DNA of 61,312 bases, counting the filler. It is 6 parts of 6 records of this genome, joined end to end, with 100 filler letters (N's around TTAATTAATTAA, not from the genome) between each part and the next. Parts side by side here need not be neighbours in the genome. Positions count along the whole stretch, not along the records: positions 25,704 to 41,107 come from DRR723986_703; 5 more parts are not named here. The stretch is one strand, 5' to 3'. A program made the position numbers and the translations under genes. This document shows positions 1 to 61,312 of the stretch, in pieces (within the stretch, counting starts at the first letter, position 1; each line of letters begins with the position of its first letter). The notes under the pieces were generated by a model, which had not been told where the DNA came from, searched no databases, and worked only from the letters and a program-made list of their open reading frames with translations.

Positions 1-1
1 C

Positions 2-184
2 CTGCTGCCGGTCTGGATGGCCGCCTACAAATACAAGGGCAAAAGCTATCGCTTCGTGGTGAATGGACAGACCGGCAAGGTACAGGGCGAACGGCCCTGG
101 TCGGCGATCAAGATCACTATCGCCGTGGTCATTGGCCTCGCGCTGGCCGCCGGCGCAGCCTATCTCTACTCGATCAACCAATGA
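2..184 (+). CDS. 3' end of conserved membrane-anchored protein (zinc-ribbon/'primosomal N'-like' annotated family), 5'-truncated
   Basis: Frame 2 reads LLPVWMAAYKYKGKSYRFVVNGQTGKVQGERPWSAIK followed by a C-terminal TM helix; its stop overlaps the next ATG (ATGA). Confidence 0.7.
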   Translation: MLPVWMAAYKYKGKSYRFVVNGQTGKVQGERPWSAIKITIAVVIGLALAAGAAYLYSINQ

Positions 185-852
185 GCGACGCCGCCGCGCT
201 GACCCGCATTCTGGACGCCCGGTTTTCCTGCCGGGCGTTTCTACCCGACCCGCTGCCGCGCACGCTGATCGAAGAGATCGTCAGCGACGCGCAGAAAGTC
301 GCCAGCTGGTGCAACGCGCAACCTTGGCAACTGGTGGTGACTGGCGGGGAAGAAACCGACCGTCTGCGCGCTGAATTGGCCGAGGAGATGAAGACCGCTC
401 GCCATACCCCCGACATCCCCTTCCCCGACCGCTACACGGGTGTCTACAAGGACCGCCGATCGACCTGCGGCTGGCAGCTTTACGGGGCCGTCGGTGTGGA
501 AAAAGGCGACCGCGAAGGATCGCATCGGCAAATGATGGAAAACTTCCGTTTCTTTGGTGCCCCGCATGTGGCCGTTCTGACATCAGAGTCAGAGCTTGGC
601 CCCTACGGGCTGGTCGATTGCGGCGGCTTCCTGACGGCGCTGACACTGGCGGCAGCGGCACGCGGGGTGGCCACGATCCCACAGGCGGCGCTGGCCAGCT
701 ATGCGCCGTTTCTGCATCGGTTCTTCGACCTGCCGGAAACCCGAACCGTCGTCTGTGCGATCAGCATTGGCCGGGCAGAGAAAACACACCCGGCCAACAG
801 TTTCCGCACAACCCGCGCGTCGCTTGACGAAACGCTGTCCTGGCAAGGCTAG
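181..852 (+). CDS. Nitroreductase family protein
   Basis: RFSCRAF FMN-binding start, ASWCNAQPW motif, FFGAPH, DCGGFL. Confidence 0.9.
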   Translation: MSDAAALTRILDARFSCRAFLPDPLPRTLIEEIVSDAQKVASWCNAQPWQLVVTGGEETDRLRAELAEEMKTARHTPDIPFPDRYTGVYKDRRSTCGWQLYGAVGVEKGDREGSHRQMMENFRFFGAPHVAVLTSESELGPYGLVDCGGFLTALTLAAAARGVATIPQAALASYAPFLHRFFDLPETRTVVCAISIGRAEKTHPANSFRTTRASLDETLSWQG

Positions 853-917
853 GAACCACCCGATGCCTTGCAGGAAATCTGCAAGAGGCGTGAATGCCCC
901 TCGCCCGCGCCTGGGTC

Positions 918-1334
918 TCAGCCCTTGCGCACTTCGATGCGCCTGGTCTCGGGGCTCGATGGCCCGGCCTTCGCCACCGACACGGTCAGAACCCCGTCCT
1001 TCAGGTCTGCCGTTACAGCGCGCTCATCGGCATCCGGCGGCAACCGGAAGCTGCGCGAGAAAGCCCCGTATTGCCGTTCGCTGAAGTACCAGGTCTCGCC
1101 CGTCTCTTCCCGGCTCGACGTCTTCTCGCCCTTCACGGTCAGCACCCCGTCATGGACGCTGACATCGATATCCTTGTCCACCACACCGGGCAATTCCACC
1201 ACCACCTTGTAGCTGTCTTCGGTCACGGCGGCCTCGGACGCGGGTGCGAACCAGTCCGCCACCTGCCGTCCCATGGTCCGGAACGGTTCAAAGACCGAGG
1301 GCCAGCCGCCGGATGTATGCGATTTCTCCACCAT
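918..1334 (-). CDS. Small heat shock protein Hsp20/alpha-crystallin family
   Basis: ELPGV..D, GVLTVKGEK, ERQYGAFSRSFRLP, LKDGVLTV; AAGGAGG RBS before ATG at 1334. Confidence 0.95.
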   Translation of the reverse strand: MVEKSHTSGGWPSVFEPFRTMGRQVADWFAPASEAAVTEDSYKVVVELPGVVDKDIDVSVHDGVLTVKGEKTSSREETGETWYFSERQYGAFSRSFRLPPDADERAVTADLKDGVLTVSVAKAGPSSPETRRIEVRKG

Positions 1335-1411
1335 TGCGATCCTCCTTGATGGCAAGCAGACAGAGCATCTGCGAACAGGCTCGATTATCGCGCAGATCAC
1401 CCGGATTCGCC

Positions 1412-1425
1412 TTGATTCCGGTCAA
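1412..1425. promoter_or_regulatory. FNR/FnrL/FixK-type box upstream of hsp20
   Basis: TTGAT-TCCG-GTCAA (consensus TTGAT-N4-ATCAA); centred at -41.5 relative to a minus-strand GATAAT -10 at 1389-1384. Confidence 0.75.
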
Positions 1426-1466
1426 GATTTCCGCACTGTCGCCCGGTCACAAGAAGGAGCTTCCCC

Positions 1467-1913
1467 ATGCGTGCCCTGATTCAACGTGTCAGCGAAGCGA
1501 CTGTCCGGGTCGACGGAGACATCATCGGTCAATCCGGTCCCGGCCTCCTGATCCTCGTCTGCGCCATGCAGGGCGATACGGAAACGCAGTCCGAAAGCCT
1601 CGCCGCCAAGATCTCGAAACTGCGGATCTTCACCGACGATGCCGGAAAGATGAACCGCTCGATCCTCGACACTGGCGGCTCGGCGCTTGTCGTCAGCCAG
1701 TTCACGCTGGCGGCCGACACCTCGCGCGGCAACAGACCGGGCTTTTCCACCGCAGCCCCGCCCGCCGAAGGTGACCGGCTTTATCAGCATTTCGCGGCCC
1801 ATTTCGCCCGCCTCGGCATCCCGACCGAGACCGGGCAGTTCGGGGCCGATATGAAGGTTTCGCTGATCAATGACGGCCCGGTCACGATCTGGATCGACAC
1901 AGAGGCCAGTTGA
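1467..1913 (+). CDS. dtd: D-aminoacyl-tRNA deacylase
   Basis: MRALIQRV start, SQFTL motif, GNRPGF, NDGPVT. Confidence 0.97.
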
Positions 1914-1923
1914 CCGCTGGTCC

Positions 1924-3123
1924 TCAGATCACGCCGTCCTCTGCCAGTTGGCGCAGATCCGCCTCATCCAGACCAAGCGCCCCGAAGACCTCTGCCATGT
2001 CGGCGCCCAATGCGGGCGGGCCGCCTGCGACCTCTGGGGCTGACCCATCCAGTTTGACCCCCGGCCGAAGCACCCGCACCGGCTGATCCACACCCGGAAC
2101 ATCCTGAAACGTGGCCACCAGCCCGCGCTCGGCGATCTGAGGATGCGCCAGCACCTCGGGCACCGACAGGACCGCCCCCGCCGGCACGCCAAGCGCATTC
2201 AGCTCGCGCGCCCAGTCCCGCGCGGCTTTTCCTTCCAGCCGCGCCTCGATCAGGGATCGAAGCGTAAAGCGGTTGCGCTTGCGATCTTCGCGGGTGGCAT
2301 AATCGGGGTCGTCCAGCAGCGTCTCCAGACCCAGATGCCGGGCCAGCGCCTGCCATTGTTCATCCTTGTTGGCGGCGATATTGACCAGCCCGCCCTTGCA
2401 GCGGAACGCGCCCGAAGGGGCCGAGGTGGTGTTCTCGTTGCCATGCGCGCCGGGCTCCACCCCCGCGATCAGGTAGTTCGACACCGCCCATCCCATGGTG
2501 GCCAGCACCGCCTCCAGCATCGACACGTCGATGACGCAGCCCCTGTCCGGCGCGTTCAGCGCCGAAGCGATCGCCATCGCCGCCGTCAACCCGCCAATGG
2601 TGTCCGCAACCGGATACCCGACCCGCAGCGGCGCTGTCTCTGCGTCCCCGGTGATCGACATGACCCCAGAGACGCCCTGCACGATCTGGTCATAGGCGGG
2701 TCGGTCCACCCATGGCCCGTCCTGCCCGAAACCCGAAATCGCGCAATAGATCAGCCGCGGGTTTTCCATGCGCAACACATCCGGCCCGACACCCAGCCGG
2801 TCCATCACACCGGGGCGAAAATTTTCCACCAGCACATCCGCACCCCGCACCAGCGCCTTCAGTATCTTCACCCCGCGCGGATGTTTGAGGTTCAGCGTCA
2901 CCGATTTCTTCCCGGCATTCTGCGCCAGAAATGACACGCCCATCCCCGCCGCGTTCAGGCCTGCATCGGCCCCCAACTGCCGCGCCAGATCACCCCGTCC
3001 CGGCGCCTCGACCTTGATCACTTCGGCCCCCATATGGGCCAGCTGGTGACAGGCGAAGGGCCCGGCCAGCACATTGGTCAGGTCCAGCACTCGTATGCCG
3101 TCCAGCGGGTGTTGCGCGGTCAT
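1924..3123 (-). CDS. CaiB/BaiF family III CoA-transferase
   Basis: PLDGIRVLDLT, LAGPFA, DVLVENFRPGV, ISGFGQDGP, RPAYD. Confidence 0.93.
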   Translation of the reverse strand: MTAQHPLDGIRVLDLTNVLAGPFACHQLAHMGAEVIKVEAPGRGDLARQLGADAGLNAAGMGVSFLAQNAGKKSVTLNLKHPRGVKILKALVRGADVLVENFRPGVMDRLGVGPDVLRMENPRLIYCAISGFGQDGPWVDRPAYDQIVQGVSGVMSITGDAETAPLRVGYPVADTIGGLTAAMAIASALNAPDRGCVIDVSMLEAVLATMGWAVSNYLIAGVEPGAHGNENTTSAPSGAFRCKGGLVNIAANKDEQWQALARHLGLETLLDDPDYATREDRKRNRFTLRSLIEARLEGKAARDWARELNALGVPAGAVLSVPEVLAHPQIAERGLVATFQDVPGVDQPVRVLRPGVKLDGSAPEVAGGPPALGADMAEVFGALGLDEADLRQLAEDGVI

Positions 3124-4163
3124 GTCTCGGGCTCCGTTCTGGGCAGGAAGGCGGGAACAAGGAAGGTCAGCAGCAGGATGCGAAAGGCATGGTGAAAGGC
3201 CACGAAGGCCGGGTCGGCATCCAGCATCACCGACAGGGCGGCCATGGTTTCCAGACCACCGGGCGCATAGGCGATCAGCAGGTTGGTGACAGGCAACCCC
3301 AAGATCCAATGCATGGCAAGCGCCGCACCGACCGTAGCGATGACCGCCAGCGTTGTCAGCACCGCCGCCGCGGCCGAAGCCCGCAGGATCAGGGTAAGCG
3401 AGATGCCGGAAAACCGGGTGCCGATCAAGGTTCCCATGATGGCGAAACCGGGGATCGTTACCCATGCGGGCACAAGACCCGGCGTGACGCCAGTGCCATG
3501 GCTAAGCGCCGAGGCGATGAACCCGCCCATCAGGAAAGCCGCAGGCATCCGCAGGCGTTTCAGACCCAGGCCCAGACCTGCCGCAACGATGAGGACCATC
3601 GCAAGATGGATCAGCGCCATGACCGCTTCGGGCCTGGACGACATGCTCAGATCCGCGTCGGTCAGCAGGGCAACCATCAGCGGCACCAGCAAGGTCAGGA
3701 TCAGCACCCGCAGCGATTGCGCCACGGTGATGGTCGACAGGTCCGATTTGGTATCTGCCGACAGCGACAGGATATAGCTTAGATGACCGGGCGTTGCCGC
3801 AAGCAGGGCCGAGACACGGTCGAAGCCGAGCCATCGCTGTAACAGGCGCGCGCCGCCCAGAAAGATCACCAGCAATGCAGCGGCAAGCGCCGCCAGGCTC
3901 AGCGGCCAGTTCGCGGCGGCGGCCAGAATCTCAGGGTTTACCCCCGCCCCCATCGAGGTTCCGATGACCAGAAAGCAACCGTCGCGCAAAAGGTCCGGCA
4001 CCCGTGTCCTCAGGCCAATCACACCGGCCAGCGTCACCAGCGCCGCCGGGCCGGTCAGATAGGGGGCAGGCAGGTGCAACGCCGCTGCCAGAACACCCCC
4101 GACGGCCCCCACGGCCAGCGTGACGACAAGGGTTGCAGGATCGGAGGGCGGCCAAGGTCTCAT
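3120..4163 (-). CDS. AbrB family membrane protein (putative ammonia monooxygenase-like family)
   Basis: Multi-TM protein with duplicated halves, ATPG and YAPGG motifs, VAFHHAFR; ATGA overlap with the CoA-transferase. Confidence 0.85.
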   Translation of the reverse strand: MRPWPPSDPATLVVTLAVGAVGGVLAAALHLPAPYLTGPAALVTLAGVIGLRTRVPDLLRDGCFLVIGTSMGAGVNPEILAAAANWPLSLAALAAALLVIFLGGARLLQRWLGFDRVSALLAATPGHLSYILSLSADTKSDLSTITVAQSLRVLILTLLVPLMVALLTDADLSMSSRPEAVMALIHLAMVLIVAAGLGLGLKRLRMPAAFLMGGFIASALSHGTGVTPGLVPAWVTIPGFAIMGTLIGTRFSGISLTLILRASAAAAVLTTLAVIATVGAALAMHWILGLPVTNLLIAYAPGGLETMAALSVMLDADPAFVAFHHAFRILLLTFLVPAFLPRTEPET

Positions 4164-4257
4164 GGCGTTAGTGATACGCGCCCCGAAACACGCCGCAAGA
4201 GGCATGAAACAATCGTTGCGCATGGCGCAATGAGCACTGACGCATCTTGACGGTATG

Positions 4258-4329
4258 AAAAGCGGATGCCCGGTCCGGGGAAGGGACCGGGCATCTTGGC
4301 GCCGAACTAAAGGACGGGGGGGCGTTCGG
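4258..4329 (-). ncRNA. Two stem-loops with C-rich loops plus a short U-tract (candidate 3'-UTR sRNA/terminator)
   Basis: Perfect 12-bp stem 4265-4276/4284-4295 with minus-strand loop CUUCCCC; second stem 4302-4307/4324-4329 with loop GCCCCCCCGUCCUUUA. Confidence 0.4.
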
Positions 4330-4347
4330 GGCCGGAAAAGCAGCCGG

Positions 4348-4518
4348 TTAGACGGAAAAGATCTGGCTGCGATATTGGAAAATGATTTCGTCATTGCCAC
4401 TGATCACCTGGCCATAACAAGTGGGCAGCGGTTGCCGGAAATCCAAGGCAAATGTTGAGGGAGCGCGTTTCAAACTGACCGAGGCACAGGTCAGCATGCA
4501 CTGAATAAATCGTGACAC
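4348..4518 (-). CDS. Candidate small protein (56 aa, MSRFIQCMLTCAS...)
   Basis: GTG start 8-9 nt after GAGGGGG RBS; sits between an ECF-like promoter and the 3' hairpins. Confidence 0.45.
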   Translation of the reverse strand: MSRFIQCMLTCASVSLKRAPSTFALDFRQPLPTCYGQVISGNDEIIFQYRSQIFSV

Positions 4519-4567
4519 GTAACTGGCCCCCTCACCCAAAGCGCAGAACATCTGCGCGTTACAGGGG

Positions 4568-4597
4568 TAGGTCGGATGGCCCGCGCCTCCGGTTCAA
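4568..4597 (-). promoter_or_regulatory. Candidate ECF-sigma promoter P2
   Basis: Minus strand TTGAACC-N16-CGACCTA; same elements and spacing as 5007-5036. Confidence 0.6.
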
Positions 4598-4644
4598 AGT
4601 TTTTTCACTTTTCTCACATTTTTTTTCGCGTCCGTCTGGCGGAG

Positions 4645-4682
4645 AAAAAACCGGCCCGCACCCCGTGGGAATGACGGGCCGG
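4645..4682 (-). terminator. Rho-independent terminator
   Basis: CCGGCCCG...CGGGCCGG stem followed by U6 on the minus strand. Confidence 0.7.
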
Positions 4683-4773
4683 AAAAGGTGCCGATCGGGA
4701 CGGGACATCCCGGGACGGTCAAACGAGGGACAAGTCCGTGACGGGTGACGGTGGCCACGGAGACACCGATGGG

Positions 4774-4953
4774 TCAGCCCTGAATGGCGCGGCGGAAATG
4801 CGTCAGCCGGGCACGGTCTGCCTGCGGAGTCACGCGCACGGGTCCGGCAACCAGATCGTACGAAGCCCCGGAAACGCGGCTGCGATTCCACAGGGGGCCG
4901 CCGGACCGGACGCGGCTGGCAGCAGAGGCAAAGGAGGTAAGAAAGCGGGTCAT
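4774..4953 (-). CDS. Candidate small protein (59 aa, MTRFLTSFASAAS...)
   Basis: ATG preceded by AGGA; sits between an ECF-like promoter and a terminator. Confidence 0.5.
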   Translation of the reverse strand: MTRFLTSFASAASRVRSGGPLWNRSRVSGASYDLVAGPVRVTPQADRARLTHFRRAIQG

Positions 4954-5006
4954 GGCAGTGATCCTGTCGGCTATGGCTTGGGCGGGAAAATCCGCCCTTG
5001 TGCCTA

Positions 5007-5036
5007 TAGGTCGTGCGAGACGGGCCTTGGGTTCAA
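5007..5036 (-). promoter_or_regulatory. Candidate ECF-sigma promoter P1
   Basis: Minus strand TTGAACC-N16-CGACCTA, immediately downstream of the subtilase terminator. Confidence 0.6.
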
Positions 5037-5069
5037 TTCCGGTTTCGGATCGTGGCCGGGGCACGGCAC

Positions 5070-5103
5070 AAAAAGAAACCGGCCCCATCAGAGGCCGGCT
5101 TCC
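5070..5103 (-). terminator. Rho-independent terminator of the subtilase operon
   Basis: GAAGCCGGCC..GGCCGGTTTC stem followed by UUUUU. Confidence 0.75.
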
Positions 5104-5130
5104 AAAACGGTCATGAACGGGGCAGCGCGG

Positions 5131-6387
5131 TCAGCAGCCGCCGCGCACAAGGCCCCAGCCATACTGGGCGTCAAAGCCATCGGGGCCAAGATCCACCGCC
5201 GAGCCGCGCAAACGGTCACGGATCTGGCTCAGGCTCAGGCCGCCGCCCGCGCCAAGCCGCGCCGCCAGAGCGGTGACAATCGGGGCCGCATAAGAGGTGC
5301 CGGACGCATAGTTGCCGCCCCGGGGCGAGGCTACGTAAAGATCGACGCCAGGGGCCGAGAACTCGATATGATCGCCGTAATTGGCGTCGCGGTATCGACG
5401 GAAAGCGGCATCGACGGCGGTGACGGCGATCACCGATGGATGCGCCGCAGGATAGGCGGCCCGTTCGCGCCCGTCATTGCCCGCCGCCGCGATCATGATT
5501 GCCCCGCGCGCTGCCGCGCTGTCCAGGACACTTGAGAGAACGGCGTTTTCAGGCCCTGCGAACGACATGTTGATCAGCCGCACATCCTGTTGCAGCAGCC
5601 ATTCGATGGCTGTGGCAATACGTTCGATATCCGCACCCGCGTCGCCACGGGTTTCCGTGAAGGCAGAAACCGCATAGAGCGCCGCGCCGGGCGCAAAGCC
5701 AGCCAGGGCGCCGGACGGATCCTGCCCCACGATCAAGGCTGCCACGGCAGTTCCGTGATTGCCCGCAGGCGCGTCTTCACCTTCGGACAGCAGGCTTTGG
5801 GTCAGCACCTGCGCCCCGGCCAGCGCCGGGTGGTCGGGATCGACCGGCCCGTCGATCAGGCCAATCGCGCGACGCCCCACGGGGCAAGATCCTTGGGCTG
5901 CATCACCGATCATGCTGGCGGCATAGACGCGGGGTCGGGCCTGCGACAACTCATAGATGTGGTGCCGTCCGACATTCGTGTTGGGGGCGACGTCATCGAG
6001 GATGCCGTTGGCGCGGCGTATGCCAAGCTGCCAGCGGAAATCATATATCGCGATGCGAATACCCAAGGCAGGCAAGTCGCGATAGCGCAACAACTGCGCA
6101 CCGGCATCGGTCAAGCCATCGCGCGCGGCTTCAAACTCGGAGATCGGACCGCTGACGATGATCTCGGGCAGGCCCGAGGGCGCAACAACGGCGCGCGGCT
6201 GCCCGTTGCCGCCGCTTCCCGCCATGCCCTCGCCTGCATCGTGGTCCGATCCGGGATAATAGTCGCACGGCCCGTCACATAGGCCGGGGTCCAGCACGCC
6301 GCCTGGACTTCCGGGGGTGGTCTGGGCAGAGACCATCTGGACGGTCAATACACAGGCCAAGGCAAGCAGGAAAATCGGTCGGAACAT
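5131..6387 (-). CDS. Secreted S8 (subtilisin-like) serine peptidase
   Basis: Signal peptide; catalytic D (IDGPV), H (HGTAVA), oxyanion N (AAAGN), S (GTSYAAP); YGWG C-terminus. Confidence 0.93.
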   Translation of the reverse strand: MFRPIFLLALACVLTVQMVSAQTTPGSPGGVLDPGLCDGPCDYYPGSDHDAGEGMAGSGGNGQPRAVVAPSGLPEIIVSGPISEFEAARDGLTDAGAQLLRYRDLPALGIRIAIYDFRWQLGIRRANGILDDVAPNTNVGRHHIYELSQARPRVYAASMIGDAAQGSCPVGRRAIGLIDGPVDPDHPALAGAQVLTQSLLSEGEDAPAGNHGTAVAALIVGQDPSGALAGFAPGAALYAVSAFTETRGDAGADIERIATAIEWLLQQDVRLINMSFAGPENAVLSSVLDSAAARGAIMIAAAGNDGRERAAYPAAHPSVIAVTAVDAAFRRYRDANYGDHIEFSAPGVDLYVASPRGGNYASGTSYAAPIVTALAARLGAGGGLSLSQIRDRLRGSAVDLGPDGFDAQYGWGLVRGGC

Positions 6388-6409
6388 CGGCTAGGGCCTT
6401 CCGGTGCGG

Positions 6410-7012
6410 TTATTGAATATCCTCGACAATAACCGAAGCCGAGAGAGCTGCAAATGCGGCATCCGTGTTTTCTGTCTCGATAAGGCCAAGACCGTAGATA
6501 CCAAGCGCCGAAGGGCCCGAAACGATCTCCAACCCGGCTTCCAACAGAAGGGCGCGCATTTCGGCCTCGGTCGCATCGGGGGCGAACACCACTGTGAAAT
6601 CGGCATCAGACCCGCCGCTTGCCAGGGTAAATCCCGCAGGTTCGGCGCTGTCCATCGGCGTGCTGCCGAACTGGGTCAGGTTAAAGCCAATTCCCACGGC
6701 CAGAACGACTGCCGCAGCCATTTGCCAGATGCGCAGGCGCGTCAGCGGCACCACGTTGTCATTGGCGGCAACAGGCGCAATCGGCGCACGGTCTTCGGTG
6801 TTGATATCGCGCATCAGCCGAGAAAGACCGAATTCTCCGGGGCTGGCGACCGCTTCTGCCTGCATGGTTTGCCGGATCGTCCGCAGCGCGGCCAGTTCGG
6901 CGCGCAGCTCGGCGCTGTCCGCCAGGGCGGCATCGACTGCCGCCAATTCTGCACCTTCAAGCGTTTCATTCGCCCGGAAGGGCAGCAATTCGTGAATATC
7001 CTGGTAGGTCAT
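6410..7012 (-). CDS. Transmembrane anti-sigma factor (zf-HC2-like N-terminus lacking Zn ligands)
   Basis: ELLPF..NETL..E...V..AL anti-sigma domain, single TM (WQMAAAVVLAVGIG), periplasmic C-terminal domain; ATGA overlap with the ECF gene. Confidence 0.8.
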   Translation of the reverse strand: MTYQDIHELLPFRANETLEGAELAAVDAALADSAELRAELAALRTIRQTMQAEAVASPGEFGLSRLMRDINTEDRAPIAPVAANDNVVPLTRLRIWQMAAAVVLAVGIGFNLTQFGSTPMDSAEPAGFTLASGGSDADFTVVFAPDATEAEMRALLLEAGLEIVSGPSALGIYGLGLIETENTDAAFAALSASVIVEDIQ

Positions 7013-7560
7013 GCCACACCCCTTTCCACGCGGCCCGACAGGCAGCGCATCAACAGTTTCTTGGCATGGAAAATACGGGTCTTGATCGTGCCCTCGGGCA
7101 CCCCCGACACCTCGGCGATCTCGCCGTAGGTCATGTCCTGATAGAACGCCAGAGTGATCGCCGAGCGGTGATCGTCCTTCAGCGTTTCAAGGCAATGCCT
7201 TACATGCTCGGCCTCCTGGCCGGCTGCAAGGCAGGTTTCCTGATCGGGGCCGTCATCTGCCATGTCCGGTGTTTCATCGGTCAGGTCCATACGGCCGCGC
7301 TTGCGCATCGCGTCGATGCTCTTTCGGTAGGCTATGCCCATAATCCAGGTTTGCACCTTCGATCTCCCTTCAAAGCGGCCGGCGGAACGCCAGACATCCA
7401 TGAACACTTCATGGAGTATGTCGTTTGCCTCGTGGGGATCGTTCAATCTGGAGACGATAAACTTGTAGACGGGTCGTTCAAGCGCACGATAAAGGGCCGC
7501 CAAGGCCTGGCGGTCGCCCTGCGCGATCTGCTCGATCAGGAACTTGTGGTCTGCACTCAT
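7009..7560 (-). CDS. ECF RNA polymerase sigma factor
   Basis: Region 2 (DILHEVFMDVWRSAGRFEG..TWI) and region 4 (YGEIAEVSGVPEGTIKTRIFHAK). Confidence 0.95.
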   Translation of the reverse strand: MSADHKFLIEQIAQGDRQALAALYRALERPVYKFIVSRLNDPHEANDILHEVFMDVWRSAGRFEGRSKVQTWIMGIAYRKSIDAMRKRGRMDLTDETPDMADDGPDQETCLAAGQEAEHVRHCLETLKDDHRSAITLAFYQDMTYGEIAEVSGVPEGTIKTRIFHAKKLLMRCLSGRVERGVA

Positions 7561-7632
7561 GTCTAAAGGCCCGTCCTGCCTGTAAGTGCAAGACTTACCC
7601 GGTTTGCGACCACACGCCAAGTGCCCGAACGG

Positions 7633-9030
7633 TCAGGAATTCCCGACTTTGGTGAAGTTCCACTGAGGACTGCCCAGAATTGCCTCACGCCCGCCCGCCC
7701 CGGCGATTTTCCGCGCTTGATCGGCATGGGCGCGCGCATTGACCGCCTCGGGGTCCAGCATCGCCGCCAGCAATGCCCGAGCCTCTTGCACGGCGTCGGG
7801 ACGCGAGGGCGCAAGGTCGGTCTCCTCGCAGGGATCGGCACTCAGGTCGAACAGCTGCGGCGGGTGGCCTTCTGCATAGTGGACGTATTTCCACTGCGTT
7901 CCATCGCGTGCCTGCCAACGCAGCATGGTCATGCCGACAGAACAGCCGCCATCGTGATATTCCGAGAGAACCGCGCGGCCGCGATCGGGCGGGTCCAGCA
8001 GCGACCGGCCGGAAAAACCGTCTGTCCCCTGCCCCATGGCCTGCGCAATCGTGGGCGCAATGTCGATCAGGCTGACAGGGTCGGCCCGATGCCCCGGCGC
8101 GACCCCCGGTCCGGCCACGATCAGAGGCACGCGGGTAGAGCTGTCATACATAACCGATTTGGTCCAGAACCCCTTTTCGCCCATCATATCGCCGTGGTCC
8201 GAGGTGAAGATGATCAGCGTGTCGTCGGCCTGTCCGCTGGCCTCCAGCGCCGCCAGAACCTTGTCCACTTGATCATCCACGAAACTGCACAGGGCGCGAT
8301 AGGCGGCATGGGCCAGCCCCCGCGTCTCGTCCGTGAAATGCTGGTCATGGGCAAAGAACCCGGCAATCTCGCGCAGGATCGGGTGGTCGGGCACGGGTTC
8401 TGCCGGGCAGGCATAGTCAGCCGGATCGTAGAGCGATAAGAATTCCTCTGGTGCGATCAGCGGGAAATGCGGGCTAAGCCACGACACGAAGGCCGCCCAG
8501 GGCCGCGCAGTTCGCTCCGGCTCGGTCAGCCAGTCGCACGCGGCCTTGGTCACGTCTGCATCATAGCGGGTATATCCGGTCCAACCCGCGCCCAATTCCT
8601 CGGCCAGCCCCGCCGTCGGTTCGTAATGCGGCACCGGGCGGCGCAACAGGCCATGCAGCCAGCCTACCCCTTCATGCACATGTAAGGGCTGGATTTGCCG
8701 GTCGAACCCGGTGTCATCGTCTTCGGACCGATAGTGAAGCTTGCCGATGGACACGACCTCTACCCCGCCGTCGCGCAGCCGATGCCCCCAGGATGGCACC
8801 GCACCGTCAAAGGGTTCGGCCGAGGACCAATAGCCGATCTCATGCACATCCCGCCCGGTGGCGATCGCGGCCCGTGCCGGAACGCAGATGGGGGACGGCG
8901 TATAGGCCGCATCAAACACCATCCCGCGCGCGGCCAGCGCGTCGATATGGGGCGTCCGCGCGCCAAGAGACGAGGCAGACCCCACCGCCCACCACGCCAT
9001 TTCATCGACCATGAGGAAGAGCGTGTTCAC
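7633..9030 (-). CDS. Formylglycine-dependent sulfatase (choline-sulfatase-like)
   Basis: CVPAR (CxPxR) motif, GKLH, PHFP, TSDHGD. Confidence 0.92.
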   Translation of the reverse strand: MNTLFLMVDEMAWWAVGSASSLGARTPHIDALAARGMVFDAAYTPSPICVPARAAIATGRDVHEIGYWSSAEPFDGAVPSWGHRLRDGGVEVVSIGKLHYRSEDDDTGFDRQIQPLHVHEGVGWLHGLLRRPVPHYEPTAGLAEELGAGWTGYTRYDADVTKAACDWLTEPERTARPWAAFVSWLSPHFPLIAPEEFLSLYDPADYACPAEPVPDHPILREIAGFFAHDQHFTDETRGLAHAAYRALCSFVDDQVDKVLAALEASGQADDTLIIFTSDHGDMMGEKGFWTKSVMYDSSTRVPLIVAGPGVAPGHRADPVSLIDIAPTIAQAMGQGTDGFSGRSLLDPPDRGRAVLSEYHDGGCSVGMTMLRWQARDGTQWKYVHYAEGHPPQLFDLSADPCEETDLAPSRPDAVQEARALLAAMLDPEAVNARAHADQARKIAGAGGREAILGSPQWNFTKVGNS

Positions 9031-9128
9031 CCCGCATGCATCCGCTTTTTGCGCGCCCGCGTCTCGGCGGTGCCCGCTGCGCTGCCGTCATGGAAAGTAC
9101 CGAACCAACGGTCCCACGGCATTTCCTG
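9027..9128 (-). CDS. Sterol desaturase/fatty-acid hydroxylase family protein, C-terminal fragment
   Basis: Reads EMPWDRWFGTFHDG... (WDRxFGT motif); GTGA overlap with the sulfatase; truncated by the contig end. Confidence 0.7.
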   Translation of the reverse strand, partial: QEMPWDRWFGTFHDGSAAGTAETRARKKRMHAG

Positions 9129-9129
9129 A

Positions 9130-9229
9130 NNNNNNNNNNNNNNNNNNNNNNNNNNNNNNNNNNNNNNNNNNNNTTAATTAATTAANNNNNNNNNNNNNNN
9201 NNNNNNNNNNNNNNNNNNNNNNNNNNNNN
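9130..9229. other. Artificial contig spacer
   Basis: N-run with central TTAATTAATTAA six-frame stop. Confidence 0.99.
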
Positions 9230-10102
9230 ATTGGTCTGAAAGGCGATGTCGTCGATCACCGAGATGATCTGAGAGATCTGGGCCGAGGACTTCTCGATCC
9301 GGGCCATGGCCTGGATCACGTCGTCGACCACGCGCCCGCCATCCTTCGCGGCGTTGCGGGTGTTTTGCGCCGATTCATCCGCACGCCGGGCGTTTTCGGC
9401 GGCATTCGCGGCATTGGCGGTCAGTTCCTCGACCGCGGCGGCTGTCTGCTCCAGCGTCGCGGCCTGCGTTTCCGTCCGGTTCGAGAGGTTCTCGGCAGAG
9501 CCGCGAATCTCGCTCCCCGAGGCTTCGATGGCACTGGATACCGTCTGGACGTTGTTCACCAGCTTGGCCAGCTGGCTGGCGGTGGCGTTGAACGCCTCTA
9601 CCATGAGTTGGATATCCTCGACCTCGCAATCGGGGATGCGATAGGCTAGGTTGCCGGACTTCATCTCCTCCAGCCCGGCGGTGATCGTGTCCCGGGCGAG
9701 CCGCCGCGCCGTGACGTCGCTGGCGACCTTGACCACCCGTTCCACCACCCCGTTCGCATCGCGGACCGGCGCATAGGTGGCCTGAATCCAGATGGTCTGC
9801 CCCGCCTTGGTGACGCGGGGATATTGCGAGGTAAAGGTCTTGCCCGCGGCAAGATCGGTCCAGAAGTCCCGATAGTCGTCCGAGGCGCGATGGTCCTCGT
9901 CCACGAAGATCGCGTGCTTCCGGCCCACGATTTCGTCGAGCGTATAGCCCAGAGCGGAGAGGAAGTTGGCATTCGCGGTCAGGATCGTGCCGTCGGGGCT
10001 GAAGTGAATCACCGCCTGCGTGTCCTGAACCATCTGCAGCAGGGCCGCATCCGGATCGGGTCCGGTTCTGGCAGAGGGTCTGTCCCTGTGAAACAGTCTC
10101 AT
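9230..10102 (-). CDS. PAS-domain soluble methyl-accepting chemotaxis protein, 3'-truncated
   Basis: PAS (DGTILTANANFL..GY, WIQATYAPV) plus MCP signalling domain (RTETQAATLEQTAAAVEELT, IDDIAFQTN). Confidence 0.92.
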
Positions 10103-10256
10103 CGTCTGGAAAGCCCTTCTTCCGGCGCTGGCGTTGGCCGGGATAGATAGGGCAGAAGTGTAAGCAGGGTCCTAACGCGCGCGGGTCTATGGATCCAAGT
10201 GTCGAGGTTCGGGCGCCTGCGCCCAAACCCGCGCGTCGGACACATCGGACGAAGAA

Positions 10257-10281
10257 GGCCGCGCAGCGATGCCGCGCGGCC
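10257..10281 (-). terminator. Hairpin downstream of phoX
   Basis: GGCCGCGCGGC..GCTGCGCGGCC stem followed by UUCUU. Confidence 0.5.
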
Positions 10282-10301
10282 CCGTTTCCGAATTGGCCGG
10301 T

Positions 10302-12164
10302 TCAGCCGATGGCCTGACCGTCTTCGCGCCAGATCGAGATCACCGAAGAGCGCGGGATGCCGTTGCCGTCCGGCCAGGACCCGCCGGGGTGCTGGATGCC
10401 GACGAAGGCCACCGTCTTGTCCGCCGACCAGCACAGGCCGGTCACTTCGGCGCCGTTGGGCGCGGTCAGGAAGCGGGCGATGTCGCCGGTTTCCGTGTTG
10501 CCCACCAGCATCTGATTGTTGCCCTGACCGGCGAAGTCGCCTTCGTTGCTGTCGTCGCCGTCGGTCTGGATCCAGAGCATGCCCTGCGTGTCGAAGGCCA
10601 TGCCATCGGGCGAGTTGAACATGTTGCCGGGGGTGACGTTGTCCGACCCGCCATAGGCGTTGTCATAGACCGCCGGGTTGCCGGCCATCACGTAGAGGTC
10701 CCATGTGAAGGTCTCGGCGCCGTGGTCCTCGCCCTCGGGGCGCCAGCGCACGATCTGGCCGTAGTCGTTGGTCTCGCGCGGGTTGACCGCGTTGACCGGC
10801 ATGGCATCGCCACCGCGCTTGGAGTTGTTGGTGAGCGCGCAGTAGGCCTCGGCCTTCAGCGGGTTCACGGCGATCCACTCGGGGCGGTCCATGGTGGTTG
10901 CGCCGACCTTGGACCCGGCGATGCGGGCGTGCACCAGCAGGTCGGCCAGTTCCATCCCCGTGGTCTCGGGCGTCAGGGCCAGCCATTCGCCGGTCATGTC
11001 GTCGTTGAACTTGGCCACGTAAAGCGTGCCGTCCGACAACAGGCCATCGGTCGATCCGCCCTCGGTGTAGACGCCGTTCGAGACGAAGCGATACATGAAC
11101 TCGCCGCGCTCGTCGTCGCCCATGTAGACCACGACGCGGCCGTCTACGGCCTGCGTCATCGCCGCGTTCTCGTGCTTGAAGCGGCCAAGGGCGGTGTGCT
11201 TGACGGGCGTGCTTTCGGGGTCGGCGGGGTCGATCTCGGTGATCCAGCCGTGGCGGTTGGGCTCGTTCGGCTCTTTCGAGAGATCGTAGCGCTCGTCGAA
11301 CTTCTCATAGGCGTAACGGCCTTCGCCGCCGATGCCATAGCGCTCGAAGCCCTCGGTCAGCGAGAACTCTCCGGTGGCGCCGAAGTAGCCGTTGAAGTTC
11401 TCTTCGCAGGTCAGGTAGGTGCCCCAGAGCGTCCGGCCCGAACCGCAGTTGTTCATGGTGCCCTTGGGGGACATGCCCTCGGGGTCGGCATTGGTCTTGA
11501 CCAGATCCGAACCCGCGACGGGGCCGTCCATGGTCATCTGCGTCTCATGGGTGATGCGGCGGTTGTAGGGGCTGTCCACGACCACGGCATACCCGTCGCC
11601 CTGATCGGCCACTTCCATCACCGTCACGCCCTGCAGGTTCTTCAGAAGGCGGACTTCATCGGCGTTCTTGGGCATGCCCTCGCTGTCGGCGGGCAGGTTG
11701 ATCTTGGGGTTCACATACTCGGAGTTCACGGCGATCAGCTGCTTGCCGTCCACCTCGAACAGTTCCATGCCGTCGGTGTTCTCGCCGAAGACCTTGTCCG
11801 ACATCTCGACCGAGACGCCGGTCTCGGGCGAAAAGGCGCCCTCTGCCTCGGACCACAGGGCGTCGCCCCAGCGCACCAGCGGCTTCCACGCATAGCCCTC
11901 GGGGACGTGGATGTCGAAGTCGGTGGCGATGTCGATGGGCGTAAAGGCGAATCCTGCGGCCTGCGCGCGGGCCGAGGTGGCCGAGCCGAAGACGCCGGTA
12001 CCCATGGCAACGGCACCCGAGCCGAAGGCCAGCGCGCCGCCAAGGAAGCCACGGCGCGAGATGGCGCGGTCGACGACGGCGTCGAACTCGCAACGGGCGG
12101 GGCGGGGGTCACGGAGTTCGTCGAATTCGTCCCAGGACAGATCGACGATGTCGCTCTTTTTCAT
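10302..12164 (-). CDS. phoX: PhoX alkaline phosphatase, Tat-exported
   Basis: SRRGFLGG Tat motif; NNC..G.T.WGTYLTCEEN, ALGRFKHE, MDRPEW, FNSPD, E.TG, IQHPG. Confidence 0.95.
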   Translation of the reverse strand: MKKSDIVDLSWDEFDELRDPRPARCEFDAVVDRAISRRGFLGGALAFGSGAVAMGTGVFGSATSARAQAAGFAFTPIDIATDFDIHVPEGYAWKPLVRWGDALWSEAEGAFSPETGVSVEMSDKVFGENTDGMELFEVDGKQLIAVNSEYVNPKINLPADSEGMPKNADEVRLLKNLQGVTVMEVADQGDGYAVVVDSPYNRRITHETQMTMDGPVAGSDLVKTNADPEGMSPKGTMNNCGSGRTLWGTYLTCEENFNGYFGATGEFSLTEGFERYGIGGEGRYAYEKFDERYDLSKEPNEPNRHGWITEIDPADPESTPVKHTALGRFKHENAAMTQAVDGRVVVYMGDDERGEFMYRFVSNGVYTEGGSTDGLLSDGTLYVAKFNDDMTGEWLALTPETTGMELADLLVHARIAGSKVGATTMDRPEWIAVNPLKAEAYCALTNNSKRGGDAMPVNAVNPRETNDYGQIVRWRPEGEDHGAETFTWDLYVMAGNPAVYDNAYGGSDNVTPGNMFNSPDGMAFDTQGMLWIQTDGDDSNEGDFAGQGNNQMLVGNTETGDIARFLTAPNGAEVTGLCWSADKTVAFVGIQHPGGSWPDGNGIPRSSVISIWREDGQAIG

Positions 12165-12240
12165 GGCTGGCCTCTCTGGCTTGCAATCCTTCGGCCATCC
12201 GGGAATCGGCTGGCCTCGGGCGCGAAACTGAGGGCGGAGT

Positions 12241-12269
12241 GTAACGGAGAGGCGACGGTTTCGTGACGG
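12241..12269 (-). promoter_or_regulatory. Pho box (PhoB site), three direct repeats
   Basis: Minus strand CCGTCAC-gaaa-CCGTCGC-ctct-CCGTTAC with 11-bp period, upstream of phoX. Confidence 0.8.
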
Positions 12270-12313
12270 TTTCTTGGGACGGGGTGTTTTCCGCAATTGC
12301 CTGATCGGAAACG

Positions 12314-12342
12314 GAAAAACCGCGCCGGGGGTCCGGCGCGGT
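12314..12342 (-). terminator. Terminator after rplI
   Basis: ACCGCGCCG..CGGCGCGGT stem plus U-tract. Confidence 0.7.
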
Positions 12343-12372
12343 CCGATGTGTCCTGCGAAAGCCCGGGGGCGA

Positions 12373-13002
12373 TCACATGTCGCGGGGATCTTCCGAACCC
12401 TCTTCGGCGCGGGGCGCGGGCGCCTCGTCGTCGAAGTCGTCGTTGGCCGCGCCGCCCATGTCGTCGAACAGCTGGCTGACCTCGAATTCGGCGGCTGCCT
12501 CTTCCTCGGCGGCCAGGTCCTGGATGGACTTGCCGGCTTCCTGAAGCTCTGCCTCTTCGGGCGAGCGGGCGACGTTCAGCGTGACCACGCACATCACCTC
12601 GGGGTGCAGGTGCACCTCGATGTCGTGCAGGCCCAGTTCCTTGATCGGCTGACGGATCAGGATCTGCTTGCGGTCGATCGAGAAGCCCTCGGCGGTGGCG
12701 ACATCGGCAGCGTCACGGGTGGTGACGGAGCCGTAGAGGTTGCCGCCGTCGGACGCCTGGCGAATCACGACGAACTTCTGTCCGTCGAGACGCTCTGCCA
12801 GTTTCTCGGCCTCGCCCTTGGTTTCGAGGTTGCGTGCCTCGAGCTGCGCCTTCTGCTCTTCGAAGGCAGCGATGTTCTCTTTCGAGGCGGTCAGCGCCTT
12901 GCCCTGCAGCAGCAGGTAGTTGCGCGCGAAACCCGGCTTGACGGTGACGACGTCACCCATCTGGCCCAGCTTGGCCACGCGTTCGAGAAGGATAACTTGC
13001 AT
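12373..13002 (-). CDS. rplI: 50S ribosomal protein L9
   Basis: [36 protein letters not shown]. Confidence 0.98.
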
Positions 13003-13012
13003 GTCGCTCTCC

Positions 13013-13240
13013 TTACTTCACGGCGTAGGGCAGAAGGGCGAGGAAGCGGGCGCGCTTGATGGCGCGGGCCAGTTCACGCTGCTTCTTCGCCGAGACGGCG
13101 GTGATGCGCGACGGCACGATCTTGCCGCGCTCGGACACGTAACGCTGCAGCAGCTTGGTGTCCTTGTAGTCGATCTTGGGCGCATTGTCCCCCGAGAAGG
13201 GGCAGACCTTGCGGCGGCGGAAAAACGGTTTTGCAGCCAT
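13013..13240 (-). CDS. rpsR: 30S ribosomal protein S18
   Basis: [35 protein letters not shown]. Confidence 0.99.
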
Positions 13241-13263
13241 GGTTTAACTCCTTGTTCCGGGGA

Positions 13264-13650
13264 TCAGTCGCGGGGCCGGCGCTCGCGGCGGTCGCCACGA
13301 TCACCACGGTCGCCGCGGTCGCGCTCGTCGCGCTTCTGCATCTGGATCGACGGACCTTCGGCGTGCTCGTCGACCTTGATGGTCAGGACGCGCATCACGT
13401 CGTCATGCAGGCGCATCAGGCGCTCCATCTCCTGAACGGCCGACGACGGGGCGTCGGTGCGCAGGAAGGCGTAGTGGCCCTTGCGGTTCTTGTTGATCTT
13501 GTAGGCCATGGTCTTGACGCCCCAGTACTCGGACTCGACGACCTTGCCGCCGTTGTCGGAGAGGACGGTCGAAAAGTGTTCGACGAGACCTTCGGCCTGC
13601 GCGTTGGACAGGTCCTGACGCGAGATAAAGACATGCTCGTAAAGCGGCAT
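13264..13650 (-). CDS. rpsF: 30S ribosomal protein S6
   Basis: MPLYEHVFISRQD, EYWG.KTMAYKINKNRKGHY. Confidence 0.98.
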   Translation of the reverse strand: MPLYEHVFISRQDLSNAQAEGLVEHFSTVLSDNGGKVVESEYWGVKTMAYKINKNRKGHYAFLRTDAPSSAVQEMERLMRLHDDVMRVLTIKVDEHAEGPSIQMQKRDERDRGDRGDRGDRRERRPRD

Positions 13651-13890
13651 GTGCACTCCATTTCTGTCATGGCGCATTTCATAGGGCAGGGGCCTTCGTC
13701 CTCTCGCGCCCTGCCCACGAGAGACTGCGCGGGATGAATACGTCTTGCGAGAGGAAGGCCCCATATACACGCCTGCGCCGCTTTCGCAAGGGGTGGCACG
13801 GCGGTCGCAGCATTGTCCGGAAGGTGCCGCATTGCCGTCGCTATGTTCATGGAGGATGCCCGCAGCATCGACAGCCCCGCAGGAGAGACC

Positions 13891-14139
13891 ATGACCGCAG
13901 CCGGAACCCAGACAGAGCAGGCGCCCCGGGGCGGCGCCGATCGCGCCACCGCCTTCGTCGCGCGGGTCGTCTTCGCGATCGTGGGCGGCGCGCTGACGCT
14001 GGCGGCCTTCGGGATATGGCTGGTGCCCGGCGCCGGAGAGATGCCCTCGCTCTTCCTGATGAAGCTGGGTGTCTCGCTGTTCATGCTGATCGCGGGCATG
14101 TGCTGCGTGGTCATCGGGCGCGGCGCGCGGGGGCGCTGA
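13891..14139 (+). CDS. Small two-TM hypothetical membrane protein
   Basis: AGGAGA RBS, two hydrophobic helices. Confidence 0.6.
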   Translation: MTAAGTQTEQAPRGGADRATAFVARVVFAIVGGALTLAAFGIWLVPGAGEMPSLFLMKLGVSLFMLIAGMCCVVIGRGARGR

Positions 14140-14250
14140 GGGCGCGACGCGCGGGGGCGCCGAGCCTCCGTTACGGCATCCATCCGATTGCGCAAAGCCA
14201 CCGGGACCTGTAAGCCCCGGGAAACCGGCACGGAACGCAAGGAGGAGGCC

Positions 14251-15192
14251 ATGAGCCGCGCATTCATTTTCCCGGGGCAGGGCGCTCAGGCGATCGGCAT
14301 GGGTCGCGATCTGGCAGAGGCCTACCCCGCCGCCCGCGCCGTCTTCGAAGAGGTTGACGCGGCGCTTGGCGAAAGCCTGTCCGCGCTGATCTGGGAGGGC
14401 GACATCGACAGCCTGACCCTGACGCAGAACGCGCAGCCGGCGCTCATGGCGACCTCGCTGGCGGCGATGCGCGCGCTGGAGGCCGAGGGCGTCTCGATCG
14501 AGGCCGCGGCCTTCGTTGCCGGTCATTCGCTGGGCGAATATTCCGCGCTGACCGCCGCGGGCAGCCTGTCGGTCGCGGATGCGGCCCGCCTGCTGCGGCT
14601 GCGCGGCAAGGCCATGCAAGAGGCGGTGCCGGTGGGCGAGGGCGCCATGGCGGCGGTTCTTGGGCTCGACCTTGCCGCGGTGCGGACCGTGGTGGCCGAG
14701 GCCGCACAGGGCGACGTTCTGGCGGCCGCCAACGACAACGACCCCGCGCAGGTGGTGATTTCAGGCGCGAAGGCGGCGGTGGAGCGGGCGGCGGAGCTGG
14801 CCAAGGCCGCCGGCGCGAAGCGGGCCCTGATGCTGCCGGTCAGCGCGCCCTTCCATTGCGCGCTCATGGCGCCGGCTGCGCGCGTCATGGCAGAGGCGCT
14901 CGACGACGTGCATATCGACGCCCCCCGGGTGCCGCTGGTGGCCAATGTGACCGCCGACCGGGTGACGGACGAGGCGACGATCCGCTCGCTGCTGGTGGAA
15001 CAGGTCTGCGGATCGGTGCGCTGGCGCGAGTCGGTGGACTACATGGTCCGGCAGGGCGTCACGGAGTTCTGGGAGATCGGCGCCGGCAAGGCGTTGTCCG
15101 GCATGGTGCGCCGGATCCACAAGGAGGCCGCGGTGCGCGCGGTCGGGACGCCTGCCGATGTCACCGCCGCCGCCGAGAGCCTGCGGGCGTGA
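14251..15192 (+). CDS. fabD: Malonyl CoA-ACP transacylase
   Basis: FPGQGAQ, GHSLGE, VSAPFH, SVRW. Confidence 0.98.
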   Translation: MSRAFIFPGQGAQAIGMGRDLAEAYPAARAVFEEVDAALGESLSALIWEGDIDSLTLTQNAQPALMATSLAAMRALEAEGVSIEAAAFVAGHSLGEYSALTAAGSLSVADAARLLRLRGKAMQEAVPVGEGAMAAVLGLDLAAVRTVVAEAAQGDVLAAANDNDPAQVVISGAKAAVERAAELAKAAGAKRALMLPVSAPFHCALMAPAARVMAEALDDVHIDAPRVPLVANVTADRVTDEATIRSLLVEQVCGSVRWRESVDYMVRQGVTEFWEIGAGKALSGMVRRIHKEAAVRAVGTPADVTAAAESLRA

Positions 15193-15201
15193 CAGGCGAC
15201 A

Positions 15202-15227
15202 GGCCCCCCGCGGGGGGCCGTTTTCTT
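15202..15227 (+). terminator. Hairpin/terminator between fabD and fabG
   Basis: GGCCCCC-CGCG-GGGGGCC followed by GUUUUCUU. Confidence 0.5.
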
Positions 15228-15285
15228 GGGAAGAAAACGGCACGAATTCCGGCGCGGAATTCGGTGCCGCGAGAAGGAGAGCGAG

Positions 15286-15346
15286 ATGTTTGATCTGACA
15301 GGGAAGTCCGCGCTGATCACCGGCGCTTCGGGGGGGATCGGCGGGG
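15286..15346 (+). CDS. fabG: 3-oxoacyl-ACP reductase, 5' fragment
   Basis: MFDLTGKSALITGASGGIG directly after fabD; AAGGAG RBS. Confidence 0.88.
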
Positions 15347-15446
15347 NNNNNNNNNNNNNNNNNNNNNNNNNNNNNNNNNNNNNNNNNNNNTTAATTAATT
15401 AANNNNNNNNNNNNNNNNNNNNNNNNNNNNNNNNNNNNNNNNNNNN
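15347..15446. other. Artificial contig spacer
   Basis: N-run with TTAATTAATTAA. Confidence 0.99.
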
Positions 15447-15447
15447 G

Positions 15448-16740
15448 GACCGCGCCCTGTCGCGCCGGTTCCAGAAAATTGATGTGAATGAGCCTTCCGT
15501 CGAAGATGCGGTGAAGATCCTGCGCGGTCTGAAACCGTATTTCGAGGATCACCATTCGGTCAAATATACATCGGATGCGATCAAAACCTCTGTCGAACTG
15601 GCGCACCGTTATATCAATGACCGCAAGCTGCCGGACAGCGCGATTGACGTGATCGACGAGGCCGGCGCGGCGCAACATCTGGTTGTCGCCTCCAAACGCC
15701 GCAAGACCATCGGCACCAAAGAGGTAGAGGCCGTCGTCGCCAAGATCGCCCGCATCCCGCCCAAGAATGTCTCCAAGGATGATGTGATTGTGCTCAAAGA
15801 CCTCGAAACCTCGCTCAAGCGGGTGGTCTTTGGTCAGGATACCGCGATTGAGGCGCTTTCCTCCGCCATCAAATTGGCGCGCGCGGGCCTGCGGGAGCCG
15901 GAAAAACCCATCGGCAACTACCTGTTCGCTGGTCCGACAGGCGTCGGGAAAACCGAGGTTGCCAAGCAATTGGCCGATACCCTTGGTGTGGAATTGCTGC
16001 GCTTTGACATGTCCGAATACATGGAAAAACACGCCGTTTCGCGCCTGATTGGTGCGCCTCCCGGTTATGTCGGCTTTGATCAGGGCGGGTTGTTGACCGA
16101 CGGCGTTGACCAGCATCCCCATTGCGTGCTGCTCCTCGACGAGATGGAGAAAGCGCACCCTGATGTCTACAACATCCTGTTGCAGGTGATGGATAACGGC
16201 CGCCTGACGGATCACAACGGGCGCACCGTTGATTTCCGCAATGTGGTGCTGATCATGACCTCTAACGCCGGTGCCGCAGAACAGGCAAAAGAGGCCGTCG
16301 GCTTTGGCCGGGATCGCCGCACCGGTGAGGATACCGCCGCGATTGAACGAACCTTCACGCCGGAATTCCGCAACCGTCTGGATGCCGTGATCAGTTTTGG
16401 CGCATTGCCCAAAGAAGTGATCCTGCGGGTGGTCGAGAAATTTGTGCTGCAACTCGAAGCGCAATTGATGGACCGCAACGTGACCATCGAGCTCAGCAAG
16501 AAAGCCGCCGAATGGCTGGCCGACAAAGGGTATGATGACAAAATGGGCGCACGTCCTCTGGGCCGTGTGATTCAGGAACACATCAAAAAACCGTTGGCCG
16601 AAGAACTGCTGTTTGGCTCACTCGCCAAAGGCGGTGTTGTGAAGGTCGGCGTGAAAAAAGGTGAACTGGACCTGACCATTCTCGGCCTTGAAAAGCCGCA
16701 GATCTCAGGCAACAAACCACCGCTATTGACTGCGGAATGA
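15448..16740 (+). CDS. clpA: ATP-dependent Clp protease ATPase ClpA, 5'-truncated
   Basis: DRALSRRFQ, LPDSAIDVIDEA, GPTGVGKT, RFDMSEY, LLDEMEKAH, VGF loop, MGARPL. Confidence 0.97.
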   Translation, partial: DRALSRRFQKIDVNEPSVEDAVKILRGLKPYFEDHHSVKYTSDAIKTSVELAHRYINDRKLPDSAIDVIDEAGAAQHLVVASKRRKTIGTKEVEAVVAKIARIPPKNVSKDDVIVLKDLETSLKRVVFGQDTAIEALSSAIKLARAGLREPEKPIGNYLFAGPTGVGKTEVAKQLADTLGVELLRFDMSEYMEKHAVSRLIGAPPGYVGFDQGGLLTDGVDQHPHCVLLLDEMEKAHPDVYNILLQVMDNGRLTDHNGRTVDFRNVVLIMTSNAGAAEQAKEAVGFGRDRRTGEDTAAIERTFTPEFRNRLDAVISFGALPKEVILRVVEKFVLQLEAQLMDRNVTIELSKKAAEWLADKGYDDKMGARPLGRVIQEHIKKPLAEELLFGSLAKGGVVKVGVKKGELDLTILGLEKPQISGNKPPLLTAE

Positions 16741-17705
16741 TCCTGCGGGGCTTATTGGCCCTGCTTGCCCCCTTCGCCGGCTCCGCGCTGGCGGAGGGGT
16801 TTCTTTTGGATCTGCCGATTGACTGCGATCTTGGGCAGACCTGTTATATCCAGCAATATGTTGACCACGACCCAAGCGAAGCCGCGCAGGATTACCGCTG
16901 TGCCGGGCTCAGCTATGATGGTCACAAAGGCACCGATTTTGCCCTGCCGCACCTCGCCTTGATGCAACAGGGCGTGCCTGTTTTGGCAGCGGCCCACGGT
17001 GTGGTGGTCGGGCTGCGCGATGGCATGGCAGATGAGGTCTATTCGCAGGCCAATGCCCAAAAGGTGAAAGGCCGGGAATGCGGCAACGGCGTGGTGCTGC
17101 GCCATGAGGGTGGTTGGGAAACCCAATATTGCCATCTCAAACGTGGATCGCTGACCGTGGCGAAAGGGGATCGGCTCGCCGTTGGCACCCCTCTCGGAGA
17201 GGTTGGAATGTCAGGGCGCGCGGCCTTTCCGCATCTGCATTTGTCGGTGCGCAAGGATGGCAATCAGATTGATCCATTTGTGCCAAACGGGGAAACCTCT
17301 TGCGCCGCTGCGCCATCCCAAACCCTCTGGCGTGATCCGCCGCCTTATCGTGCGGGCGGGTTGCTCTTGTCTGGGTTTGCCGATCAAGTGCCCGATTATT
17401 CCGAGGTCAAGGAGGGCACAGCCAGCAGCGCATTGTCCAGCACATCGGCCAATATCGTCGCATTCTCTTTCGGCTTTGGCTTTCGCAAAGGCGATATTTT
17501 AGACATCTCCATCACCGGTCCAAAGGGCCTGCGCCTGTCAAAACGCCATAACTTTGACAAAGCAAACGCCCAAGCCTTCCGCGCGATCGGACAGAAGCGC
17601 CGCCGCGCCCCTTGGCCATCCGGCGACTATTCGGGCCGGGCGGCCCTCATCCGGGGCGGCGCAGAGATCAGCAGCCACAGTTGGACCGCCACCATCGCAG
17701 ATTAA
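16737..17705 (+). CDS. M23 family metallopeptidase
   Basis: HKGTD (HxxxD), YCHL, PHLH. Confidence 0.9.
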   Translation: MILRGLLALLAPFAGSALAEGFLLDLPIDCDLGQTCYIQQYVDHDPSEAAQDYRCAGLSYDGHKGTDFALPHLALMQQGVPVLAAAHGVVVGLRDGMADEVYSQANAQKVKGRECGNGVVLRHEGGWETQYCHLKRGSLTVAKGDRLAVGTPLGEVGMSGRAAFPHLHLSVRKDGNQIDPFVPNGETSCAAAPSQTLWRDPPPYRAGGLLLSGFADQVPDYSEVKEGTASSALSSTSANIVAFSFGFGFRKGDILDISITGPKGLRLSKRHNFDKANAQAFRAIGQKRRRAPWPSGDYSGRAALIRGGAEISSHSWTATIAD

Positions 17706-17709
17706 TGCG

Positions 17710-19797
17710 TTACTTTTCGGTAAACTTCAGCTCGATCCGGCGGTTCTGCGCCCGTGCCTCTTCGCTGTCGCCAGACGCGACCGGCTGATACTGACCAAAG
17801 CCATTGGCGGCCAACCGATCCGGCGCAATGCCCAAGGCCGAGATCATGTATTTGACCACCGACAAAGCCCGCGCCTGGCTCAATTCCCAATTGTCCGCAA
17901 ATTCGCCCAGCCCCGACAAGGGCACGTTGTCCGTGTGCCCGTCCACGCGGATCACCCAGTCAATTTCAGGCGGAATATCGTCCGCAACCGATTGCAATAT
18001 CCGCGCCACTTTTGCGATCTCGGCTTGCCCGTCGTCGGACAAAATCGCGCCGCCGGGCGGGAACAAAACCTCGGAGGAGAACACAAACCGGTCCCCTTCG
18101 ATCCGAACCCCGTCCTGATTGCCCAGCACATCGCGCAGACGCCCGAAAAACTCGGACCGGTACTGCTCAAGATCTTTGGCTTTTTCTTCAAGCCGCGCCC
18201 GCTCTGCCGCTTCTAGGGCAGCACGGCGGCTTTCTTCTGCGGCCACCCGGGCCAGGGCGGTGTTCAAATCTGAACCCAGCGATTCCAGTTGCAAGGTCTT
18301 TGCAGAATCGCGCAATTCAGCGTCATCCAGCAAGGCACGCAGATCGCCAAGCTGTGTGCGCAAGGCCGCAACCTGTTGATTTAACAGCTCCGTCTGGCGT
18401 TGCGCCTCGCTGCTGATCTGTTTTTCTTCTGCCAGGGCTGCCTGCGCCGCACTGACCAAGGCCGCCTGTTTCTGCGCATCGGTGCTGTTGTCCTCGGCCA
18501 AGGTCTGCGCCGCGATCTTGGCCGCCAAAGCCTCGGCCAATTGCGCGCGAAGCGCCGCGCGGTCGGTCTCAAGAACCGTTTGATTGTCGTCCAACGCCTG
18601 TTCCAACACAGCGATATCCAGCCGCGCCTGCGCCAGTTCATCCCGCAGCGCATCGCGTTCGGCGCTCAAACGGGCGCGACTGGTTTCAAGGTCTTGTTCC
18701 AACTGTGCAATCTGCCCCTGCGCGGTCGCAAGATCCGCCCGCAACGCGTCTCCTTCGGCAGTGAGCAACTGCGCGGTATCCGCCCCTGCGGTCCGCGCCC
18801 GATCCAATTCGGCCCGCAGAACGGTCAATTCCCCCTGAAGCCGGCCGACCTCTGCCTGCGCATCCGCGCCAACCTTTGCCGCAGTTTCCGCCGCTTGCAG
18901 ACTGATCAACGCCTTGATCAACTGATCATCAAGATCTGATTGCGACGCCCGTGCCGCCGCCAGCAATGTCAGCGTTTCTTCCGCTTCTTTGCGTTTGGCC
19001 TCCAGCGCCAGCGTCATCGCCGTCAGTTCTGCATCAGCATCCTGCAACTTGGCCCTCAATGCCTCCGCTGCCGCAGCTTCGGCCAATTTTGCGGCCTCTT
19101 CATCGGACAAGGCTTGGGTCGTTTCCGAAATTTGCCCTTGCAGCGCAGCCACTTGATCCTGTGCCTCCGCATTTCGGGCCCTCAGATCTGCGACCAACGC
19201 ATCGAGTGCCTCACGCCGCGCGGCGGCGAGACGGGCGGCCTCTTGCTGGGCATCAATTTCGCTGCGGCTGGCAGCCAAAGCGAGGTTCAGTGCCTCTTGT
19301 TCGTCGATCAAAACCTCTTGTTGGTCCAACAGTTCTGACTGGCGTTCCTCCAACGCACCGATCTGCGCCAATGCGCCGTCGCGCTCCGCCAAAAGCGCAG
19401 CCACCTGCGCCTCGAAACCAGTGATCCTGCTCTGCGCCGCGCGCAGGTTTGCCGCCTGCTGATCCCTTTCCGATGTCAACGCGGCGATCAACGCCGATTG
19501 CTCGGTCAACTCGCCCTGCGCATCGCGCAATGATGCGTTGAGAGCCCCAAGACGCGCTTCCAATTGCGCATTTGACCGCTCTTCCAGCCCCAGGGCCTGC
19601 GCCAATGCGGCCACTTCGCCCGACAGTGCATCCAATTCCGTTTCTTGTCCGGTGATCCGTTCCGTCAGCACGAACTGCACGATCATGAAAATTGTCAGAA
19701 CAAACATCAGGACCAGCAAAAGACCGGTCATCGCGTCCACAAATCCCGGCCAGATCGACCCCTGAAACCGCGCACCTGTCCTGCGGGACAATGCCAT
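17710..19797 (-). CDS. MotB/OmpA-family peptidoglycan-binding protein with long coiled coil
   Basis: N-terminal TM WPGFVDAM (conserved Asp), ~500-aa heptad region, OmpA domain (GHTD, NWELSQARA, NRRIE). Confidence 0.9.
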   Translation of the reverse strand: MALSRRTGARFQGSIWPGFVDAMTGLLLVLMFVLTIFMIVQFVLTERITGQETELDALSGEVAALAQALGLEERSNAQLEARLGALNASLRDAQGELTEQSALIAALTSERDQQAANLRAAQSRITGFEAQVAALLAERDGALAQIGALEERQSELLDQQEVLIDEQEALNLALAASRSEIDAQQEAARLAAARREALDALVADLRARNAEAQDQVAALQGQISETTQALSDEEAAKLAEAAAAEALRAKLQDADAELTAMTLALEAKRKEAEETLTLLAAARASQSDLDDQLIKALISLQAAETAAKVGADAQAEVGRLQGELTVLRAELDRARTAGADTAQLLTAEGDALRADLATAQGQIAQLEQDLETSRARLSAERDALRDELAQARLDIAVLEQALDDNQTVLETDRAALRAQLAEALAAKIAAQTLAEDNSTDAQKQAALVSAAQAALAEEKQISSEAQRQTELLNQQVAALRTQLGDLRALLDDAELRDSAKTLQLESLGSDLNTALARVAAEESRRAALEAAERARLEEKAKDLEQYRSEFFGRLRDVLGNQDGVRIEGDRFVFSSEVLFPPGGAILSDDGQAEIAKVARILQSVADDIPPEIDWVIRVDGHTDNVPLSGLGEFADNWELSQARALSVVKYMISALGIAPDRLAANGFGQYQPVASGDSEEARAQNRRIELKFTEK

Positions 19798-19799
19798 GG

Positions 19800-21005
19800 C
19801 TAGCGCGTCCCGCCGCCGGGTTGGTCATTGGGGCGTTGCCTGCGCGGCTCCGTATTGCGGCGCGGCAACGACAAGGCTTTGGCCAACAGAGAAATATCAT
19901 GGCGCAGCTCGGCCATGGTTTCCTGCCGACCTGCGGAAATCTCTTCGAGAATACGCAACATCTGAACGTCTATGGATCGCAAGCGCATCCGGCTTTCGGC
20001 GTCGATCCCCTCGCCCGAACCTTGTGCCTCAAGAGTTGCGATCAAGCGTTCTTGCCCTGCTGCCACCCGTTCCAACGCAGCGCTGGCCGGGTCGGTCCCT
20101 TCCATGCGTGTGGTCATCCGGTCAACAGCATCGGCCAGTTTGCCCATCTTTTCATCGACTTGTGCGCGGCTATCGTCAGAGCGGGCGAACAATTGCTGCA
20201 ATTGCTCCATCTGTTCGGCCATGTGATCGACAACGCCGGCCATGACATGTTGCTCACCGCTCGCCTCGTCGCCAGAGGAGAAACCAACGCGGGTGATGGA
20301 ACTCAGCCAATCTTCCAGCTCTTGATAAAACCGGTTTTGACCGTGTCCCGCGAACAGCTCCAGCAGGCCAACAACCAGCGATCCGGCCAATCCCAACAGC
20401 GACGATCCAAAGGCAACACCCATACCGCCCAGCTGTGCCTCAAGCCCGGTCATCAGCCGTGAGAACACATCCACGCCGCCGTCGCCTTCGGCGGGGGCCA
20501 GACTGCGGATCGTATCAACAACAGCCGGAACCGTGGTCGCGAGGCCATAAAACGTCCCCAAAAGCCCAAGGAAAATCAGCATGTTGACGATATAGCGCGT
20601 GATCTCACGCGCCTCGTCAATTCGGGTAGCGACAGAATCAAGAATGGATCTGGTCGAGGTCGCGCTGACCTGCATCCGTGCGCCCCGCGTCCGCAAGAGC
20701 GAGGCCAGAGGGGCCAAAAGCTGCGGCGCGACGGTGTCGGGATCGGGGCTGTCAGACGCGAAATTCTCGATCCAGCGGACCGATCCCATCAACTGCACCA
20801 CCTGATAAAAGCAGGCCAGCACACCGATCAAAAAGACAAAGATGATCACGCCGTTGAGATAAGGATTGGCGGCAAAAATCGGATATACCGAAGGCAGCGC
20901 CAGCGTGGCACCAGCACCCGTCAAGATCAACACAACCAGCATCAGAGCAATCTGACGCAAGGGTTGGGAAAACTGCGGTCGTTGTTCGCGTTCTGGCTGC
21001 GACAT
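19800..21005 (-). CDS. MotA/TolQ/ExbB-like proton-channel protein
   Basis: LIFLGLLGTFYG and AFGSSLLGLAGSL TM motifs, cytoplasmic coiled-coil tail. Confidence 0.85.
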   Translation of the reverse strand: MSQPEREQRPQFSQPLRQIALMLVVLILTGAGATLALPSVYPIFAANPYLNGVIIFVFLIGVLACFYQVVQLMGSVRWIENFASDSPDPDTVAPQLLAPLASLLRTRGARMQVSATSTRSILDSVATRIDEAREITRYIVNMLIFLGLLGTFYGLATTVPAVVDTIRSLAPAEGDGGVDVFSRLMTGLEAQLGGMGVAFGSSLLGLAGSLVVGLLELFAGHGQNRFYQELEDWLSSITRVGFSSGDEASGEQHVMAGVVDHMAEQMEQLQQLFARSDDSRAQVDEKMGKLADAVDRMTTRMEGTDPASAALERVAAGQERLIATLEAQGSGEGIDAESRMRLRSIDVQMLRILEEISAGRQETMAELRHDISLLAKALSLPRRNTEPRRQRPNDQPGGGTR

Positions 21006-21078
21006 GCGGCCCTGCTCCTGACCCTTTTGCCTGCTTTAGTTGCAGTTTACACCGAAAATTGCGCCGGATGCCAAGGAA

Positions 21079-21609
21079 TTATGTTGCCAGTGTTTTGACC
21101 CGCGCATTGAGCCATTCGAGCGCCGGATCATGCAGGCCAACCTCGGCCAGATGATCGGCGGTATTGTAGAGATATTCGGTGTTTGGCCCACGCCCGCCCA
21201 CCGCATTGGCGATAATCTGCGCCTGTTCTTCAAGCGGCAAACCACCGCAATATTGCACATGCGCCTCGTCGATCACATAGACCAACGCCTCAACATCGCG
21301 GTTGTCGTTGAGGTGCACGGTCAGCGTTTTTTCCACATAAGCCGATGAAATCAATTCACGTTCACGCAGATAGGCCAATGTTTCGGCCTCCTGCCCCGGC
21401 ACCACCCGCAGTGCGATCCCCTCGCAGGCCGTGTCCGGGTGTTCATCCAGCGCCAGCACCAAACCGGGGTTTTCCTCGGTGCCGCGATGGTGGATGGAGC
21501 GCATGCAGAATGACCGCGCATAGCCCGGCAAGGTGCCGATCACACTTTCGGCGACATCGAAACCGGGGTTCCAAAGCAGACTGCCATATCCGAATACCCA
21601 CATTGCCAT
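21079..21609 (-). CDS. chaC: ChaC-like gamma-glutamylcyclotransferase
   Basis: WVFGYGSLLW, HRGT..PGLVL, YLRERE, G.N.EY. Confidence 0.92.
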   Translation of the reverse strand: MAMWVFGYGSLLWNPGFDVAESVIGTLPGYARSFCMRSIHHRGTEENPGLVLALDEHPDTACEGIALRVVPGQEAETLAYLRERELISSAYVEKTLTVHLNDNRDVEALVYVIDEAHVQYCGGLPLEEQAQIIANAVGGRGPNTEYLYNTADHLAEVGLHDPALEWLNARVKTLAT

Positions 21610-21675
21610 CGCGCTGGTCCTTTCTATTTGCCTTGGGTAAACCGCATATAGCGGTAGAGTTAAAGGGGTTTCAGC

Positions 21676-22680
21676 ATGCGCATATTGATCCGATTGCTGA
21701 TCCTTTTGGCAGTGGTTTGGAGCGGTTGGTGGTGGATGGCCGCTACGTTCATTGATCGCGGTGCAGACGGCTGGCTCGCGGCCCGCCGCGGTGAAGGCTG
21801 GCAGGCACAGGTGCAGCCAATCGCAACCAAAGGATTTCCCTCCAAGTTTCAAACCCAAATCACGGATCTGACACTCGCTGATCCCGAAACGGGCGTGGCG
21901 CTTCGACTGGACAGCGCAACAGTTTCAGCGCCCGCCTATTGGCCGGGGTATGTCACTTTGTCTTTGCCCAGCACGCCGATTGAACTGGACACAGCCGCCA
22001 CCACGCATCTGCTTCGGATGCAAAATGGCACGGCTCGGTTGCATCTTCATCCAAGGGCGTCTTTACAGCTAGACCACATGCAGACGCGCGGCGGTGCATG
22101 GCAATGGAACACCCGGCAGGGCAACGCTCTGGCCGGGGATGATTGGGTCATGCAAGTCGCGCAAGACACCGCAGTCGCCGAGAAATATCAATTTGATCTG
22201 CAAATCACCAACCTGCGTCCGGGCGATCAATTGCGGACGCTGCTTTCGGTGCCCTCCGATTGGCCACTCAGCTTCGAACATTTTTCCGCAGATCTGGCAG
22301 TGACGTTTGACCACCCATGGGATCGCCGCACCGTCGAAGACCAACGCCCCCAACCGCGCCGCATCACATTGCAAAAAGCCAAAGCAACCTGGGGGCCAGT
22401 CCGGTTGGTCGCGAATGGCGATTTGATTGTGGACGGTGTGGGCATCCCCGAAGGGGCCGCGAACCTATTGGTCGAAAACTGGACTGAATTGTTGGATCTG
22501 GCCGTGGCGGGTGGCGTCTTGCCCGCCAACATACGCCCACAAGCCCAAGCGATGCTGGGCGCCTTGGCCAATATGGGCGGTGATCCAACCCGCCTCGACC
22601 TAGGTCTGCGGTTCGCGGAAGGCGAGATGTATCTGGGGCCGATCCGCCTCGGGCCTGCGCCGCGCATTGTGCTGCGCTGA
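21676..22680 (+). CDS. DUF2125 family protein
   Basis: N-terminal TM WSGWWW, GFP, C-terminal LGPIRLGPAPR; typical position next to chaC and tyrC. Confidence 0.8.
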   Translation: MRILIRLLILLAVVWSGWWWMAATFIDRGADGWLAARRGEGWQAQVQPIATKGFPSKFQTQITDLTLADPETGVALRLDSATVSAPAYWPGYVTLSLPSTPIELDTAATTHLLRMQNGTARLHLHPRASLQLDHMQTRGGAWQWNTRQGNALAGDDWVMQVAQDTAVAEKYQFDLQITNLRPGDQLRTLLSVPSDWPLSFEHFSADLAVTFDHPWDRRTVEDQRPQPRRITLQKAKATWGPVRLVANGDLIVDGVGIPEGAANLLVENWTELLDLAVAGGVLPANIRPQAQAMLGALANMGGDPTRLDLGLRFAEGEMYLGPIRLGPAPRIVLR

Positions 22681-23457
22681 TCAGCGGCAGTAGTTGCCGC
22701 CGCGATAAATTGCCGTGTCGAAATGAAAATGATCGCGGTGATAGCGATCCGCTTGCGGGCCTAGAACTGTTTTGAACGGCCCACAGGCGCCGCGATGCAT
22801 TTTTCGCAACGCTTTCTTTGTGCCGCGATTGTTCCAGCCGTGCAGCACGGTGATTTCCGATCCATTGCGCAACCGGAACGCCGAGATATCAATCGCCCGG
22901 CCCTTGCCATGTTCCGATATCTTTGCGCCCTTTTTGTTGTTGCGGGTCCGGCAGGCGTAGTGCGCCGCCACCTTGAGGCCGGTCAAGCCGCCGCCCTTGC
23001 GGGACAATGCAGGCTTTGCCGTACGATCCAGCCACTTTTTCAGAGCGTTCGCGGTCCGGCAATCCATGACAGAGGTCTGGCTCAGCCGCACACCGGAGAC
23101 CGAGCGCACGCGCACGGCACGTTCAACCCCGCAGCCCTTGAGCTGTGCCTTGACCCGGCCAATCTCTTCGCCCTGAATGGCCAGATCGCCGCACACGGCC
23201 CCCTTCCTAAGAAGGCGCTTTTTCTGGCGGGCGTTTTTCTCAACCCGTGCGGGGCGAAACAACGGGCGCATCGAAGACGATAATCCGTTATCCAGCATGA
23301 GTTTTTCATGGCTCGCAGTCGGAGCAACCGGGCTGCCCACTGCCATTGCCGCAGGATAAACATTACCGCCGCGTTGCACCGGCCTTTTGGAATTTTCCGG
23401 TCCTTCAGCCCAACAGGCCCGTCCGATCATCACCAAAGCCAGCACAAATAGACGCAT
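22681..23457 (-). CDS. Extensin-like C-terminal domain protein
   Basis: YACR, SEHGKGRAIDI, ACGPF.TVLGP, HRDHFHFD. Confidence 0.88.
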   Translation of the reverse strand: MRLFVLALVMIGRACWAEGPENSKRPVQRGGNVYPAAMAVGSPVAPTASHEKLMLDNGLSSSMRPLFRPARVEKNARQKKRLLRKGAVCGDLAIQGEEIGRVKAQLKGCGVERAVRVRSVSGVRLSQTSVMDCRTANALKKWLDRTAKPALSRKGGGLTGLKVAAHYACRTRNNKKGAKISEHGKGRAIDISAFRLRNGSEITVLHGWNNRGTKKALRKMHRGACGPFKTVLGPQADRYHRDHFHFDTAIYRGGNYCR

Positions 23458-24380
23458 TATTTTCCCCTAGCACCGCGCCCAAAGTCCGGCGCATCCGTAT
23501 CCTGCCCCGCCTCAATAATCCCGCGCCGGATGGCACGGGTGCGGGTGAAATAGTCAAACAGGTGATCACCATCACCCTGACGGATCGCCCGTTGCAGCGC
23601 AAAAAGCTCTTCGGTAAAGCGCCCGAGGATTTCGAGGGTTGCATCTTTGTTGGTCAAAAACACATCCCTCCACATCGTCGGGTCGCTCGCTGCGATCCGG
23701 GTAAAATCCCTAAACCCAGCTGCTGAATATTTTATTACTTCGCTGTCAGTCACACGTCTCAGGTCATCGGCGACCCCTACCATCGTATAAGCAATAAGGT
23801 GCGGCGCATGAGAGGTAACCGCCAAAACCAGATCATGGTGTTCGGCGTCCATTTCATCAACGTTTGAGCCAAGGCCCTCCCAAAACCGGCGCAAATCTGC
23901 CGTGGCATCTGGGTCAGTCCCCTCAACCGGTACCAACAGGCACCAGCGGTTGTCAAAAAGTTCCGCAAACCCTGACCGTGGGCCGGAATGTTCTGTGCCC
24001 GCCAAAGGGTGCGCGGGAATGAAATGCACGTTGTCAGGCAACTCAGGGCCAATCTGCGCAATGACATCTGCCTTGACCGACCCAACATCCGTGACCGTGG
24101 CACCGGGTTTCAGCAAGGGCGCGATTTCGGCAGCAACGGCGCCCATCACCCCGACCGGCACACAAAGCACAACCAGATCGGCATCTTCAACAACTTCGGA
24201 CAGGCTATCGCACACGGTATCACACAGGCCAATCTCGCGGGCGATATCGCGGGTCTCGGCGGACCGCGCATAACCGGATACCGATCCTGCCAGCCCGCCG
24301 CGTTTCATCCCCCAGAACATCGAAGAGGCAATCAACCCAAGCCCGATCAGGGCAACCTTTTCATATACTTGCGCACTCAC
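23457..24380 (-). CDS. tyrC: Prephenate/arogenate (cyclohexadienyl) dehydrogenase
   Basis: GLGLI, DVGSVK, HPLAGTE, HD..LA.TSH.PH, AGFRDFTRIA. Confidence 0.95.
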   Translation of the reverse strand: MSAQVYEKVALIGLGLIASSMFWGMKRGGLAGSVSGYARSAETRDIAREIGLCDTVCDSLSEVVEDADLVVLCVPVGVMGAVAAEIAPLLKPGATVTDVGSVKADVIAQIGPELPDNVHFIPAHPLAGTEHSGPRSGFAELFDNRWCLLVPVEGTDPDATADLRRFWEGLGSNVDEMDAEHHDLVLAVTSHAPHLIAYTMVGVADDLRRVTDSEVIKYSAAGFRDFTRIAASDPTMWRDVFLTNKDATLEILGRFTEELFALQRAIRQGDGDHLFDYFTRTRAIRRGIIEAGQDTDAPDFGRGARGK

Positions 24381-25459
24381 CCTGTGGTTCTCCAATTCGT
24401 CAAAGCCGCGATAACACGGTCCGTTTGCTGGGCGTCACCGACGGTGATCCGCAAGCCTTCGGGAAAGCCATAACCAGGCACGCGGCGGATCAGGATGCCC
24501 GCATCCTTGAAGGCCTGATCAGCCGCATCCGCCTCTGCCGCATCTGCGCAACGTACCAGAACAAAATTGGCCGAGCTTTCATCGCAGGCCAGCCCCAGTT
24601 GCCGCACTGCGCCCGTCAGCCGCGACCGTTGCTCTGCGTTCAGATCCACGCATGTCCGAAGCCACTCGCGATCCTTTACAGCGGCCTCTGCTGCGGCGAG
24701 TTGCACACCCGACAGGTTGAAGGGCTGGCGAATGCGGCGCATCACGTCGATCATCTCTTGCGGACCATAGCCCCAACCGATGCGCAACCCGCCCAGCCCA
24801 TAGACCTTGGAAAAGGTGCGTGTCATCAAGACGTTGGGCCGTGTTTCGGCCAAGGCAGCCCCACCATCAAAGCCTTCGGCGTATTCGGTATAGGCCCCGT
24901 CGATCACCAAAATCACATCCGCAGGCAAGGCATCCGCCAGCCGCTCCAGCTCTCCTTCGGGCAAGACAGTGCCGGTCGGGTTGCCGGGGTTGGTGATCAG
25001 AACCAGACGGGTCTTATCCGTAACCGCTGCCAATACCGTATCCACATCCACAACGCGGTCCTTCTCGGGCACGCAGACCGGAGTAGCGCCTGCCATGTGG
25101 GTCAGGATCGGATACATGGAGAACCCGTGTTCGGTAAAGATGATCTCATCACCCACGCCGGCATAGGCCTGAATGACGATCTGCAAAACCTCATCAGAGC
25201 CAACACCGCAAAGGATCCGTTCGGGGTCAAGCGACCAGAGGTCCGCAATGGCCGCGCGCAATGCGGCGTGATCTGTGGGAGGATAGCGATGCAACTGCAC
25301 CGCGGCCTCTGCCACGGCCTTCATCGCCGAGGGCGGCGGGCCAAGCGGGTTTTCATTGGAGCTGAGTTTGAGCACATCATTGTGGCCGGGCAATTGGCTT
25401 GCCCCACCTTGATAAAGCGCGATCTCCATGATGCCGGGTTGCGGTTTGATCTTGGTCAT
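24377..25459 (-). CDS. hisC: Histidinol-phosphate aminotransferase
   Basis: KLSSNENP, GSDE, NPGNPTG, DGAY, RTFSKVYGLGGLRIG. Confidence 0.96.
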   Translation of the reverse strand: MTKIKPQPGIMEIALYQGGASQLPGHNDVLKLSSNENPLGPPPSAMKAVAEAAVQLHRYPPTDHAALRAAIADLWSLDPERILCGVGSDEVLQIVIQAYAGVGDEIIFTEHGFSMYPILTHMAGATPVCVPEKDRVVDVDTVLAAVTDKTRLVLITNPGNPTGTVLPEGELERLADALPADVILVIDGAYTEYAEGFDGGAALAETRPNVLMTRTFSKVYGLGGLRIGWGYGPQEMIDVMRRIRQPFNLSGVQLAAAEAAVKDREWLRTCVDLNAEQRSRLTGAVRQLGLACDESSANFVLVRCADAAEADAADQAFKDAGILIRRVPGYGFPEGLRITVGDAQQTDRVIAALTNWRTTG

Positions 25460-25519
25460 CTGCTGTCTTCCTTCCCCCATCGCGAGGGTTGTAACGGCCA
25501 TGAGAAGCTGCGGCCAGCC

Positions 25520-25556
25520 AAAACGAGAAAGGCCGCGGCGGTTTCCCGTCGCGGCC
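25520..25556 (-). terminator. Terminator upstream of hisC
   Basis: GGCCGCGACGG..CCGCCGCGGCC followed by UUUCUCGUUUU. Confidence 0.65.
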
Positions 25557-25585
25557 CTGAATTGGCTTGGAATGAATGGCGAAGA

Positions 25586-25603
25586 TTAGTTCTTCGCGTA
25601 GAA
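25586..25603 (-). CDS. rpsD: Extreme C-terminus of 30S ribosomal protein S4 (FYAKN*)
   Basis: Only 5 codons visible; matches the Rhodobacteraceae S4 ending and the usual rpsD-hisC neighbourhood as I recall it. Confidence 0.55.
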   Translation of the reverse strand, partial: FYAKN

Positions 25604-25703
25604 NNNNNNNNNNNNNNNNNNNNNNNNNNNNNNNNNNNNNNNNNNNNTTAATTAATTAANNNNNNNNNNNNNNNNNNNNNNNNNNNNNNNNNNNNNNNNN
25701 NNN
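25604..25703. other. Artificial contig spacer
   Basis: N-run with TTAATTAATTAA. Confidence 0.99.
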
Positions 25704-26471
25704 CTGCCCCTCATGCCGCGCAGAGGCCGCGCCCCTCGGCGAGAGCGGCGGCGCGGTTGGCTTTGAAATGTGGTCTGCTGGAGAGGCTTCGTTCCTGGTT
25801 GAAGTGGTTTGAGACGGAGGCGTGGACGGCGGCGAATTTCTGTAAACTTCGCATCCTACGGAAACGGAGCATCGCCCGCTCTCGTCGTCGGAAAGGTAGG
25901 TGTGAATTTTCCGCCCGGTTGTTCAGCCAGCGGCCGGTTTCTTGGCGATCAGCCGCTCCAATTTCCTTCAGGGCGGCGCCGTAAGACCGAAGCCGATCCG
26001 TGACGATAACCTTGGGTTGTCCGTGCTTGCGCATTGCTTTTCTTAAGAATTTCAGCGCAGCTTTCTTGTCTCGTGTCTTCGTGACATAACTTTCCAGTAC
26101 CTCACCCTCGTGATCTACGGCCCGCCAGAGGTAATGCCGTTGGCCGTTGATCTTGACGAAAACCTCATCCAGATGCCAGCGCCACTGGCTGGATTTCATA
26201 CCTTCGATCCTGCGTTTTCGGATCTCGTTCGCGAACATCGGCCCGAACCGGTGCCACCAGAATCGGACGATTTCGTGGCTTACGTCCACGCCACGCTCGT
26301 GAAGCAAATCCTCGACATTCCGCAGCGAAAGCGGAACCGCACATAGAGCATTACGGCCAAGCGGATGATTTCGGGGCTCGTTTTGAACCACTTGAAAGGA
26401 CTGGGTTTCGTCATGAACGAACGCTACCGGCCGGCCGCTGCGGGCTCAAGGCAAGTTATTCTGACAGAGCC
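25704..26471 (-). mobile_element. IS6-family insertion sequence (other end beyond the contig edge)
   Basis: DDE transposase plus terminal sequence GGCTCTGTCAGAAT on the minus strand ending at 26471. Confidence 0.88.
25711..26414 (-). pseudogene. IS6 transposase with 1-bp deletion frameshift near codon 27
   Basis: MTKPSPFKWFKTSPEIIRLAVMLYVRF continues as PLSLRNVEDLL only after a frameshift; span of 704 nt is not a multiple of 3; WHLDE, YLWRAVD, TD, LNNRAENSH. Confidence 0.85.
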
Positions 26472-26558
26472 GTAATCTTTCTAACAAAACCAGCCAAGTT
26501 GTTCTGACAACGCCCTTTTGCAGAGCCTTGACATGTATCGGTCCAAGCTGCACTCTAG

Positions 26559-26589
26559 TTTGAACATTGTGTTCATTATTGAACTCTTG
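26559..26589 (+). promoter_or_regulatory. Putative IclR operator 1
   Basis: TTTGAACATTGTGTTCATTATTGAACTCTTG; 25/31 identical to 34214-34244; TTGACA at 26528. Confidence 0.75.
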
Positions 26590-26611
26590 AAGCTATCAGG
26601 CGACGGGAACG

Positions 26612-27490
26612 ATGCAAGAAACCGACACAGGATGCGTGAATGCTGCCGCGGAGTCCGGGCCAACGCCCGGGGTTTCGGCAGACATCACGTTTATTGCGCG
26701 GCCCGGGCCCGGACCTGTGGTCGTGTTCCTGCACGGTATCGGCTCGAACGCCACATCCTTCGCATCGATTTTCGAGCTTCTGCCGCCAAGGTTCAGCCTG
26801 ATTGCATGGAATGCACCGGGCTATTCAGGCTCTGCGCCTATGGCCATGGATTGGCCACTGCCGAACGACTACGCGGACAGGCTGGTTCAGATGCTGGACG
26901 GGCTTGACCTTGGGCCGGTGCATATTGTCGGGCACTCGCTCGGCACACTGATTGCCGCAGCCTTTGCGCGTCGTTCCCCTGACCGGCTGCTCAGCCTGAC
27001 GCTGGCCGCTGCCGCCAATGGCTACGGGGTGCCGCGCGGCGGGGTGCTGCCCGAAGGGGTGGGCAACCGGCTGACGGAACTGTCACGCCTGGGCCCGGCG
27101 GCCTTTGCCCATGCCCGCGCGGGCAATCTCGTGCATGAGCCTGCTTTGCATCCCGACATCGTGGCGCGGGTAGAGGCCGCAATGGCGCAAGTGAACCCGG
27201 ACGGCTACGCGCAGGCGGTCAGGATGCTGGCCTCTGGCGATCTGCCCGGCGATCTTGCCCGGGTTGCCGCGCGCCCCGGATTCATTGTCGGCATGCAGGA
27301 CCGGGTGACGCCGATTGCGCAGACACGCGCCGCGGCAAGGGCCTGGGAAGTGGCCCAGGGCATCCGGCCGACCATAACCGAAATCGACCAGGCGGGCCAT
27401 GCGGTCTACCTTCAGCGGCCCGGCGCGTTCTGTTCCGCGCTGTTGGATCATATGGGTCTTGCAACCGCCAGCAAGCCCGAGGGAACTTGA
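26612..27490 (+). CDS. Alpha/beta fold hydrolase
   Basis: FLHGIG, PGY, GHSLG nucleophile elbow, D.VTP, AGH. Confidence 0.92.
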   Translation: MQETDTGCVNAAAESGPTPGVSADITFIARPGPGPVVVFLHGIGSNATSFASIFELLPPRFSLIAWNAPGYSGSAPMAMDWPLPNDYADRLVQMLDGLDLGPVHIVGHSLGTLIAAAFARRSPDRLLSLTLAAAANGYGVPRGGVLPEGVGNRLTELSRLGPAAFAHARAGNLVHEPALHPDIVARVEAAMAQVNPDGYAQAVRMLASGDLPGDLARVAARPGFIVGMQDRVTPIAQTRAAARAWEVAQGIRPTITEIDQAGHAVYLQRPGAFCSALLDHMGLATASKPEGT

Positions 27491-27491
27491 G

Positions 27492-28400
27492 ATGACCGAA
27501 GACCTCAGATTGCACCACCTGCGCGGCATCGTGATGCGCGCGCCCGGAATAACGGCGACGTCGCCATTCTATACGGACCAATGGGGTCTGCACGTGGCCC
27601 ATGAAGCGGATGGGATCACCTATCTGCACGGAACCGGAGAGCAGCCCTTCATTTATGGTCTCAAGGACGACAGAACCTATGGCATCGAATACATCCATTT
27701 CGGCATGCCGGACCGCGATGGCGTTGACAGGCTCTATCGGCAATTGGAGGAAAAGGGCGCGGATCTGCGCGGGGCGCCGGGTGAATTCGACGGGCCCTTC
27801 GGCGGCTACGGATTCGAGGTGGCCGACCCCGACAATCGCCGCCTGCGCATCACCTCCGAAATTGCGCTGCGCGAGGCCGACGATGTTCATGCCTATCCGC
27901 GCAAGATCAGCCATGTGGTTCTGAACACGCCCGACATGGACGGGATGCAAAGCTGGTACGAGCAGATGCTGGGCTTTCGCACCAGCGACTATTCCGCGGA
28001 CCAGATGGTGTTTCTGCGGATCGGCAGCGACCACCACGCCATCGCGCTGGTTCGTGCGCAATATCCCTCGATCAATCACGTCGCATTCGAGATGCCCGGC
28101 ATCGACAGCTTCATGCGCGGCATCGGCCGGATGAAGCAGAAGGGGCAGGTACCAAGCTGGGGACCGGGGCGGCACGGGCCGGGCAACAATCCGTTTGCCT
28201 ATTTTGTTTCTCCTTCGGGCTTCGTGATCGAGTTCACCTCCGAGGTGCAGCAGATCGACGAGGAAACGCATGAGCCAAAGGTCTGGTCGCGCACCGACCC
28301 CGAGGCGATGGACCAGTGGATGACAGCGGGCCCACCGACACCGGCACAGCGCGCGGTCATGGCCGGGCGGCCCGACCCAGGCTTTCCAAAGGAAGGCTGA
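27492..28400 (+). CDS. VOC family protein, probable extradiol ring-cleavage dioxygenase
   Basis: Two VOC domains; HVV, HHAIA, NHVAF, GPGRHGPGNNPFAYF, IEF metal-ligand motifs. Confidence 0.85.
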   Translation: MTEDLRLHHLRGIVMRAPGITATSPFYTDQWGLHVAHEADGITYLHGTGEQPFIYGLKDDRTYGIEYIHFGMPDRDGVDRLYRQLEEKGADLRGAPGEFDGPFGGYGFEVADPDNRRLRITSEIALREADDVHAYPRKISHVVLNTPDMDGMQSWYEQMLGFRTSDYSADQMVFLRIGSDHHAIALVRAQYPSINHVAFEMPGIDSFMRGIGRMKQKGQVPSWGPGRHGPGNNPFAYFVSPSGFVIEFTSEVQQIDEETHEPKVWSRTDPEAMDQWMTAGPPTPAQRAVMAGRPDPGFPKEG

Positions 28401-28403
28401 GCG

Positions 28404-29195
28404 ATGGATCTGGGACTCAAAGACCGCTCGATCGCGGTCACTGGCGGAACTTCCGGGATCGGGCTGGCATCTGTGCGCGTCTTTCTGGAGGACGGTGCGC
28501 GGGTGGCGCTTTGTGCCCGCGGGGCAGAACGTCTGGATTCCGTGGTGGCGGACCTGTCCCGTGACTTCGGGGCGGACCGGGTTCTGGGGCGCGTGGTCTC
28601 TGTGCTGGATGCAGCCGCGGTCTCAGAATTCGCCGATGAGGTACGGCAGACCTTCGGAGGCTGCGACGCCCTTGTCACGAATGCGGGCCAGGGGCGAGTC
28701 TCGACCTATGCCGATACCGGCGACGCTGACTGGCGCGAAGAGTTGGAGCTGAAGTTTTTCAGCCAGCTTCACCCGATACGCGCCTTTGAAACGATGCTGC
28801 GCCAAAGCGGCAGCGGTGCCATCGTCGCGGTGAATTCGCTTCTCGCCCTCCAGCCAGAACCGCATATGGTCTGTACCTCGGCCGCACGTGCCGGCGTTCA
28901 GAACCTCTTGAAATCGCTGGCGACGGAACTGGCACCGCAGATCCGCGTCAATTCAATCCTGTTGGGGCTGGTGGACAGCGCCCAGTGGCAGCGCCGCTTC
29001 GAGGCGCGCGAGGACAAGGGCCAGAGCCGGGAAGACTGGTTCGCGGCACTGGCAAGCGTGAAAGGCATCCCGCTCGGCCGTCTTGGTCAACCTCAGGAAC
29101 CCGCGAGAGCCATCGCCTTCCTCGCCTCACCCGCCGCCAGCTACATCACCGGCGCCAAGCTTGAAATCTCGGGCGGCGTATCGCGCTTTGCTTGA
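28404..29195 (+). CDS. SDR family oxidoreductase
   Basis: TGGTSGIG, NAG, IRVNSI, YITG; catalytic YxxxK position reads TSAAR. Confidence 0.9.
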   Translation: MDLGLKDRSIAVTGGTSGIGLASVRVFLEDGARVALCARGAERLDSVVADLSRDFGADRVLGRVVSVLDAAAVSEFADEVRQTFGGCDALVTNAGQGRVSTYADTGDADWREELELKFFSQLHPIRAFETMLRQSGSGAIVAVNSLLALQPEPHMVCTSAARAGVQNLLKSLATELAPQIRVNSILLGLVDSAQWQRRFEAREDKGQSREDWFAALASVKGIPLGRLGQPQEPARAIAFLASPAASYITGAKLEISGGVSRFA

Positions 29196-29219
29196 TCCCT
29201 GACGAAAGACCCAAACCCC

Positions 29220-30869
29220 ATGACCCAGACCGTTGGCCACCAGATTGCCCAGGCGCTTGCCGATGCGGGCGTAACGACCATGTTCGGCGTCATTTCGATC
29301 CATAACATGCCGATCCTCGACGCGGTGGCGGAACAGGGGCGTATCCGCTTCATTCCGGCGCGTGGCGAGGCGGGGGCGATGAATATGGCCGACGCCTTTT
29401 CCCGCGTCTCGGGGCAGTTGGGCGTGGCGCTGACCTCGACCGGGACGGCGGCAGGCAATGCAGCGGGCGCACAGGCCGAGGCGCTGACGGCGGGCAGCCG
29501 GGTGCTGCATCTGACCACACAGATCGACCGGCCTTACATGGACCGGGACCGCGCCGCGATTCACGATGTGCCCAAGCAGCCAGAAATGTTGCGCGGGGTG
29601 TCCAAGGCCGTGTTCCGCATCTGGGACGAAACCGGCGTCCTGGGCACGCTGTCGGCAGCGATCCGCGCGGCGATGACACCGCCAACCGGGCCGGTCAGCC
29701 TTGAGATTCCGGTCGACGTGCAGCGCATTCCCGCCGTTTCCGGGCTGCCCCTGACCCCTCCGCGCCCGGCCTTGCCACCGGTGGAGGAGACCTCTCTCGA
29801 TCTGCTGGCTGAGCAGGTGAAGGTCGCGAAACGGCCGATGATCTGGCTTGGCGGCGGGGCGCGGGGGGCCGGAGCCGAGGCGCTGGAACTTGTCGAACGC
29901 GGCTTTGGCGCTGTTAGCTCCACCCAGGGGCGCGCCATTGTCCCCGAAAGCCACAAGGGCACGCTCGGAGCCTTCAACATGACACCCGAGGCGGAAGCCG
30001 TCTATCAAAGCTGCGACCTGATGATCGTGGTCGGCTCGCGGCTTCGGGGCAACGAAACACGCAACAACAAGATGCCGCTGCCGCGCCCGCTGTTCCAGAT
30101 CGACGTGGAGCCGACACAGGGCGGACGCAATTACCCGGTGGACGGATTCCTGTGCGGAGATGCTGCGGCAACGCTGCGCGGCTTGCTGGACCGGTTGCCG
30201 GGCACGCTCGGCACCGACCCGCAGTTGCATTACGACATCGCCGTTGCCCGCGCGAAATCGGAAGGTGCGCTGCGCGGGCGCCTTGGCCCCTATCAGGTGG
30301 TGGCCGATCACCTTCTGTCGGTGGTGCCGCAAGGGGGGCATCCCTGGGTGCGCGATGTGACGATCTCGAACTCCACGTTCGGCAACCGATATGTTCACAT
30401 CGCCGCGCCTCATCTGGGTGTCCACGCCCTCGGGGGCGGCATTGGGCAGGGGATTGCCATGGCCATCGGGGCCGCGGCGGGATCGGAGTCGCGCACCATC
30501 GCACTGGTAGGCGATGGTGGTGCGCAGCTCGGGATTGCCGAACTGATCACGGCGGTGGATGCGGCTCTGCCGATCACGTTCGTGCTGATGAACGATGCGG
30601 CATACGGCGTGATCGAGAACATCCAGGACGCGCAATATGACGGGCGGCGGCATTATTCCAAGCTCAAGACGCCCGATTTCGGCGTGCTGTGCCAGTCCAT
30701 CGACATGCCTCATGTCCGCGTTGGCCGGATCGAGGACTTTCCTCAGGCCCTAGACGCGACCCTTGGCCGGGACGGTCCCGCGGTCGTCGAAGTCGACATG
30801 GTCGCCATTGGCCCCTTCGCGGAATCCTTCGCAGGACCGCCCGCAGGGGCTGCGGGTGGCAAGACATGA
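29220..30869 (+). CDS. Thiamine-diphosphate-dependent enzyme (acetolactate synthase/decarboxylase-like)
   Basis: RGE conserved Glu, GPVSLEIP.D, GDGG-x24-N TPP motif. Confidence 0.9.
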   Translation: MTQTVGHQIAQALADAGVTTMFGVISIHNMPILDAVAEQGRIRFIPARGEAGAMNMADAFSRVSGQLGVALTSTGTAAGNAAGAQAEALTAGSRVLHLTTQIDRPYMDRDRAAIHDVPKQPEMLRGVSKAVFRIWDETGVLGTLSAAIRAAMTPPTGPVSLEIPVDVQRIPAVSGLPLTPPRPALPPVEETSLDLLAEQVKVAKRPMIWLGGGARGAGAEALELVERGFGAVSSTQGRAIVPESHKGTLGAFNMTPEAEAVYQSCDLMIVVGSRLRGNETRNNKMPLPRPLFQIDVEPTQGGRNYPVDGFLCGDAAATLRGLLDRLPGTLGTDPQLHYDIAVARAKSEGALRGRLGPYQVVADHLLSVVPQGGHPWVRDVTISNSTFGNRYVHIAAPHLGVHALGGGIGQGIAMAIGAAAGSESRTIALVGDGGAQLGIAELITAVDAALPITFVLMNDAAYGVIENIQDAQYDGRRHYSKLKTPDFGVLCQSIDMPHVRVGRIEDFPQALDATLGRDGPAVVEVDMVAIGPFAESFAGPPAGAAGGKT

Positions 30870-31675
30870 GCCTTGGGCATGTGGTGATCATCGGGTTCGG
30901 CGCGATAGCCCGAGACCTGATAGATATTCTGGGCGCGCAGACCTCCGCGCCCGAGAAAGTGACCGTCCTTGTGCGTCCCGGGCGAGAGGCAGAGCTTCGC
31001 GCGATGCTGGGGGCAGACATCTCGGTGACATCGGATCTTGCGGCGCTGCTAGCGACGTGCCCCGATGTGGTCGTGGAATGTGCCGGTCATCGCGCGGTGG
31101 CGCATTACGGTGCGACGGTGCTGGAAAGCGGCACGGACCTGATCCTTGCCTCTGTCGGCGCATTGGCGGATGCCGATCTGGCCCGCGAACTTGAGGCAGC
31201 CGCCCGCACTTCTGGCGCGCAATGCGTCGTGCCTGCCGGGGCTATTGGCGGAATAGATGCTCTAGGCGCGGCGCGCCTGTCGGGGCTGACTTCGGTTTGC
31301 TACACCGGCACGAAGCCGCCCGCCGCATGGGTCGGAACCCCAGCCGAGGAGGTGACCGACCTTGCGGCCTTGACAGCTCCCCTGACATTCTTCGAAGGGA
31401 CTGCGCGAGAAGCTGCGCGGTGCTTTCCCAAGAACGCCAATGTCGCTGCAACCCTGGCGATGGCCGGGCTGGGAATGGACAAGACCGAGGTGCGCCTTGT
31501 CGCAGACCCCGGCACAACGGAAAACACACATGCCTTCAGCGTGGCGTCGCAGGCCATGGAGTTTTCCATGCTACTGGTCGGAAAGCCGTCGCCAGACAAC
31601 CCCAAAACCTCTCGATCCACCGTTTACAGCATCGCACGTGCCGTCATGAACCGGCGCGCCGCGATCGCCATCTGA
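30866..31675 (+). CDS. nadX: L-aspartate dehydrogenase-like protein (NadX family)
   Basis: GFGAI, VECAGH, SVGAL, GAIGG.D, FPKNANVAA, NPKTS. Confidence 0.88.
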   Translation: MSLGHVVIIGFGAIARDLIDILGAQTSAPEKVTVLVRPGREAELRAMLGADISVTSDLAALLATCPDVVVECAGHRAVAHYGATVLESGTDLILASVGALADADLARELEAAARTSGAQCVVPAGAIGGIDALGAARLSGLTSVCYTGTKPPAAWVGTPAEEVTDLAALTAPLTFFEGTAREAARCFPKNANVAATLAMAGLGMDKTEVRLVADPGTTENTHAFSVASQAMEFSMLLVGKPSPDNPKTSRSTVYSIARAVMNRRAAIAI

Positions 31676-31682
31676 GGGCACC

Positions 31683-33161
31683 ATGGAGCAGACATTTCGC
31701 GACAACCGGATCTTTGTCGGCGGCATCTGGCAAGCAGGGCGCGGCGCACCGATCACCTCGAATTTCGCCGCAGAGGGTTGTGTGAACACCGTGATAAACG
31801 GCGCTTCGGCGCAGGATGTGGACCTTGCCATCGCCCGCGCGCGGGCCGCGCAACCATCCTGGGGGGCGCTGAAGCCGCACGATCGCGCGACGGTGCTGTA
31901 CCGCATCTCGGAGCGGATCGCCGCCAATATAGAGCGTATCGCCTGGGTGCAGAGCCGGGATACGTCCAAGACGCTGACGGAAACGCGCGCGCTTGCGGCC
32001 TCGGCGGCGGCAACCTTCCGCTATTTCGCGGCCGTGGCGGAAACCTCGGACGACCTGCTGACCGTGCCACGCGGCGATTACATCACCGCCTCTGTCCACG
32101 AGCCGCTTGGGCTGGTCGCGGCGATCACGCCGTGGAATTCACCCATTGCTTCCGACGCCCAGAAAATCGCCCCTGCCCTCGCTGCGGGCAATGCGGTGCT
32201 GCTGAAACCGGCCAGTTGGTCGCCACTGATCAGCCTTGAGCTTGCACAGATCGCCGAAGAGGCGGGCCTGCCCCAGGGACTGTTGTCCGTCCTGCCCGGA
32301 TCCGGGCGCGAGGTTGGCAATCTGCTGGTCGAACACCGGGATATTGCCAAGGTCTCGTTCACCGGGGGCACCGCAACGGGGCGTAGATTGGCCCATGCGG
32401 CGGCGGAAAAGCTGATGCCCGTTTCGCTGGAACTGGGGGGCAAGTCGCCCACGATCGTGTTCGAGGATTGCGACATCGATCTTGCCATCGCGGGGATCCT
32501 GTTCGGCATCTTCTCGTCTTCCGGCCAAAGCTGCATCGCCGGATCGCGCCTGTTCGTGCAGCGCAGCATCTACGACACTTTCACTGAGCGACTGGTCGCC
32601 GCTACGCAGGCATTGGTGGTCGGCCATCCCTTTGACGCGGCAACGCAGGTGTCGTCGCTGGTTCACCACGATCATCGCGAAAGCGTGGAGCGCTATGTGG
32701 CCATGGCGCGCGATGAAGGCGGAGACATCCTGTGCGGTGGCGCGCGGCCCGAGGATACGGCGCAAAAAGACGGTGCCTATTACCTGCCAACCATCATCGG
32801 CGGGCTCGACAACACCGCACGGACCTGCCGTGAAGAGATTTTCGGTCCGGTGCTGGTGGTGATGCCCTTCGAGGACGAGGCCGATGTGATCGCGCAGGGC
32901 AACGACAATGACTACGGCCTGGCGTGCGGCATCTGGTCGACCGATCACCGCCGCTGCCAGCGAGTCGCCCGCGCCATCCGGGCGGGCACGGTCTGGATTA
33001 ACACCTACAAGCAATTCTCGATCTCGACGCCCTTCGGTGGCGATGGTGACAGCGGCATGGGCCGCGAAAAAGGCCGCGCGGGTCTTCGGGCCTATCAACG
33101 GCAGAAGTCGATCTACGAAGATTTGTCGGGGCAGCCGCATCCCTGGGCCAGATGGCCTTAG
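31683..33161 (+). CDS. Aldehyde dehydrogenase
   Basis: ITPWN, FTGG, LELGGKSP, GQSC, EEIFGPV, PFGG. Confidence 0.95.
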   Translation: MEQTFRDNRIFVGGIWQAGRGAPITSNFAAEGCVNTVINGASAQDVDLAIARARAAQPSWGALKPHDRATVLYRISERIAANIERIAWVQSRDTSKTLTETRALAASAAATFRYFAAVAETSDDLLTVPRGDYITASVHEPLGLVAAITPWNSPIASDAQKIAPALAAGNAVLLKPASWSPLISLELAQIAEEAGLPQGLLSVLPGSGREVGNLLVEHRDIAKVSFTGGTATGRRLAHAAAEKLMPVSLELGGKSPTIVFEDCDIDLAIAGILFGIFSSSGQSCIAGSRLFVQRSIYDTFTERLVAATQALVVGHPFDAATQVSSLVHHDHRESVERYVAMARDEGGDILCGGARPEDTAQKDGAYYLPTIIGGLDNTARTCREEIFGPVLVVMPFEDEADVIAQGNDNDYGLACGIWSTDHRRCQRVARAIRAGTVWINTYKQFSISTPFGGDGDSGMGREKGRAGLRAYQRQKSIYEDLSGQPHPWARWP

Positions 33162-33313
33162 CGACGTCCTCTCAGGGCCTTGCCCGGCACGCGCGACGGT
33201 TCCGCCTCTCGCCCGCCACCTCGCGCCTTGCACCGGCATCGTGTGGGGCAAGCAGACACGATATGTCGAGCCTCGATCTGACTTGCGGCAGCAGTCTTCA
33301 GGCGATCCGCCGG

Positions 33314-34120
33314 TCAGGTTTCGCCCCTTGGCACGGTGTAGCCCAAGGCAGCGGAGGCCCTGCGCGCAGCAGATGTGACCGCGTCGATCAGGGCGCAATC
33401 GCGTCCCGACCCACCGGCGGAGAACCGCGCCTCGGGGCCGGAAACGTTGATGCCTCCCACCACCTGCCCGGTATGATCGAAGATTGCCGCGGCACAGGAC
33501 CCGATGCCCGCCTCGAAATTCCCCTCGCTCCAGGCGAAGCCTTCGGCCTTGTCATGGTGGGCCTGACGAATGATCGCCTCGATCGTCTGCGGTGTCTTGT
33601 CGGTTGCAGGCTCGGGCAGGTCGCCCGAGAAGATCTGCCGCAATTGCGTGTCGGAAGTCTCCGCCAGAATGGCACGCCCGATGGACGACGCATGGGCCGA
33701 CAGCCGCGACCCGGTGCGCACGTTGCTGACGAGATGAGAATTGGGGGCCTCGCGTCCCAGATAGATGATGTCGCGCCCGTCCAGTACGCCCAAATGGGCG
33801 GACATGCCGGTGTCGCGGCACAGATCTCTCAGGATAGGCTGGCAGACCTGGACCATGTCCCGCCCCTGAATGGCCTGCGCACCAAGACTGACCAGCCCCG
33901 CCCCCAGACGATAGCCGCCACCATCGCCGAGTTCCTCGATCATGCGATGATCCGCAAGGGTATGGATCAGGCGGATCAGGGTCGTGCGATTGATTCCGAG
34001 ATCGCGCGACACCGTCGACAGGTTACGCGCCCGATTGCCTGCACCGATGTAGTGCAGAAGTTTCAGGGCCCGCTCCACCGGGGGAACGGAATAGGGGGTC
34101 TGGGAGGCAGTGTCGCCCAT
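33314..34120 (-). CDS. IclR family transcriptional regulator
   Basis: N-terminal HTH (VERALKLL...RTTLIRL), YRLG, HASSIGRAILA, INVSGP. Confidence 0.93.
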   Translation of the reverse strand: MGDTASQTPYSVPPVERALKLLHYIGAGNRARNLSTVSRDLGINRTTLIRLIHTLADHRMIEELGDGGGYRLGAGLVSLGAQAIQGRDMVQVCQPILRDLCRDTGMSAHLGVLDGRDIIYLGREAPNSHLVSNVRTGSRLSAHASSIGRAILAETSDTQLRQIFSGDLPEPATDKTPQTIEAIIRQAHHDKAEGFAWSEGNFEAGIGSCAAAIFDHTGQVVGGINVSGPEARFSAGGSGRDCALIDAVTSAARRASAALGYTVPRGET

Positions 34121-34213
34121 GCGAATAATCCTGTCCTTCAGGCTGAGCGGGTTGTCGGCGCAAGGACCCGCTCAGCGGAAAACTATTGACCGCACGGGGC
34201 CGCATAACCTATC

Positions 34214-34244
34214 TTTGAACATATAGTTCAATATAGAACACTTG
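34214..34244 (+). promoter_or_regulatory. Putative IclR operator 2
   Basis: TTTGAACATATAGTTCAATATAGAACACTTG, overlapping TTGACC(34186)-N18-TATCTT in the iclR/monooxygenase divergent region. Confidence 0.75.
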
Positions 34245-34264
34245 GCAATAGCAAAGGGGCGCGG

Positions 34265-35428
34265 GTGACACTTTCTATCGGCATATGTGGTGGCGGAATC
34301 GGGGGCCTGTGCGCTGCCATCGCGCTTGGCCGCGCAGGGCACGATGTTCAGGTGTTCGAGAAGGCGCGGTCGATCAACCGGGTCGGCGCAGATATCAACC
34401 TGACGCCGAACGCGGTCTTCGCACTGGATCAACTGGGCGTTGGCGCCTACCTGCGCGACAGCGCTGCCCGCCCCAGCTTTCGCATCAGCCGCGATGGCAT
34501 TAGCGGCGAGGAAACCTCGCGCCTGCCAATGAGCGCGGCGGCCGAGGAAAAATACGGCGCACCGCAGCTGACGATCCACCGGGCCGACCTGCTGGATGCC
34601 CTGCGGGCGCAATTGCCCGAGGACAGGTTCCAGCTTGGCCGCGAGGCCGTGTCCCTGCGCCTCGATGACGGCAAGGCGGAACTGGGATTTGCCGATGGCA
34701 CCAGCGCGGCTTTCGATCTGGTGATCGGCGCGGACGGCATTCATTCGGTCGTGCGCACGGCGCTTTGGGGCGAAGACCATCCACGCTATACCGGCATGGT
34801 GTCCTATCGCGGGACATTCCCGCGCGACAAGGCCGCCGGGCTTCGCGATGCAGATGCCTTCACCAAGTGGTGGGGCGAGATGCCGGAAAAGCAGATCGTG
34901 ACCTTCCCCCTCACCCAGGGCCGGGACATCTTCGTCTTTGCCACCTTGCCACAGGAAGAATGGTCCGAAGAAGGCTGGACATTGCCCGGCGATGTGGAAG
35001 AGCTGCGCCGCGCCTATGCCAATTTCCACGAAGACGCCCGCAAACTGCTGGATGCGCTGGATGAGGTCACGCGCTCTGCGCTGCATGTGCGCGATCCGAT
35101 GCCGCAATGGGCCAAGGGGCGCGCGACGCTTCTGGGGGACGCCGCGCATCCGATGGTGCCCTTCATGGCACAGGGGGCCTGCATGGCCATCGAAGATGCG
35201 GTGGTGCTGGCCCGTGCACTGGACAGTGACCCCGACGATATCGACGCCGCGCTCACGCGGTATGAGACGGAACGCAAGCCCCGCACCGCGCGGGTCCAGG
35301 AAAGCTCGCTTGCCAATGACTGGCTCAAGAAAGCCGGCAATGCGGATTGGGTCTATGGCTACAATGCCTGGACCACACCGCTCAATGATACCAATCACAA
35401 CGGGAGTTCCCATGAAACACGTGTTTAG
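34265..35428 (+). CDS. Group A flavin-dependent monooxygenase (salicylate hydroxylase/NicC-like)
   Basis: GGGIGG, IHRADL, IGADGIHS, LLGDAAHPMVPFMAQGACMAIED. Confidence 0.9.
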   Translation: MTLSIGICGGGIGGLCAAIALGRAGHDVQVFEKARSINRVGADINLTPNAVFALDQLGVGAYLRDSAARPSFRISRDGISGEETSRLPMSAAAEEKYGAPQLTIHRADLLDALRAQLPEDRFQLGREAVSLRLDDGKAELGFADGTSAAFDLVIGADGIHSVVRTALWGEDHPRYTGMVSYRGTFPRDKAAGLRDADAFTKWWGEMPEKQIVTFPLTQGRDIFVFATLPQEEWSEEGWTLPGDVEELRRAYANFHEDARKLLDALDEVTRSALHVRDPMPQWAKGRATLLGDAAHPMVPFMAQGACMAIEDAVVLARALDSDPDDIDAALTRYETERKPRTARVQESSLANDWLKKAGNADWVYGYNAWTTPLNDTNHNGSSHETRV

Positions 35429-36383
35429 CACCGCTTTGGTTGCGGCGAGTCTTGCCATTGCCGCTCCGGCTTTCGCCGATCCGGTCCAGATCAATGCCGT
35501 GACACTGGCCCCTCGGGCCGTCTATATCACCCAGCCCTTCGCGCAATTCGTGGAGGAAGTGAACGAGCGCTTCGCAGGCGAGATCGAGATCACCTGGCGG
35601 GGTGGCCCCGAGGTCATGCCACCGTTCGGGCAGGCCGAAGGCGTTCGCAACGGTGCCATGGGGATGACCTATACCAGCCCCAGCTACTACCAGGGCCTTG
35701 TGCCGACATCGGGCACGATGAACCTGTCCTTCCTGAACTACGAAGCAATCGCCGCCACCGACTACCACGAGCGGATGACCGAGCTTCACGCCGAACAGGG
35801 CCTTGCCTTCATCGGCGAGATCCCGGCCACGCAACTGAATTTCCAGATCTACATGGGCGACGAAGTCACCAGCCTTGCGGATCTCGAAGGGCAGCGCATC
35901 CGTGTCTTCCCGACGCTTCTGCCTCTGGTTCAGGCCCTTGGCGCGGAGCCGATCGTTCTGCCCATGCAGGAGATCTACACAGCGCTGGAACGCGGCACCA
36001 TCGACGGGTTCATGCAAGGCCCGCTCGGTCAGGCAGCACAGTTCGAGGGCCTAGTTTCGACGGTCATCCAGCCCGGTGTCTACCGTGCCGGTTTCCCGGT
36101 GCTGATGAACATGGACCTGTTCAACGAAATGTCGCCGGATCTTCAAGAGCGCTTCGTCACATTCCTGCGTGAAGATTTCGCGCCCCGGATGGACAATATC
36201 TGGGCCGACGACATCGCGACCGAGCGCGCTGCGCAAGAGGCTGCCGGGTTCAACTATCTCATGCTGCCCGAAGAAGAGGCCGCCCGCTACGAAGCGATGG
36301 CCATGGACGCGGCATGGGAGATGACAGCCGAGAATGCCGGTGCCGAAATCGCCGCCGAGCTTCGCGAGATGCTGGATCGCTGA
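35412..36383 (+). CDS. dctP: TRAP transporter substrate-binding protein DctP
   Basis: Signal peptide, GGPE, DLEGQRIRV, LGA.P, EIYTALERGTIDG. Confidence 0.92.
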   Translation: MKHVFSTALVAASLAIAAPAFADPVQINAVTLAPRAVYITQPFAQFVEEVNERFAGEIEITWRGGPEVMPPFGQAEGVRNGAMGMTYTSPSYYQGLVPTSGTMNLSFLNYEAIAATDYHERMTELHAEQGLAFIGEIPATQLNFQIYMGDEVTSLADLEGQRIRVFPTLLPLVQALGAEPIVLPMQEIYTALERGTIDGFMQGPLGQAAQFEGLVSTVIQPGVYRAGFPVLMNMDLFNEMSPDLQERFVTFLREDFAPRMDNIWADDIATERAAQEAAGFNYLMLPEEEAARYEAMAMDAAWEMTAENAGAEIAAELREMLDR

Positions 36384-36455
36384 TAGCCTGACGAAACACG
36401 CAATTCGGCGGAGGCGGTTTTCCGGCTCCGCCCGCGGCAAAACGGAAGGCCTCAG

Positions 36456-36956
36456 GTGGATCGGACCCTCACCAAGCTACGGCGAGTCTTCAGCGCCTTG
36501 AACCTGATTTGTGCCGTGATCGGGGCATGTCTGCTGTTCATGATCGCATCAATCATCTGCTTCGAGGTCACCATGCGCTGGCTTGGTGCCGGGTCGCAGC
36601 TCTGGGTGATCGAGGCCAGTGAATACTCGCTGCTGTTCATCACCTTTCTCGGCGCTCCCTATCTTCTGCAAAGGAACCTGCATGTGGTCATGGATCTGGT
36701 CTATGCCAGCCTAGCCGGGCGGCCGCGCGTGGCGCTGCAACTGGTCAACGCGACAATCGGCTTCGTGCTTTGTGCGGTTCTCGCCGTGGTCGGCGTCAGC
36801 GTCGTGATCGAACAGTTCGAACTGGGCGTCCGGCAAGTGACCGTGATGCGGCCGCAAAGCTGGTGGATCACCGCTGCCCTACCGATCGGAATGGGGCTGA
36901 TGGCCGTGCAATTTCTCGATCAGATCGTCCGCACCCTTCGAGGGGAGCTTGTCTGA
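36456..36956 (+). CDS. dctQ: TRAP transporter small permease DctQ
   Basis: 4 TM, W..E..EY, HVVMD. Confidence 0.9.
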   Translation: MDRTLTKLRRVFSALNLICAVIGACLLFMIASIICFEVTMRWLGAGSQLWVIEASEYSLLFITFLGAPYLLQRNLHVVMDLVYASLAGRPRVALQLVNATIGFVLCAVLAVVGVSVVIEQFELGVRQVTVMRPQSWWITAALPIGMGLMAVQFLDQIVRTLRGELV

Positions 36957-36959
36957 GCG

Positions 36960-38276
36960 ATGGAATGGTATGTCACGCTCAGCATTATCCTGATCCCGCT
37001 TTTCATCCTGATGTTGATGGGGTTGCCGGTCGCCTTTTCCTTTCTCGCCGTAAATCTGGTCGGGTCCTACATCCTGATGGGTGGATTTTCGGGGATCGAG
37101 CAACTGGTTCTCAACACCGTCGGTTCCGTGACCAGTTTCACCCTGATCCCGATTGCCCTGTTCATGATCATGGGCGAGGCGATGTTCCGGTCCGGCATTG
37201 CGATCGAACTGATGGACACGCTGGACAAATGGTTCGGCAAGGTGCGCGGTCGCCTCGCGCTGATGGCCGTTGGCGGCGGCGTTCTGTTTTCGACCCTGAC
37301 GGGCAATTCCATGGGCTCCATTGCATTGTTGGGGTCTTCCCTGACGCCAGAGATGGAAAAGCGTGGCTATGCCAAGTCGATGTCGCTCGGTCCCATTCTC
37401 GGGTCCTCCGGCCTCGCGATCATGATCCCGCCCTCTTCGCTGGCGGTGGTTTTGGGGGTGATCGGCGATATCTCCATCGGTCGTATCCTGATCGGCATCA
37501 TCGTGCCGGGATTCGTGATGGCGCTGCTCTATGTCCTCTACATTCTCGGCCGCTGTCATCTGCAGCCGCATCTGGCCCCCACTTTCGACATCCCGAAAGT
37601 CAGCCTGGGCGAGAAACTGCTGGCAACAGGCATCAACATCGTGCCGCTTTCGCTGATCGTCTTTTCGGTCGTCGGCGTCATCTTCCTGGGCATCGCCACG
37701 CCCAGTGAAGCCGCCGCGACAGGCGCTTTCGCGACGCTGCTGCTTGCCGCGCTGCGCCGCCGACTGACACCGAAAGTGTTCGGAGAGACGATTTTTTCCA
37801 GCGCCAACATCTCTGTCATGGTGCTGTTGATCGTATCCGGCGCGGTCACCTTCTCGCAGTTGATGGCCTTCACCGGGGCCACCTACGGAATGGTCGATGC
37901 GGTTCTGAGTCTCGACATTTCGGATCACGCGATTGTCTTCATGATGATCATGCTGGTGGTGTTCATGGGGATGTTCATGGGACCGCTGCCAATCATGCTG
38001 ATCACGCTGCCGATCTTTGTGCCCGTCGTGCAGCAGTTCCAGATGGACCTGATCTGGTTCGCCGCCCTGTTTCTTGTCGCGATCGAAACCGGGGCGACCT
38101 CGCCGCCATTCGGGGCGGCGCTGTTCGTGATGAAGGCGGTGGCCCCCAAGGGAACGACCATGGGCGACATCTACCGCGCGGCGGTGCCCTTCATCCTGCT
38201 GGACCTGCTGGCGATCCTGCTGATCTTCTTCATTCCGGAGTTGGTAACCTACCCGGTCGACCTGATGTTCCGATGA
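36960..38276 (+). CDS. dctM: TRAP transporter large permease DctM
   Basis: 12 TM, GLPVAF, MIPPS, ATPSEAAA, SPPFG. Confidence 0.93.
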   Translation: MEWYVTLSIILIPLFILMLMGLPVAFSFLAVNLVGSYILMGGFSGIEQLVLNTVGSVTSFTLIPIALFMIMGEAMFRSGIAIELMDTLDKWFGKVRGRLALMAVGGGVLFSTLTGNSMGSIALLGSSLTPEMEKRGYAKSMSLGPILGSSGLAIMIPPSSLAVVLGVIGDISIGRILIGIIVPGFVMALLYVLYILGRCHLQPHLAPTFDIPKVSLGEKLLATGINIVPLSLIVFSVVGVIFLGIATPSEAAATGAFATLLLAALRRRLTPKVFGETIFSSANISVMVLLIVSGAVTFSQLMAFTGATYGMVDAVLSLDISDHAIVFMMIMLVVFMGMFMGPLPIMLITLPIFVPVVQQFQMDLIWFAALFLVAIETGATSPPFGAALFVMKAVAPKGTTMGDIYRAAVPFILLDLLAILLIFFIPELVTYPVDLMFR

Positions 38277-39835
38277 GCCGCCCGAACGTCCTTGTGATCA
38301 TGACCGATCAACAGCGTGCCGATCACCTCGGCTGCTATGGCAACAGGATCGTGCGGACACCCAATATCGACGCGCTGGCCGCGCGGGGGACTCGGTTTGA
38401 CCGGTTCTACGTCGCCAACCCGATCTGCCAGCCCAACCGCGCCGCCCTCGCCACGGGGCAACTGACCTCTGTCAACGGCTGCCGTCAGAACGGTATTCCC
38501 CTCGGACTGGACTGCACGACCTACGCAGACGTGCTGCGCGCGGCAGGCTATCGAACGGGGCTGGTTGGCAAGGCGCATTTCCAGAACGTATCCCCGGTGC
38601 CCGCGCGTATGCCCACAGCCGCGGGAAACGGGGCAGCGCCAGCCACCCCCTTCGATCTGGCACGCAGAAGCCAACGTCGCGGCCCCGACTACGAGCACGA
38701 GATTCGCACAGGCTGGATCGACAACCCGGACCGAGAGGTGCCAACCCCCTATTACGGCTTCGACCATCTGCGGCTGTGCATCGGCCATGGCGACCAGGTG
38801 GAGGGGCATTACACCGGCTGGCTGCGCGACCGGCTGAACGGCGCGCCCGATCCGCGCGGGCGCAAGGCGGCGCTTGGCACGGACGCCAATGACACGCCGC
38901 AGGTGTGGCGCACGGCGGTGCCCGAAACACTGTATCCCACGGCTTTTGTGGGCGAGGAGGCCTGCACCTTCCTGCAAGATCAGAGCAATGATCCCTTCCT
39001 TCTGGTAGCGTCCTTCCCCGACCCGCATCACCCGTTCACGCCACCGGGCCGCTATTTCGACATGTATGACCCAGCCGATATCCCCCTGCCCGAAAGCTTC
39101 GGCCATCGGACCGCGGCCCGCACCGACCTGCCAGAACATATCCAGCGGGTCTACGAGATCGGGGCCGAAAAGCCCGATGCCTATTGGCCGTTCCACAGCG
39201 ACGCCGAGGCCACACGCCGAATGATCGCGCTCAACTATGGTGCGATTACCATGATCGACGACTGGGTCGGCCGGATCCTGGACACGCTGGCACGAAGCGG
39301 CAAGGCGGCAAACACCATTGTCATCTTCATGTCCGATCACGGCGATTACATGGGGGACCATGGCACGGTGCTCAAACACGGACTGCACAGTCACGGACTG
39401 ATCCGCGTGCCGCTGATCTGGGCCGATACACGACGCGAGGCGGGAGTATCGTCTGTGCAGGGCAGTGCTATCGACTTCGCGCCCACCCTTCTGCAAAGCG
39501 CCGGTCTGAAATGTCCCGTTGGCATGCAGGGGCGTGACCTGCTGGCAGAAGATGCGGAAAACCTGCCAGTGCTGATCGAGGATTCCGGCCTTGCCTTCGC
39601 CAGTGGCGACGGGCGCACCGCAAGCCGGACGCTGGTTCATGACGGCTGGCGGATGACCGTTTTCGAGGGCTCGGAGCTAGGCGAATTATTTGATCTGGAG
39701 GCGGATCCGCACGAGTTGTCGAACCTCTGGTCCGATCCGGGCTCTGCCGACCGGCGGGCGGCCATAATGCAGCAGCTTGCCCTGCGCATGATCGCGCTCC
39801 GCGACACGTCCATCCTACCCACACATCAGGCCTAG
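38273..39835 (+). CDS. Formylglycine-dependent sulfatase
   Basis: PNVLVIMTDQQR, CQPNR (CxPxR), GKAH, DPHHP, SDHGD; no signal peptide. Confidence 0.92.
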   Translation: MSRPNVLVIMTDQQRADHLGCYGNRIVRTPNIDALAARGTRFDRFYVANPICQPNRAALATGQLTSVNGCRQNGIPLGLDCTTYADVLRAAGYRTGLVGKAHFQNVSPVPARMPTAAGNGAAPATPFDLARRSQRRGPDYEHEIRTGWIDNPDREVPTPYYGFDHLRLCIGHGDQVEGHYTGWLRDRLNGAPDPRGRKAALGTDANDTPQVWRTAVPETLYPTAFVGEEACTFLQDQSNDPFLLVASFPDPHHPFTPPGRYFDMYDPADIPLPESFGHRTAARTDLPEHIQRVYEIGAEKPDAYWPFHSDAEATRRMIALNYGAITMIDDWVGRILDTLARSGKAANTIVIFMSDHGDYMGDHGTVLKHGLHSHGLIRVPLIWADTRREAGVSSVQGSAIDFAPTLLQSAGLKCPVGMQGRDLLAEDAENLPVLIEDSGLAFASGDGRTASRTLVHDGWRMTVFEGSELGELFDLEADPHELSNLWSDPGSADRRAAIMQQLALRMIALRDTSILPTHQA

Positions 39836-39839
39836 ACCC

Positions 39840-41021
39840 ATGCAGAACACTCCCCTCAATATCCTGATCGTCGGCGGAGGTATCGCAGGTTGCTGCGCGG
39901 CCATTGCATTGACGCAAGAAGGTCACCGGGTTCGAATCGTTGAAAAACAGGATGCCTGGCGGTTCCAGAGCTCGGGCATCTTCGTCTATGCCAACGGCCT
40001 TGTCAGCCTGCGCAGGCTTGGCCTTCTCGAGGGTATTCTTGCGGCGGGCTTTGCTGTGCCCGAGGGGCGCAACGCCTATTTCGACCATCTCGGTCAGCCG
40101 ATCATGGACACGTTCTACCCGGCTGCGGACGGGGGCCAGATCCCTTCAATCCTCGGGATCAAGCGGGCCGAGATGCACCGTGTCATGGCGGCACGGGTGA
40201 ACGCCCTGGCCGTGCCAATACACCTGGGCACCACGGTGAAAGCGCTCGAAGAGGGGGCCGAAGGCATCACGGCCACGCTGTCGGATGGCAGCGCGGAACG
40301 CTTCGATCTCGTGATTGGTGCCGACGGGGTGCGTTCGTCGGTACGGGCGATGATTGGTATCGACATTGCCCCGCGATATACCGGGGTCGGTGTCTGGCGG
40401 TCCGTGCATCGCAGACCGGCAGGGCTGACCGACAAGATCATGATGATGGGCCCCGCCAAGCGTTTCGGCATCATGCCGATCAGCGATGACCTGCTTTATA
40501 CGTTCGGAACCGTGGCCGAACCGGAAGACAGCCACTACGCGCCTGCCGATTGGCCCCGGTTGATGGCCGAACGCTTCGCCGAGTTCTGCGACCCCGCAGC
40601 GCCCTTCCTCGGGGAATTGGATGCCCAGTCCGAGCTGCTCTTCACCAAGATCGAGGAAATCGTCCTGCCCTTGCCATGGCACAAGGGGCGGGTTCAGTTG
40701 ATAGGCGATGCGGCCCACGCCTCGACCCCGTTCATGGGGCAAGGGGGCGCGATGGCCATGCAGGATGCCGTGGTTCTGGCCGATGCACTCGCCGCCCATG
40801 ACACGCTTGAAACGGCGCTGGCGGCGTTCGGACAGGCGCGGTTTCCGGTCTGTGCCTTCGTGCAGGATGTCTCTCGCGCCGTGGGAGAGGCCGGGGCGCA
40901 AGAAACCGCAGGCGGTGCCGCCGAACGCCATGCCGAGATGCGTGCGACGGCGCAAGGGAAAGTGGACGGGTTCTATCGCAAGCTTGAGGACTTGACCGAA
41001 GCGGGCCGTTTTCGACGCTGA
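39840..41021 (+). CDS. Second FAD-dependent monooxygenase/oxidoreductase
   Basis: GGGIAG, IGADGVRS, IGDAAHASTPFMGQGGAMAMQD. Confidence 0.9.
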   Translation: MQNTPLNILIVGGGIAGCCAAIALTQEGHRVRIVEKQDAWRFQSSGIFVYANGLVSLRRLGLLEGILAAGFAVPEGRNAYFDHLGQPIMDTFYPAADGGQIPSILGIKRAEMHRVMAARVNALAVPIHLGTTVKALEEGAEGITATLSDGSAERFDLVIGADGVRSSVRAMIGIDIAPRYTGVGVWRSVHRRPAGLTDKIMMMGPAKRFGIMPISDDLLYTFGTVAEPEDSHYAPADWPRLMAERFAEFCDPAAPFLGELDAQSELLFTKIEEIVLPLPWHKGRVQLIGDAAHASTPFMGQGGAMAMQDAVVLADALAAHDTLETALAAFGQARFPVCAFVQDVSRAVGEAGAQETAGGAAERHAEMRATAQGKVDGFYRKLEDLTEAGRFRR

Positions 41022-41107
41022 GAACGCCTAGCCCGGCAAGCGCAGCCGCCCCGATATCTCCGCCTCCAGGTGGTTCAGGGCGCCGACCCCTGCCCCGGCG
41101 GTCCAGA

Positions 41108-41207
41108 NNNNNNNNNNNNNNNNNNNNNNNNNNNNNNNNNNNNNNNNNNNNTTAATTAATTAANNNNNNNNNNNNNNNNNNNNNNNNNNNNNNNNNNNNN
41201 NNNNNNN
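41108..41207. other. Artificial contig spacer
   Basis: N-run with TTAATTAATTAA. Confidence 0.99.
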
Positions 41208-41208
41208 G

Positions 41209-43086
41209 CAGCGCCTCGACGGGCCGGTGCGCGGCAACTCCAAGATCGTGCAGGAGCTCGAGGGCAACTTCCGCGGCTCCGGCTGGGACGTGATCAAGCT
41301 GCTCTGGGGCCGGGGCTGGGACGAACTGCTGGAGCAGGACACCTCCGGCAAGCTGCGGCAGCTGATGGACGAGACCATCGACGGCGACTACCAGACCTTC
41401 AAGTCGAAGGACGGCGCCTACATCCGCAAGCATTTCTTCGGCAAGTATCCCGAGACCGCCGAGCTGGTGAAGGACTGGACCGATGACCAGATCTGGGCGC
41501 TGCGCCGCGGCGGCCACGACCCCAAGAAGGTTTACAACGCCTTCCTGCGCGCCACCAAGGCCAAGGGCCAGCCCACCGTCCTGCTGGCCAAGACGGTCAA
41601 GGGCTACGGCATGGGCACTGCCGGTGAGGGGCAGAACACCACCCACCAGCAAAAGAAGATGCAGCTGGACCAGCTGAAGGCGATGCGCGACCGCTTCAAG
41701 ATCCCCGTCACCGACGAGGAACTGGAAAAGGACATCCCCTTCGTCACGCTGAACAACGCGCAGAAGGCCTATCTGGCCGAGCGCCGCAAGGAGTTGGGCG
41801 GTTCCTTCCCCAAGCGCGAAACGCAGTCGCCGAAGCTGGAAATCCCGCCGCTGGAGACCTTCAAGAAGGAGCTTCAGTCCTCGGGGGATCGCGAATTCTC
41901 GACCACCATGGCCTTCGTCCGCATCCTGACCACGCTTCTGCGTGACAAGAAGGTGGGCAAGAACGTGGTGCCGATCGTGCCGGACGAAAGCCGCACCTTC
42001 GGGATGGAGGGGCTGTTCCGCTCCGTCGGCATCTACAACCCGAAGGGGCAGCTTTATACCCCCGAGGACCGCGAGCAGATGTCCTACTACAAGGAATCGG
42101 CGGACGGACAGGTGCTGCAAGAGGGCATCAACGAGGCCGGCGCCATGGCCGACTGGATCGCGGCGGCAACCGCGTACAGCAACCACGGCGTGCCGATGAT
42201 CCCCTTCTACATCTACTACTCGATGTTCGGCTTCCAGCGGATCGGCGACCTGGCCTGGGCCGCCGGTGACTCGCGGGCCCGCGGCTTCATGCTGGGCGGC
42301 ACGGCCGGGCGCACGACGCTGAACGGCGAGGGCCTGCAGCACGAGGACGGCCACAGCCACATCCTTGCCAGCACCATCCCGAACTGCATCACCTATGACC
42401 CGACCTTCAGCTACGAGGTCGCCGTCATCGTGCAGAACGGCATGCAGCGGATGTACCAGGATCAGGAAGACGTCTTCTTCTACCTGACGCTGATGAACGA
42501 GAACTACCATCACCCGGAAATGCCGATGGGCGCCGAAGAGGGCATTCTCAAGGGCCTCTACCGCATGTCCAAGACGGCGAAACCGGGCAAGAAGCACGTC
42601 AACCTGATGGGCTCCGGCACGATTCTCGTGCAGGCGCTGAAGGCGGCCGAGATGCTGAAGGAAGACTTCGGCGTCACCTCGGACATCTGGTCGGCGACCT
42701 CGTTCAACGAGTTGGCGCGCGATTATCAGGATTGCGAGCGGCACAACCGCCTCAATCCCTTCGCCGAAGAGCGGGTGCCCTATATCACCCAGACCCTCGC
42801 CAACGCGCAGGGGCCGATCATCGTCGCCACCGACTACATGAAGAACTACGCCGAGCAGGTGCGCGGCGCGGTCAAGCAGCGCTTCACGGTGCTGGGCACG
42901 GATGGCTTCGGCCGCTCCGACAGCCGGGTCAACCTGCGCCGCTTCTTCGAGGTGGACGCGAACCACATCGCGGCGGCGGCCATGGTCGACCTGTTCCGCG
43001 AGGGTGCCGTGTCCGAGAAGGACCTCGAGGCGGCTCTAAAGAAATACGACATCGACGGCGGCAAGCCGAACCCGCGGCTGAGCTGA
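41209..43086 (+). CDS. aceE: Pyruvate dehydrogenase E1, homodimeric type, 5'-truncated
   Basis: QRLDGPVRGN, RGGHD, PDESRTFGMEG, YSMFGFQRIGD, GEGLQH, GTDGFGRSD. Confidence 0.96.
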   Translation, partial: QRLDGPVRGNSKIVQELEGNFRGSGWDVIKLLWGRGWDELLEQDTSGKLRQLMDETIDGDYQTFKSKDGAYIRKHFFGKYPETAELVKDWTDDQIWALRRGGHDPKKVYNAFLRATKAKGQPTVLLAKTVKGYGMGTAGEGQNTTHQQKKMQLDQLKAMRDRFKIPVTDEELEKDIPFVTLNNAQKAYLAERRKELGGSFPKRETQSPKLEIPPLETFKKELQSSGDREFSTTMAFVRILTTLLRDKKVGKNVVPIVPDESRTFGMEGLFRSVGIYNPKGQLYTPEDREQMSYYKESADGQVLQEGINEAGAMADWIAAATAYSNHGVPMIPFYIYYSMFGFQRIGDLAWAAGDSRARGFMLGGTAGRTTLNGEGLQHEDGHSHILASTIPNCITYDPTFSYEVAVIVQNGMQRMYQDQEDVFFYLTLMNENYHHPEMPMGAEEGILKGLYRMSKTAKPGKKHVNLMGSGTILVQALKAAEMLKEDFGVTSDIWSATSFNELARDYQDCERHNRLNPFAEERVPYITQTLANAQGPIIVATDYMKNYAEQVRGAVKQRFTVLGTDGFGRSDSRVNLRRFFEVDANHIAAAAMVDLFREGAVSEKDLEAALKKYDIDGGKPNPRLS

Positions 43087-43107
43087 TCGGGACTGGAGGA
43101 AGAACAC

Positions 43108-44373
43108 ATGAGCACAGAAGTCAAAGTCCCGGATATCGGCGATTTCAACGAGGTTCCGGTCGTGACCGTTCTGGTCAGCGTCGGCGACACGATTGCCGAA
43201 GAGGATCCGATCGTCGAACTGGAAAGCGACAAGGCCACGATGGAGGTTCCCTCCTCCGCCGCCGGTGTCGTGAAGGAAATCAAGGTCGCCGAGGGCGACA
43301 AGGTGTCCGAGGGCTCGGTCATCCTGATCCTCGAAGGTGATGGCGCGGGAGCCGGGTCTGAGAAGAAGGAAGAGAAGAAAGAGGAACCCAAGGCCGAAGC
43401 GCCGAAGGAAGAACCCAAGCCTGCCAAGCAGGAAAGCTCTGCCGCGCCGGTCACGGATGCGGGTTTCTCCAAGGTCCATGCCTCGCCGTCGGTCCGGGCC
43501 TTTGCCCGCCGGGTCGAGGTCGACCTGAACAAGGTGAACGGCACCGGCCGCAAGGGTCGCATCCTGCGCGAGGACGTGGAGAAGGCGCTGAAATCCGCCG
43601 CTCCGGTCGCCGCGGGCGCGCCTGCGCAGGGCGGCATGGGCATCCCGCCGATCCCCGCCGTCGACTTCTCGAAGTTCGGCCCGGTGGAAGAAGTCGAGAT
43701 GTCCCGGATCAAGAAGATCTCCGGCCCCGCGCTGCACCGCTCGTGGCTGAACATCCCGCATGTGACGCACAACGACGAGGCGGACATCACCGACCTCGAC
43801 AAGTACCGCAAGGAAATGGACACGATGGCCAAGGAGAACGGCTATCGCGTGACCCTGCTGTCCTTCGTCATCAAGGCCAGCGTTTCGGCGCTGAAGGAGC
43901 ATTGGGAGTTCAACTCGTCCATCCATCCCGACGGCGACAAGCTGATCAAGAAGGACTTCTACAACATCGGTTTCGCGGCGGACACGCCGAACGGCCTGAT
44001 GGTCCCGGTCATCAAGGACGCCGACCGCAAGGGGCTGGTGGACATCTCGAAAGAGCTGATGACCCTGTCCAAGGCCGCCCGTGACGGCGAGCTGAAGTCC
44101 AAGGACATGCAGGGCGCGACCTTCACGATCTCGTCCCTTGGCGGCATCGGCGGCACCTCGTTCACGCCCATCGTGAACGCGCCCGAGGTGGCGATCCTCG
44201 GTCTGACCCGGTCCAAGATGCAGCCGGTCTGGAACGGCGAGGAGTTCGTGCCGCGCCTGATGCAGCCGCTGTCCCTGTCCTACGACCACCGTGCCGTGGA
44301 CGGCGCCTTGGCCGCACGCTTCGTCGTGACGCTCAAGACGCTGCTCGGCGACATGCGCAAGCTGATGTGGTGA
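43108..44373 (+). CDS. aceF: Dihydrolipoamide acetyltransferase E2 (one lipoyl domain)
   Basis: ESDKA lipoyl motif, HASPSVR binding domain, YDHRAVDG. Confidence 0.95.
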   Translation: MSTEVKVPDIGDFNEVPVVTVLVSVGDTIAEEDPIVELESDKATMEVPSSAAGVVKEIKVAEGDKVSEGSVILILEGDGAGAGSEKKEEKKEEPKAEAPKEEPKPAKQESSAAPVTDAGFSKVHASPSVRAFARRVEVDLNKVNGTGRKGRILREDVEKALKSAAPVAAGAPAQGGMGIPPIPAVDFSKFGPVEEVEMSRIKKISGPALHRSWLNIPHVTHNDEADITDLDKYRKEMDTMAKENGYRVTLLSFVIKASVSALKEHWEFNSSIHPDGDKLIKKDFYNIGFAADTPNGLMVPVIKDADRKGLVDISKELMTLSKAARDGELKSKDMQGATFTISSLGGIGGTSFTPIVNAPEVAILGLTRSKMQPVWNGEEFVPRLMQPLSLSYDHRAVDGALAARFVVTLKTLLGDMRKLMW

Positions 44374-44383
44374 GGTGAGGAAC

Positions 44384-46132
44384 ATGGAAGTCAAAGTACC
44401 CGATATCGGTGATTTCAAGGACGTTCCCGTCGTCACCGTGCTCGTCTCCGTCGGCGACGAGGTAAAGGAAGAGGACGCGCTTCTCGAGTTGGAATCCGAC
44501 AAGGCCACGATGGAAGTGCCCTCGCCCGCAGCGGGCAAGGTCGTGGAGATCAAGGTCAAGGAAGGCGACAAGGTCTCCGAAGGCTCCGTCATCATGGTGC
44601 TGGAAGGCGCCGATGCGGGCGTCGCCGAAGATGCGCCCAGGGACGCGCCGAAAGAGGCCGCGGCCGAGGCGCCGAAATCCGTCGCGGCGACCGGCACGGC
44701 CTCTGGTCAGGGCGACATCCACGCCGAGGTGGTCGTGCTGGGCTCTGGCCCCGGCGGCTACACGGCGGCCTTCCGCGCCGCCGACCTCGGCAAGAAGGTG
44801 GTGCTCATCGAGCGCTACCCCTCGCTGGGCGGTGTCTGCCTGAACGTCGGCTGCATCCCGTCCAAGGCCCTTTTGCACGTCGCCAAGGTGATCACCGAGG
44901 CCGAAGAGATGAGCGCCCATGGCGTCACCTTCGGTGCGCCGAAGATCGACCTCGACGAGATCCGCGCCTTCAAGGACGACGTCGTCGGCAAGCTGACCGG
45001 CGGTCTCGAAGGCCTCGCCAAGGGGCGCAAGGTCACGACGGTGCAGGGCGTGGGCAAGTTCACCGGTCCGAACATGATCGAGGTCACGGGCGACGACGGC
45101 ACCAAGACGGTCAGCTTCGACCAGTGCATCATTGCTGCCGGGTCCGAACCCGTGGACCTGCCCTTCATTCCGCATGACGACCCGCGGGTGATCGACTCGA
45201 CCGGCGCGCTGGAACTGGCCGACATTCCGGGCCGGATGCTGGTGCTGGGCGGCGGCATCATCGGGCTGGAAATGGCCTGCGTCTACGATGCGCTGGGCAG
45301 CAAGATCACCGTGGTCGAACTGATGGACCAGATCATCCCCGGCGCCGACAAGGACATCGTCAAGCCGCTGATGACCCGCATCAAAGGCCGGTACGAGAAC
45401 ATCTTCCTCAAGACCAAGGTCACCGCCGTCGAGGCGCAGGACGATGGTCTGAAGGTCACCTTCGAGGACGACAAGGGAGAGCAGTTCTCCGACACCTTCG
45501 ACAAGGTTCTGGTCGCCGTGGGCCGCAAGCCCAACGGCAAGCTGATCGACGCCGAGAAGGCGGGCGTGGCGGTGGACGATCGCGGCTTCATCGCCGTGGA
45601 TCGCCAGATGAAGACCGGCGTGGGCCATATCTTCGCCATCGGCGACGTCGTGGGCCAGCCCATGCTGGCGCACAAGGCCGTGCACGAGGGCAAGGTCGCC
45701 GCAGAGGTCGCGAGCGGAGAGAAGCGGTTCTTCGACGCCAAGCTGATCCCCTCGGTCGCCTATACCGACCCCGAGGTCGCGTGGTGCGGGCTGACGGAGA
45801 CGGAGGCCAAGAAGCAGGGCGTGAAGTACGAAAAGGGCGTCTTCCCATGGGCGGCGTCGGGCCGTGCGCTGTCGCTGGGCCGCAGCGAGGGCATCACCAA
45901 GCTGTTGTTCGATCCGGAAGATGACCGCGTCATCGGCGCCTGCATCGTCGGGGTGAACGCGGGCGATCTGATCGCAGAGGCGGCGCTGGCCATCGAGATG
46001 GGGGCCGATGCCACCGACCTTGGCCACACCATCCACCCGCACCCGACGCTGTCGGAGACGGTGAACTTCTCTGCCGAGATGTTCGAGGGCACGATCACCG
46101 ATCTGATGCCGCCCAAGAAGAAAAAGCACTGA
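44384..46132 (+). CDS. lpdA: Dihydrolipoamide dehydrogenase E3 with N-terminal lipoyl domain
   Basis: ESDKA lipoyl domain then GSGPGG, CLNVGCIPSK, HPHPTLSE. Confidence 0.96.
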   Translation: MEVKVPDIGDFKDVPVVTVLVSVGDEVKEEDALLELESDKATMEVPSPAAGKVVEIKVKEGDKVSEGSVIMVLEGADAGVAEDAPRDAPKEAAAEAPKSVAATGTASGQGDIHAEVVVLGSGPGGYTAAFRAADLGKKVVLIERYPSLGGVCLNVGCIPSKALLHVAKVITEAEEMSAHGVTFGAPKIDLDEIRAFKDDVVGKLTGGLEGLAKGRKVTTVQGVGKFTGPNMIEVTGDDGTKTVSFDQCIIAAGSEPVDLPFIPHDDPRVIDSTGALELADIPGRMLVLGGGIIGLEMACVYDALGSKITVVELMDQIIPGADKDIVKPLMTRIKGRYENIFLKTKVTAVEAQDDGLKVTFEDDKGEQFSDTFDKVLVAVGRKPNGKLIDAEKAGVAVDDRGFIAVDRQMKTGVGHIFAIGDVVGQPMLAHKAVHEGKVAAEVASGEKRFFDAKLIPSVAYTDPEVAWCGLTETEAKKQGVKYEKGVFPWAASGRALSLGRSEGITKLLFDPEDDRVIGACIVGVNAGDLIAEAALAIEMGADATDLGHTIHPHPTLSETVNFSAEMFEGTITDLMPPKKKKH

Positions 46133-46149
46133 ACCCTCGGTGCGACACG

Positions 46150-46182
46150 AAAAAGGCGCGGTCCCCATGGGCCGCGCCTTTT
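46150..46182. terminator. Bidirectional terminator between lpdA and chrR
   Basis: AAAAGGCGCGG..CCGCGCCTTTT. Confidence 0.8.
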
Positions 46183-46205
46183 GCTTTTGCGTCAAGTGGT
46201 CCTGC

Positions 46206-46859
46206 CTAGATCCCGACGAAGGGCTGCGCCAGCCGGGGCAACCAGCCCTTGAACCGCAGGGGTGCATCCGTCACCGCCAGACAGATGCAATCCTCCGAGA
46301 CATCGGCGACCGGCATGTGGTTGACGTCCGCATCGGCGATCTCGATGTCGCCCCGGGCAAAGCGGCCGCCCTCGTCCTCGAAGGCGCCTTGCAGCACAAG
46401 CGTCAGCTCCAGCCCCTTGTGGCCATGATCCGGAACCGCCGCTCCGGCCGGAATGTACAACAGCCGCGCCGTGGCCTCGCGCGAGGTTTCGAGCACCGCC
46501 TGCTTCACCCCCAGCCCGACGGGACGCCAGCGCACCCCGCTGAAATCGCCCCGGATGTAGTCGCGCAGCGGCGCGGGCACCGGGCTCTTGGCCACGGGCG
46601 CGGGGCGGGCCTGCGGCGCGGCGGCGCGGATGCGATCCAGCGTGGCGGTCAGGCAATCCTCGGCAAGGGGCGCGGTCTCTGCCGCCTCGACCAGAGCGCC
46701 GCCCACGGCGTCGCAGGCCTCCAGCGCGGCGCGGCATTCGTCGCAGAGCGAGATATGCGTCGCCACGATCAGGTTGACGGCCTCGGGCAGGGTGCCCGCC
46801 GAATAGCCGAGAAGCAGATCCTCGGTCAGATGGTGGTTGATAGCGGTGTCGGTCATCAT
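46206..46859 (-). CDS. chrR: ChrR anti-sigma-E factor
   Basis: HH....L..Y.AG.L, HISLCDEC ZAS motif, cupin PDHGH.G.ELTLVLQG. Confidence 0.95.
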   Translation of the reverse strand: MMTDTAINHHLTEDLLLGYSAGTLPEAVNLIVATHISLCDECRAALEACDAVGGALVEAAETAPLAEDCLTATLDRIRAAAPQARPAPVAKSPVPAPLRDYIRGDFSGVRWRPVGLGVKQAVLETSREATARLLYIPAGAAVPDHGHKGLELTLVLQGAFEDEGGRFARGDIEIADADVNHMPVADVSEDCICLAVTDAPLRFKGWLPRLAQPFVGI

Positions 46860-47530
46860 GTTGTCCTGTCCATGGCATGCCGCAGACGGTCCAGCGCCAG
46901 CCGGATCCGGGACTTGATCGTCCCCAGCGGCAGGCCGGTCACATCCGCGATCTCGCTGTGCGAGAGCTCTCCGAAATAGGCTTTCTCGATAAGGTCGCGT
47001 TGTTTGGCGGGAAGTTCGGCGATGGCCCGGCCAAGGGTCTCGCTGTCCTGTTGCAGGCCCAGCGTGGTTTCCTGATCCGGCTCCGCCTCGGGTCCCCAGC
47101 CAAGGTCTTCCGGCTCTGGCCGCTTCTGACGGCGCAGAAGGTCGATGCGCCGGTTGCGGGCGATCGTGAAGATCCATGTCGCCACGGAGGCACGGGCGGG
47201 GTCGAACTGCCCGGCCTTGCGCCAGACCGTCGTCATCACGTCCTGCACACATTCCTCTGCCGTCGTGGCATCGGCCCCGGACTTTATCAGGAAACCCTTG
47301 ATGCGGGGCGCGAAGTGCCGGAACAGCGCGACAAAGGCCTCTTCATCCGCGTGATCGCGGATCCGGGCGACGGCTTCGGCCCAGAGAGCGTTGTCGGAAG
47401 TCGGGTCGGGCACCTTCGAGATGTCGTCTTTCCTTCGTCCTGCATGACCAACCCGCAATCCGGACGCGGCGACGGAGGTCGCGGCAGCAGAAGAGCCTTC
47501 GGCGGGCTGGGTGTCGGTCATGGCGAACAT
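46856..47530 (-). CDS. rpoE: RpoE (sigma-E, ChrR-associated ECF); start codon uncertain
   Basis: DEEAFVALF.HFAPRIK, VWRKAGQFDPARAS..TWIFTIARNR.ID, LGTIKSRIRLAL; coupled to chrR. Confidence 0.93.
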   Translation of the reverse strand: MFAMTDTQPAEGSSAAATSVAASGLRVGHAGRRKDDISKVPDPTSDNALWAEAVARIRDHADEEAFVALFRHFAPRIKGFLIKSGADATTAEECVQDVMTTVWRKAGQFDPARASVATWIFTIARNRRIDLLRRQKRPEPEDLGWGPEAEPDQETTLGLQQDSETLGRAIAELPAKQRDLIEKAYFGELSHSEIADVTGLPLGTIKSRIRLALDRLRHAMDRTT

Positions 47531-47538
47531 AACCGCTA

Positions 47539-47565
47539 TACGCGGCAAGGGCAGGGGGTGGATCA
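47539..47565 (-). promoter_or_regulatory. Sigma-E autoregulated promoter of rpoE
   Basis: TGATCC-N17-CGTA on the minus strand. Confidence 0.75.
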
Positions 47566-47620
47566 AAAAAGAAACCGGCTCTCTGCATCGGGGGCTTTTT
47601 CGCCGTCGAGGTGGAAAAAC

Positions 47621-47646
47621 TCATCCGAACGGCGCCGCAACGCGTA
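47621..47646 (+). promoter_or_regulatory. Sigma-E promoter of the divergent operon
   Basis: TCATCC-N16-CGTA. Confidence 0.7.
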
Positions 47647-47679
47647 AAGGTTGGAAAGACGACACAACAAGGACCTGTC

Positions 47680-48975
47680 ATGCCATTCGAAGCCTCGCCG
47701 CAAGGCCCCCGCCGCATCGCTGTCATCGGGGGGGGAATCTCCGGCATGGGCGCCGCCTACAGTCTGGCTCGGGACCACCATGTCACCCTGATCGAGGCAG
47801 AGCCCGCTCTTGGCGGCCACGCCCGCACCCGTCTTGCCGGACGCCATGGCGACCAGCCCGTCGACACCGGCTTCATCGTTTTCAACAAGCCGAACTACCC
47901 GCATCTGACCGCGCTTTTCGAAGAACTGGACGTGCCGGTGGTGAAATCCGACATGACCTTTTCCGCAAGCCTCGGCGGCGGTGCGATGGAATACGGGCTC
48001 CGCAACATGCGGGCGGTCTTTGCGCAGCGTCGCAACGCCTTCAACCCGCGCTTCCTGATGATGATCCGCGACATCCTGCGCTTCAATGCCCGCGCGCTGG
48101 ATGCGGCGAACGATCCGAACCAGTCGCTTGGGGATTTCCTGCGGGTCATGGGCACCGGGGACTGGTTCCGCGATTACTACCTGCTGCCGCTTTCGGGGGC
48201 GATCTGGTCGACGCCCACCGAAAAGGTGCTCGAGTTCCCGGCCCATGCACTGGTGCGGTTCTTCGAAAACCACGCCCTGCTCAGCCACAGCGGGCAACAT
48301 CAGTGGTATACGGTTCAGGGCGGGTCCGTCGAATATGTCCGGCGTCTGGCAGCGGCGCTTGCCGCACGCGGCGTGGTCCTGCGCACCGGCAGCCCGGTCG
48401 AGGGCGTCCGGCGGCTCGAGGGCGGCGCCGAGGTGCGGATGCGCGGCGGCGCGTGGGAGCGGTTCGACGAGGTCGTCCTTGCCACCCATACCGACGTCAG
48501 CCTGTCGCTGCTGTCCGATGCGCGCCCCCACGAACGGGCGGCCTTGGCGAAATTCGCCTATCAGCCGAACCGCGTGGTGCTGCACGCCGATACGTCGCTG
48601 ATGCCGAAACGGCGCGTGTGCTGGTCTTCGTGGAATTACACGGAGACCGCGAAGAAGCAGATGAACCAGATCGACCTGACCTACTGGATGAACTGCCTGC
48701 AGCCGATTCCCAAAAGCGATCCGCTGTTCGTCACGCTGAATTCCACCCGCGAGATCCGCGAAGAGCTGATCCACGACGAGGTGACGCTGCACCATCCGGT
48801 CTACGATCTGAACGCGCTGGACGCGCAGCGCGAGGTCTCTGGCTTCAACGGGGCCGAGAACACGTGGTTCTGCGGCGCATGGATGCGCAACGGGTTCCAC
48901 GAGGACGGGTTGGCCAGCGGCATCGCCGTGGCCGATGCGATCAGCGCCCGCTCTGCCATGGAGCAGGCGGCATGA
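47680..48975 (+). CDS. FAD-dependent oxidoreductase, RSP_1091/UfaD-like
   Basis: GGGISG, GGHART, VDTGFIVFN..NYP, GAW..NGFHEDG; divergent from rpoE-chrR. Confidence 0.9.
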   Translation: MPFEASPQGPRRIAVIGGGISGMGAAYSLARDHHVTLIEAEPALGGHARTRLAGRHGDQPVDTGFIVFNKPNYPHLTALFEELDVPVVKSDMTFSASLGGGAMEYGLRNMRAVFAQRRNAFNPRFLMMIRDILRFNARALDAANDPNQSLGDFLRVMGTGDWFRDYYLLPLSGAIWSTPTEKVLEFPAHALVRFFENHALLSHSGQHQWYTVQGGSVEYVRRLAAALAARGVVLRTGSPVEGVRRLEGGAEVRMRGGAWERFDEVVLATHTDVSLSLLSDARPHERAALAKFAYQPNRVVLHADTSLMPKRRVCWSSWNYTETAKKQMNQIDLTYWMNCLQPIPKSDPLFVTLNSTREIREELIHDEVTLHHPVYDLNALDAQREVSGFNGAENTWFCGAWMRNGFHEDGLASGIAVADAISARSAMEQAA

Positions 48976-49748
48976 CCGAGGTGCGTCTCTTGCGCGGCCA
49001 CACCTACCACGGGCGCAAGGGCGCGGTGGAGAACGGGTTTCGCTATTCCATCGACTACGTGCTGCTGGACGCCGAGGCGTCGGCGGGCGGGCCACGCCTC
49101 TTTGCCCGCAACGGCGCCGGGCTGATGGCGCTGCACGACAGCGACCACGGCGGGCCACCCCGGCAGGGGCGCGGCGCGGTCTGGGCGCGCGAGGTTCTGG
49201 CCGCTCACGGGATCGCGGCGGGCCGGCTGATGCTGCTTGCGCAACCCCGGCAGCTTGGCCATGTCTTCAACCCGGTGTCCTTCTGGCTGGCCTATGAGGG
49301 GTCGGACCTGCGCGCGGTGATTGCCGAGGTGACGAACACCTTCGGCGACCGGCATTCCTATCTTTGCACGGCGCCCGACGGCGGTGCGATCCGGCCCGGC
49401 ACCCGCATCGAGGCGCGCAAGCTCATGCATGTCTCGCCCTTTCAGCCGATCGCGGGGGGCTATGTCTTCCAGTTCGACATCCGCCCCGATCATGTCGGCA
49501 TCCGCATCGACTATACGCACGGCGAGGGCGGCGTGGTCGCCACGCTCGTCGGCCCGCTGGTGCCGCTGACGAACCGCGGCATTCTGTGGTCGGCCCTGCG
49601 CCGGCCGCTTGGCGCGCGGCGGGTGCTCGGTCTGATCCACTGGCAGGCGCTGAAGCTTTGGTGGAAGGGCGCGCGATACCGCCCCCGCCCCGAAGCCCCC
49701 GGCGCCGAGGTCAGCACCGGCGCCGCCCGCCTCGGAGAGGTCTCGTGA
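48972..49748 (+). CDS. DUF1365 protein, RSP_1090/UfaO-like
   Basis: FNPVSFW, EVTNTFGDRHSY, K.MHVSPF, IHWQALKLW.KG. Confidence 0.92.
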   Translation: MTEVRLLRGHTYHGRKGAVENGFRYSIDYVLLDAEASAGGPRLFARNGAGLMALHDSDHGGPPRQGRGAVWAREVLAAHGIAAGRLMLLAQPRQLGHVFNPVSFWLAYEGSDLRAVIAEVTNTFGDRHSYLCTAPDGGAIRPGTRIEARKLMHVSPFQPIAGGYVFQFDIRPDHVGIRIDYTHGEGGVVATLVGPLVPLTNRGILWSALRRPLGARRVLGLIHWQALKLWWKGARYRPRPEAPGAEVSTGAARLGEVS

Positions 49749-50311
49749 TGGCGCTTGCGTGGACGGCGTTCGGCATCGCCCTCGCGCTTGCGCTGGTTTG
49801 GCTTGCAGGCCGCTTCACGGGGTTCGGCGCGCAGCGGCCCGAGGATTACGCGCAGGCGGGCGGCGAGGCCTTCGACCTGCGGCGCCACCTCGACGGGCCG
49901 CTGGTCTGCGATGGCGTGATCTACGGGCCCACGGGCCGCGTCGTCTCTCGGTTCACCGGGGATTTCGACGTGCGCTGGGACGGCGATTGCGGCGTCATGA
50001 CAGAGGTCTTCCGCTACGAATCCGGCAAGATCCAGCACCGCGAATGGCGGCTGACGCTGGATGACGCGGGGCAGATCACGGCCCACGCGGACGACATTCC
50101 CGGCGAGGGGCGCGGCTGGCAGAGCGGTCCGGCCGTGCTGTTGCGGTATCGCATCCGGCTGGAAGAGGACTCGGGCGGTCACGTTCTCGATGCGACCGAC
50201 TGGATGTATCTGACCCCGGCGGGAACCATCGTGAACCGCAGCCGGTTCCGGAAGTTCGGGATCACGGTGGCCGAGCTTGTCGCCACCATGCGCCGCAAGG
50301 AGGCCGTGTGA
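49748..50311 (+). CDS. DUF3833 family protein (RSP_1088-like)
   Basis: FDL...L.G, E.F.Y..G..Q.REW, DWMY, KFG. Confidence 0.85.
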   Translation: MALAWTAFGIALALALVWLAGRFTGFGAQRPEDYAQAGGEAFDLRRHLDGPLVCDGVIYGPTGRVVSRFTGDFDVRWDGDCGVMTEVFRYESGKIQHREWRLTLDDAGQITAHADDIPGEGRGWQSGPAVLLRYRIRLEEDSGGHVLDATDWMYLTPAGTIVNRSRFRKFGITVAELVATMRRKEAV

Positions 50312-51039
50312 TGGACTGGACCGGAAAACGCTACTGGCTGGTGGGCGCCAGCGACGGGCTGGGCGAGGCGCTGGCCCGCAAGTTGAGCGCGGCAGGCTGC
50401 GCCCTCGTGTTGTCGGCCCGCTCCAAAGACAAGCTGACGGACCTTGCGGAAAGCCTGCCGGGCAAGGCCGATGTCGTCCCGGTCGACGTGACCGATGCGC
50501 AGGGCCTGCAGGCCGCCTACCGCGACATGGGAGAGATCGACGGCGTGGTGCAGCTGGCCGGGGTCTATTGGCCCTTCGGCGCCAAGGATTGGGACGCCGA
50601 GCAGGCGACGACCATGGCCGAGGTCAATTTCGTCGGCGCGATGAACCTGATGGGCGCGGTGGTGCCGCATTTCGTCCAGCGCGACCGGGGGCATATCGTG
50701 CTGACCGGCTCCCTGACCGGCTACCGTGGCTTGCCGCGCTCTGCGCCCTACACCGCCTCGAAGGCGGGCATCATGGCGCTGGCGGAATCGCTCCACGCCG
50801 ATACGCGAGGCTCCGGCGTACGGGTGCAGCTGTTGAACCCGGGTTTCATCAAGACGCGACTGACCGACAAGAACGACTTCAAGATGCCCTTCATCATGGA
50901 GCCGGAAAAGGCCGCCGACATCGTGATGAAACATATGGATACGGGCGGCTTCCAGCGGGCCTTTCCCTACGGCTTCGGCCTGCTGTTCCGGGCCGCGCAG
51001 TTCCTGCCGGACGCGCTGTACTACCGGCTGTTTGCTTAG
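50308..51039 (+). CDS. SDR oxidoreductase (RSP_1087-like)
   Basis: GASDGLG, YTASK, NPGFIKTRLT.KN.F.MP. Confidence 0.92.
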   Translation: MMDWTGKRYWLVGASDGLGEALARKLSAAGCALVLSARSKDKLTDLAESLPGKADVVPVDVTDAQGLQAAYRDMGEIDGVVQLAGVYWPFGAKDWDAEQATTMAEVNFVGAMNLMGAVVPHFVQRDRGHIVLTGSLTGYRGLPRSAPYTASKAGIMALAESLHADTRGSGVRVQLLNPGFIKTRLTDKNDFKMPFIMEPEKAADIVMKHMDTGGFQRAFPYGFGLLFRAAQFLPDALYYRLFA

Positions 51040-51095
51040 GATCAAGGCGCGCGAACCGCGCACAGTCCATGCTGCTCTCATCGAAGGGACGCGAC

Positions 51096-51425
51096 ATGGA
51101 AAAGATCAGCACAAGCAAGGTGGCCGCGGTCATCGTCATGGCCCGCGAGTTGGAGCGGGCAGAGCCCGAGTTGCGCGCGCTCGTCGAGCGGATGGACGAG
51201 GAAGAGCAGGCCGCGCTCGTCGCCATCATGTGGATCGGGCGGGGCGCGTTCGAGGCCGAGGAGTGGGACGAAGCCTACGCCACCGCCACCGACGAGGCCA
51301 CGACCCCCACGGCGGATTACCTCATCGGCACGCCGCATCTGTCCGATCACCTCGAATCGGGGATGGAGGCGCTGGGCTTCGATCCGACCGACGAGGAAGA
51401 CGCCCTGATGACGCGCGGCGCCTGA
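51096..51425 (+). CDS. DUF3775 family protein
   Basis: LVA.MWIGRG.F..EEW, YL.GTP.L.D.LE.G. Confidence 0.85.
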   Translation: MEKISTSKVAAVIVMARELERAEPELRALVERMDEEEQAALVAIMWIGRGAFEAEEWDEAYATATDEATTPTADYLIGTPHLSDHLESGMEALGFDPTDEEDALMTRGA

Positions 51426-51458
51426 GGCTCGGAAGCGCGGGCCGCGGATAACGCGGGA

Positions 51459-52712
51459 TCAGCGCAGCGCGCGGCCTTTCAGGATGGCGTTTTCGCCAAA
51501 GCGCGCGCGGATCGCGTCGGTCGCCTTTTCGGCCTGCCTGCGGGCGCGGGCCTGCGGGTCCAGCAGGTCCTCTACCAGATCGGCGCGATCCTCGGGGACG
51601 AGCTCCGACAGCCCCGTACCAATCAAGCGGAACGGCCCCTGATCCGCGACCTGATCGAACAACCCGCGCGACACGCGGTAAAGCCGGTCGGCGGTCTGTG
51701 TGCAGTCCGGCAGCGACTGCCGCCGTGTCAGGGTGCGGAAATCGGCGCGTTTGAGCTTCAGCGTCACGGTGCGCCCGGCCAGCCCCTTCGCCTTCGCCCG
51801 GTCGGCGACCTGCTCCGAAAGCCGCCAGAGGTGGCCGTCGAGGATGTCGGAATCGGCGGTGTCCTCGTTGAAGGTCGTCTCTTTCGAGATCGACTTGACC
51901 GGCGCGTTGCGGGTCACGCGGCGCCGGTCCTCGCCCCGGGCAAGATGCCAGAGCCGCTCTCCCATGCCGCCGAAGCGGTGGATCAGGTCGTCCTTCTGCC
52001 AGCGCAACAGGTCGTCGAAAGTGCGGATGCCCGCCTTGTCCAGCGCCTGCTGGCTGACCTCTCCGACGCCCCAGATCAGCCGGATCGGCTTGGGGCGCAG
52101 AAAGGCCTGCGTCTCCGCGCGCCCGATCACGGCGAAGCCATGCGGCTTGTCCAGATCCGAGGCGATCTTGGCGAGGAACTTGTTGTGCGACAGCCCGATG
52201 GAGCCGGTCAGCCCCAATTCGTCCCGCATCCGCTTTATCAGTCGGGCCAGCATGACGGCGGGGGGCGCGCCGTGCAGGCGTTCCGTGCCGGTCAGGTCGA
52301 TGAAGGCCTCGTCCAGCGACAGCGGTTCGATGGCGGGGGTCAACTCCTCCATCATGGCGCGGATCTGGCGACTGACCTCGGCGTAGACCGCGCCGCGCGG
52401 CTTGACCACCACGGCGTCGGGGCAGAGTTGCAGCGCCTTGAACATCGGCATGGCAGAGCGCACCCCGCGCACCCGCGCCACGTAGCAGGCGGTCGAGACC
52501 ACGCCACGCCGCCCGCCGCCGATGATCACCGGCTTGTCGCGCAGCTCGGGGTTGTCGCGCTTTTCGACACTTGCATAGAAGGCGTCGCAATCCATGTGGG
52601 CAATGGACAGCGTGAAGAGTTCGGGATGCACAAGGATGCGCGGTCTGCCACACTCGGGGCAGCGGGGGCCGGATTCGAACCGGGCAAGGCAATCGCGACA
52701 CAGGGCAGGCAT
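51459..52712 (-). CDS. dinB: DNA polymerase IV
   Basis: HMDCDAFYASVE, CYVAR..GV.SAMP, SLDEA, K.ASD..KP; N-terminal CxxC..CPEC. Confidence 0.96.
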   Translation of the reverse strand: MPALCRDCLARFESGPRCPECGRPRILVHPELFTLSIAHMDCDAFYASVEKRDNPELRDKPVIIGGGRRGVVSTACYVARVRGVRSAMPMFKALQLCPDAVVVKPRGAVYAEVSRQIRAMMEELTPAIEPLSLDEAFIDLTGTERLHGAPPAVMLARLIKRMRDELGLTGSIGLSHNKFLAKIASDLDKPHGFAVIGRAETQAFLRPKPIRLIWGVGEVSQQALDKAGIRTFDDLLRWQKDDLIHRFGGMGERLWHLARGEDRRRVTRNAPVKSISKETTFNEDTADSDILDGHLWRLSEQVADRAKAKGLAGRTVTLKLKRADFRTLTRRQSLPDCTQTADRLYRVSRGLFDQVADQGPFRLIGTGLSELVPEDRADLVEDLLDPQARARRQAEKATDAIRARFGENAILKGRALR

Positions 52713-53008
52713 GGCATCAATCTACAGCAGCACGGAAACAATCTACAGCAGCACGGAAACGGGCGCCACAGAGGCCGCACGCCGATCCTTCGCCGGTTCG
52801 AAGGTGATGGTGTTCTGTGGGGATTGGATGCCGATCCTCCGCCGCGATCACACGCCGGGCATTCCCTGGCCGGGGTATCTGGACTTCCCCGGAGGCGCGC
52901 GGGAGCATGAGGAAAGCCCGGAGGCCTGCGGCATCCGGGAAACGCGGGAAGAAATCGGCCTGCGGCTCAAGCCCGGCGATCTGCGGCTCGTCCGGCTGTA
53001 CCAAGGGG
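52711..53008 (+). CDS. NUDIX hydrolase, 3'-truncated; start uncertain
   Basis: PGGARE..ESPEAC..RETREEIG Nudix box. Confidence 0.85.
52718..52760. repeat. Perfect 21-bp tandem duplication
   Basis: AATCTACAGCAGCACGGAAAC x2. Confidence 0.95.
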
Positions 53009-53108
53009 NNNNNNNNNNNNNNNNNNNNNNNNNNNNNNNNNNNNNNNNNNNNTTAATTAATTAANNNNNNNNNNNNNNNNNNNNNNNNNNNNNNNNNNNN
53101 NNNNNNNN
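53009..53108. other. Artificial contig spacer
   Basis: N-run with TTAATTAATTAA. Confidence 0.99.
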
Positions 53109-53342
53109 CTTGATCGTCTTGTTCAGCGCGTGGCCGATGTGCAGGTGGCCGTTCGCATAGGGCGGGCCGTCGTGCAGGGTGAAGGGCGTCCGCCCCTCCT
53201 TCTCGCGCAGGCGGTCGTAGACGCCGATCTCTTCCCAGCGCGCCAGCCACGCGGGTTCGCGCTTGGGCAGCCCCGCGCGCATGGGGAAATCGGTCTTCGG
53301 CAGATTCAGGGTGTCTTTGTAGTCGGGCGTCTCGGCGCACAT
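53109..53342 (-). CDS. ileS: Isoleucyl-tRNA synthetase, 5' fragment
   Basis: [34 protein letters not shown]. Confidence 0.96.
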
Positions 53343-53428
53343 GGGCCTTGTCCTCGGAAACGGAAGTCTGGTTCAGGGGGTGCGTGCGGCGCGGTATCCC
53401 ATACGCCTTGTCCCGGCAGTCTGAGCGT

Positions 53429-53479
53429 TCAGAGTGCCGGGCACGTAATTCGAATGATGAAAGCCATGGGGGTCATCAT
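53429..53479 (-). CDS. Candidate Ile-rich leader peptide MMTPMAFIIRITCPAL
   Basis: Codons ATC-ATT-CGA-ATT upstream of ileS, overlapping a strong hairpin. Confidence 0.55.
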   Translation of the reverse strand: MMTPMAFIIRITCPAL

Positions 53480-53485
53480 GCGCGC

Positions 53486-53514
53486 CTTATAGGCGGTGCG
53501 GCGCCAAGGGTCCA
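53486..53514 (-). promoter_or_regulatory. Sigma70-like promoter of the ileS leader
   Basis: TGGACC-N17-TATAAG; predicted +1 coincides with the leader ATG at 53479. Confidence 0.55.
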
Positions 53515-53759
53515 GAGACCTCGGATGCGGGCGGGAACCTGCCTTGTCCCGCGAGGGCTGCGGCGGAAATCCCCCGCCCTCCGTGGCGCTGCGGTGCGGC
53601 ACGGCTGGAACCCGCGCGCGGCGGGGCGCCGTTCCGGCGGCTCCGGGCCGATGGCGGCGGGTCCTGGCACCAAGTCTTCCGAGGCGGCGTTTCCCTGTCA
53701 TGTTCAGCACAGCGGCATCGGGCCCTGCCCCTTCCGCACCCGACAGGAGGAAACACACC

Positions 53760-54107
53760 ATGACCTATCAGACCCACGATCCCTACCACCAACGCCACGA
53801 CGCCCGGCTGGAGCATCACGCCGCCACCGGCGCCCGCCTGCCCACCACGCGCTCCAACTCCGGCACCGTCATCGGCATCCTCGTCGCCCTTGCCCTGCTG
53901 GTCGGCCTTGGCGTCATGCTGTCGCTGGGGCCGGAAGCGACGACCACGCCGGTCGATGCGCCCGACGCCCCCGCCGCCACGCAGCCCCTGACGCAGGATG
54001 GTGCGACGCCCTCGGTCGCGGACCCGGCAGCCGCGCCGGCGGCCGAAGACGACGCGGCCCCCGCCCCGGCGGCCCCCGAAGCGGCAGCCCCCGCCGCGAC
54101 GGAGTAA
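53760..54107 (+). CDS. Small single-TM protein with Pro/Ala-rich tail
   Basis: AGGAGG RBS, one TM helix, followed by a terminator. Confidence 0.75.
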   Translation: MTYQTHDPYHQRHDARLEHHAATGARLPTTRSNSGTVIGILVALALLVGLGVMLSLGPEATTTPVDAPDAPAATQPLTQDGATPSVADPAAAPAAEDDAAPAPAAPEAAAPAATE

Positions 54108-54131
54108 CCCGGACAGCGGTGACAGGACCGG

Positions 54132-54161
54132 AACGGCGCGCCTTCAGGGCGCGCCGTTTTT
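54132..54161 (+). terminator. Rho-independent terminator
   Basis: AACGGCGCGCC-TTCAG-GGCGCGCCGTT followed by TTT. Confidence 0.8.
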
Positions 54162-54329
54162 CATGGGTCCAAGTCCGAAAGAATGGGCGCGCCCGTCAGG
54201 TCCAATCCCGAAAGGGGCTTTTTCCGGTACGCGGCAGGGTCGCTCTGCCCCCGTGGATCGCCATTCCTTCACGCTTTGGCAAACCCGGGCGGCGAACGGG
54301 TTCCGACGCAACCGCCGGTCCCGGCGCCC

Positions 54330-54932
54330 TCAGGCGAGCCCGCGATCCCGGGCGATCATCGCCGCATGGGTGCGGTTGCGTGCCTCCAGCTTGCGGGACA
54401 GCGTCTTTACGTGCAGCTTCACCGTGACCTCCTGCAGATTGAGATCGCGGGCGATTTCCTTGTTGGCCTTGCCCTCGCAGATGCCGCGCAGCACCTCGAG
54501 TTCCCGCCGTGTGAGCGGGCCGCCCTTCTCCTCGGGCTGCTGCTGGAGGAACTCGACCGGCACATAGGTCTCGCCCGCGGCCATGAAGCGCGCGGCGCTC
54601 AGCAGGGAGCGCGCGCTCAGCGTCTTGGGGATGAACCCCCGCGCCCCGGCCTTCAGCGCCGCATCGGCGATCTCGCGCGTGGCGCTGCCCGACAGGATGG
54701 CGACCGGGCGCCCGTCATTGGCCGCCTGCATCCGCGTCAGACCTTCCAGCCCGTTCATCCCCGGCATGTTGTAATCCAGCAGGACCAGATCGAAAGCGCC
54801 GTTCTGATCCACCGCCGTCAGCGCCTCGTCGAGGGTGGCGACCGTGTGCACCTCTTCGACCTCGGTGCTGTTGAGGTAGGCGGCGATGGTCTCCCGCACG
54901 AGGTCGTGATCGTCCGCCACGAGTATTCGCAT
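54330..54932 (-). CDS. NarL/LuxR family response regulator
   Basis: MRILVADDH, LLDYNMPGM, LT.RE.EVL, NKEIA, TVK.H. Confidence 0.95.
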   Translation of the reverse strand: MRILVADDHDLVRETIAAYLNSTEVEEVHTVATLDEALTAVDQNGAFDLVLLDYNMPGMNGLEGLTRMQAANDGRPVAILSGSATREIADAALKAGARGFIPKTLSARSLLSAARFMAAGETYVPVEFLQQQPEEKGGPLTRRELEVLRGICEGKANKEIARDLNLQEVTVKLHVKTLSRKLEARNRTHAAMIARDRGLA

Positions 54933-55244
54933 AGTGTCTGTCCTGCTTCCCGCCCCGTCTGGGCTGCGTCGCCGTTCCAGCATCCTTGCCTCCATACAGG
55001 AACCGCCCGGGTGCGACACGCGCACTGTACCAGAGGGGTATGACCCTGCGGGGTTAAGAACCTGTTCAATATGACCGGCCACCGCTTGCGCCATGCCCGG
55101 GGGTTTCCGAGTGTTCGTTCCGTGAAGTAGCATCCCCCTCGACTATGCGAAAGCACAGTATGACTTGCCGGCCCGACATGTTGTAATCCGAGACCGCTCC
55201 GACGATTGTCCCGACAACCGCCCCGAACAGACGGACCCTGCCCC

Positions 55245-55757
55245 ATGCCCCCCATTCCGCGCCGCGCCCTGCTGGCCTTCCTTGCCGCAACCTTGGCCTG
55301 CACGTTTGCCGCGACGGCGCAAACCCTCCCGCAACCGGAAGGCCCGGTGATCCTCACCGTCTCGGGGCTGCCCGACGGGCAGGACGGGTCGGTGCGCTTC
55401 GACCGCGAGCAGCTTCGGACCCTGCCCGCCACCACCTACCGGACCTCCACCATCTGGACGCAGGGCGAGCAGGCCTTCACCGGCGTCACGCTGCGCGACC
55501 TGATGGCGGCGCTGGGCGTAGAGGGGCAGTCCCTGCGCGCCCATGCGATCAACGACTACGCCATCGACATCCCGTGGACCGATGTGGCCGACGGCTCTGC
55601 CCTGCTGGCCTACGACCGCAACGGCGAGGCGATGTCGGTCCGCGACAAGGGGCCCTTGTGGATCGTCTATCCCTATGACAGCGACGTGACCTTCCGGGGC
55701 GAGACCTACCACGCCCGCAGCATCTGGCAGCTCGACCGGATCGTCGTGACGGACTGA
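55245..55757 (+). CDS. Periplasmic truncated sulfite-oxidase-fold protein (COG3915, PruR-like)
   Basis: Signal peptide, T.TIW, FTGV.L, A.NDY, RDKGPLWIVYPYD, SIWQL. Confidence 0.8.
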   Translation: MPPIPRRALLAFLAATLACTFAATAQTLPQPEGPVILTVSGLPDGQDGSVRFDREQLRTLPATTYRTSTIWTQGEQAFTGVTLRDLMAALGVEGQSLRAHAINDYAIDIPWTDVADGSALLAYDRNGEAMSVRDKGPLWIVYPYDSDVTFRGETYHARSIWQLDRIVVTD

Positions 55758-55841
55758 CCGCGCCGACTGGCGATTTCCGGTGCGCCCGGGCCGCAAAGGC
55801 CCTAGGGTGCCGCCCGGCAGCAACGGGAGCCCCGGACAGAG

Positions 55842-58403
55842 GTGCAACGCAAGATCATCCTCGACTTCGCCGAGAACCACATCGTCCGGCGCGGCCTGAC
55901 CGCCTTCGTCGTCTCGCTTTTCGTGGCGACCATCGGCGTGCTGGTCATGGACGTCTCCAAGCAGATGGACTGGCTGTCCAGCTCCTCCTCGGACAACATG
56001 CAATGGACGCTCGGGCAGGCCGAGACCGAGCTTTCGGCCCTCGAACTGGCCACCTACGCCGCGATCGTGACGACGCGCGACGGCGGCGCGCCGGACCTCG
56101 ACGAGGTGCGGCTGCGGTTCAACATCTTCTACAGCCGGATCCAGACCATCGCCGACAGCGTCGTCTTTCGCGGCTTGCGCAGCGCGCCCGAGGTGCAGGA
56201 GCAACTCGACCGCATCATCGCGTGGCGCGAGGGCTGGGTGCCGGTGATCGACGGCCCCGACGCCGGCCTTGCCCAGCGCCTGCCGGAGCTTCAGGCCGAC
56301 AGCGCCGAGATGCGCGGCCTCGTGCGCAAGACCGCACTGGACGGCATCGCCTATTACTCGCGCTTCGGCGACACGCGGCGCAACAGCATCTTCAGCACCC
56401 TGCTCCGCATCGGCGTGCTGACCGTGGCGCTGGTCGCGCTGCTTCTGGTGCTGATCCTGATGCTCGTCCGCCTCGGCCGCCAGCGCGAGATCAGCGCCGA
56501 GGCCAACCGCGAGATGCGCGAACGGCTGGAAACGATCATCTCGACCTCGCTCGACGCCATCCTCGTGGTCGACCGCGCCGGGCGCATCGTGGAATACAAC
56601 GGCGCCGCCGAGCGCATCTTCGGCCATGCCCGCGACGAGGCCATCGGCGCCGACATGGCGGCGCTGATCCTGCCCGAGGACAGGCCGGACGCACTGGCGC
56701 CCTTCCTCGCGGCGGGGCGCGGCACCCGTCAGGCCGTGGCCCGGCGCCGCGACGGCAGCCTGTTCCCGGTCGATGTCTCATCTGCGCGGGCGCAACGACC
56801 CGGCGGCGAGATCTTCGTGATCTTCCTGCGCGACATCTCGGCCCGGGTCGCCGACGAAGAGGCCCTGCGCGAGGCCCGCGACCGCGCCATCGCCGGCGAA
56901 CGGCAGAAGGCCGACCTGCTCGCCGTCATGAGCCACGAGATGCGCACGCCGCTGAACGGGATGCTGGGCTCGCTCGAACTCTTCGAGGGCGACAATCTGA
57001 ACGCCCGGCAGAAACGCTTCCTGCGGATCGTGCGCAACTCCGGCAAGGTGCTGCTGAACCACGTCAACGACGTGCTCGACATCTCGCGGCTGGACGCCGG
57101 CAAGATGACCCTGCGCAAGCGGCGCTTCGATCTCGTGGCGCTGATGGAAGAAATCGTCGAGAACCAGGCGGAGCGCGCGCGCGCCAACGGCAACCGCATC
57201 GTGCTGACGCCTCCGGACCCGGCGCTGCACGCGGTCTGGACCGATCCCGACCGGCTGCGGCAGATCCTGCTCAACCTCGTCGGCAACGCGGTCAAGTTCA
57301 CCCGCGACGGCACCATCACGCTCGAGGTCGACTGCGACGGCGGGCTGGACGCGGTGGAGTTCCGCGTGATCGACACCGGCATCGGCATCGCCGAGGCGGA
57401 CCTCGACCGCATCTTCGGCGACTTCGAGACCATCGACAGCTCCTACGCGCGGCGCACCACCGGCACCGGGCTGGGTCTGGGGATCTCGCGGCGGCTTGCG
57501 CAGGCGCTCGGCGGCGATCTGGGCGCGGAAAGCGAACCCGGCGAGGGCAGCGTCTTCTGGATGACCCTGCCCCTCGCCCCGCCCGCCGAAGCCCGCCCGC
57601 CGCGCGTGGCACCCACCACGGGCTTTGCCGGAACCATGCCCCGGACGCCGCCGCTTCGGGTGCTGGTGGTCGAGGACAACGCGGTCAACCGGCTGGTGGC
57701 GCGCGAATTCCTGCAACGCGAGGGCCATGCGGTGACAGAGGCGACGGGCGGCGCAGAGGGCGTGGCCGCGGCGGCGGCGCGCCGCTTCGACGTGATCCTG
57801 ATGGACATTTCCATGCCCGGGATGAACGGCATAGAGGCCTCCCGCGCGATCCGCGAGGGTGGCGGTCCGTCGGCCGGGGTGCCGATCATCGCCACGACCG
57901 CCCATGCCCTCGCCGAAGAGCGCCGCGCCTTCCACGAGGCGGGCATGTCCGGGGTTCTGGTCAAACCGCTCTCCGGCGCCTCGGTCCGCAGCGCCCTCGC
58001 CGGGGCGATCGGACGGGCCGTGCCAGAGGCGCCCACGCCCGAAAGCGCAGAGCCGCCCCTGCTGGATCACGCGCATCTCGCCGAGTTGCAGGCAGAGCTG
58101 CCGGACGAACGGCTGGTGCTGATCCTCTCCACCTTCCGGGCCGAGATCGCGGCCTTCCTGACGCAGATCGCCCCCGGGGCGGAGCGCGCCGCTCTGGCGA
58201 CGGAGGCCCACCGCATGGCCGGTTCCGCCGGGGTCTTCGGCGCCATGCGCCTGACGGCCCTCTTGCGCGAGACACAGGTCCGCGCCCCAGACGCCCCGGC
58301 AGAGGAACTGACGGCCCTCGCCGCCACGCTTGCCGCCTGCTGGGAGGCCACCGACACCGCCCTCCACCGCGCCACCAAGGCCCTGCGGCACGGCACCGGC
58401 TGA
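55842..58403 (+). CDS. Hybrid sensor histidine kinase (2 TM periplasmic sensor, PAS, HisKA, HATPase, REC, Hpt)
   Basis: MSHEMRTPLNG, NLVGNAVKFT, DTGIG, GTGLGL, LMDISMP, AHRMAGSA. Confidence 0.95.
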   Translation: MQRKIILDFAENHIVRRGLTAFVVSLFVATIGVLVMDVSKQMDWLSSSSSDNMQWTLGQAETELSALELATYAAIVTTRDGGAPDLDEVRLRFNIFYSRIQTIADSVVFRGLRSAPEVQEQLDRIIAWREGWVPVIDGPDAGLAQRLPELQADSAEMRGLVRKTALDGIAYYSRFGDTRRNSIFSTLLRIGVLTVALVALLLVLILMLVRLGRQREISAEANREMRERLETIISTSLDAILVVDRAGRIVEYNGAAERIFGHARDEAIGADMAALILPEDRPDALAPFLAAGRGTRQAVARRRDGSLFPVDVSSARAQRPGGEIFVIFLRDISARVADEEALREARDRAIAGERQKADLLAVMSHEMRTPLNGMLGSLELFEGDNLNARQKRFLRIVRNSGKVLLNHVNDVLDISRLDAGKMTLRKRRFDLVALMEEIVENQAERARANGNRIVLTPPDPALHAVWTDPDRLRQILLNLVGNAVKFTRDGTITLEVDCDGGLDAVEFRVIDTGIGIAEADLDRIFGDFETIDSSYARRTTGTGLGLGISRRLAQALGGDLGAESEPGEGSVFWMTLPLAPPAEARPPRVAPTTGFAGTMPRTPPLRVLVVEDNAVNRLVAREFLQREGHAVTEATGGAEGVAAAAARRFDVILMDISMPGMNGIEASRAIREGGGPSAGVPIIATTAHALAEERRAFHEAGMSGVLVKPLSGASVRSALAGAIGRAVPEAPTPESAEPPLLDHAHLAELQAELPDERLVLILSTFRAEIAAFLTQIAPGAERAALATEAHRMAGSAGVFGAMRLTALLRETQVRAPDAPAEELTALAATLAACWEATDTALHRATKALRHGTG

Positions 58404-58704
58404 GGGCCGCGCCCGGTCCCTGCGGCCCGGCTACCCTCGCGGGGGAACTGGCACGGCTCGCCGCCACGCTTGCAGCCTGCGGGGAGGCCACCGACACCCT
58501 CCCTTCTCCGCGCCACCGAGGCACCGGCAGGCATCTGGCAGCCTTCGCCGACACGCCTTCCGCCTGCTGACAGACACCGCCCTCCACCGAGCACCCGAGG
58601 CACCGGCATGGGATGTGGCAGCCTTCGCAGTGACGCCTCCCACATGCCGGGAGGCTAACGACACCGCCCTCCACCGCGCCACAAAGCCCTGCGGCACGGC
58701 ACCG
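58304..58704 (+). repeat. Four degenerate copies of the kinase gene 3' end
   Basis: Core GACACCGCCCTCCACCG at 58353, 58573 and 58660, variant at 58493; 58444-58498 mirrors 58304-58358; 58686-58704 equals 58380-58398. Confidence 0.85.
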
Positions 58705-58715
58705 AAGGGGCGCGC

Positions 58716-59219
58716 TCAGGCTCCGCTCGCCTCCGGCGCCGCCTTCTCCGGCGCCACGATCGCATAGCCGCAGCGCGCGGGCTTCAGGTCCAGCAGCGGC
58801 GTGCCGTCGAGACAGTCGAGGCCGCGCACCACCAGCACCGCCCCCTCGCGCCGCAGCAGCCTGACCAGCGCGGTCCCGATCGGGTTCGGGCGCAGCGGCG
58901 AGCGCAGCGAGAAGGTGCCCCGTTGCGCCCCGTCGGATTTCGGCGATTGCGTCAGCAGGTCGCGGCGCGCCTCGTGCAGCCAGTAGAGCACTTCGAGCCG
59001 CGCGTGGGCCTCGATCTCCAGCAGGGCGGGAGCGTAGGGCGCGGCCACCTCGATACGGCACTCCGGCCCCGTGGCCTCGTCGCCCCGGCGCGGACACTCC
59101 GCGCGGCTGGCGAAGGGGGTGCGGATCACCCCGACGAAGCGCAGGCCCGCGTCGGTCGCGGGTGGCAGGTCGGCCCGGATCTCGCCCGGCCGCAGGGCGT
59201 CGCCGTGATGCCCGCTCAT
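58716..59219 (-). CDS. trmO: TrmO/TsaA-like SAM-binding tRNA methyltransferase
   Basis: G.IRTP, CPR, LYWLH, GTFSLRSP.RPNPIG, LDCLDGTPLLDLKP. Confidence 0.88.
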   Translation of the reverse strand: MSGHHGDALRPGEIRADLPPATDAGLRFVGVIRTPFASRAECPRRGDEATGPECRIEVAAPYAPALLEIEAHARLEVLYWLHEARRDLLTQSPKSDGAQRGTFSLRSPLRPNPIGTALVRLLRREGAVLVVRGLDCLDGTPLLDLKPARCGYAIVAPEKAAPEASGA

Positions 59220-59347
59220 CGGCGCCCACCGCAGAGTTTCGCTGACCCCGACCACCCTCCGGGCCCGCCGACCAAAGCGCTGTTTGCCGGAGCGCAACGG
59301 ACGTAGCCTGTCCCCGCGCGCGTTTTCCCCGCACTGCCCCAGTCCAA

Positions 59348-59690
59348 CCGTCGTGCTGCCGCGCCTTGCACCAAAGCACCCGACACTAGGACTGCGTGCA
59401 CACCCCGGACACCGACGTTCAGCCCGCCCCCGCCCCGGGCGCGCCGTCGCGCAGCCGCGCCCCTCACACTATCACCCGATACCCGGACTGCGCGCACGCC
59501 TTCGACACCAAGGTCCCGCCGGACCCTGCCCCGGTCCCGCTTGCGATCCGGCGCTCGAACGGTCCGCGCAGCCCGGGCCCTCACACACCAGCGCCGCCCG
59601 GCCCCGCCCCGCTCCCGCCCGCCGTCCGGCGCGGCCCTCACAGCAGCACCCGGTGCTCGGCCTGCCCCCGCACCCCCGGCTCCAGCAGGA
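59348..59690 (-). repeat. Degenerate copies of the SMP-30 gene 3' end
   Basis: 59462-59510 aligns ungapped (34/49) to 59636-59684 including the stop codon; a further copy at about 59348-59420 and a partial at about 59561-59590. Confidence 0.7.
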
Positions 59691-60489
59691 AGGTGCAGCC
59701 CGCGAGCGTATCCTCCGCCGGGCGCCCCTCTGCCGCCGAGGTCACGCAAAGCCGCGTCAGGTCGGGGCCGCCGAAGGCCGGGCAGGTGGTCTGCGGCGTC
59801 GGCAGATCCAGCGCCCGGACGAAGGCGCCCGAGGCGTCGTAGCAGGCCACCCGCCCCGCGCCCCATTGCGCGCTCCACAGGTTGCCCTCGGCGTCGATCA
59901 CCGCCCCGTCCGGGTTCAGCCCTTCTTCGGAGAGGTCGAGCCATGGTTGCGGCTCCCCCTTGGGCCAGCCCTCGGCGTCGAGCGCGACGCGCTGGATCAC
60001 CCCGGTCGGCAGGTCGGTGAAGAAGGCGGCCCCGCCATCGGGCGCGAAACAGGTGGCGTTCGGGATGCTCAGGCCGGGATACAGCAGGCGCAACGCGCCC
60101 CGGTAATAGCGATAGATCGCCCCCGCCCCCGGCTCCGCCCCGTAGCCCATGGTGCCGATCCAGAAGCCCCCGCAGGGATCCGCCCGCCCGTCGTTCGACC
60201 GGGTCACGGGGTTGTCCGCCTCCAGCGGCATCAGGCTTTCCTCCTCGCCGGTCGCGAGGTCGAACAGGCAGAGGTCGCGCTCCGTCGCGATCAGCAGCCG
60301 GTCGCGGTCGACCCACCCCGCGGCAGAGGCGCCGCGGTCCAGAGCCCAAGACCGCTCGGCCTCGCCATCATGTTCGAACAGCCTGTGGCCGAGGATGTCG
60401 AACCACAGAAACGTCCCGCGCTCCGGGTGCCAGAGCGGCCCCTCGCCCAAGGTGCATTTCGTGCGCGACAGCACCGTGTGATCGGTCAT
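59638..60489 (-). CDS. SMP-30/gluconolactonase family protein
   Basis: LGEGPLW, RSNDGRADP.G, IPN, PDGA..D.EG.LW, TCPAFGG. Confidence 0.93.
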   Translation of the reverse strand: MTDHTVLSRTKCTLGEGPLWHPERGTFLWFDILGHRLFEHDGEAERSWALDRGASAAGWVDRDRLLIATERDLCLFDLATGEEESLMPLEADNPVTRSNDGRADPCGGFWIGTMGYGAEPGAGAIYRYYRGALRLLYPGLSIPNATCFAPDGGAAFFTDLPTGVIQRVALDAEGWPKGEPQPWLDLSEEGLNPDGAVIDAEGNLWSAQWGAGRVACYDASGAFVRALDLPTPQTTCPAFGGPDLTRLCVTSAAEGRPAEDTLAGCTFLLEPGVRGQAEHRVLL

Positions 60490-60780
60490 GAAACACCTCC
60501 CCCTCTTGACCCGCCATGCTGGAGCGCCCCGGCTCGAGGCGCAAGGGCCCGCGCATCCCGGGGTTCGCCCATGGCCCCGGCACCGGGGAAACGCCTCCGA
60601 TAGGATCCGCGCAGCTCGCCCGCCCCCACGACGACCGGACGGGCGCACGGCCTTCACGTGGCATTGCCAAGGTGCGGGTCGACGATCGCCCGCACAGGGA
60701 CGCAAACTTGTCCGCGCAAGGGGCTGGATTCGCGCGCCGTTTTCAGGTCAAGTCAGGCCGCAAGCCGCAGGGAGGCCGTC

Positions 60781-61017
60781 ATGAATTGCGTTTTCGTCCA
60801 GATCCGGTGCACGCCCGGCACCGCCTACCGCGTCGCCAAGGACATCACCCTGCGCGAGATCCACTCCGAGCTCTATTCGACCAGTGGCGAATTCGACCTT
60901 CTGCTGAAGCTCTACATCCCCTCCGAGGAGGACGTGGGCAAGTTCATCAACGACAACCTGCTCGACATCGCGGGGATCGAACGAACCCTGACGACACTGA
61001 CATTCCGCGCCTTCTGA
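60781..61017 (+). CDS. Stand-alone Lrp/AsnC ligand-binding domain protein
   Basis: 78 aa, ELYSTSGEFDLL, I.GI.RT.T; GGAGG RBS; no HTH. Confidence 0.85.
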   Translation: MNCVFVQIRCTPGTAYRVAKDITLREIHSELYSTSGEFDLLLKLYIPSEEDVGKFINDNLLDIAGIERTLTTLTFRAF

Positions 61018-61051
61018 CCGGCGCTTCAACCATAAGAACGGGGAGACAGAC

Positions 61052-61312
61052 ATGACCACATTCCGCAGCCTCGCCATGGGCACCGCCCTTGCCGCGCTGA
61101 CCGCCGCCGCCACCACCACCGCCTCCGCCGAGGTCAAGGTCGGCATGATCACCACGCTCTCCGGGGGCGGCGCCGGGCTGGGGATCGACACCCGCGACGG
61201 CTTCATGCTGGCGATCGAGGGCGCGGGCCGGGACGACGTCGAGGTGGTGATCGAGGACGACCAGCAGAAGCCCGAGATCGCGGTGCAACTGGCCGACAAG
61301 ATGATCCAGTCC
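61052..61312 (+). CDS. ABC transporter substrate-binding protein (LivJ-like), 3'-truncated
   Basis: Signal peptide, VKVGMITTLSGGGAGLG...RDGF.LA, EDDQ.KP. Confidence 0.88.
   Translation, partial: MTTFRSLAMGTALAALTAAATTTASAEVKVGMITTLSGGGAGLGIDTRDGFMLAIEGAGRDDVEVVIEDDQQKPEIAVQLADKMIQS

Follow-up and report, generated by a model that had tools for sequence, protein, structure and literature searches.

Thirteen co-regulated genes of a marine Nioella-like bacterium, probably for the import, desulfation, and ring breakage of a sulfated aromatic acid

Closest described systems

The kynurenate ("quinoline") pathway consists of an NAD(P)H-dependent dihydroxylation, a dihydrodiol dehydrogenation, and an extradiol cleavage, which yields a hydroxypicolinate bearing a 2-oxo-acid side chain; the end products are amino acids. 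The activities involved are those of kynurenate 7,8-hydroxylase, a dihydrodiol dehydrogenase, and 7,8-dihydroxykynurenate 8,8a-dioxygenase (EC 1.14.99.2, 1.3.1.18, and 1.13.11.10). Its biochemistry in pseudomonads is attributed to the Hayaishi laboratory, and the literature cites Horibata et al. 1961. To our knowledge, the pathway has been without assigned genes for about 60 years and, as far as the literature search shows, no protein sequences have been assigned to these three EC numbers.

The gene set most similar to that analyzed here is the Pseudomonas aeruginosa PA3504-PA3514 type, described as a single region whose products include an SDR (PA3507), a regulator (PA3508), and an ABC transporter protein (PA3512) (bioRxiv 10.1101/2025.04.03.646983). 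The initial annotation had drawn a parallel with P. aeruginosa, which fits this region insofar as the published description goes. With its colinear core, IclR gene, and importer, the present cluster has the same type of architecture, compared by description. No characterized or assigned pathway for this gene set was found in the literature searched, and the cluster thus keeps the orphan status initially given to it.

Gene content and extent of the locus

The window, i.e., the whole stretch of DNA analyzed (61,312 nucleotides, filler included), is made of six contigs placed end to end with N/TTAATTAATTAA spacers between them, and the cluster, which belongs to a marine Nioella-like bacterium, fills one entire contig (25704-41107). 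Across the spacers, hisC/tyrC-like genes lie upstream and a pyruvate dehydrogenase E1 gene, seemingly 5'-truncated, lies downstream; since the contigs were joined artificially, these neighbors are not physically linked to the cluster. The "island" appearance originally described is an assembly artifact, and in practice any context across the N/TTAATTAATTAA spacers in windows of this assembly is meaningless. The transposase ORF, which starts 8 nt from the first base of the contig, is part of the context and stands outside the pathway. In a blastn comparison with G001, the Nioella reference genome, homology begins only at 26515.

Table 1. Coordinates of the cluster genes, putative operators, spacers, and other features of the window.
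Feature	Position	Strand	Remarks
Artificial spacers	9130-9229, 15347-15446, 25604-25703, 41108-41207, 53009-53108		N runs + TTAATTAATTAA linkers
Left-end spacer of cluster contig	25604-25703		44 N + TTAATTAATTAA + 44 N
Right-end spacer of cluster contig	41108-41207		Begins 86 nt past gene M
Sulfatase paralogue	7813-9027	-	Unrelated to gene L
IS6/IS240-family DDE transposase ORF, 226 aa	25711-26391	-	Pfam DDE_Tnp_IS240, E 4e-43
Operator-like site 1, GAAC-N5-GTTC-N6-GAAC	26562-26584		50 nt upstream of A
A: alpha/beta-fold hydrolase, 292 aa	26612-27490	+	Distantly PcaD/MCP-hydrolase-like; under every NCBIfam cut-off
B: two-domain VOC extradiol-type dioxygenase, 302 aa	27492-28400	+	Metal and catalytic residues conserved
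C: SDR, NCBIfam PRK07062 family	28404-29195	+	389.5 bits vs. cut-off 266
D: ThDP enzyme, NCBIfam PRK07064 family	29220-30869	+	752.8 bits vs. cut-off 495
E: aspartate-dehydrogenase-family protein, 269 aa	30866-31675	+	ATG overlaps stop codon of D
F: NAD(P)-dependent aldehyde dehydrogenase	31683-33161	+	Best models BADH and HpaE, both under cut-off
G: IclR-family regulator, divergent from H	33314-34120	-	HTH_IclR + IclR_C domains
Operator-like site 2, GAAC-N5-GTTC-N6-GAAC	34217-34239		G/H intergenic; 48 nt from H, 97 nt from G
H (FMO1): group A flavin monooxygenase	34265-35428	+	Nearest solved relative NicC
I: TRAP solute-binding protein DctP, 323 aa	35412-36383	+	PF03480; signal peptide
J: DctQ, TRAP small membrane subunit	36456-36956	+	PF04290
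K: DctM, TRAP large membrane subunit	36960-38276	+	PF06808
L: cytoplasmic type I (formylglycine) sulfatase	38273-39835	+	PF00884, E 1.8e-45; ATG overlaps stop of K
M (FMO2): second group A flavin monooxygenase	39840-41021	+	PRK06847-like, 340.8 bits, just under cut-off 372

The Pfam search agreed with the 13 genes and the order previously proposed: alpha/beta hydrolase, two-domain VOC, SDR, three-domain ThDP enzyme, NAD_binding_3 + Asp_DH_C, ALDH, IclR (on the minus strand), FAD_binding_3 monooxygenase, DctP, DctQ, DctM, sulfatase, and a second FAD_binding_3 monooxygenase. With refined starts, the genes are separated by 1 nt (A/B), 3 nt (B/C and J/K), or 4 nt (L/M), or they overlap, by ATGA in the D/E and K/L pairs and by 17 nt in H/I. 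None of the enzymes of the cluster reached a substrate-naming NCBIfam cut-off in the profile search.

No match to A was found in the PDB sequence search at E<=1e-12. In B, alignment with 1f1r showed that the MndD/HPCD residues His155, His200, His214, Tyr257, and Glu267 are all identical; by count, the equivalents are His141, His196, and Glu247 in the 2-His-1-carboxylate metal site and His182 and Tyr237 as catalytic residues, while the position of MndD Asn157 is occupied by a Val. Judging from this alignment, the extradiol active site of B is complete, as the proposal of an extradiol VOC enzyme implied, and its scores fall under the cut-offs for homoprotocatechuate 2,3-dioxygenase (TIGR02295, 88.7 vs. 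321.4) and catechol 2,3-dioxygenase (TIGR03211, 71 vs. 320.2). The next-best named model for D is 5-guanidino-2-oxopentanoate decarboxylase (227.8 bits, under the 500-bit cut-off). The "NadX-like" protein E, which shows the NAD_binding_3 + Asp_DH_C architecture (Pfam), exceeds the aspartate-dehydrogenase cut-offs (NF009828, 270.8 vs. 177; NF009827, 260.1 vs. 226) and bears out that label as to family; it falls under the cut-off for the NadX of NAD synthesis (TIGR03855, 174.2 vs. 206.55), and neither nadA nor nadC is present on the cluster contig.

The best PDB match of H is 6-hydroxynicotinate 3-monooxygenase NicC (5eow; E 4e-81, 276 bits, residues 5-371). In NicC, His211 and Tyr215 are described as binding the substrate and His47 as lying in the active site (PMC9304392). 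Since these residues (His47, His211, and Tyr215) are replaced in FMO1 by Asn45, Gln210, and Phe214, respectively (alignment with 5eow), a "hydroxypyridine" preference of FMO1 is only a matter of family resemblance.

The three TRAP components, encoded by consecutive genes, form a complete DctPQM set, and the N-terminus of DctP resembles a signal peptide. Bpro_4736 of Polaromonas sp. JS666 (4mnc/4mni) is the best match of DctP both by sequence (E 2.5e-25) and by structure: the predicted structure (pLDDT 85.9) has it as its closest fold, with Z 31 (next entry 27.4) and an rmsd of 3.1 over 296 aligned residues, at only 22% identity. We take Bpro_4736 to bind an aromatic 2-oxo acid, the ligand in 4mnc being presumably benzoylformate. 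The residues Arg162 and Arg164 of DctP are invariant across 24 orthologues and lie in the region expected for the substrate-pairing arginine; in TRAP P subunits, a conserved arginine is described as pairing with the carboxylate of the substrate (PMC4646407).

L carries an intact CxPxR nucleophile motif (Cys52-Gln-Pro-Asn-Arg56, from the translation), and no signal peptide was found in its sequence. In the PDB it is matched best by 4upl and 4upi (E ~1e-45), and like Silicibacter pomeroyi SpAS1/SpAS2 (4UPI/4UPL) and BetC it is a type I sulfatase of the AS/PMH subgroup. SpAS1 (4UPI) and SpAS2 are described as arylsulfatases with no detectable choline-sulfatase activity (PMC5870055). Unlike members of the arylsulfatase and choline sulfatase BetC families, L falls under both NCBIfam cut-offs (NF010322, 244.4 vs. 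481; TIGR03417, 210.3 vs. 433.45). The previously suggested cytoplasmic desulfation thus has a candidate gene, its product being predicted to be cytoplasmic and of the formylglycine type, with arylsulfatases as nearest solved relatives. The reference genome G001 carries an FGE gene (252.8 bits), and the strain bearing the cluster presumably has one too. It is highly improbable that L acts in vivo as a phosphonate- or phosphate-monoester hydrolase on a substrate carrying a phosphoester: its PDB matches do include the phosphonate monoester hydrolases 2w8s (E 4e-35), 2vqr, and 4upk, it matches the NCBIfam model PehA (186 bits), and its subgroup is described in the literature as promiscuous, but the arylsulfatase and choline-sulfatase matches in the PDB score higher (158 to 151 bits vs. 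125) and the NCBIfam arylsulfatase model reaches 244 bits. Another sulfatase gene, a paralogue unrelated to L (29% identity), is present elsewhere in the window (Table 1).

The interval 26612-41021, to which the cluster was first assigned, covers only about two thirds of the locus. In all 10 related Rhodobacterales genomes examined, M is followed by five more genes (second IclR, bicupin, Rieske, SDR2, and pentapeptide), that is, by a second IclR gene and a convergent pentapeptide-SDR-Rieske oxygenase-bicupin operon. By comparison with these relatives, the cluster on the contig is incomplete, comprising two of three operons, and the third may be expected in the strain itself.

Conservation and regulation across related loci

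Conservation was assessed in 80 related loci, 10 kb on either side of gene D, some of them cut by contig ends. C and D were found in all 80, A, B, and E in 72 each, F in 69, and G in 66; H is present in 53, I in 30, J in 28, K in 29, L in 23, and M in 24. The complete core A-F occurs in 59 loci, 47 of which also carry H. Fourteen of the 80 loci, from several Rhodobacterales genera, carry the full set of 13 genes with order and orientation unchanged, which places the arrangement far beyond chance; this order persists down to about 65% protein identity. The importer is of the TRAP type in 28 loci and of the ABC type in 31, and no locus has both. In the Rhizobiales and Paracoccus variants, an ABC importer with Rieske, reductase, and flavodoxin genes stands in place of TRAP, L, and M. 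No tryptophan or kynurenine-pathway genes were seen among the conserved neighbors, a point against the reading proposed below.

Since most of the loci with the core lack a sulfatase (23 of 80 have one), sulfation is, in terms of gene content, a lineage-specific feeder rather than the identity of the pathway. The idea of a sulfated aromatic substrate therefore holds in part: the cluster does contain an arylsulfatase-like L, but with so many loci devoid of it, sulfation does not define the pathway.

The two operator-like sites match at 25 of 31 nt (hand count), and the extended motif gave 107 matches in the 1.55 Mb searched vs. 0.18 expected. Of the 72 A-bearing loci, 27 have this putative operator upstream of that gene, and of the 53 H-bearing loci, 39 have it in the G/H region; in 23 loci from several genera it is present at both positions. 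Since both operons carry the same GAAC-N5-GTTC-N6-GAAC putative operator, A-F and H-M form, at the sequence level, one regulon. The shared operator was found before the third operon in none of these 10 genomes of relatives, and since that operon also has an IclR gene of its own, it may respond to something else.

These data bear on whether TRAP, L, and M might simply serve to obtain sulfur or carbon from one or another sulfate ester beside a core devoted to another compound, which we consider very unlikely. In favor of this view, 57 of the 80 loci have the core but no L, the linkage between L and M is not strict (both in 16 loci, L only in 7, and M only in 8, in the stretch examined), and the window contains the sulfatase paralogue noted above. 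Against it stand the same putative operator before both operons in 23 loci across genera, the position of H, present in most of the complete-core loci, at the head of an operon ending in L and M, the K/L ATGA overlap, the fact that 21 of the 23 loci with L have TRAP and none has an ABC importer, and the maintenance of the 13-gene order in divergent genomes. The common putative operator, the conserved colinearity, and the translational coupling all speak for one system with two arms, as the initial annotation assumed.

Proposed pathway, substrate, and known systems

The 13 genes are probably co-regulated for the import of a sulfated aromatic, likely nitrogen-ring, acid, its desulfation, and the breakage of its rings. 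Since the full locus encodes two ring-cleavage-type dioxygenases and three oxygenases, a two-ring substrate is indicated instead of the simple aryl sulfate first put forward. On balance, we favor the view that the locus serves a conserved, IclR-regulated catabolism of an aromatic carboxylic acid, most likely a two-ring compound with nitrogen in a ring; the best reading of the marine variant is that it additionally admits an O-sulfated, hydroxylated derivative. The presence of a sulfatase points to a ring hydroxyl masked by esterification with sulfate.

In the proposed scheme, DctPQM would import the anionic substrate, possibly in O-sulfated form in the marine Rhodobacterales version, and L, matured by an FGE encoded elsewhere, would remove the sulfate to give a free ring hydroxyl, beside which FMO2 would hydroxylate to form a catechol. 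If the parent compound is unsulfated, this last step might fall instead to the Rieske oxygenase and the second SDR, located past the contig end in the relatives. B would cleave the first ring, and the resulting 2-oxo-acid side chain would be trimmed by the hydrolase A, the SDR C, the ThDP decarboxylase D, and the ALDH F. FMO1 would then hydroxylate the leftover hydroxypyridine-like ring for opening by the bicupin, also past the contig end, and E would either reduce the released imino acid or fix its ammonia, giving an amino acid. The order of these steps, from trimming to second-ring opening to amino acid formation, follows chemical reasoning. Until bound by an effector, G would repress both operons from the GAAC-N5-GTTC-N6-GAAC sites.

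Sulfated phenolic acids are among the products of algae and seagrasses, and the substrate might be a single-ring compound of such origin, as in 4-sulfooxybenzoate, 4-sulfooxyphenylacetate, zosteric acid, or tyrosine O-sulfate. Desulfation would then be followed by an Ehrlich-type sequence through E, D, and F (from the amino acid via the 2-oxo acid and the aldehyde to the acid), the catechol would come from an FMO, and B and A would perform an ordinary meta-cleavage resembling the homoprotocatechuate pathway. This would suit the nearest characterized relatives of B (homoprotocatechuate and catechol 2,3-dioxygenases), the second-best model for F (HpaE), the nearest named model for D (a 2-oxo-acid decarboxylase), and the presence of near-identical DNA in metagenome runs from algae, seawater, and plastic surfaces. 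We nevertheless regard it as rather unlikely: a bicupin as second ring-cleavage-type enzyme, a Rieske oxygenase, and two FMOs are more than one ring needs, neither the 13 genes nor the conserved neighbors include the usual meta-pathway hydratase and aldolase, the Hpa models are matched far under their cut-offs (88.7 vs. 321 and 462 vs. 638), and the core occurs without a sulfatase in Rhizobiales, in Paracoccus, and, according to the printed description, in P. aeruginosa.

Returning to the two-ring reading, we suggest tentatively, and with low probability, that the substrates belong to the kynurenate-type quinoline-2-carboxylates, L and M handling a sulfated hydroxy-kynurenate such as xanthurenate 8-O-sulfate. 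It is more doubtful still that the locus is the marine form of the kynurenate ("quinoline") gene set, with TRAP-sulfatase-FMO2 as a dedicated shunt for such a sulfated compound. If the kynurenate reading were true, sulfated tryptophan-derived quinoline acids would be a real currency in which carbon, nitrogen, and sulfur pass between marine eukaryotes and roseobacters, and the natural role of the AspDH-family enzyme would be to capture the imino acid from pyridine ring opening.

Many Alphaproteobacteria retain the six-enzyme core (59 of the 80 loci), to which the literature searched assigns no substrate; the marine version offers three unusually direct handles on that substrate, namely the solute-binding protein, the regulator with its defined putative operator, and the sulfatase. 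Identifying the substrate would allow an entire family now annotated as "probable decarboxylase / hypothetical" to be named, would give a physiological role to the proteobacterial "aspartate dehydrogenases," and would add a sulfated aromatic to the known diet of algae-associated roseobacters.

As regards the known systems, FMO1 is, like NicC, a group A flavin monooxygenase of the para-hydroxylating/decarboxylating clade, but unlike the nicotinate pathway, the cluster lacks the NicX, NicD, NicF, and NicE set. On paper, the dihydroxylation of kynurenate fits a Rieske oxygenase, the dihydrodiol dehydrogenase an SDR, the extradiol cleavage a VOC protein, and the amino acid end products an AspDH-like enzyme, whereas nothing in the classical scheme corresponds to the sulfatase or FMO2. 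An annotated Paracoccus sp. MA plasmid carries the full ABC/Rieske version of the core. By published description, the locus is like the P. aeruginosa PA3504-PA3514 type in its hydrolase, VOC, SDR (PRK07062), ThDP (PRK07064), AspDH, ALDH, and IclR genes, and we assume a gene-by-gene match of the core to PA3504-PA3514 of strain PAO1; it differs in having a TRAP importer instead of an ABC importer, with a cytoplasmic sulfatase and a second FMO appended.

Extent of the contig and its gene content

A scan of the window located five spacers of 100 nt each (9130-9229, 15347-15446, 25604-25703, 41108-41207, and 53009-53108); the window is therefore made up of six contigs placed end to end, and gene-neighbourhood findings spanning these spacers are invalid. 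The cluster wholly occupies a single contig (25704-41107). Since the spacers on both sides of it consist of 44 N, TTAATTAATTAA, and 44 N, the "island" described in the initial annotation is an assembly artefact. The upstream genes (aminotransferase, prephenate dehydrogenase) belong to other contigs, as does the downstream pyruvate dehydrogenase E1 gene, the product of which seems to lack its N-terminus. The insertion of an IS6-bounded island into aceE was ruled out, the junctions being artificial contig spacers, and no second IS copy was found within the window.

The families named in the initial annotation were all borne out by Pfam and NCBIfam, including their order. The genes D and E and the genes K and L overlap by ATGA, and H and I by 17 nt. 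The 72 nt that separate dctP from dctQ (36384-36455) include a GC-rich hairpin-like sequence (GGCGGAGGC...GCTCCGCC), which may act as a stabiliser or an attenuator raising the expression of the binding protein over that of the membrane subunits.

Genes of the cluster after refinement of the gene starts. Loci: number of loci, out of 80 centred on D (the best 80 of 142 confirmed relatives), in which a tblastn match was 40% or more identical and covered half or more of the protein.
Gene	Position	Strand	Product	NCBIfam match (score vs cut-off)	Loci
A	26612-27490	+	alpha/beta hydrolase		72
B	27492-28400	+	two-domain VOC protein		72
C	28404-29195	+	SDR	PRK07062 (389.5 bits vs 266)	80
D	29220-30869	+	ThDP enzyme	PRK07064 (752.8 vs 495)	80
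E	30866-31675	+	aspartate-dehydrogenase family	NF009828 (270.8 vs 177), NF009827 (260.1 vs 226)	72
F	31683-33161	+	ALDH		69
G	33314-34120	-	IclR regulator		66
H (FMO1)	34265-35428	+	group A flavin monooxygenase		53
I	35412-36383	+	DctP		30
J	36456-36956	+	DctQ		28
K	36960-38276	+	DctM		29
L	38273-39835	+	sulfatase		23
M (FMO2)	39840-41021	+	second flavin monooxygenase		24

Homology to the Nioella sp. chromosome G001, the nearest complete genome, extends from 26515 to the last base of the contig at about 94-95% identity. Because of this homology and the 98-99% identity of protein D to its counterparts in N. ostreopsis and N. sediminis, the organism is taken to be a relative of Nioella. An ORF encoding an IS6/IS240-family transposase (25711-26391, minus strand) starts 8 nt from the first base of the contig. 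Two similar short sequences (AAGTT-R-TTCTGACA), located at about 26451 and 26495, shortly before the homology to G001 begins, may be the terminal repeats of this IS, so that in this strain the IS would precede the cluster by about 100 nt.

Several features were also observed on the other contigs. A second sulfatase gene (7813-9027, minus strand), reaching to about 100 nt from the end of its contig, encodes a product 29% identical to L, and part of it forms an inverted repeat of 51 nt with the beginning of L. In the last contig, a 103-nt unit is present in three direct copies (67-77% alike) in a region with about 75% G+C (58280-58689), and a 45-nt stretch of this region resembles 41534-41578 within the E1 gene. 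A 245-nt direct repeat (75%; 43110-43354 and 44380-44624) coincides with the lipoyl-domain regions with which the genes for E2 (43108-44373) and E3 (44375-46132) begin; the E3 protein carries an N-terminal lipoyl domain.

Conservation of the cluster and a third operon in relatives

The core genes A-F are complete in 59 of the 80 loci, 47 of which also carry H. The arrangement of the 13 genes, strand included, is fully conserved in 14 loci, which belong to Nioella, Roseicyclus, Dinoroseobacter, Maritimibacter, Pararhodobacter, Rhodobacter, and unnamed Paracoccaceae. Two types of importer were found: 28 loci have TRAP and 31 have an ABC importer whose binding protein is NMT1/SsuA-like, with no locus carrying both. 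The sulfatase L has a TRAP partner in 21 of the 23 loci where it occurs and is never associated with the ABC version. Within the stretch examined, both L and M were detected in 16 loci, L without M in seven, and M without L in eight. The TRAP-sulfatase-FMO2 variant was observed, among the loci examined, only in marine Rhodobacterales and in one gammaproteobacterial single-cell genome (L079), which carries K and L. The ABC version comprises genes for a bicupin, FMO1, the ABC importer, a Rieske oxygenase, a second SDR (SDR2), A-F, a FAD/NAD reductase, a flavodoxin, a pentapeptide-repeat protein, and IclR; it is present in the annotated plasmid of Paracoccus sp. MA and in a Nitratireductor plasmid. 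When 969 unassigned ORFs were clustered to detect conserved neighbours, the only genes recovered were additional copies of those for pentapeptide-repeat proteins, IclR, SDRs, reductases, and small cupins. In 19 loci (for example L013, L014, L017, and L018, and also L022, L028, L030, and L032), where FMO2 or the sulfatase is missing from its usual place, a gene for a small cupin with a single domain (about 181 aa) is conserved near the core.

The cluster on the contig is incomplete. A contig from one metagenome run (X10) extends 1184 nt beyond the end of the present contig at 41107. Beyond M, G001 carries a convergent operon encoding a bicupin, a VanA-like Rieske oxygenase, SDR2, and a pentapeptide-repeat protein. 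The Rieske gene was located in ten more genomes with the TRAP/sulfatase version, and the DNA beyond M was read in nine of them as well as in G001. In all ten, M is followed by the convergent pentapeptide-SDR2-Rieske-bicupin genes and then by a divergent second IclR gene (IclR2), whose product shares 30-35% identity with G. As for the eleventh genome (L019), its contig stops at M and the Rieske gene is on another contig. The idea that a locus has either FMO2 or the Rieske oxygenase but not both was rejected, since they occur together in these ten genomes; the apparent exclusivity was due to the limitation of the loci to 10-kb flanks. When the additional genes of the relatives were compared with NCBIfam, no named family scored above its cut-off, the nearest model to SDR2 being the SDR-type pyridoxal 4-dehydrogenase (201 vs a cut-off of 325).

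Operator-like sites and regulation

The sequence GAAC-N5-GTTC-N6-GAAC is present 50 nt upstream of A (26562-26584) and between G and H (34217-34239), and the 31-nt stretches around these two sites are alike at 25 positions. In the 80 loci (1.55 Mb, both strands), the extended motif gave 107 matches, as against 0.18 expected: of the 72 loci with A, 27 have it upstream of that gene; of the 53 with H, 39 have it in the G/H region; and 23 loci have it at both places. A shorter palindrome also occurs upstream of the ABC operon in 13 loci. From the sequence, the core and the H-M operons are a single predicted regulon. That the two arms are functionally unrelated and act on unrelated substrates, an alternative considered in the initial annotation, is unlikely because the operator-like site is common to both operons. 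This site was not found before the cupin-Rieske operon in any of the ten genomes, and the third operon has its own divergent IclR paralogue (L091-L099, L089); the full locus therefore seems to contain two regulatory circuits.

Short contigs (150-614 nt), 90-99% alike to the cluster and covering parts of B, C, D, E, G, H/I, I, J/K, L, and M, were found in three estuary metatranscriptome runs; the shares of sampled words were small (0.05-0.14), and these matches, being open to DNA carry-over, are no proof of transcription or habitat.

Enzymes, proposed pathway, and substrate

The residues His155, His200, His214, Tyr257, and Glu267 of the Mn-dependent homoprotocatechuate dioxygenase 1f1r are all identical in B upon alignment, which makes B a credible extradiol dioxygenase, the best structural-genomics relative of which is the uncharacterised 3b59. 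The nearest named model to D is a 2-oxo-acid decarboxylase. The binding protein DctP has a signal peptide, and its AlphaFold model (from a 24-sequence alignment; pLDDT 85.9) is closest to Bpro_4736 (Z 31; next entry Z 27.4), the structure of which presumably contains benzoylformate. Its next sequence relatives are 4pgn/4nap, which we take to be binding proteins with indole acids bound.

FMO1 is closest to the 6-hydroxynicotinate 3-monooxygenase 5eow (E 4e-81). In NicC, His211 and Tyr215 are reported to bind 6-hydroxynicotinate and His47 to be an active-site residue (PMC9304392); in FMO1, these three residues are replaced by Gln, Phe, and Asn, and FMO1 was therefore ruled out as a NicC orthologue on the basis of its active-site residues, while belonging to the same clade. 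The nearest matches to FMO2 are HpxO-like and MHPCO-type enzymes (E 1e-24 to 1e-30), and in the ESM Atlas it falls only into generic "FAD-dependent monooxygenase" clusters.

L carries the Cys52-Gln-Pro-Asn-Arg56 motif, and has no signal peptide since the protein opens directly with the sulfatase domain; an FGE gene is present in G001. Its best matches are 4upl and 4upi. The latter is SpAS1, which like SpAS2 is described as an arylsulfatase, and neither enzyme is reported to show detectable cleavage of choline sulfate (PMC5870055). L might possibly be a phosphonate-ester hydrolase instead, with lower scores in that case.

The full locus encodes three hydroxyl-adding oxygenases (Rieske, FMO1, and FMO2), and two dioxygenases of the ring-cleavage type (VOC and bicupin). 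Its other enzymes are two SDRs, a hydrolase, an ALDH alongside a 2-oxo-acid decarboxylase, and a dehydrogenase of the amino-acid/imino-acid type. Given this enzyme set, the contig therefore probably carries the uptake and central part of a pathway for the catabolism of an aromatic acid comprising two rings and a ring nitrogen. The analysis shows only the families, active-site residues, co-regulation, and conservation, and both the succession of steps and the substrates are inferred. The substrate would be imported by TRAP, desulfated in the cytoplasm by L, and then ortho-hydroxylated by M; after extradiol ring cleavage by B, the side chain would be trimmed by A, C, D, and F, H would hydroxylate the ring left over, and E would capture an imino acid or ammonia. 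The chief alternative substrate is a sulfated phenolic acid with one ring, favoured by the resemblance of B and F to Hpa enzymes and by metagenomes from algae, seawater, and plastic surfaces that contain nearly identical DNA; the many oxygenases in the full locus and the missing genes of the usual meta-pathway argue against it.

If the substrate is indeed the two-ring acid, the leading specific candidate would be kynurenate, with L and M as an add-on for a sulfated hydroxy-kynurenate such as xanthurenate 8-O-sulfate, the latter because the 7,8-diol would be reached directly by desulfation and a single hydroxylation; we give this specific proposal a low probability. In the literature searched, we found neither a function assigned to the cluster nor genes for the degradation of kynurenate or xanthurenate, and nothing on the bacterial use of xanthurenate or its sulfate. 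In a Tn-seq study (PMC9732424), PA3505, which belongs to the Pseudomonas aeruginosa region with a probably similar core, is placed under nicotinate/nicotinamide metabolism as a "hypothetical pyrimidine biosynthesis" gene. Aromatic catabolic regulons are of an ordinary kind; the present form is uncharacterised and widely conserved, and its new element is the TRAP-sulfatase-FMO2 variant, which provides a concrete route to identifying the substrate.
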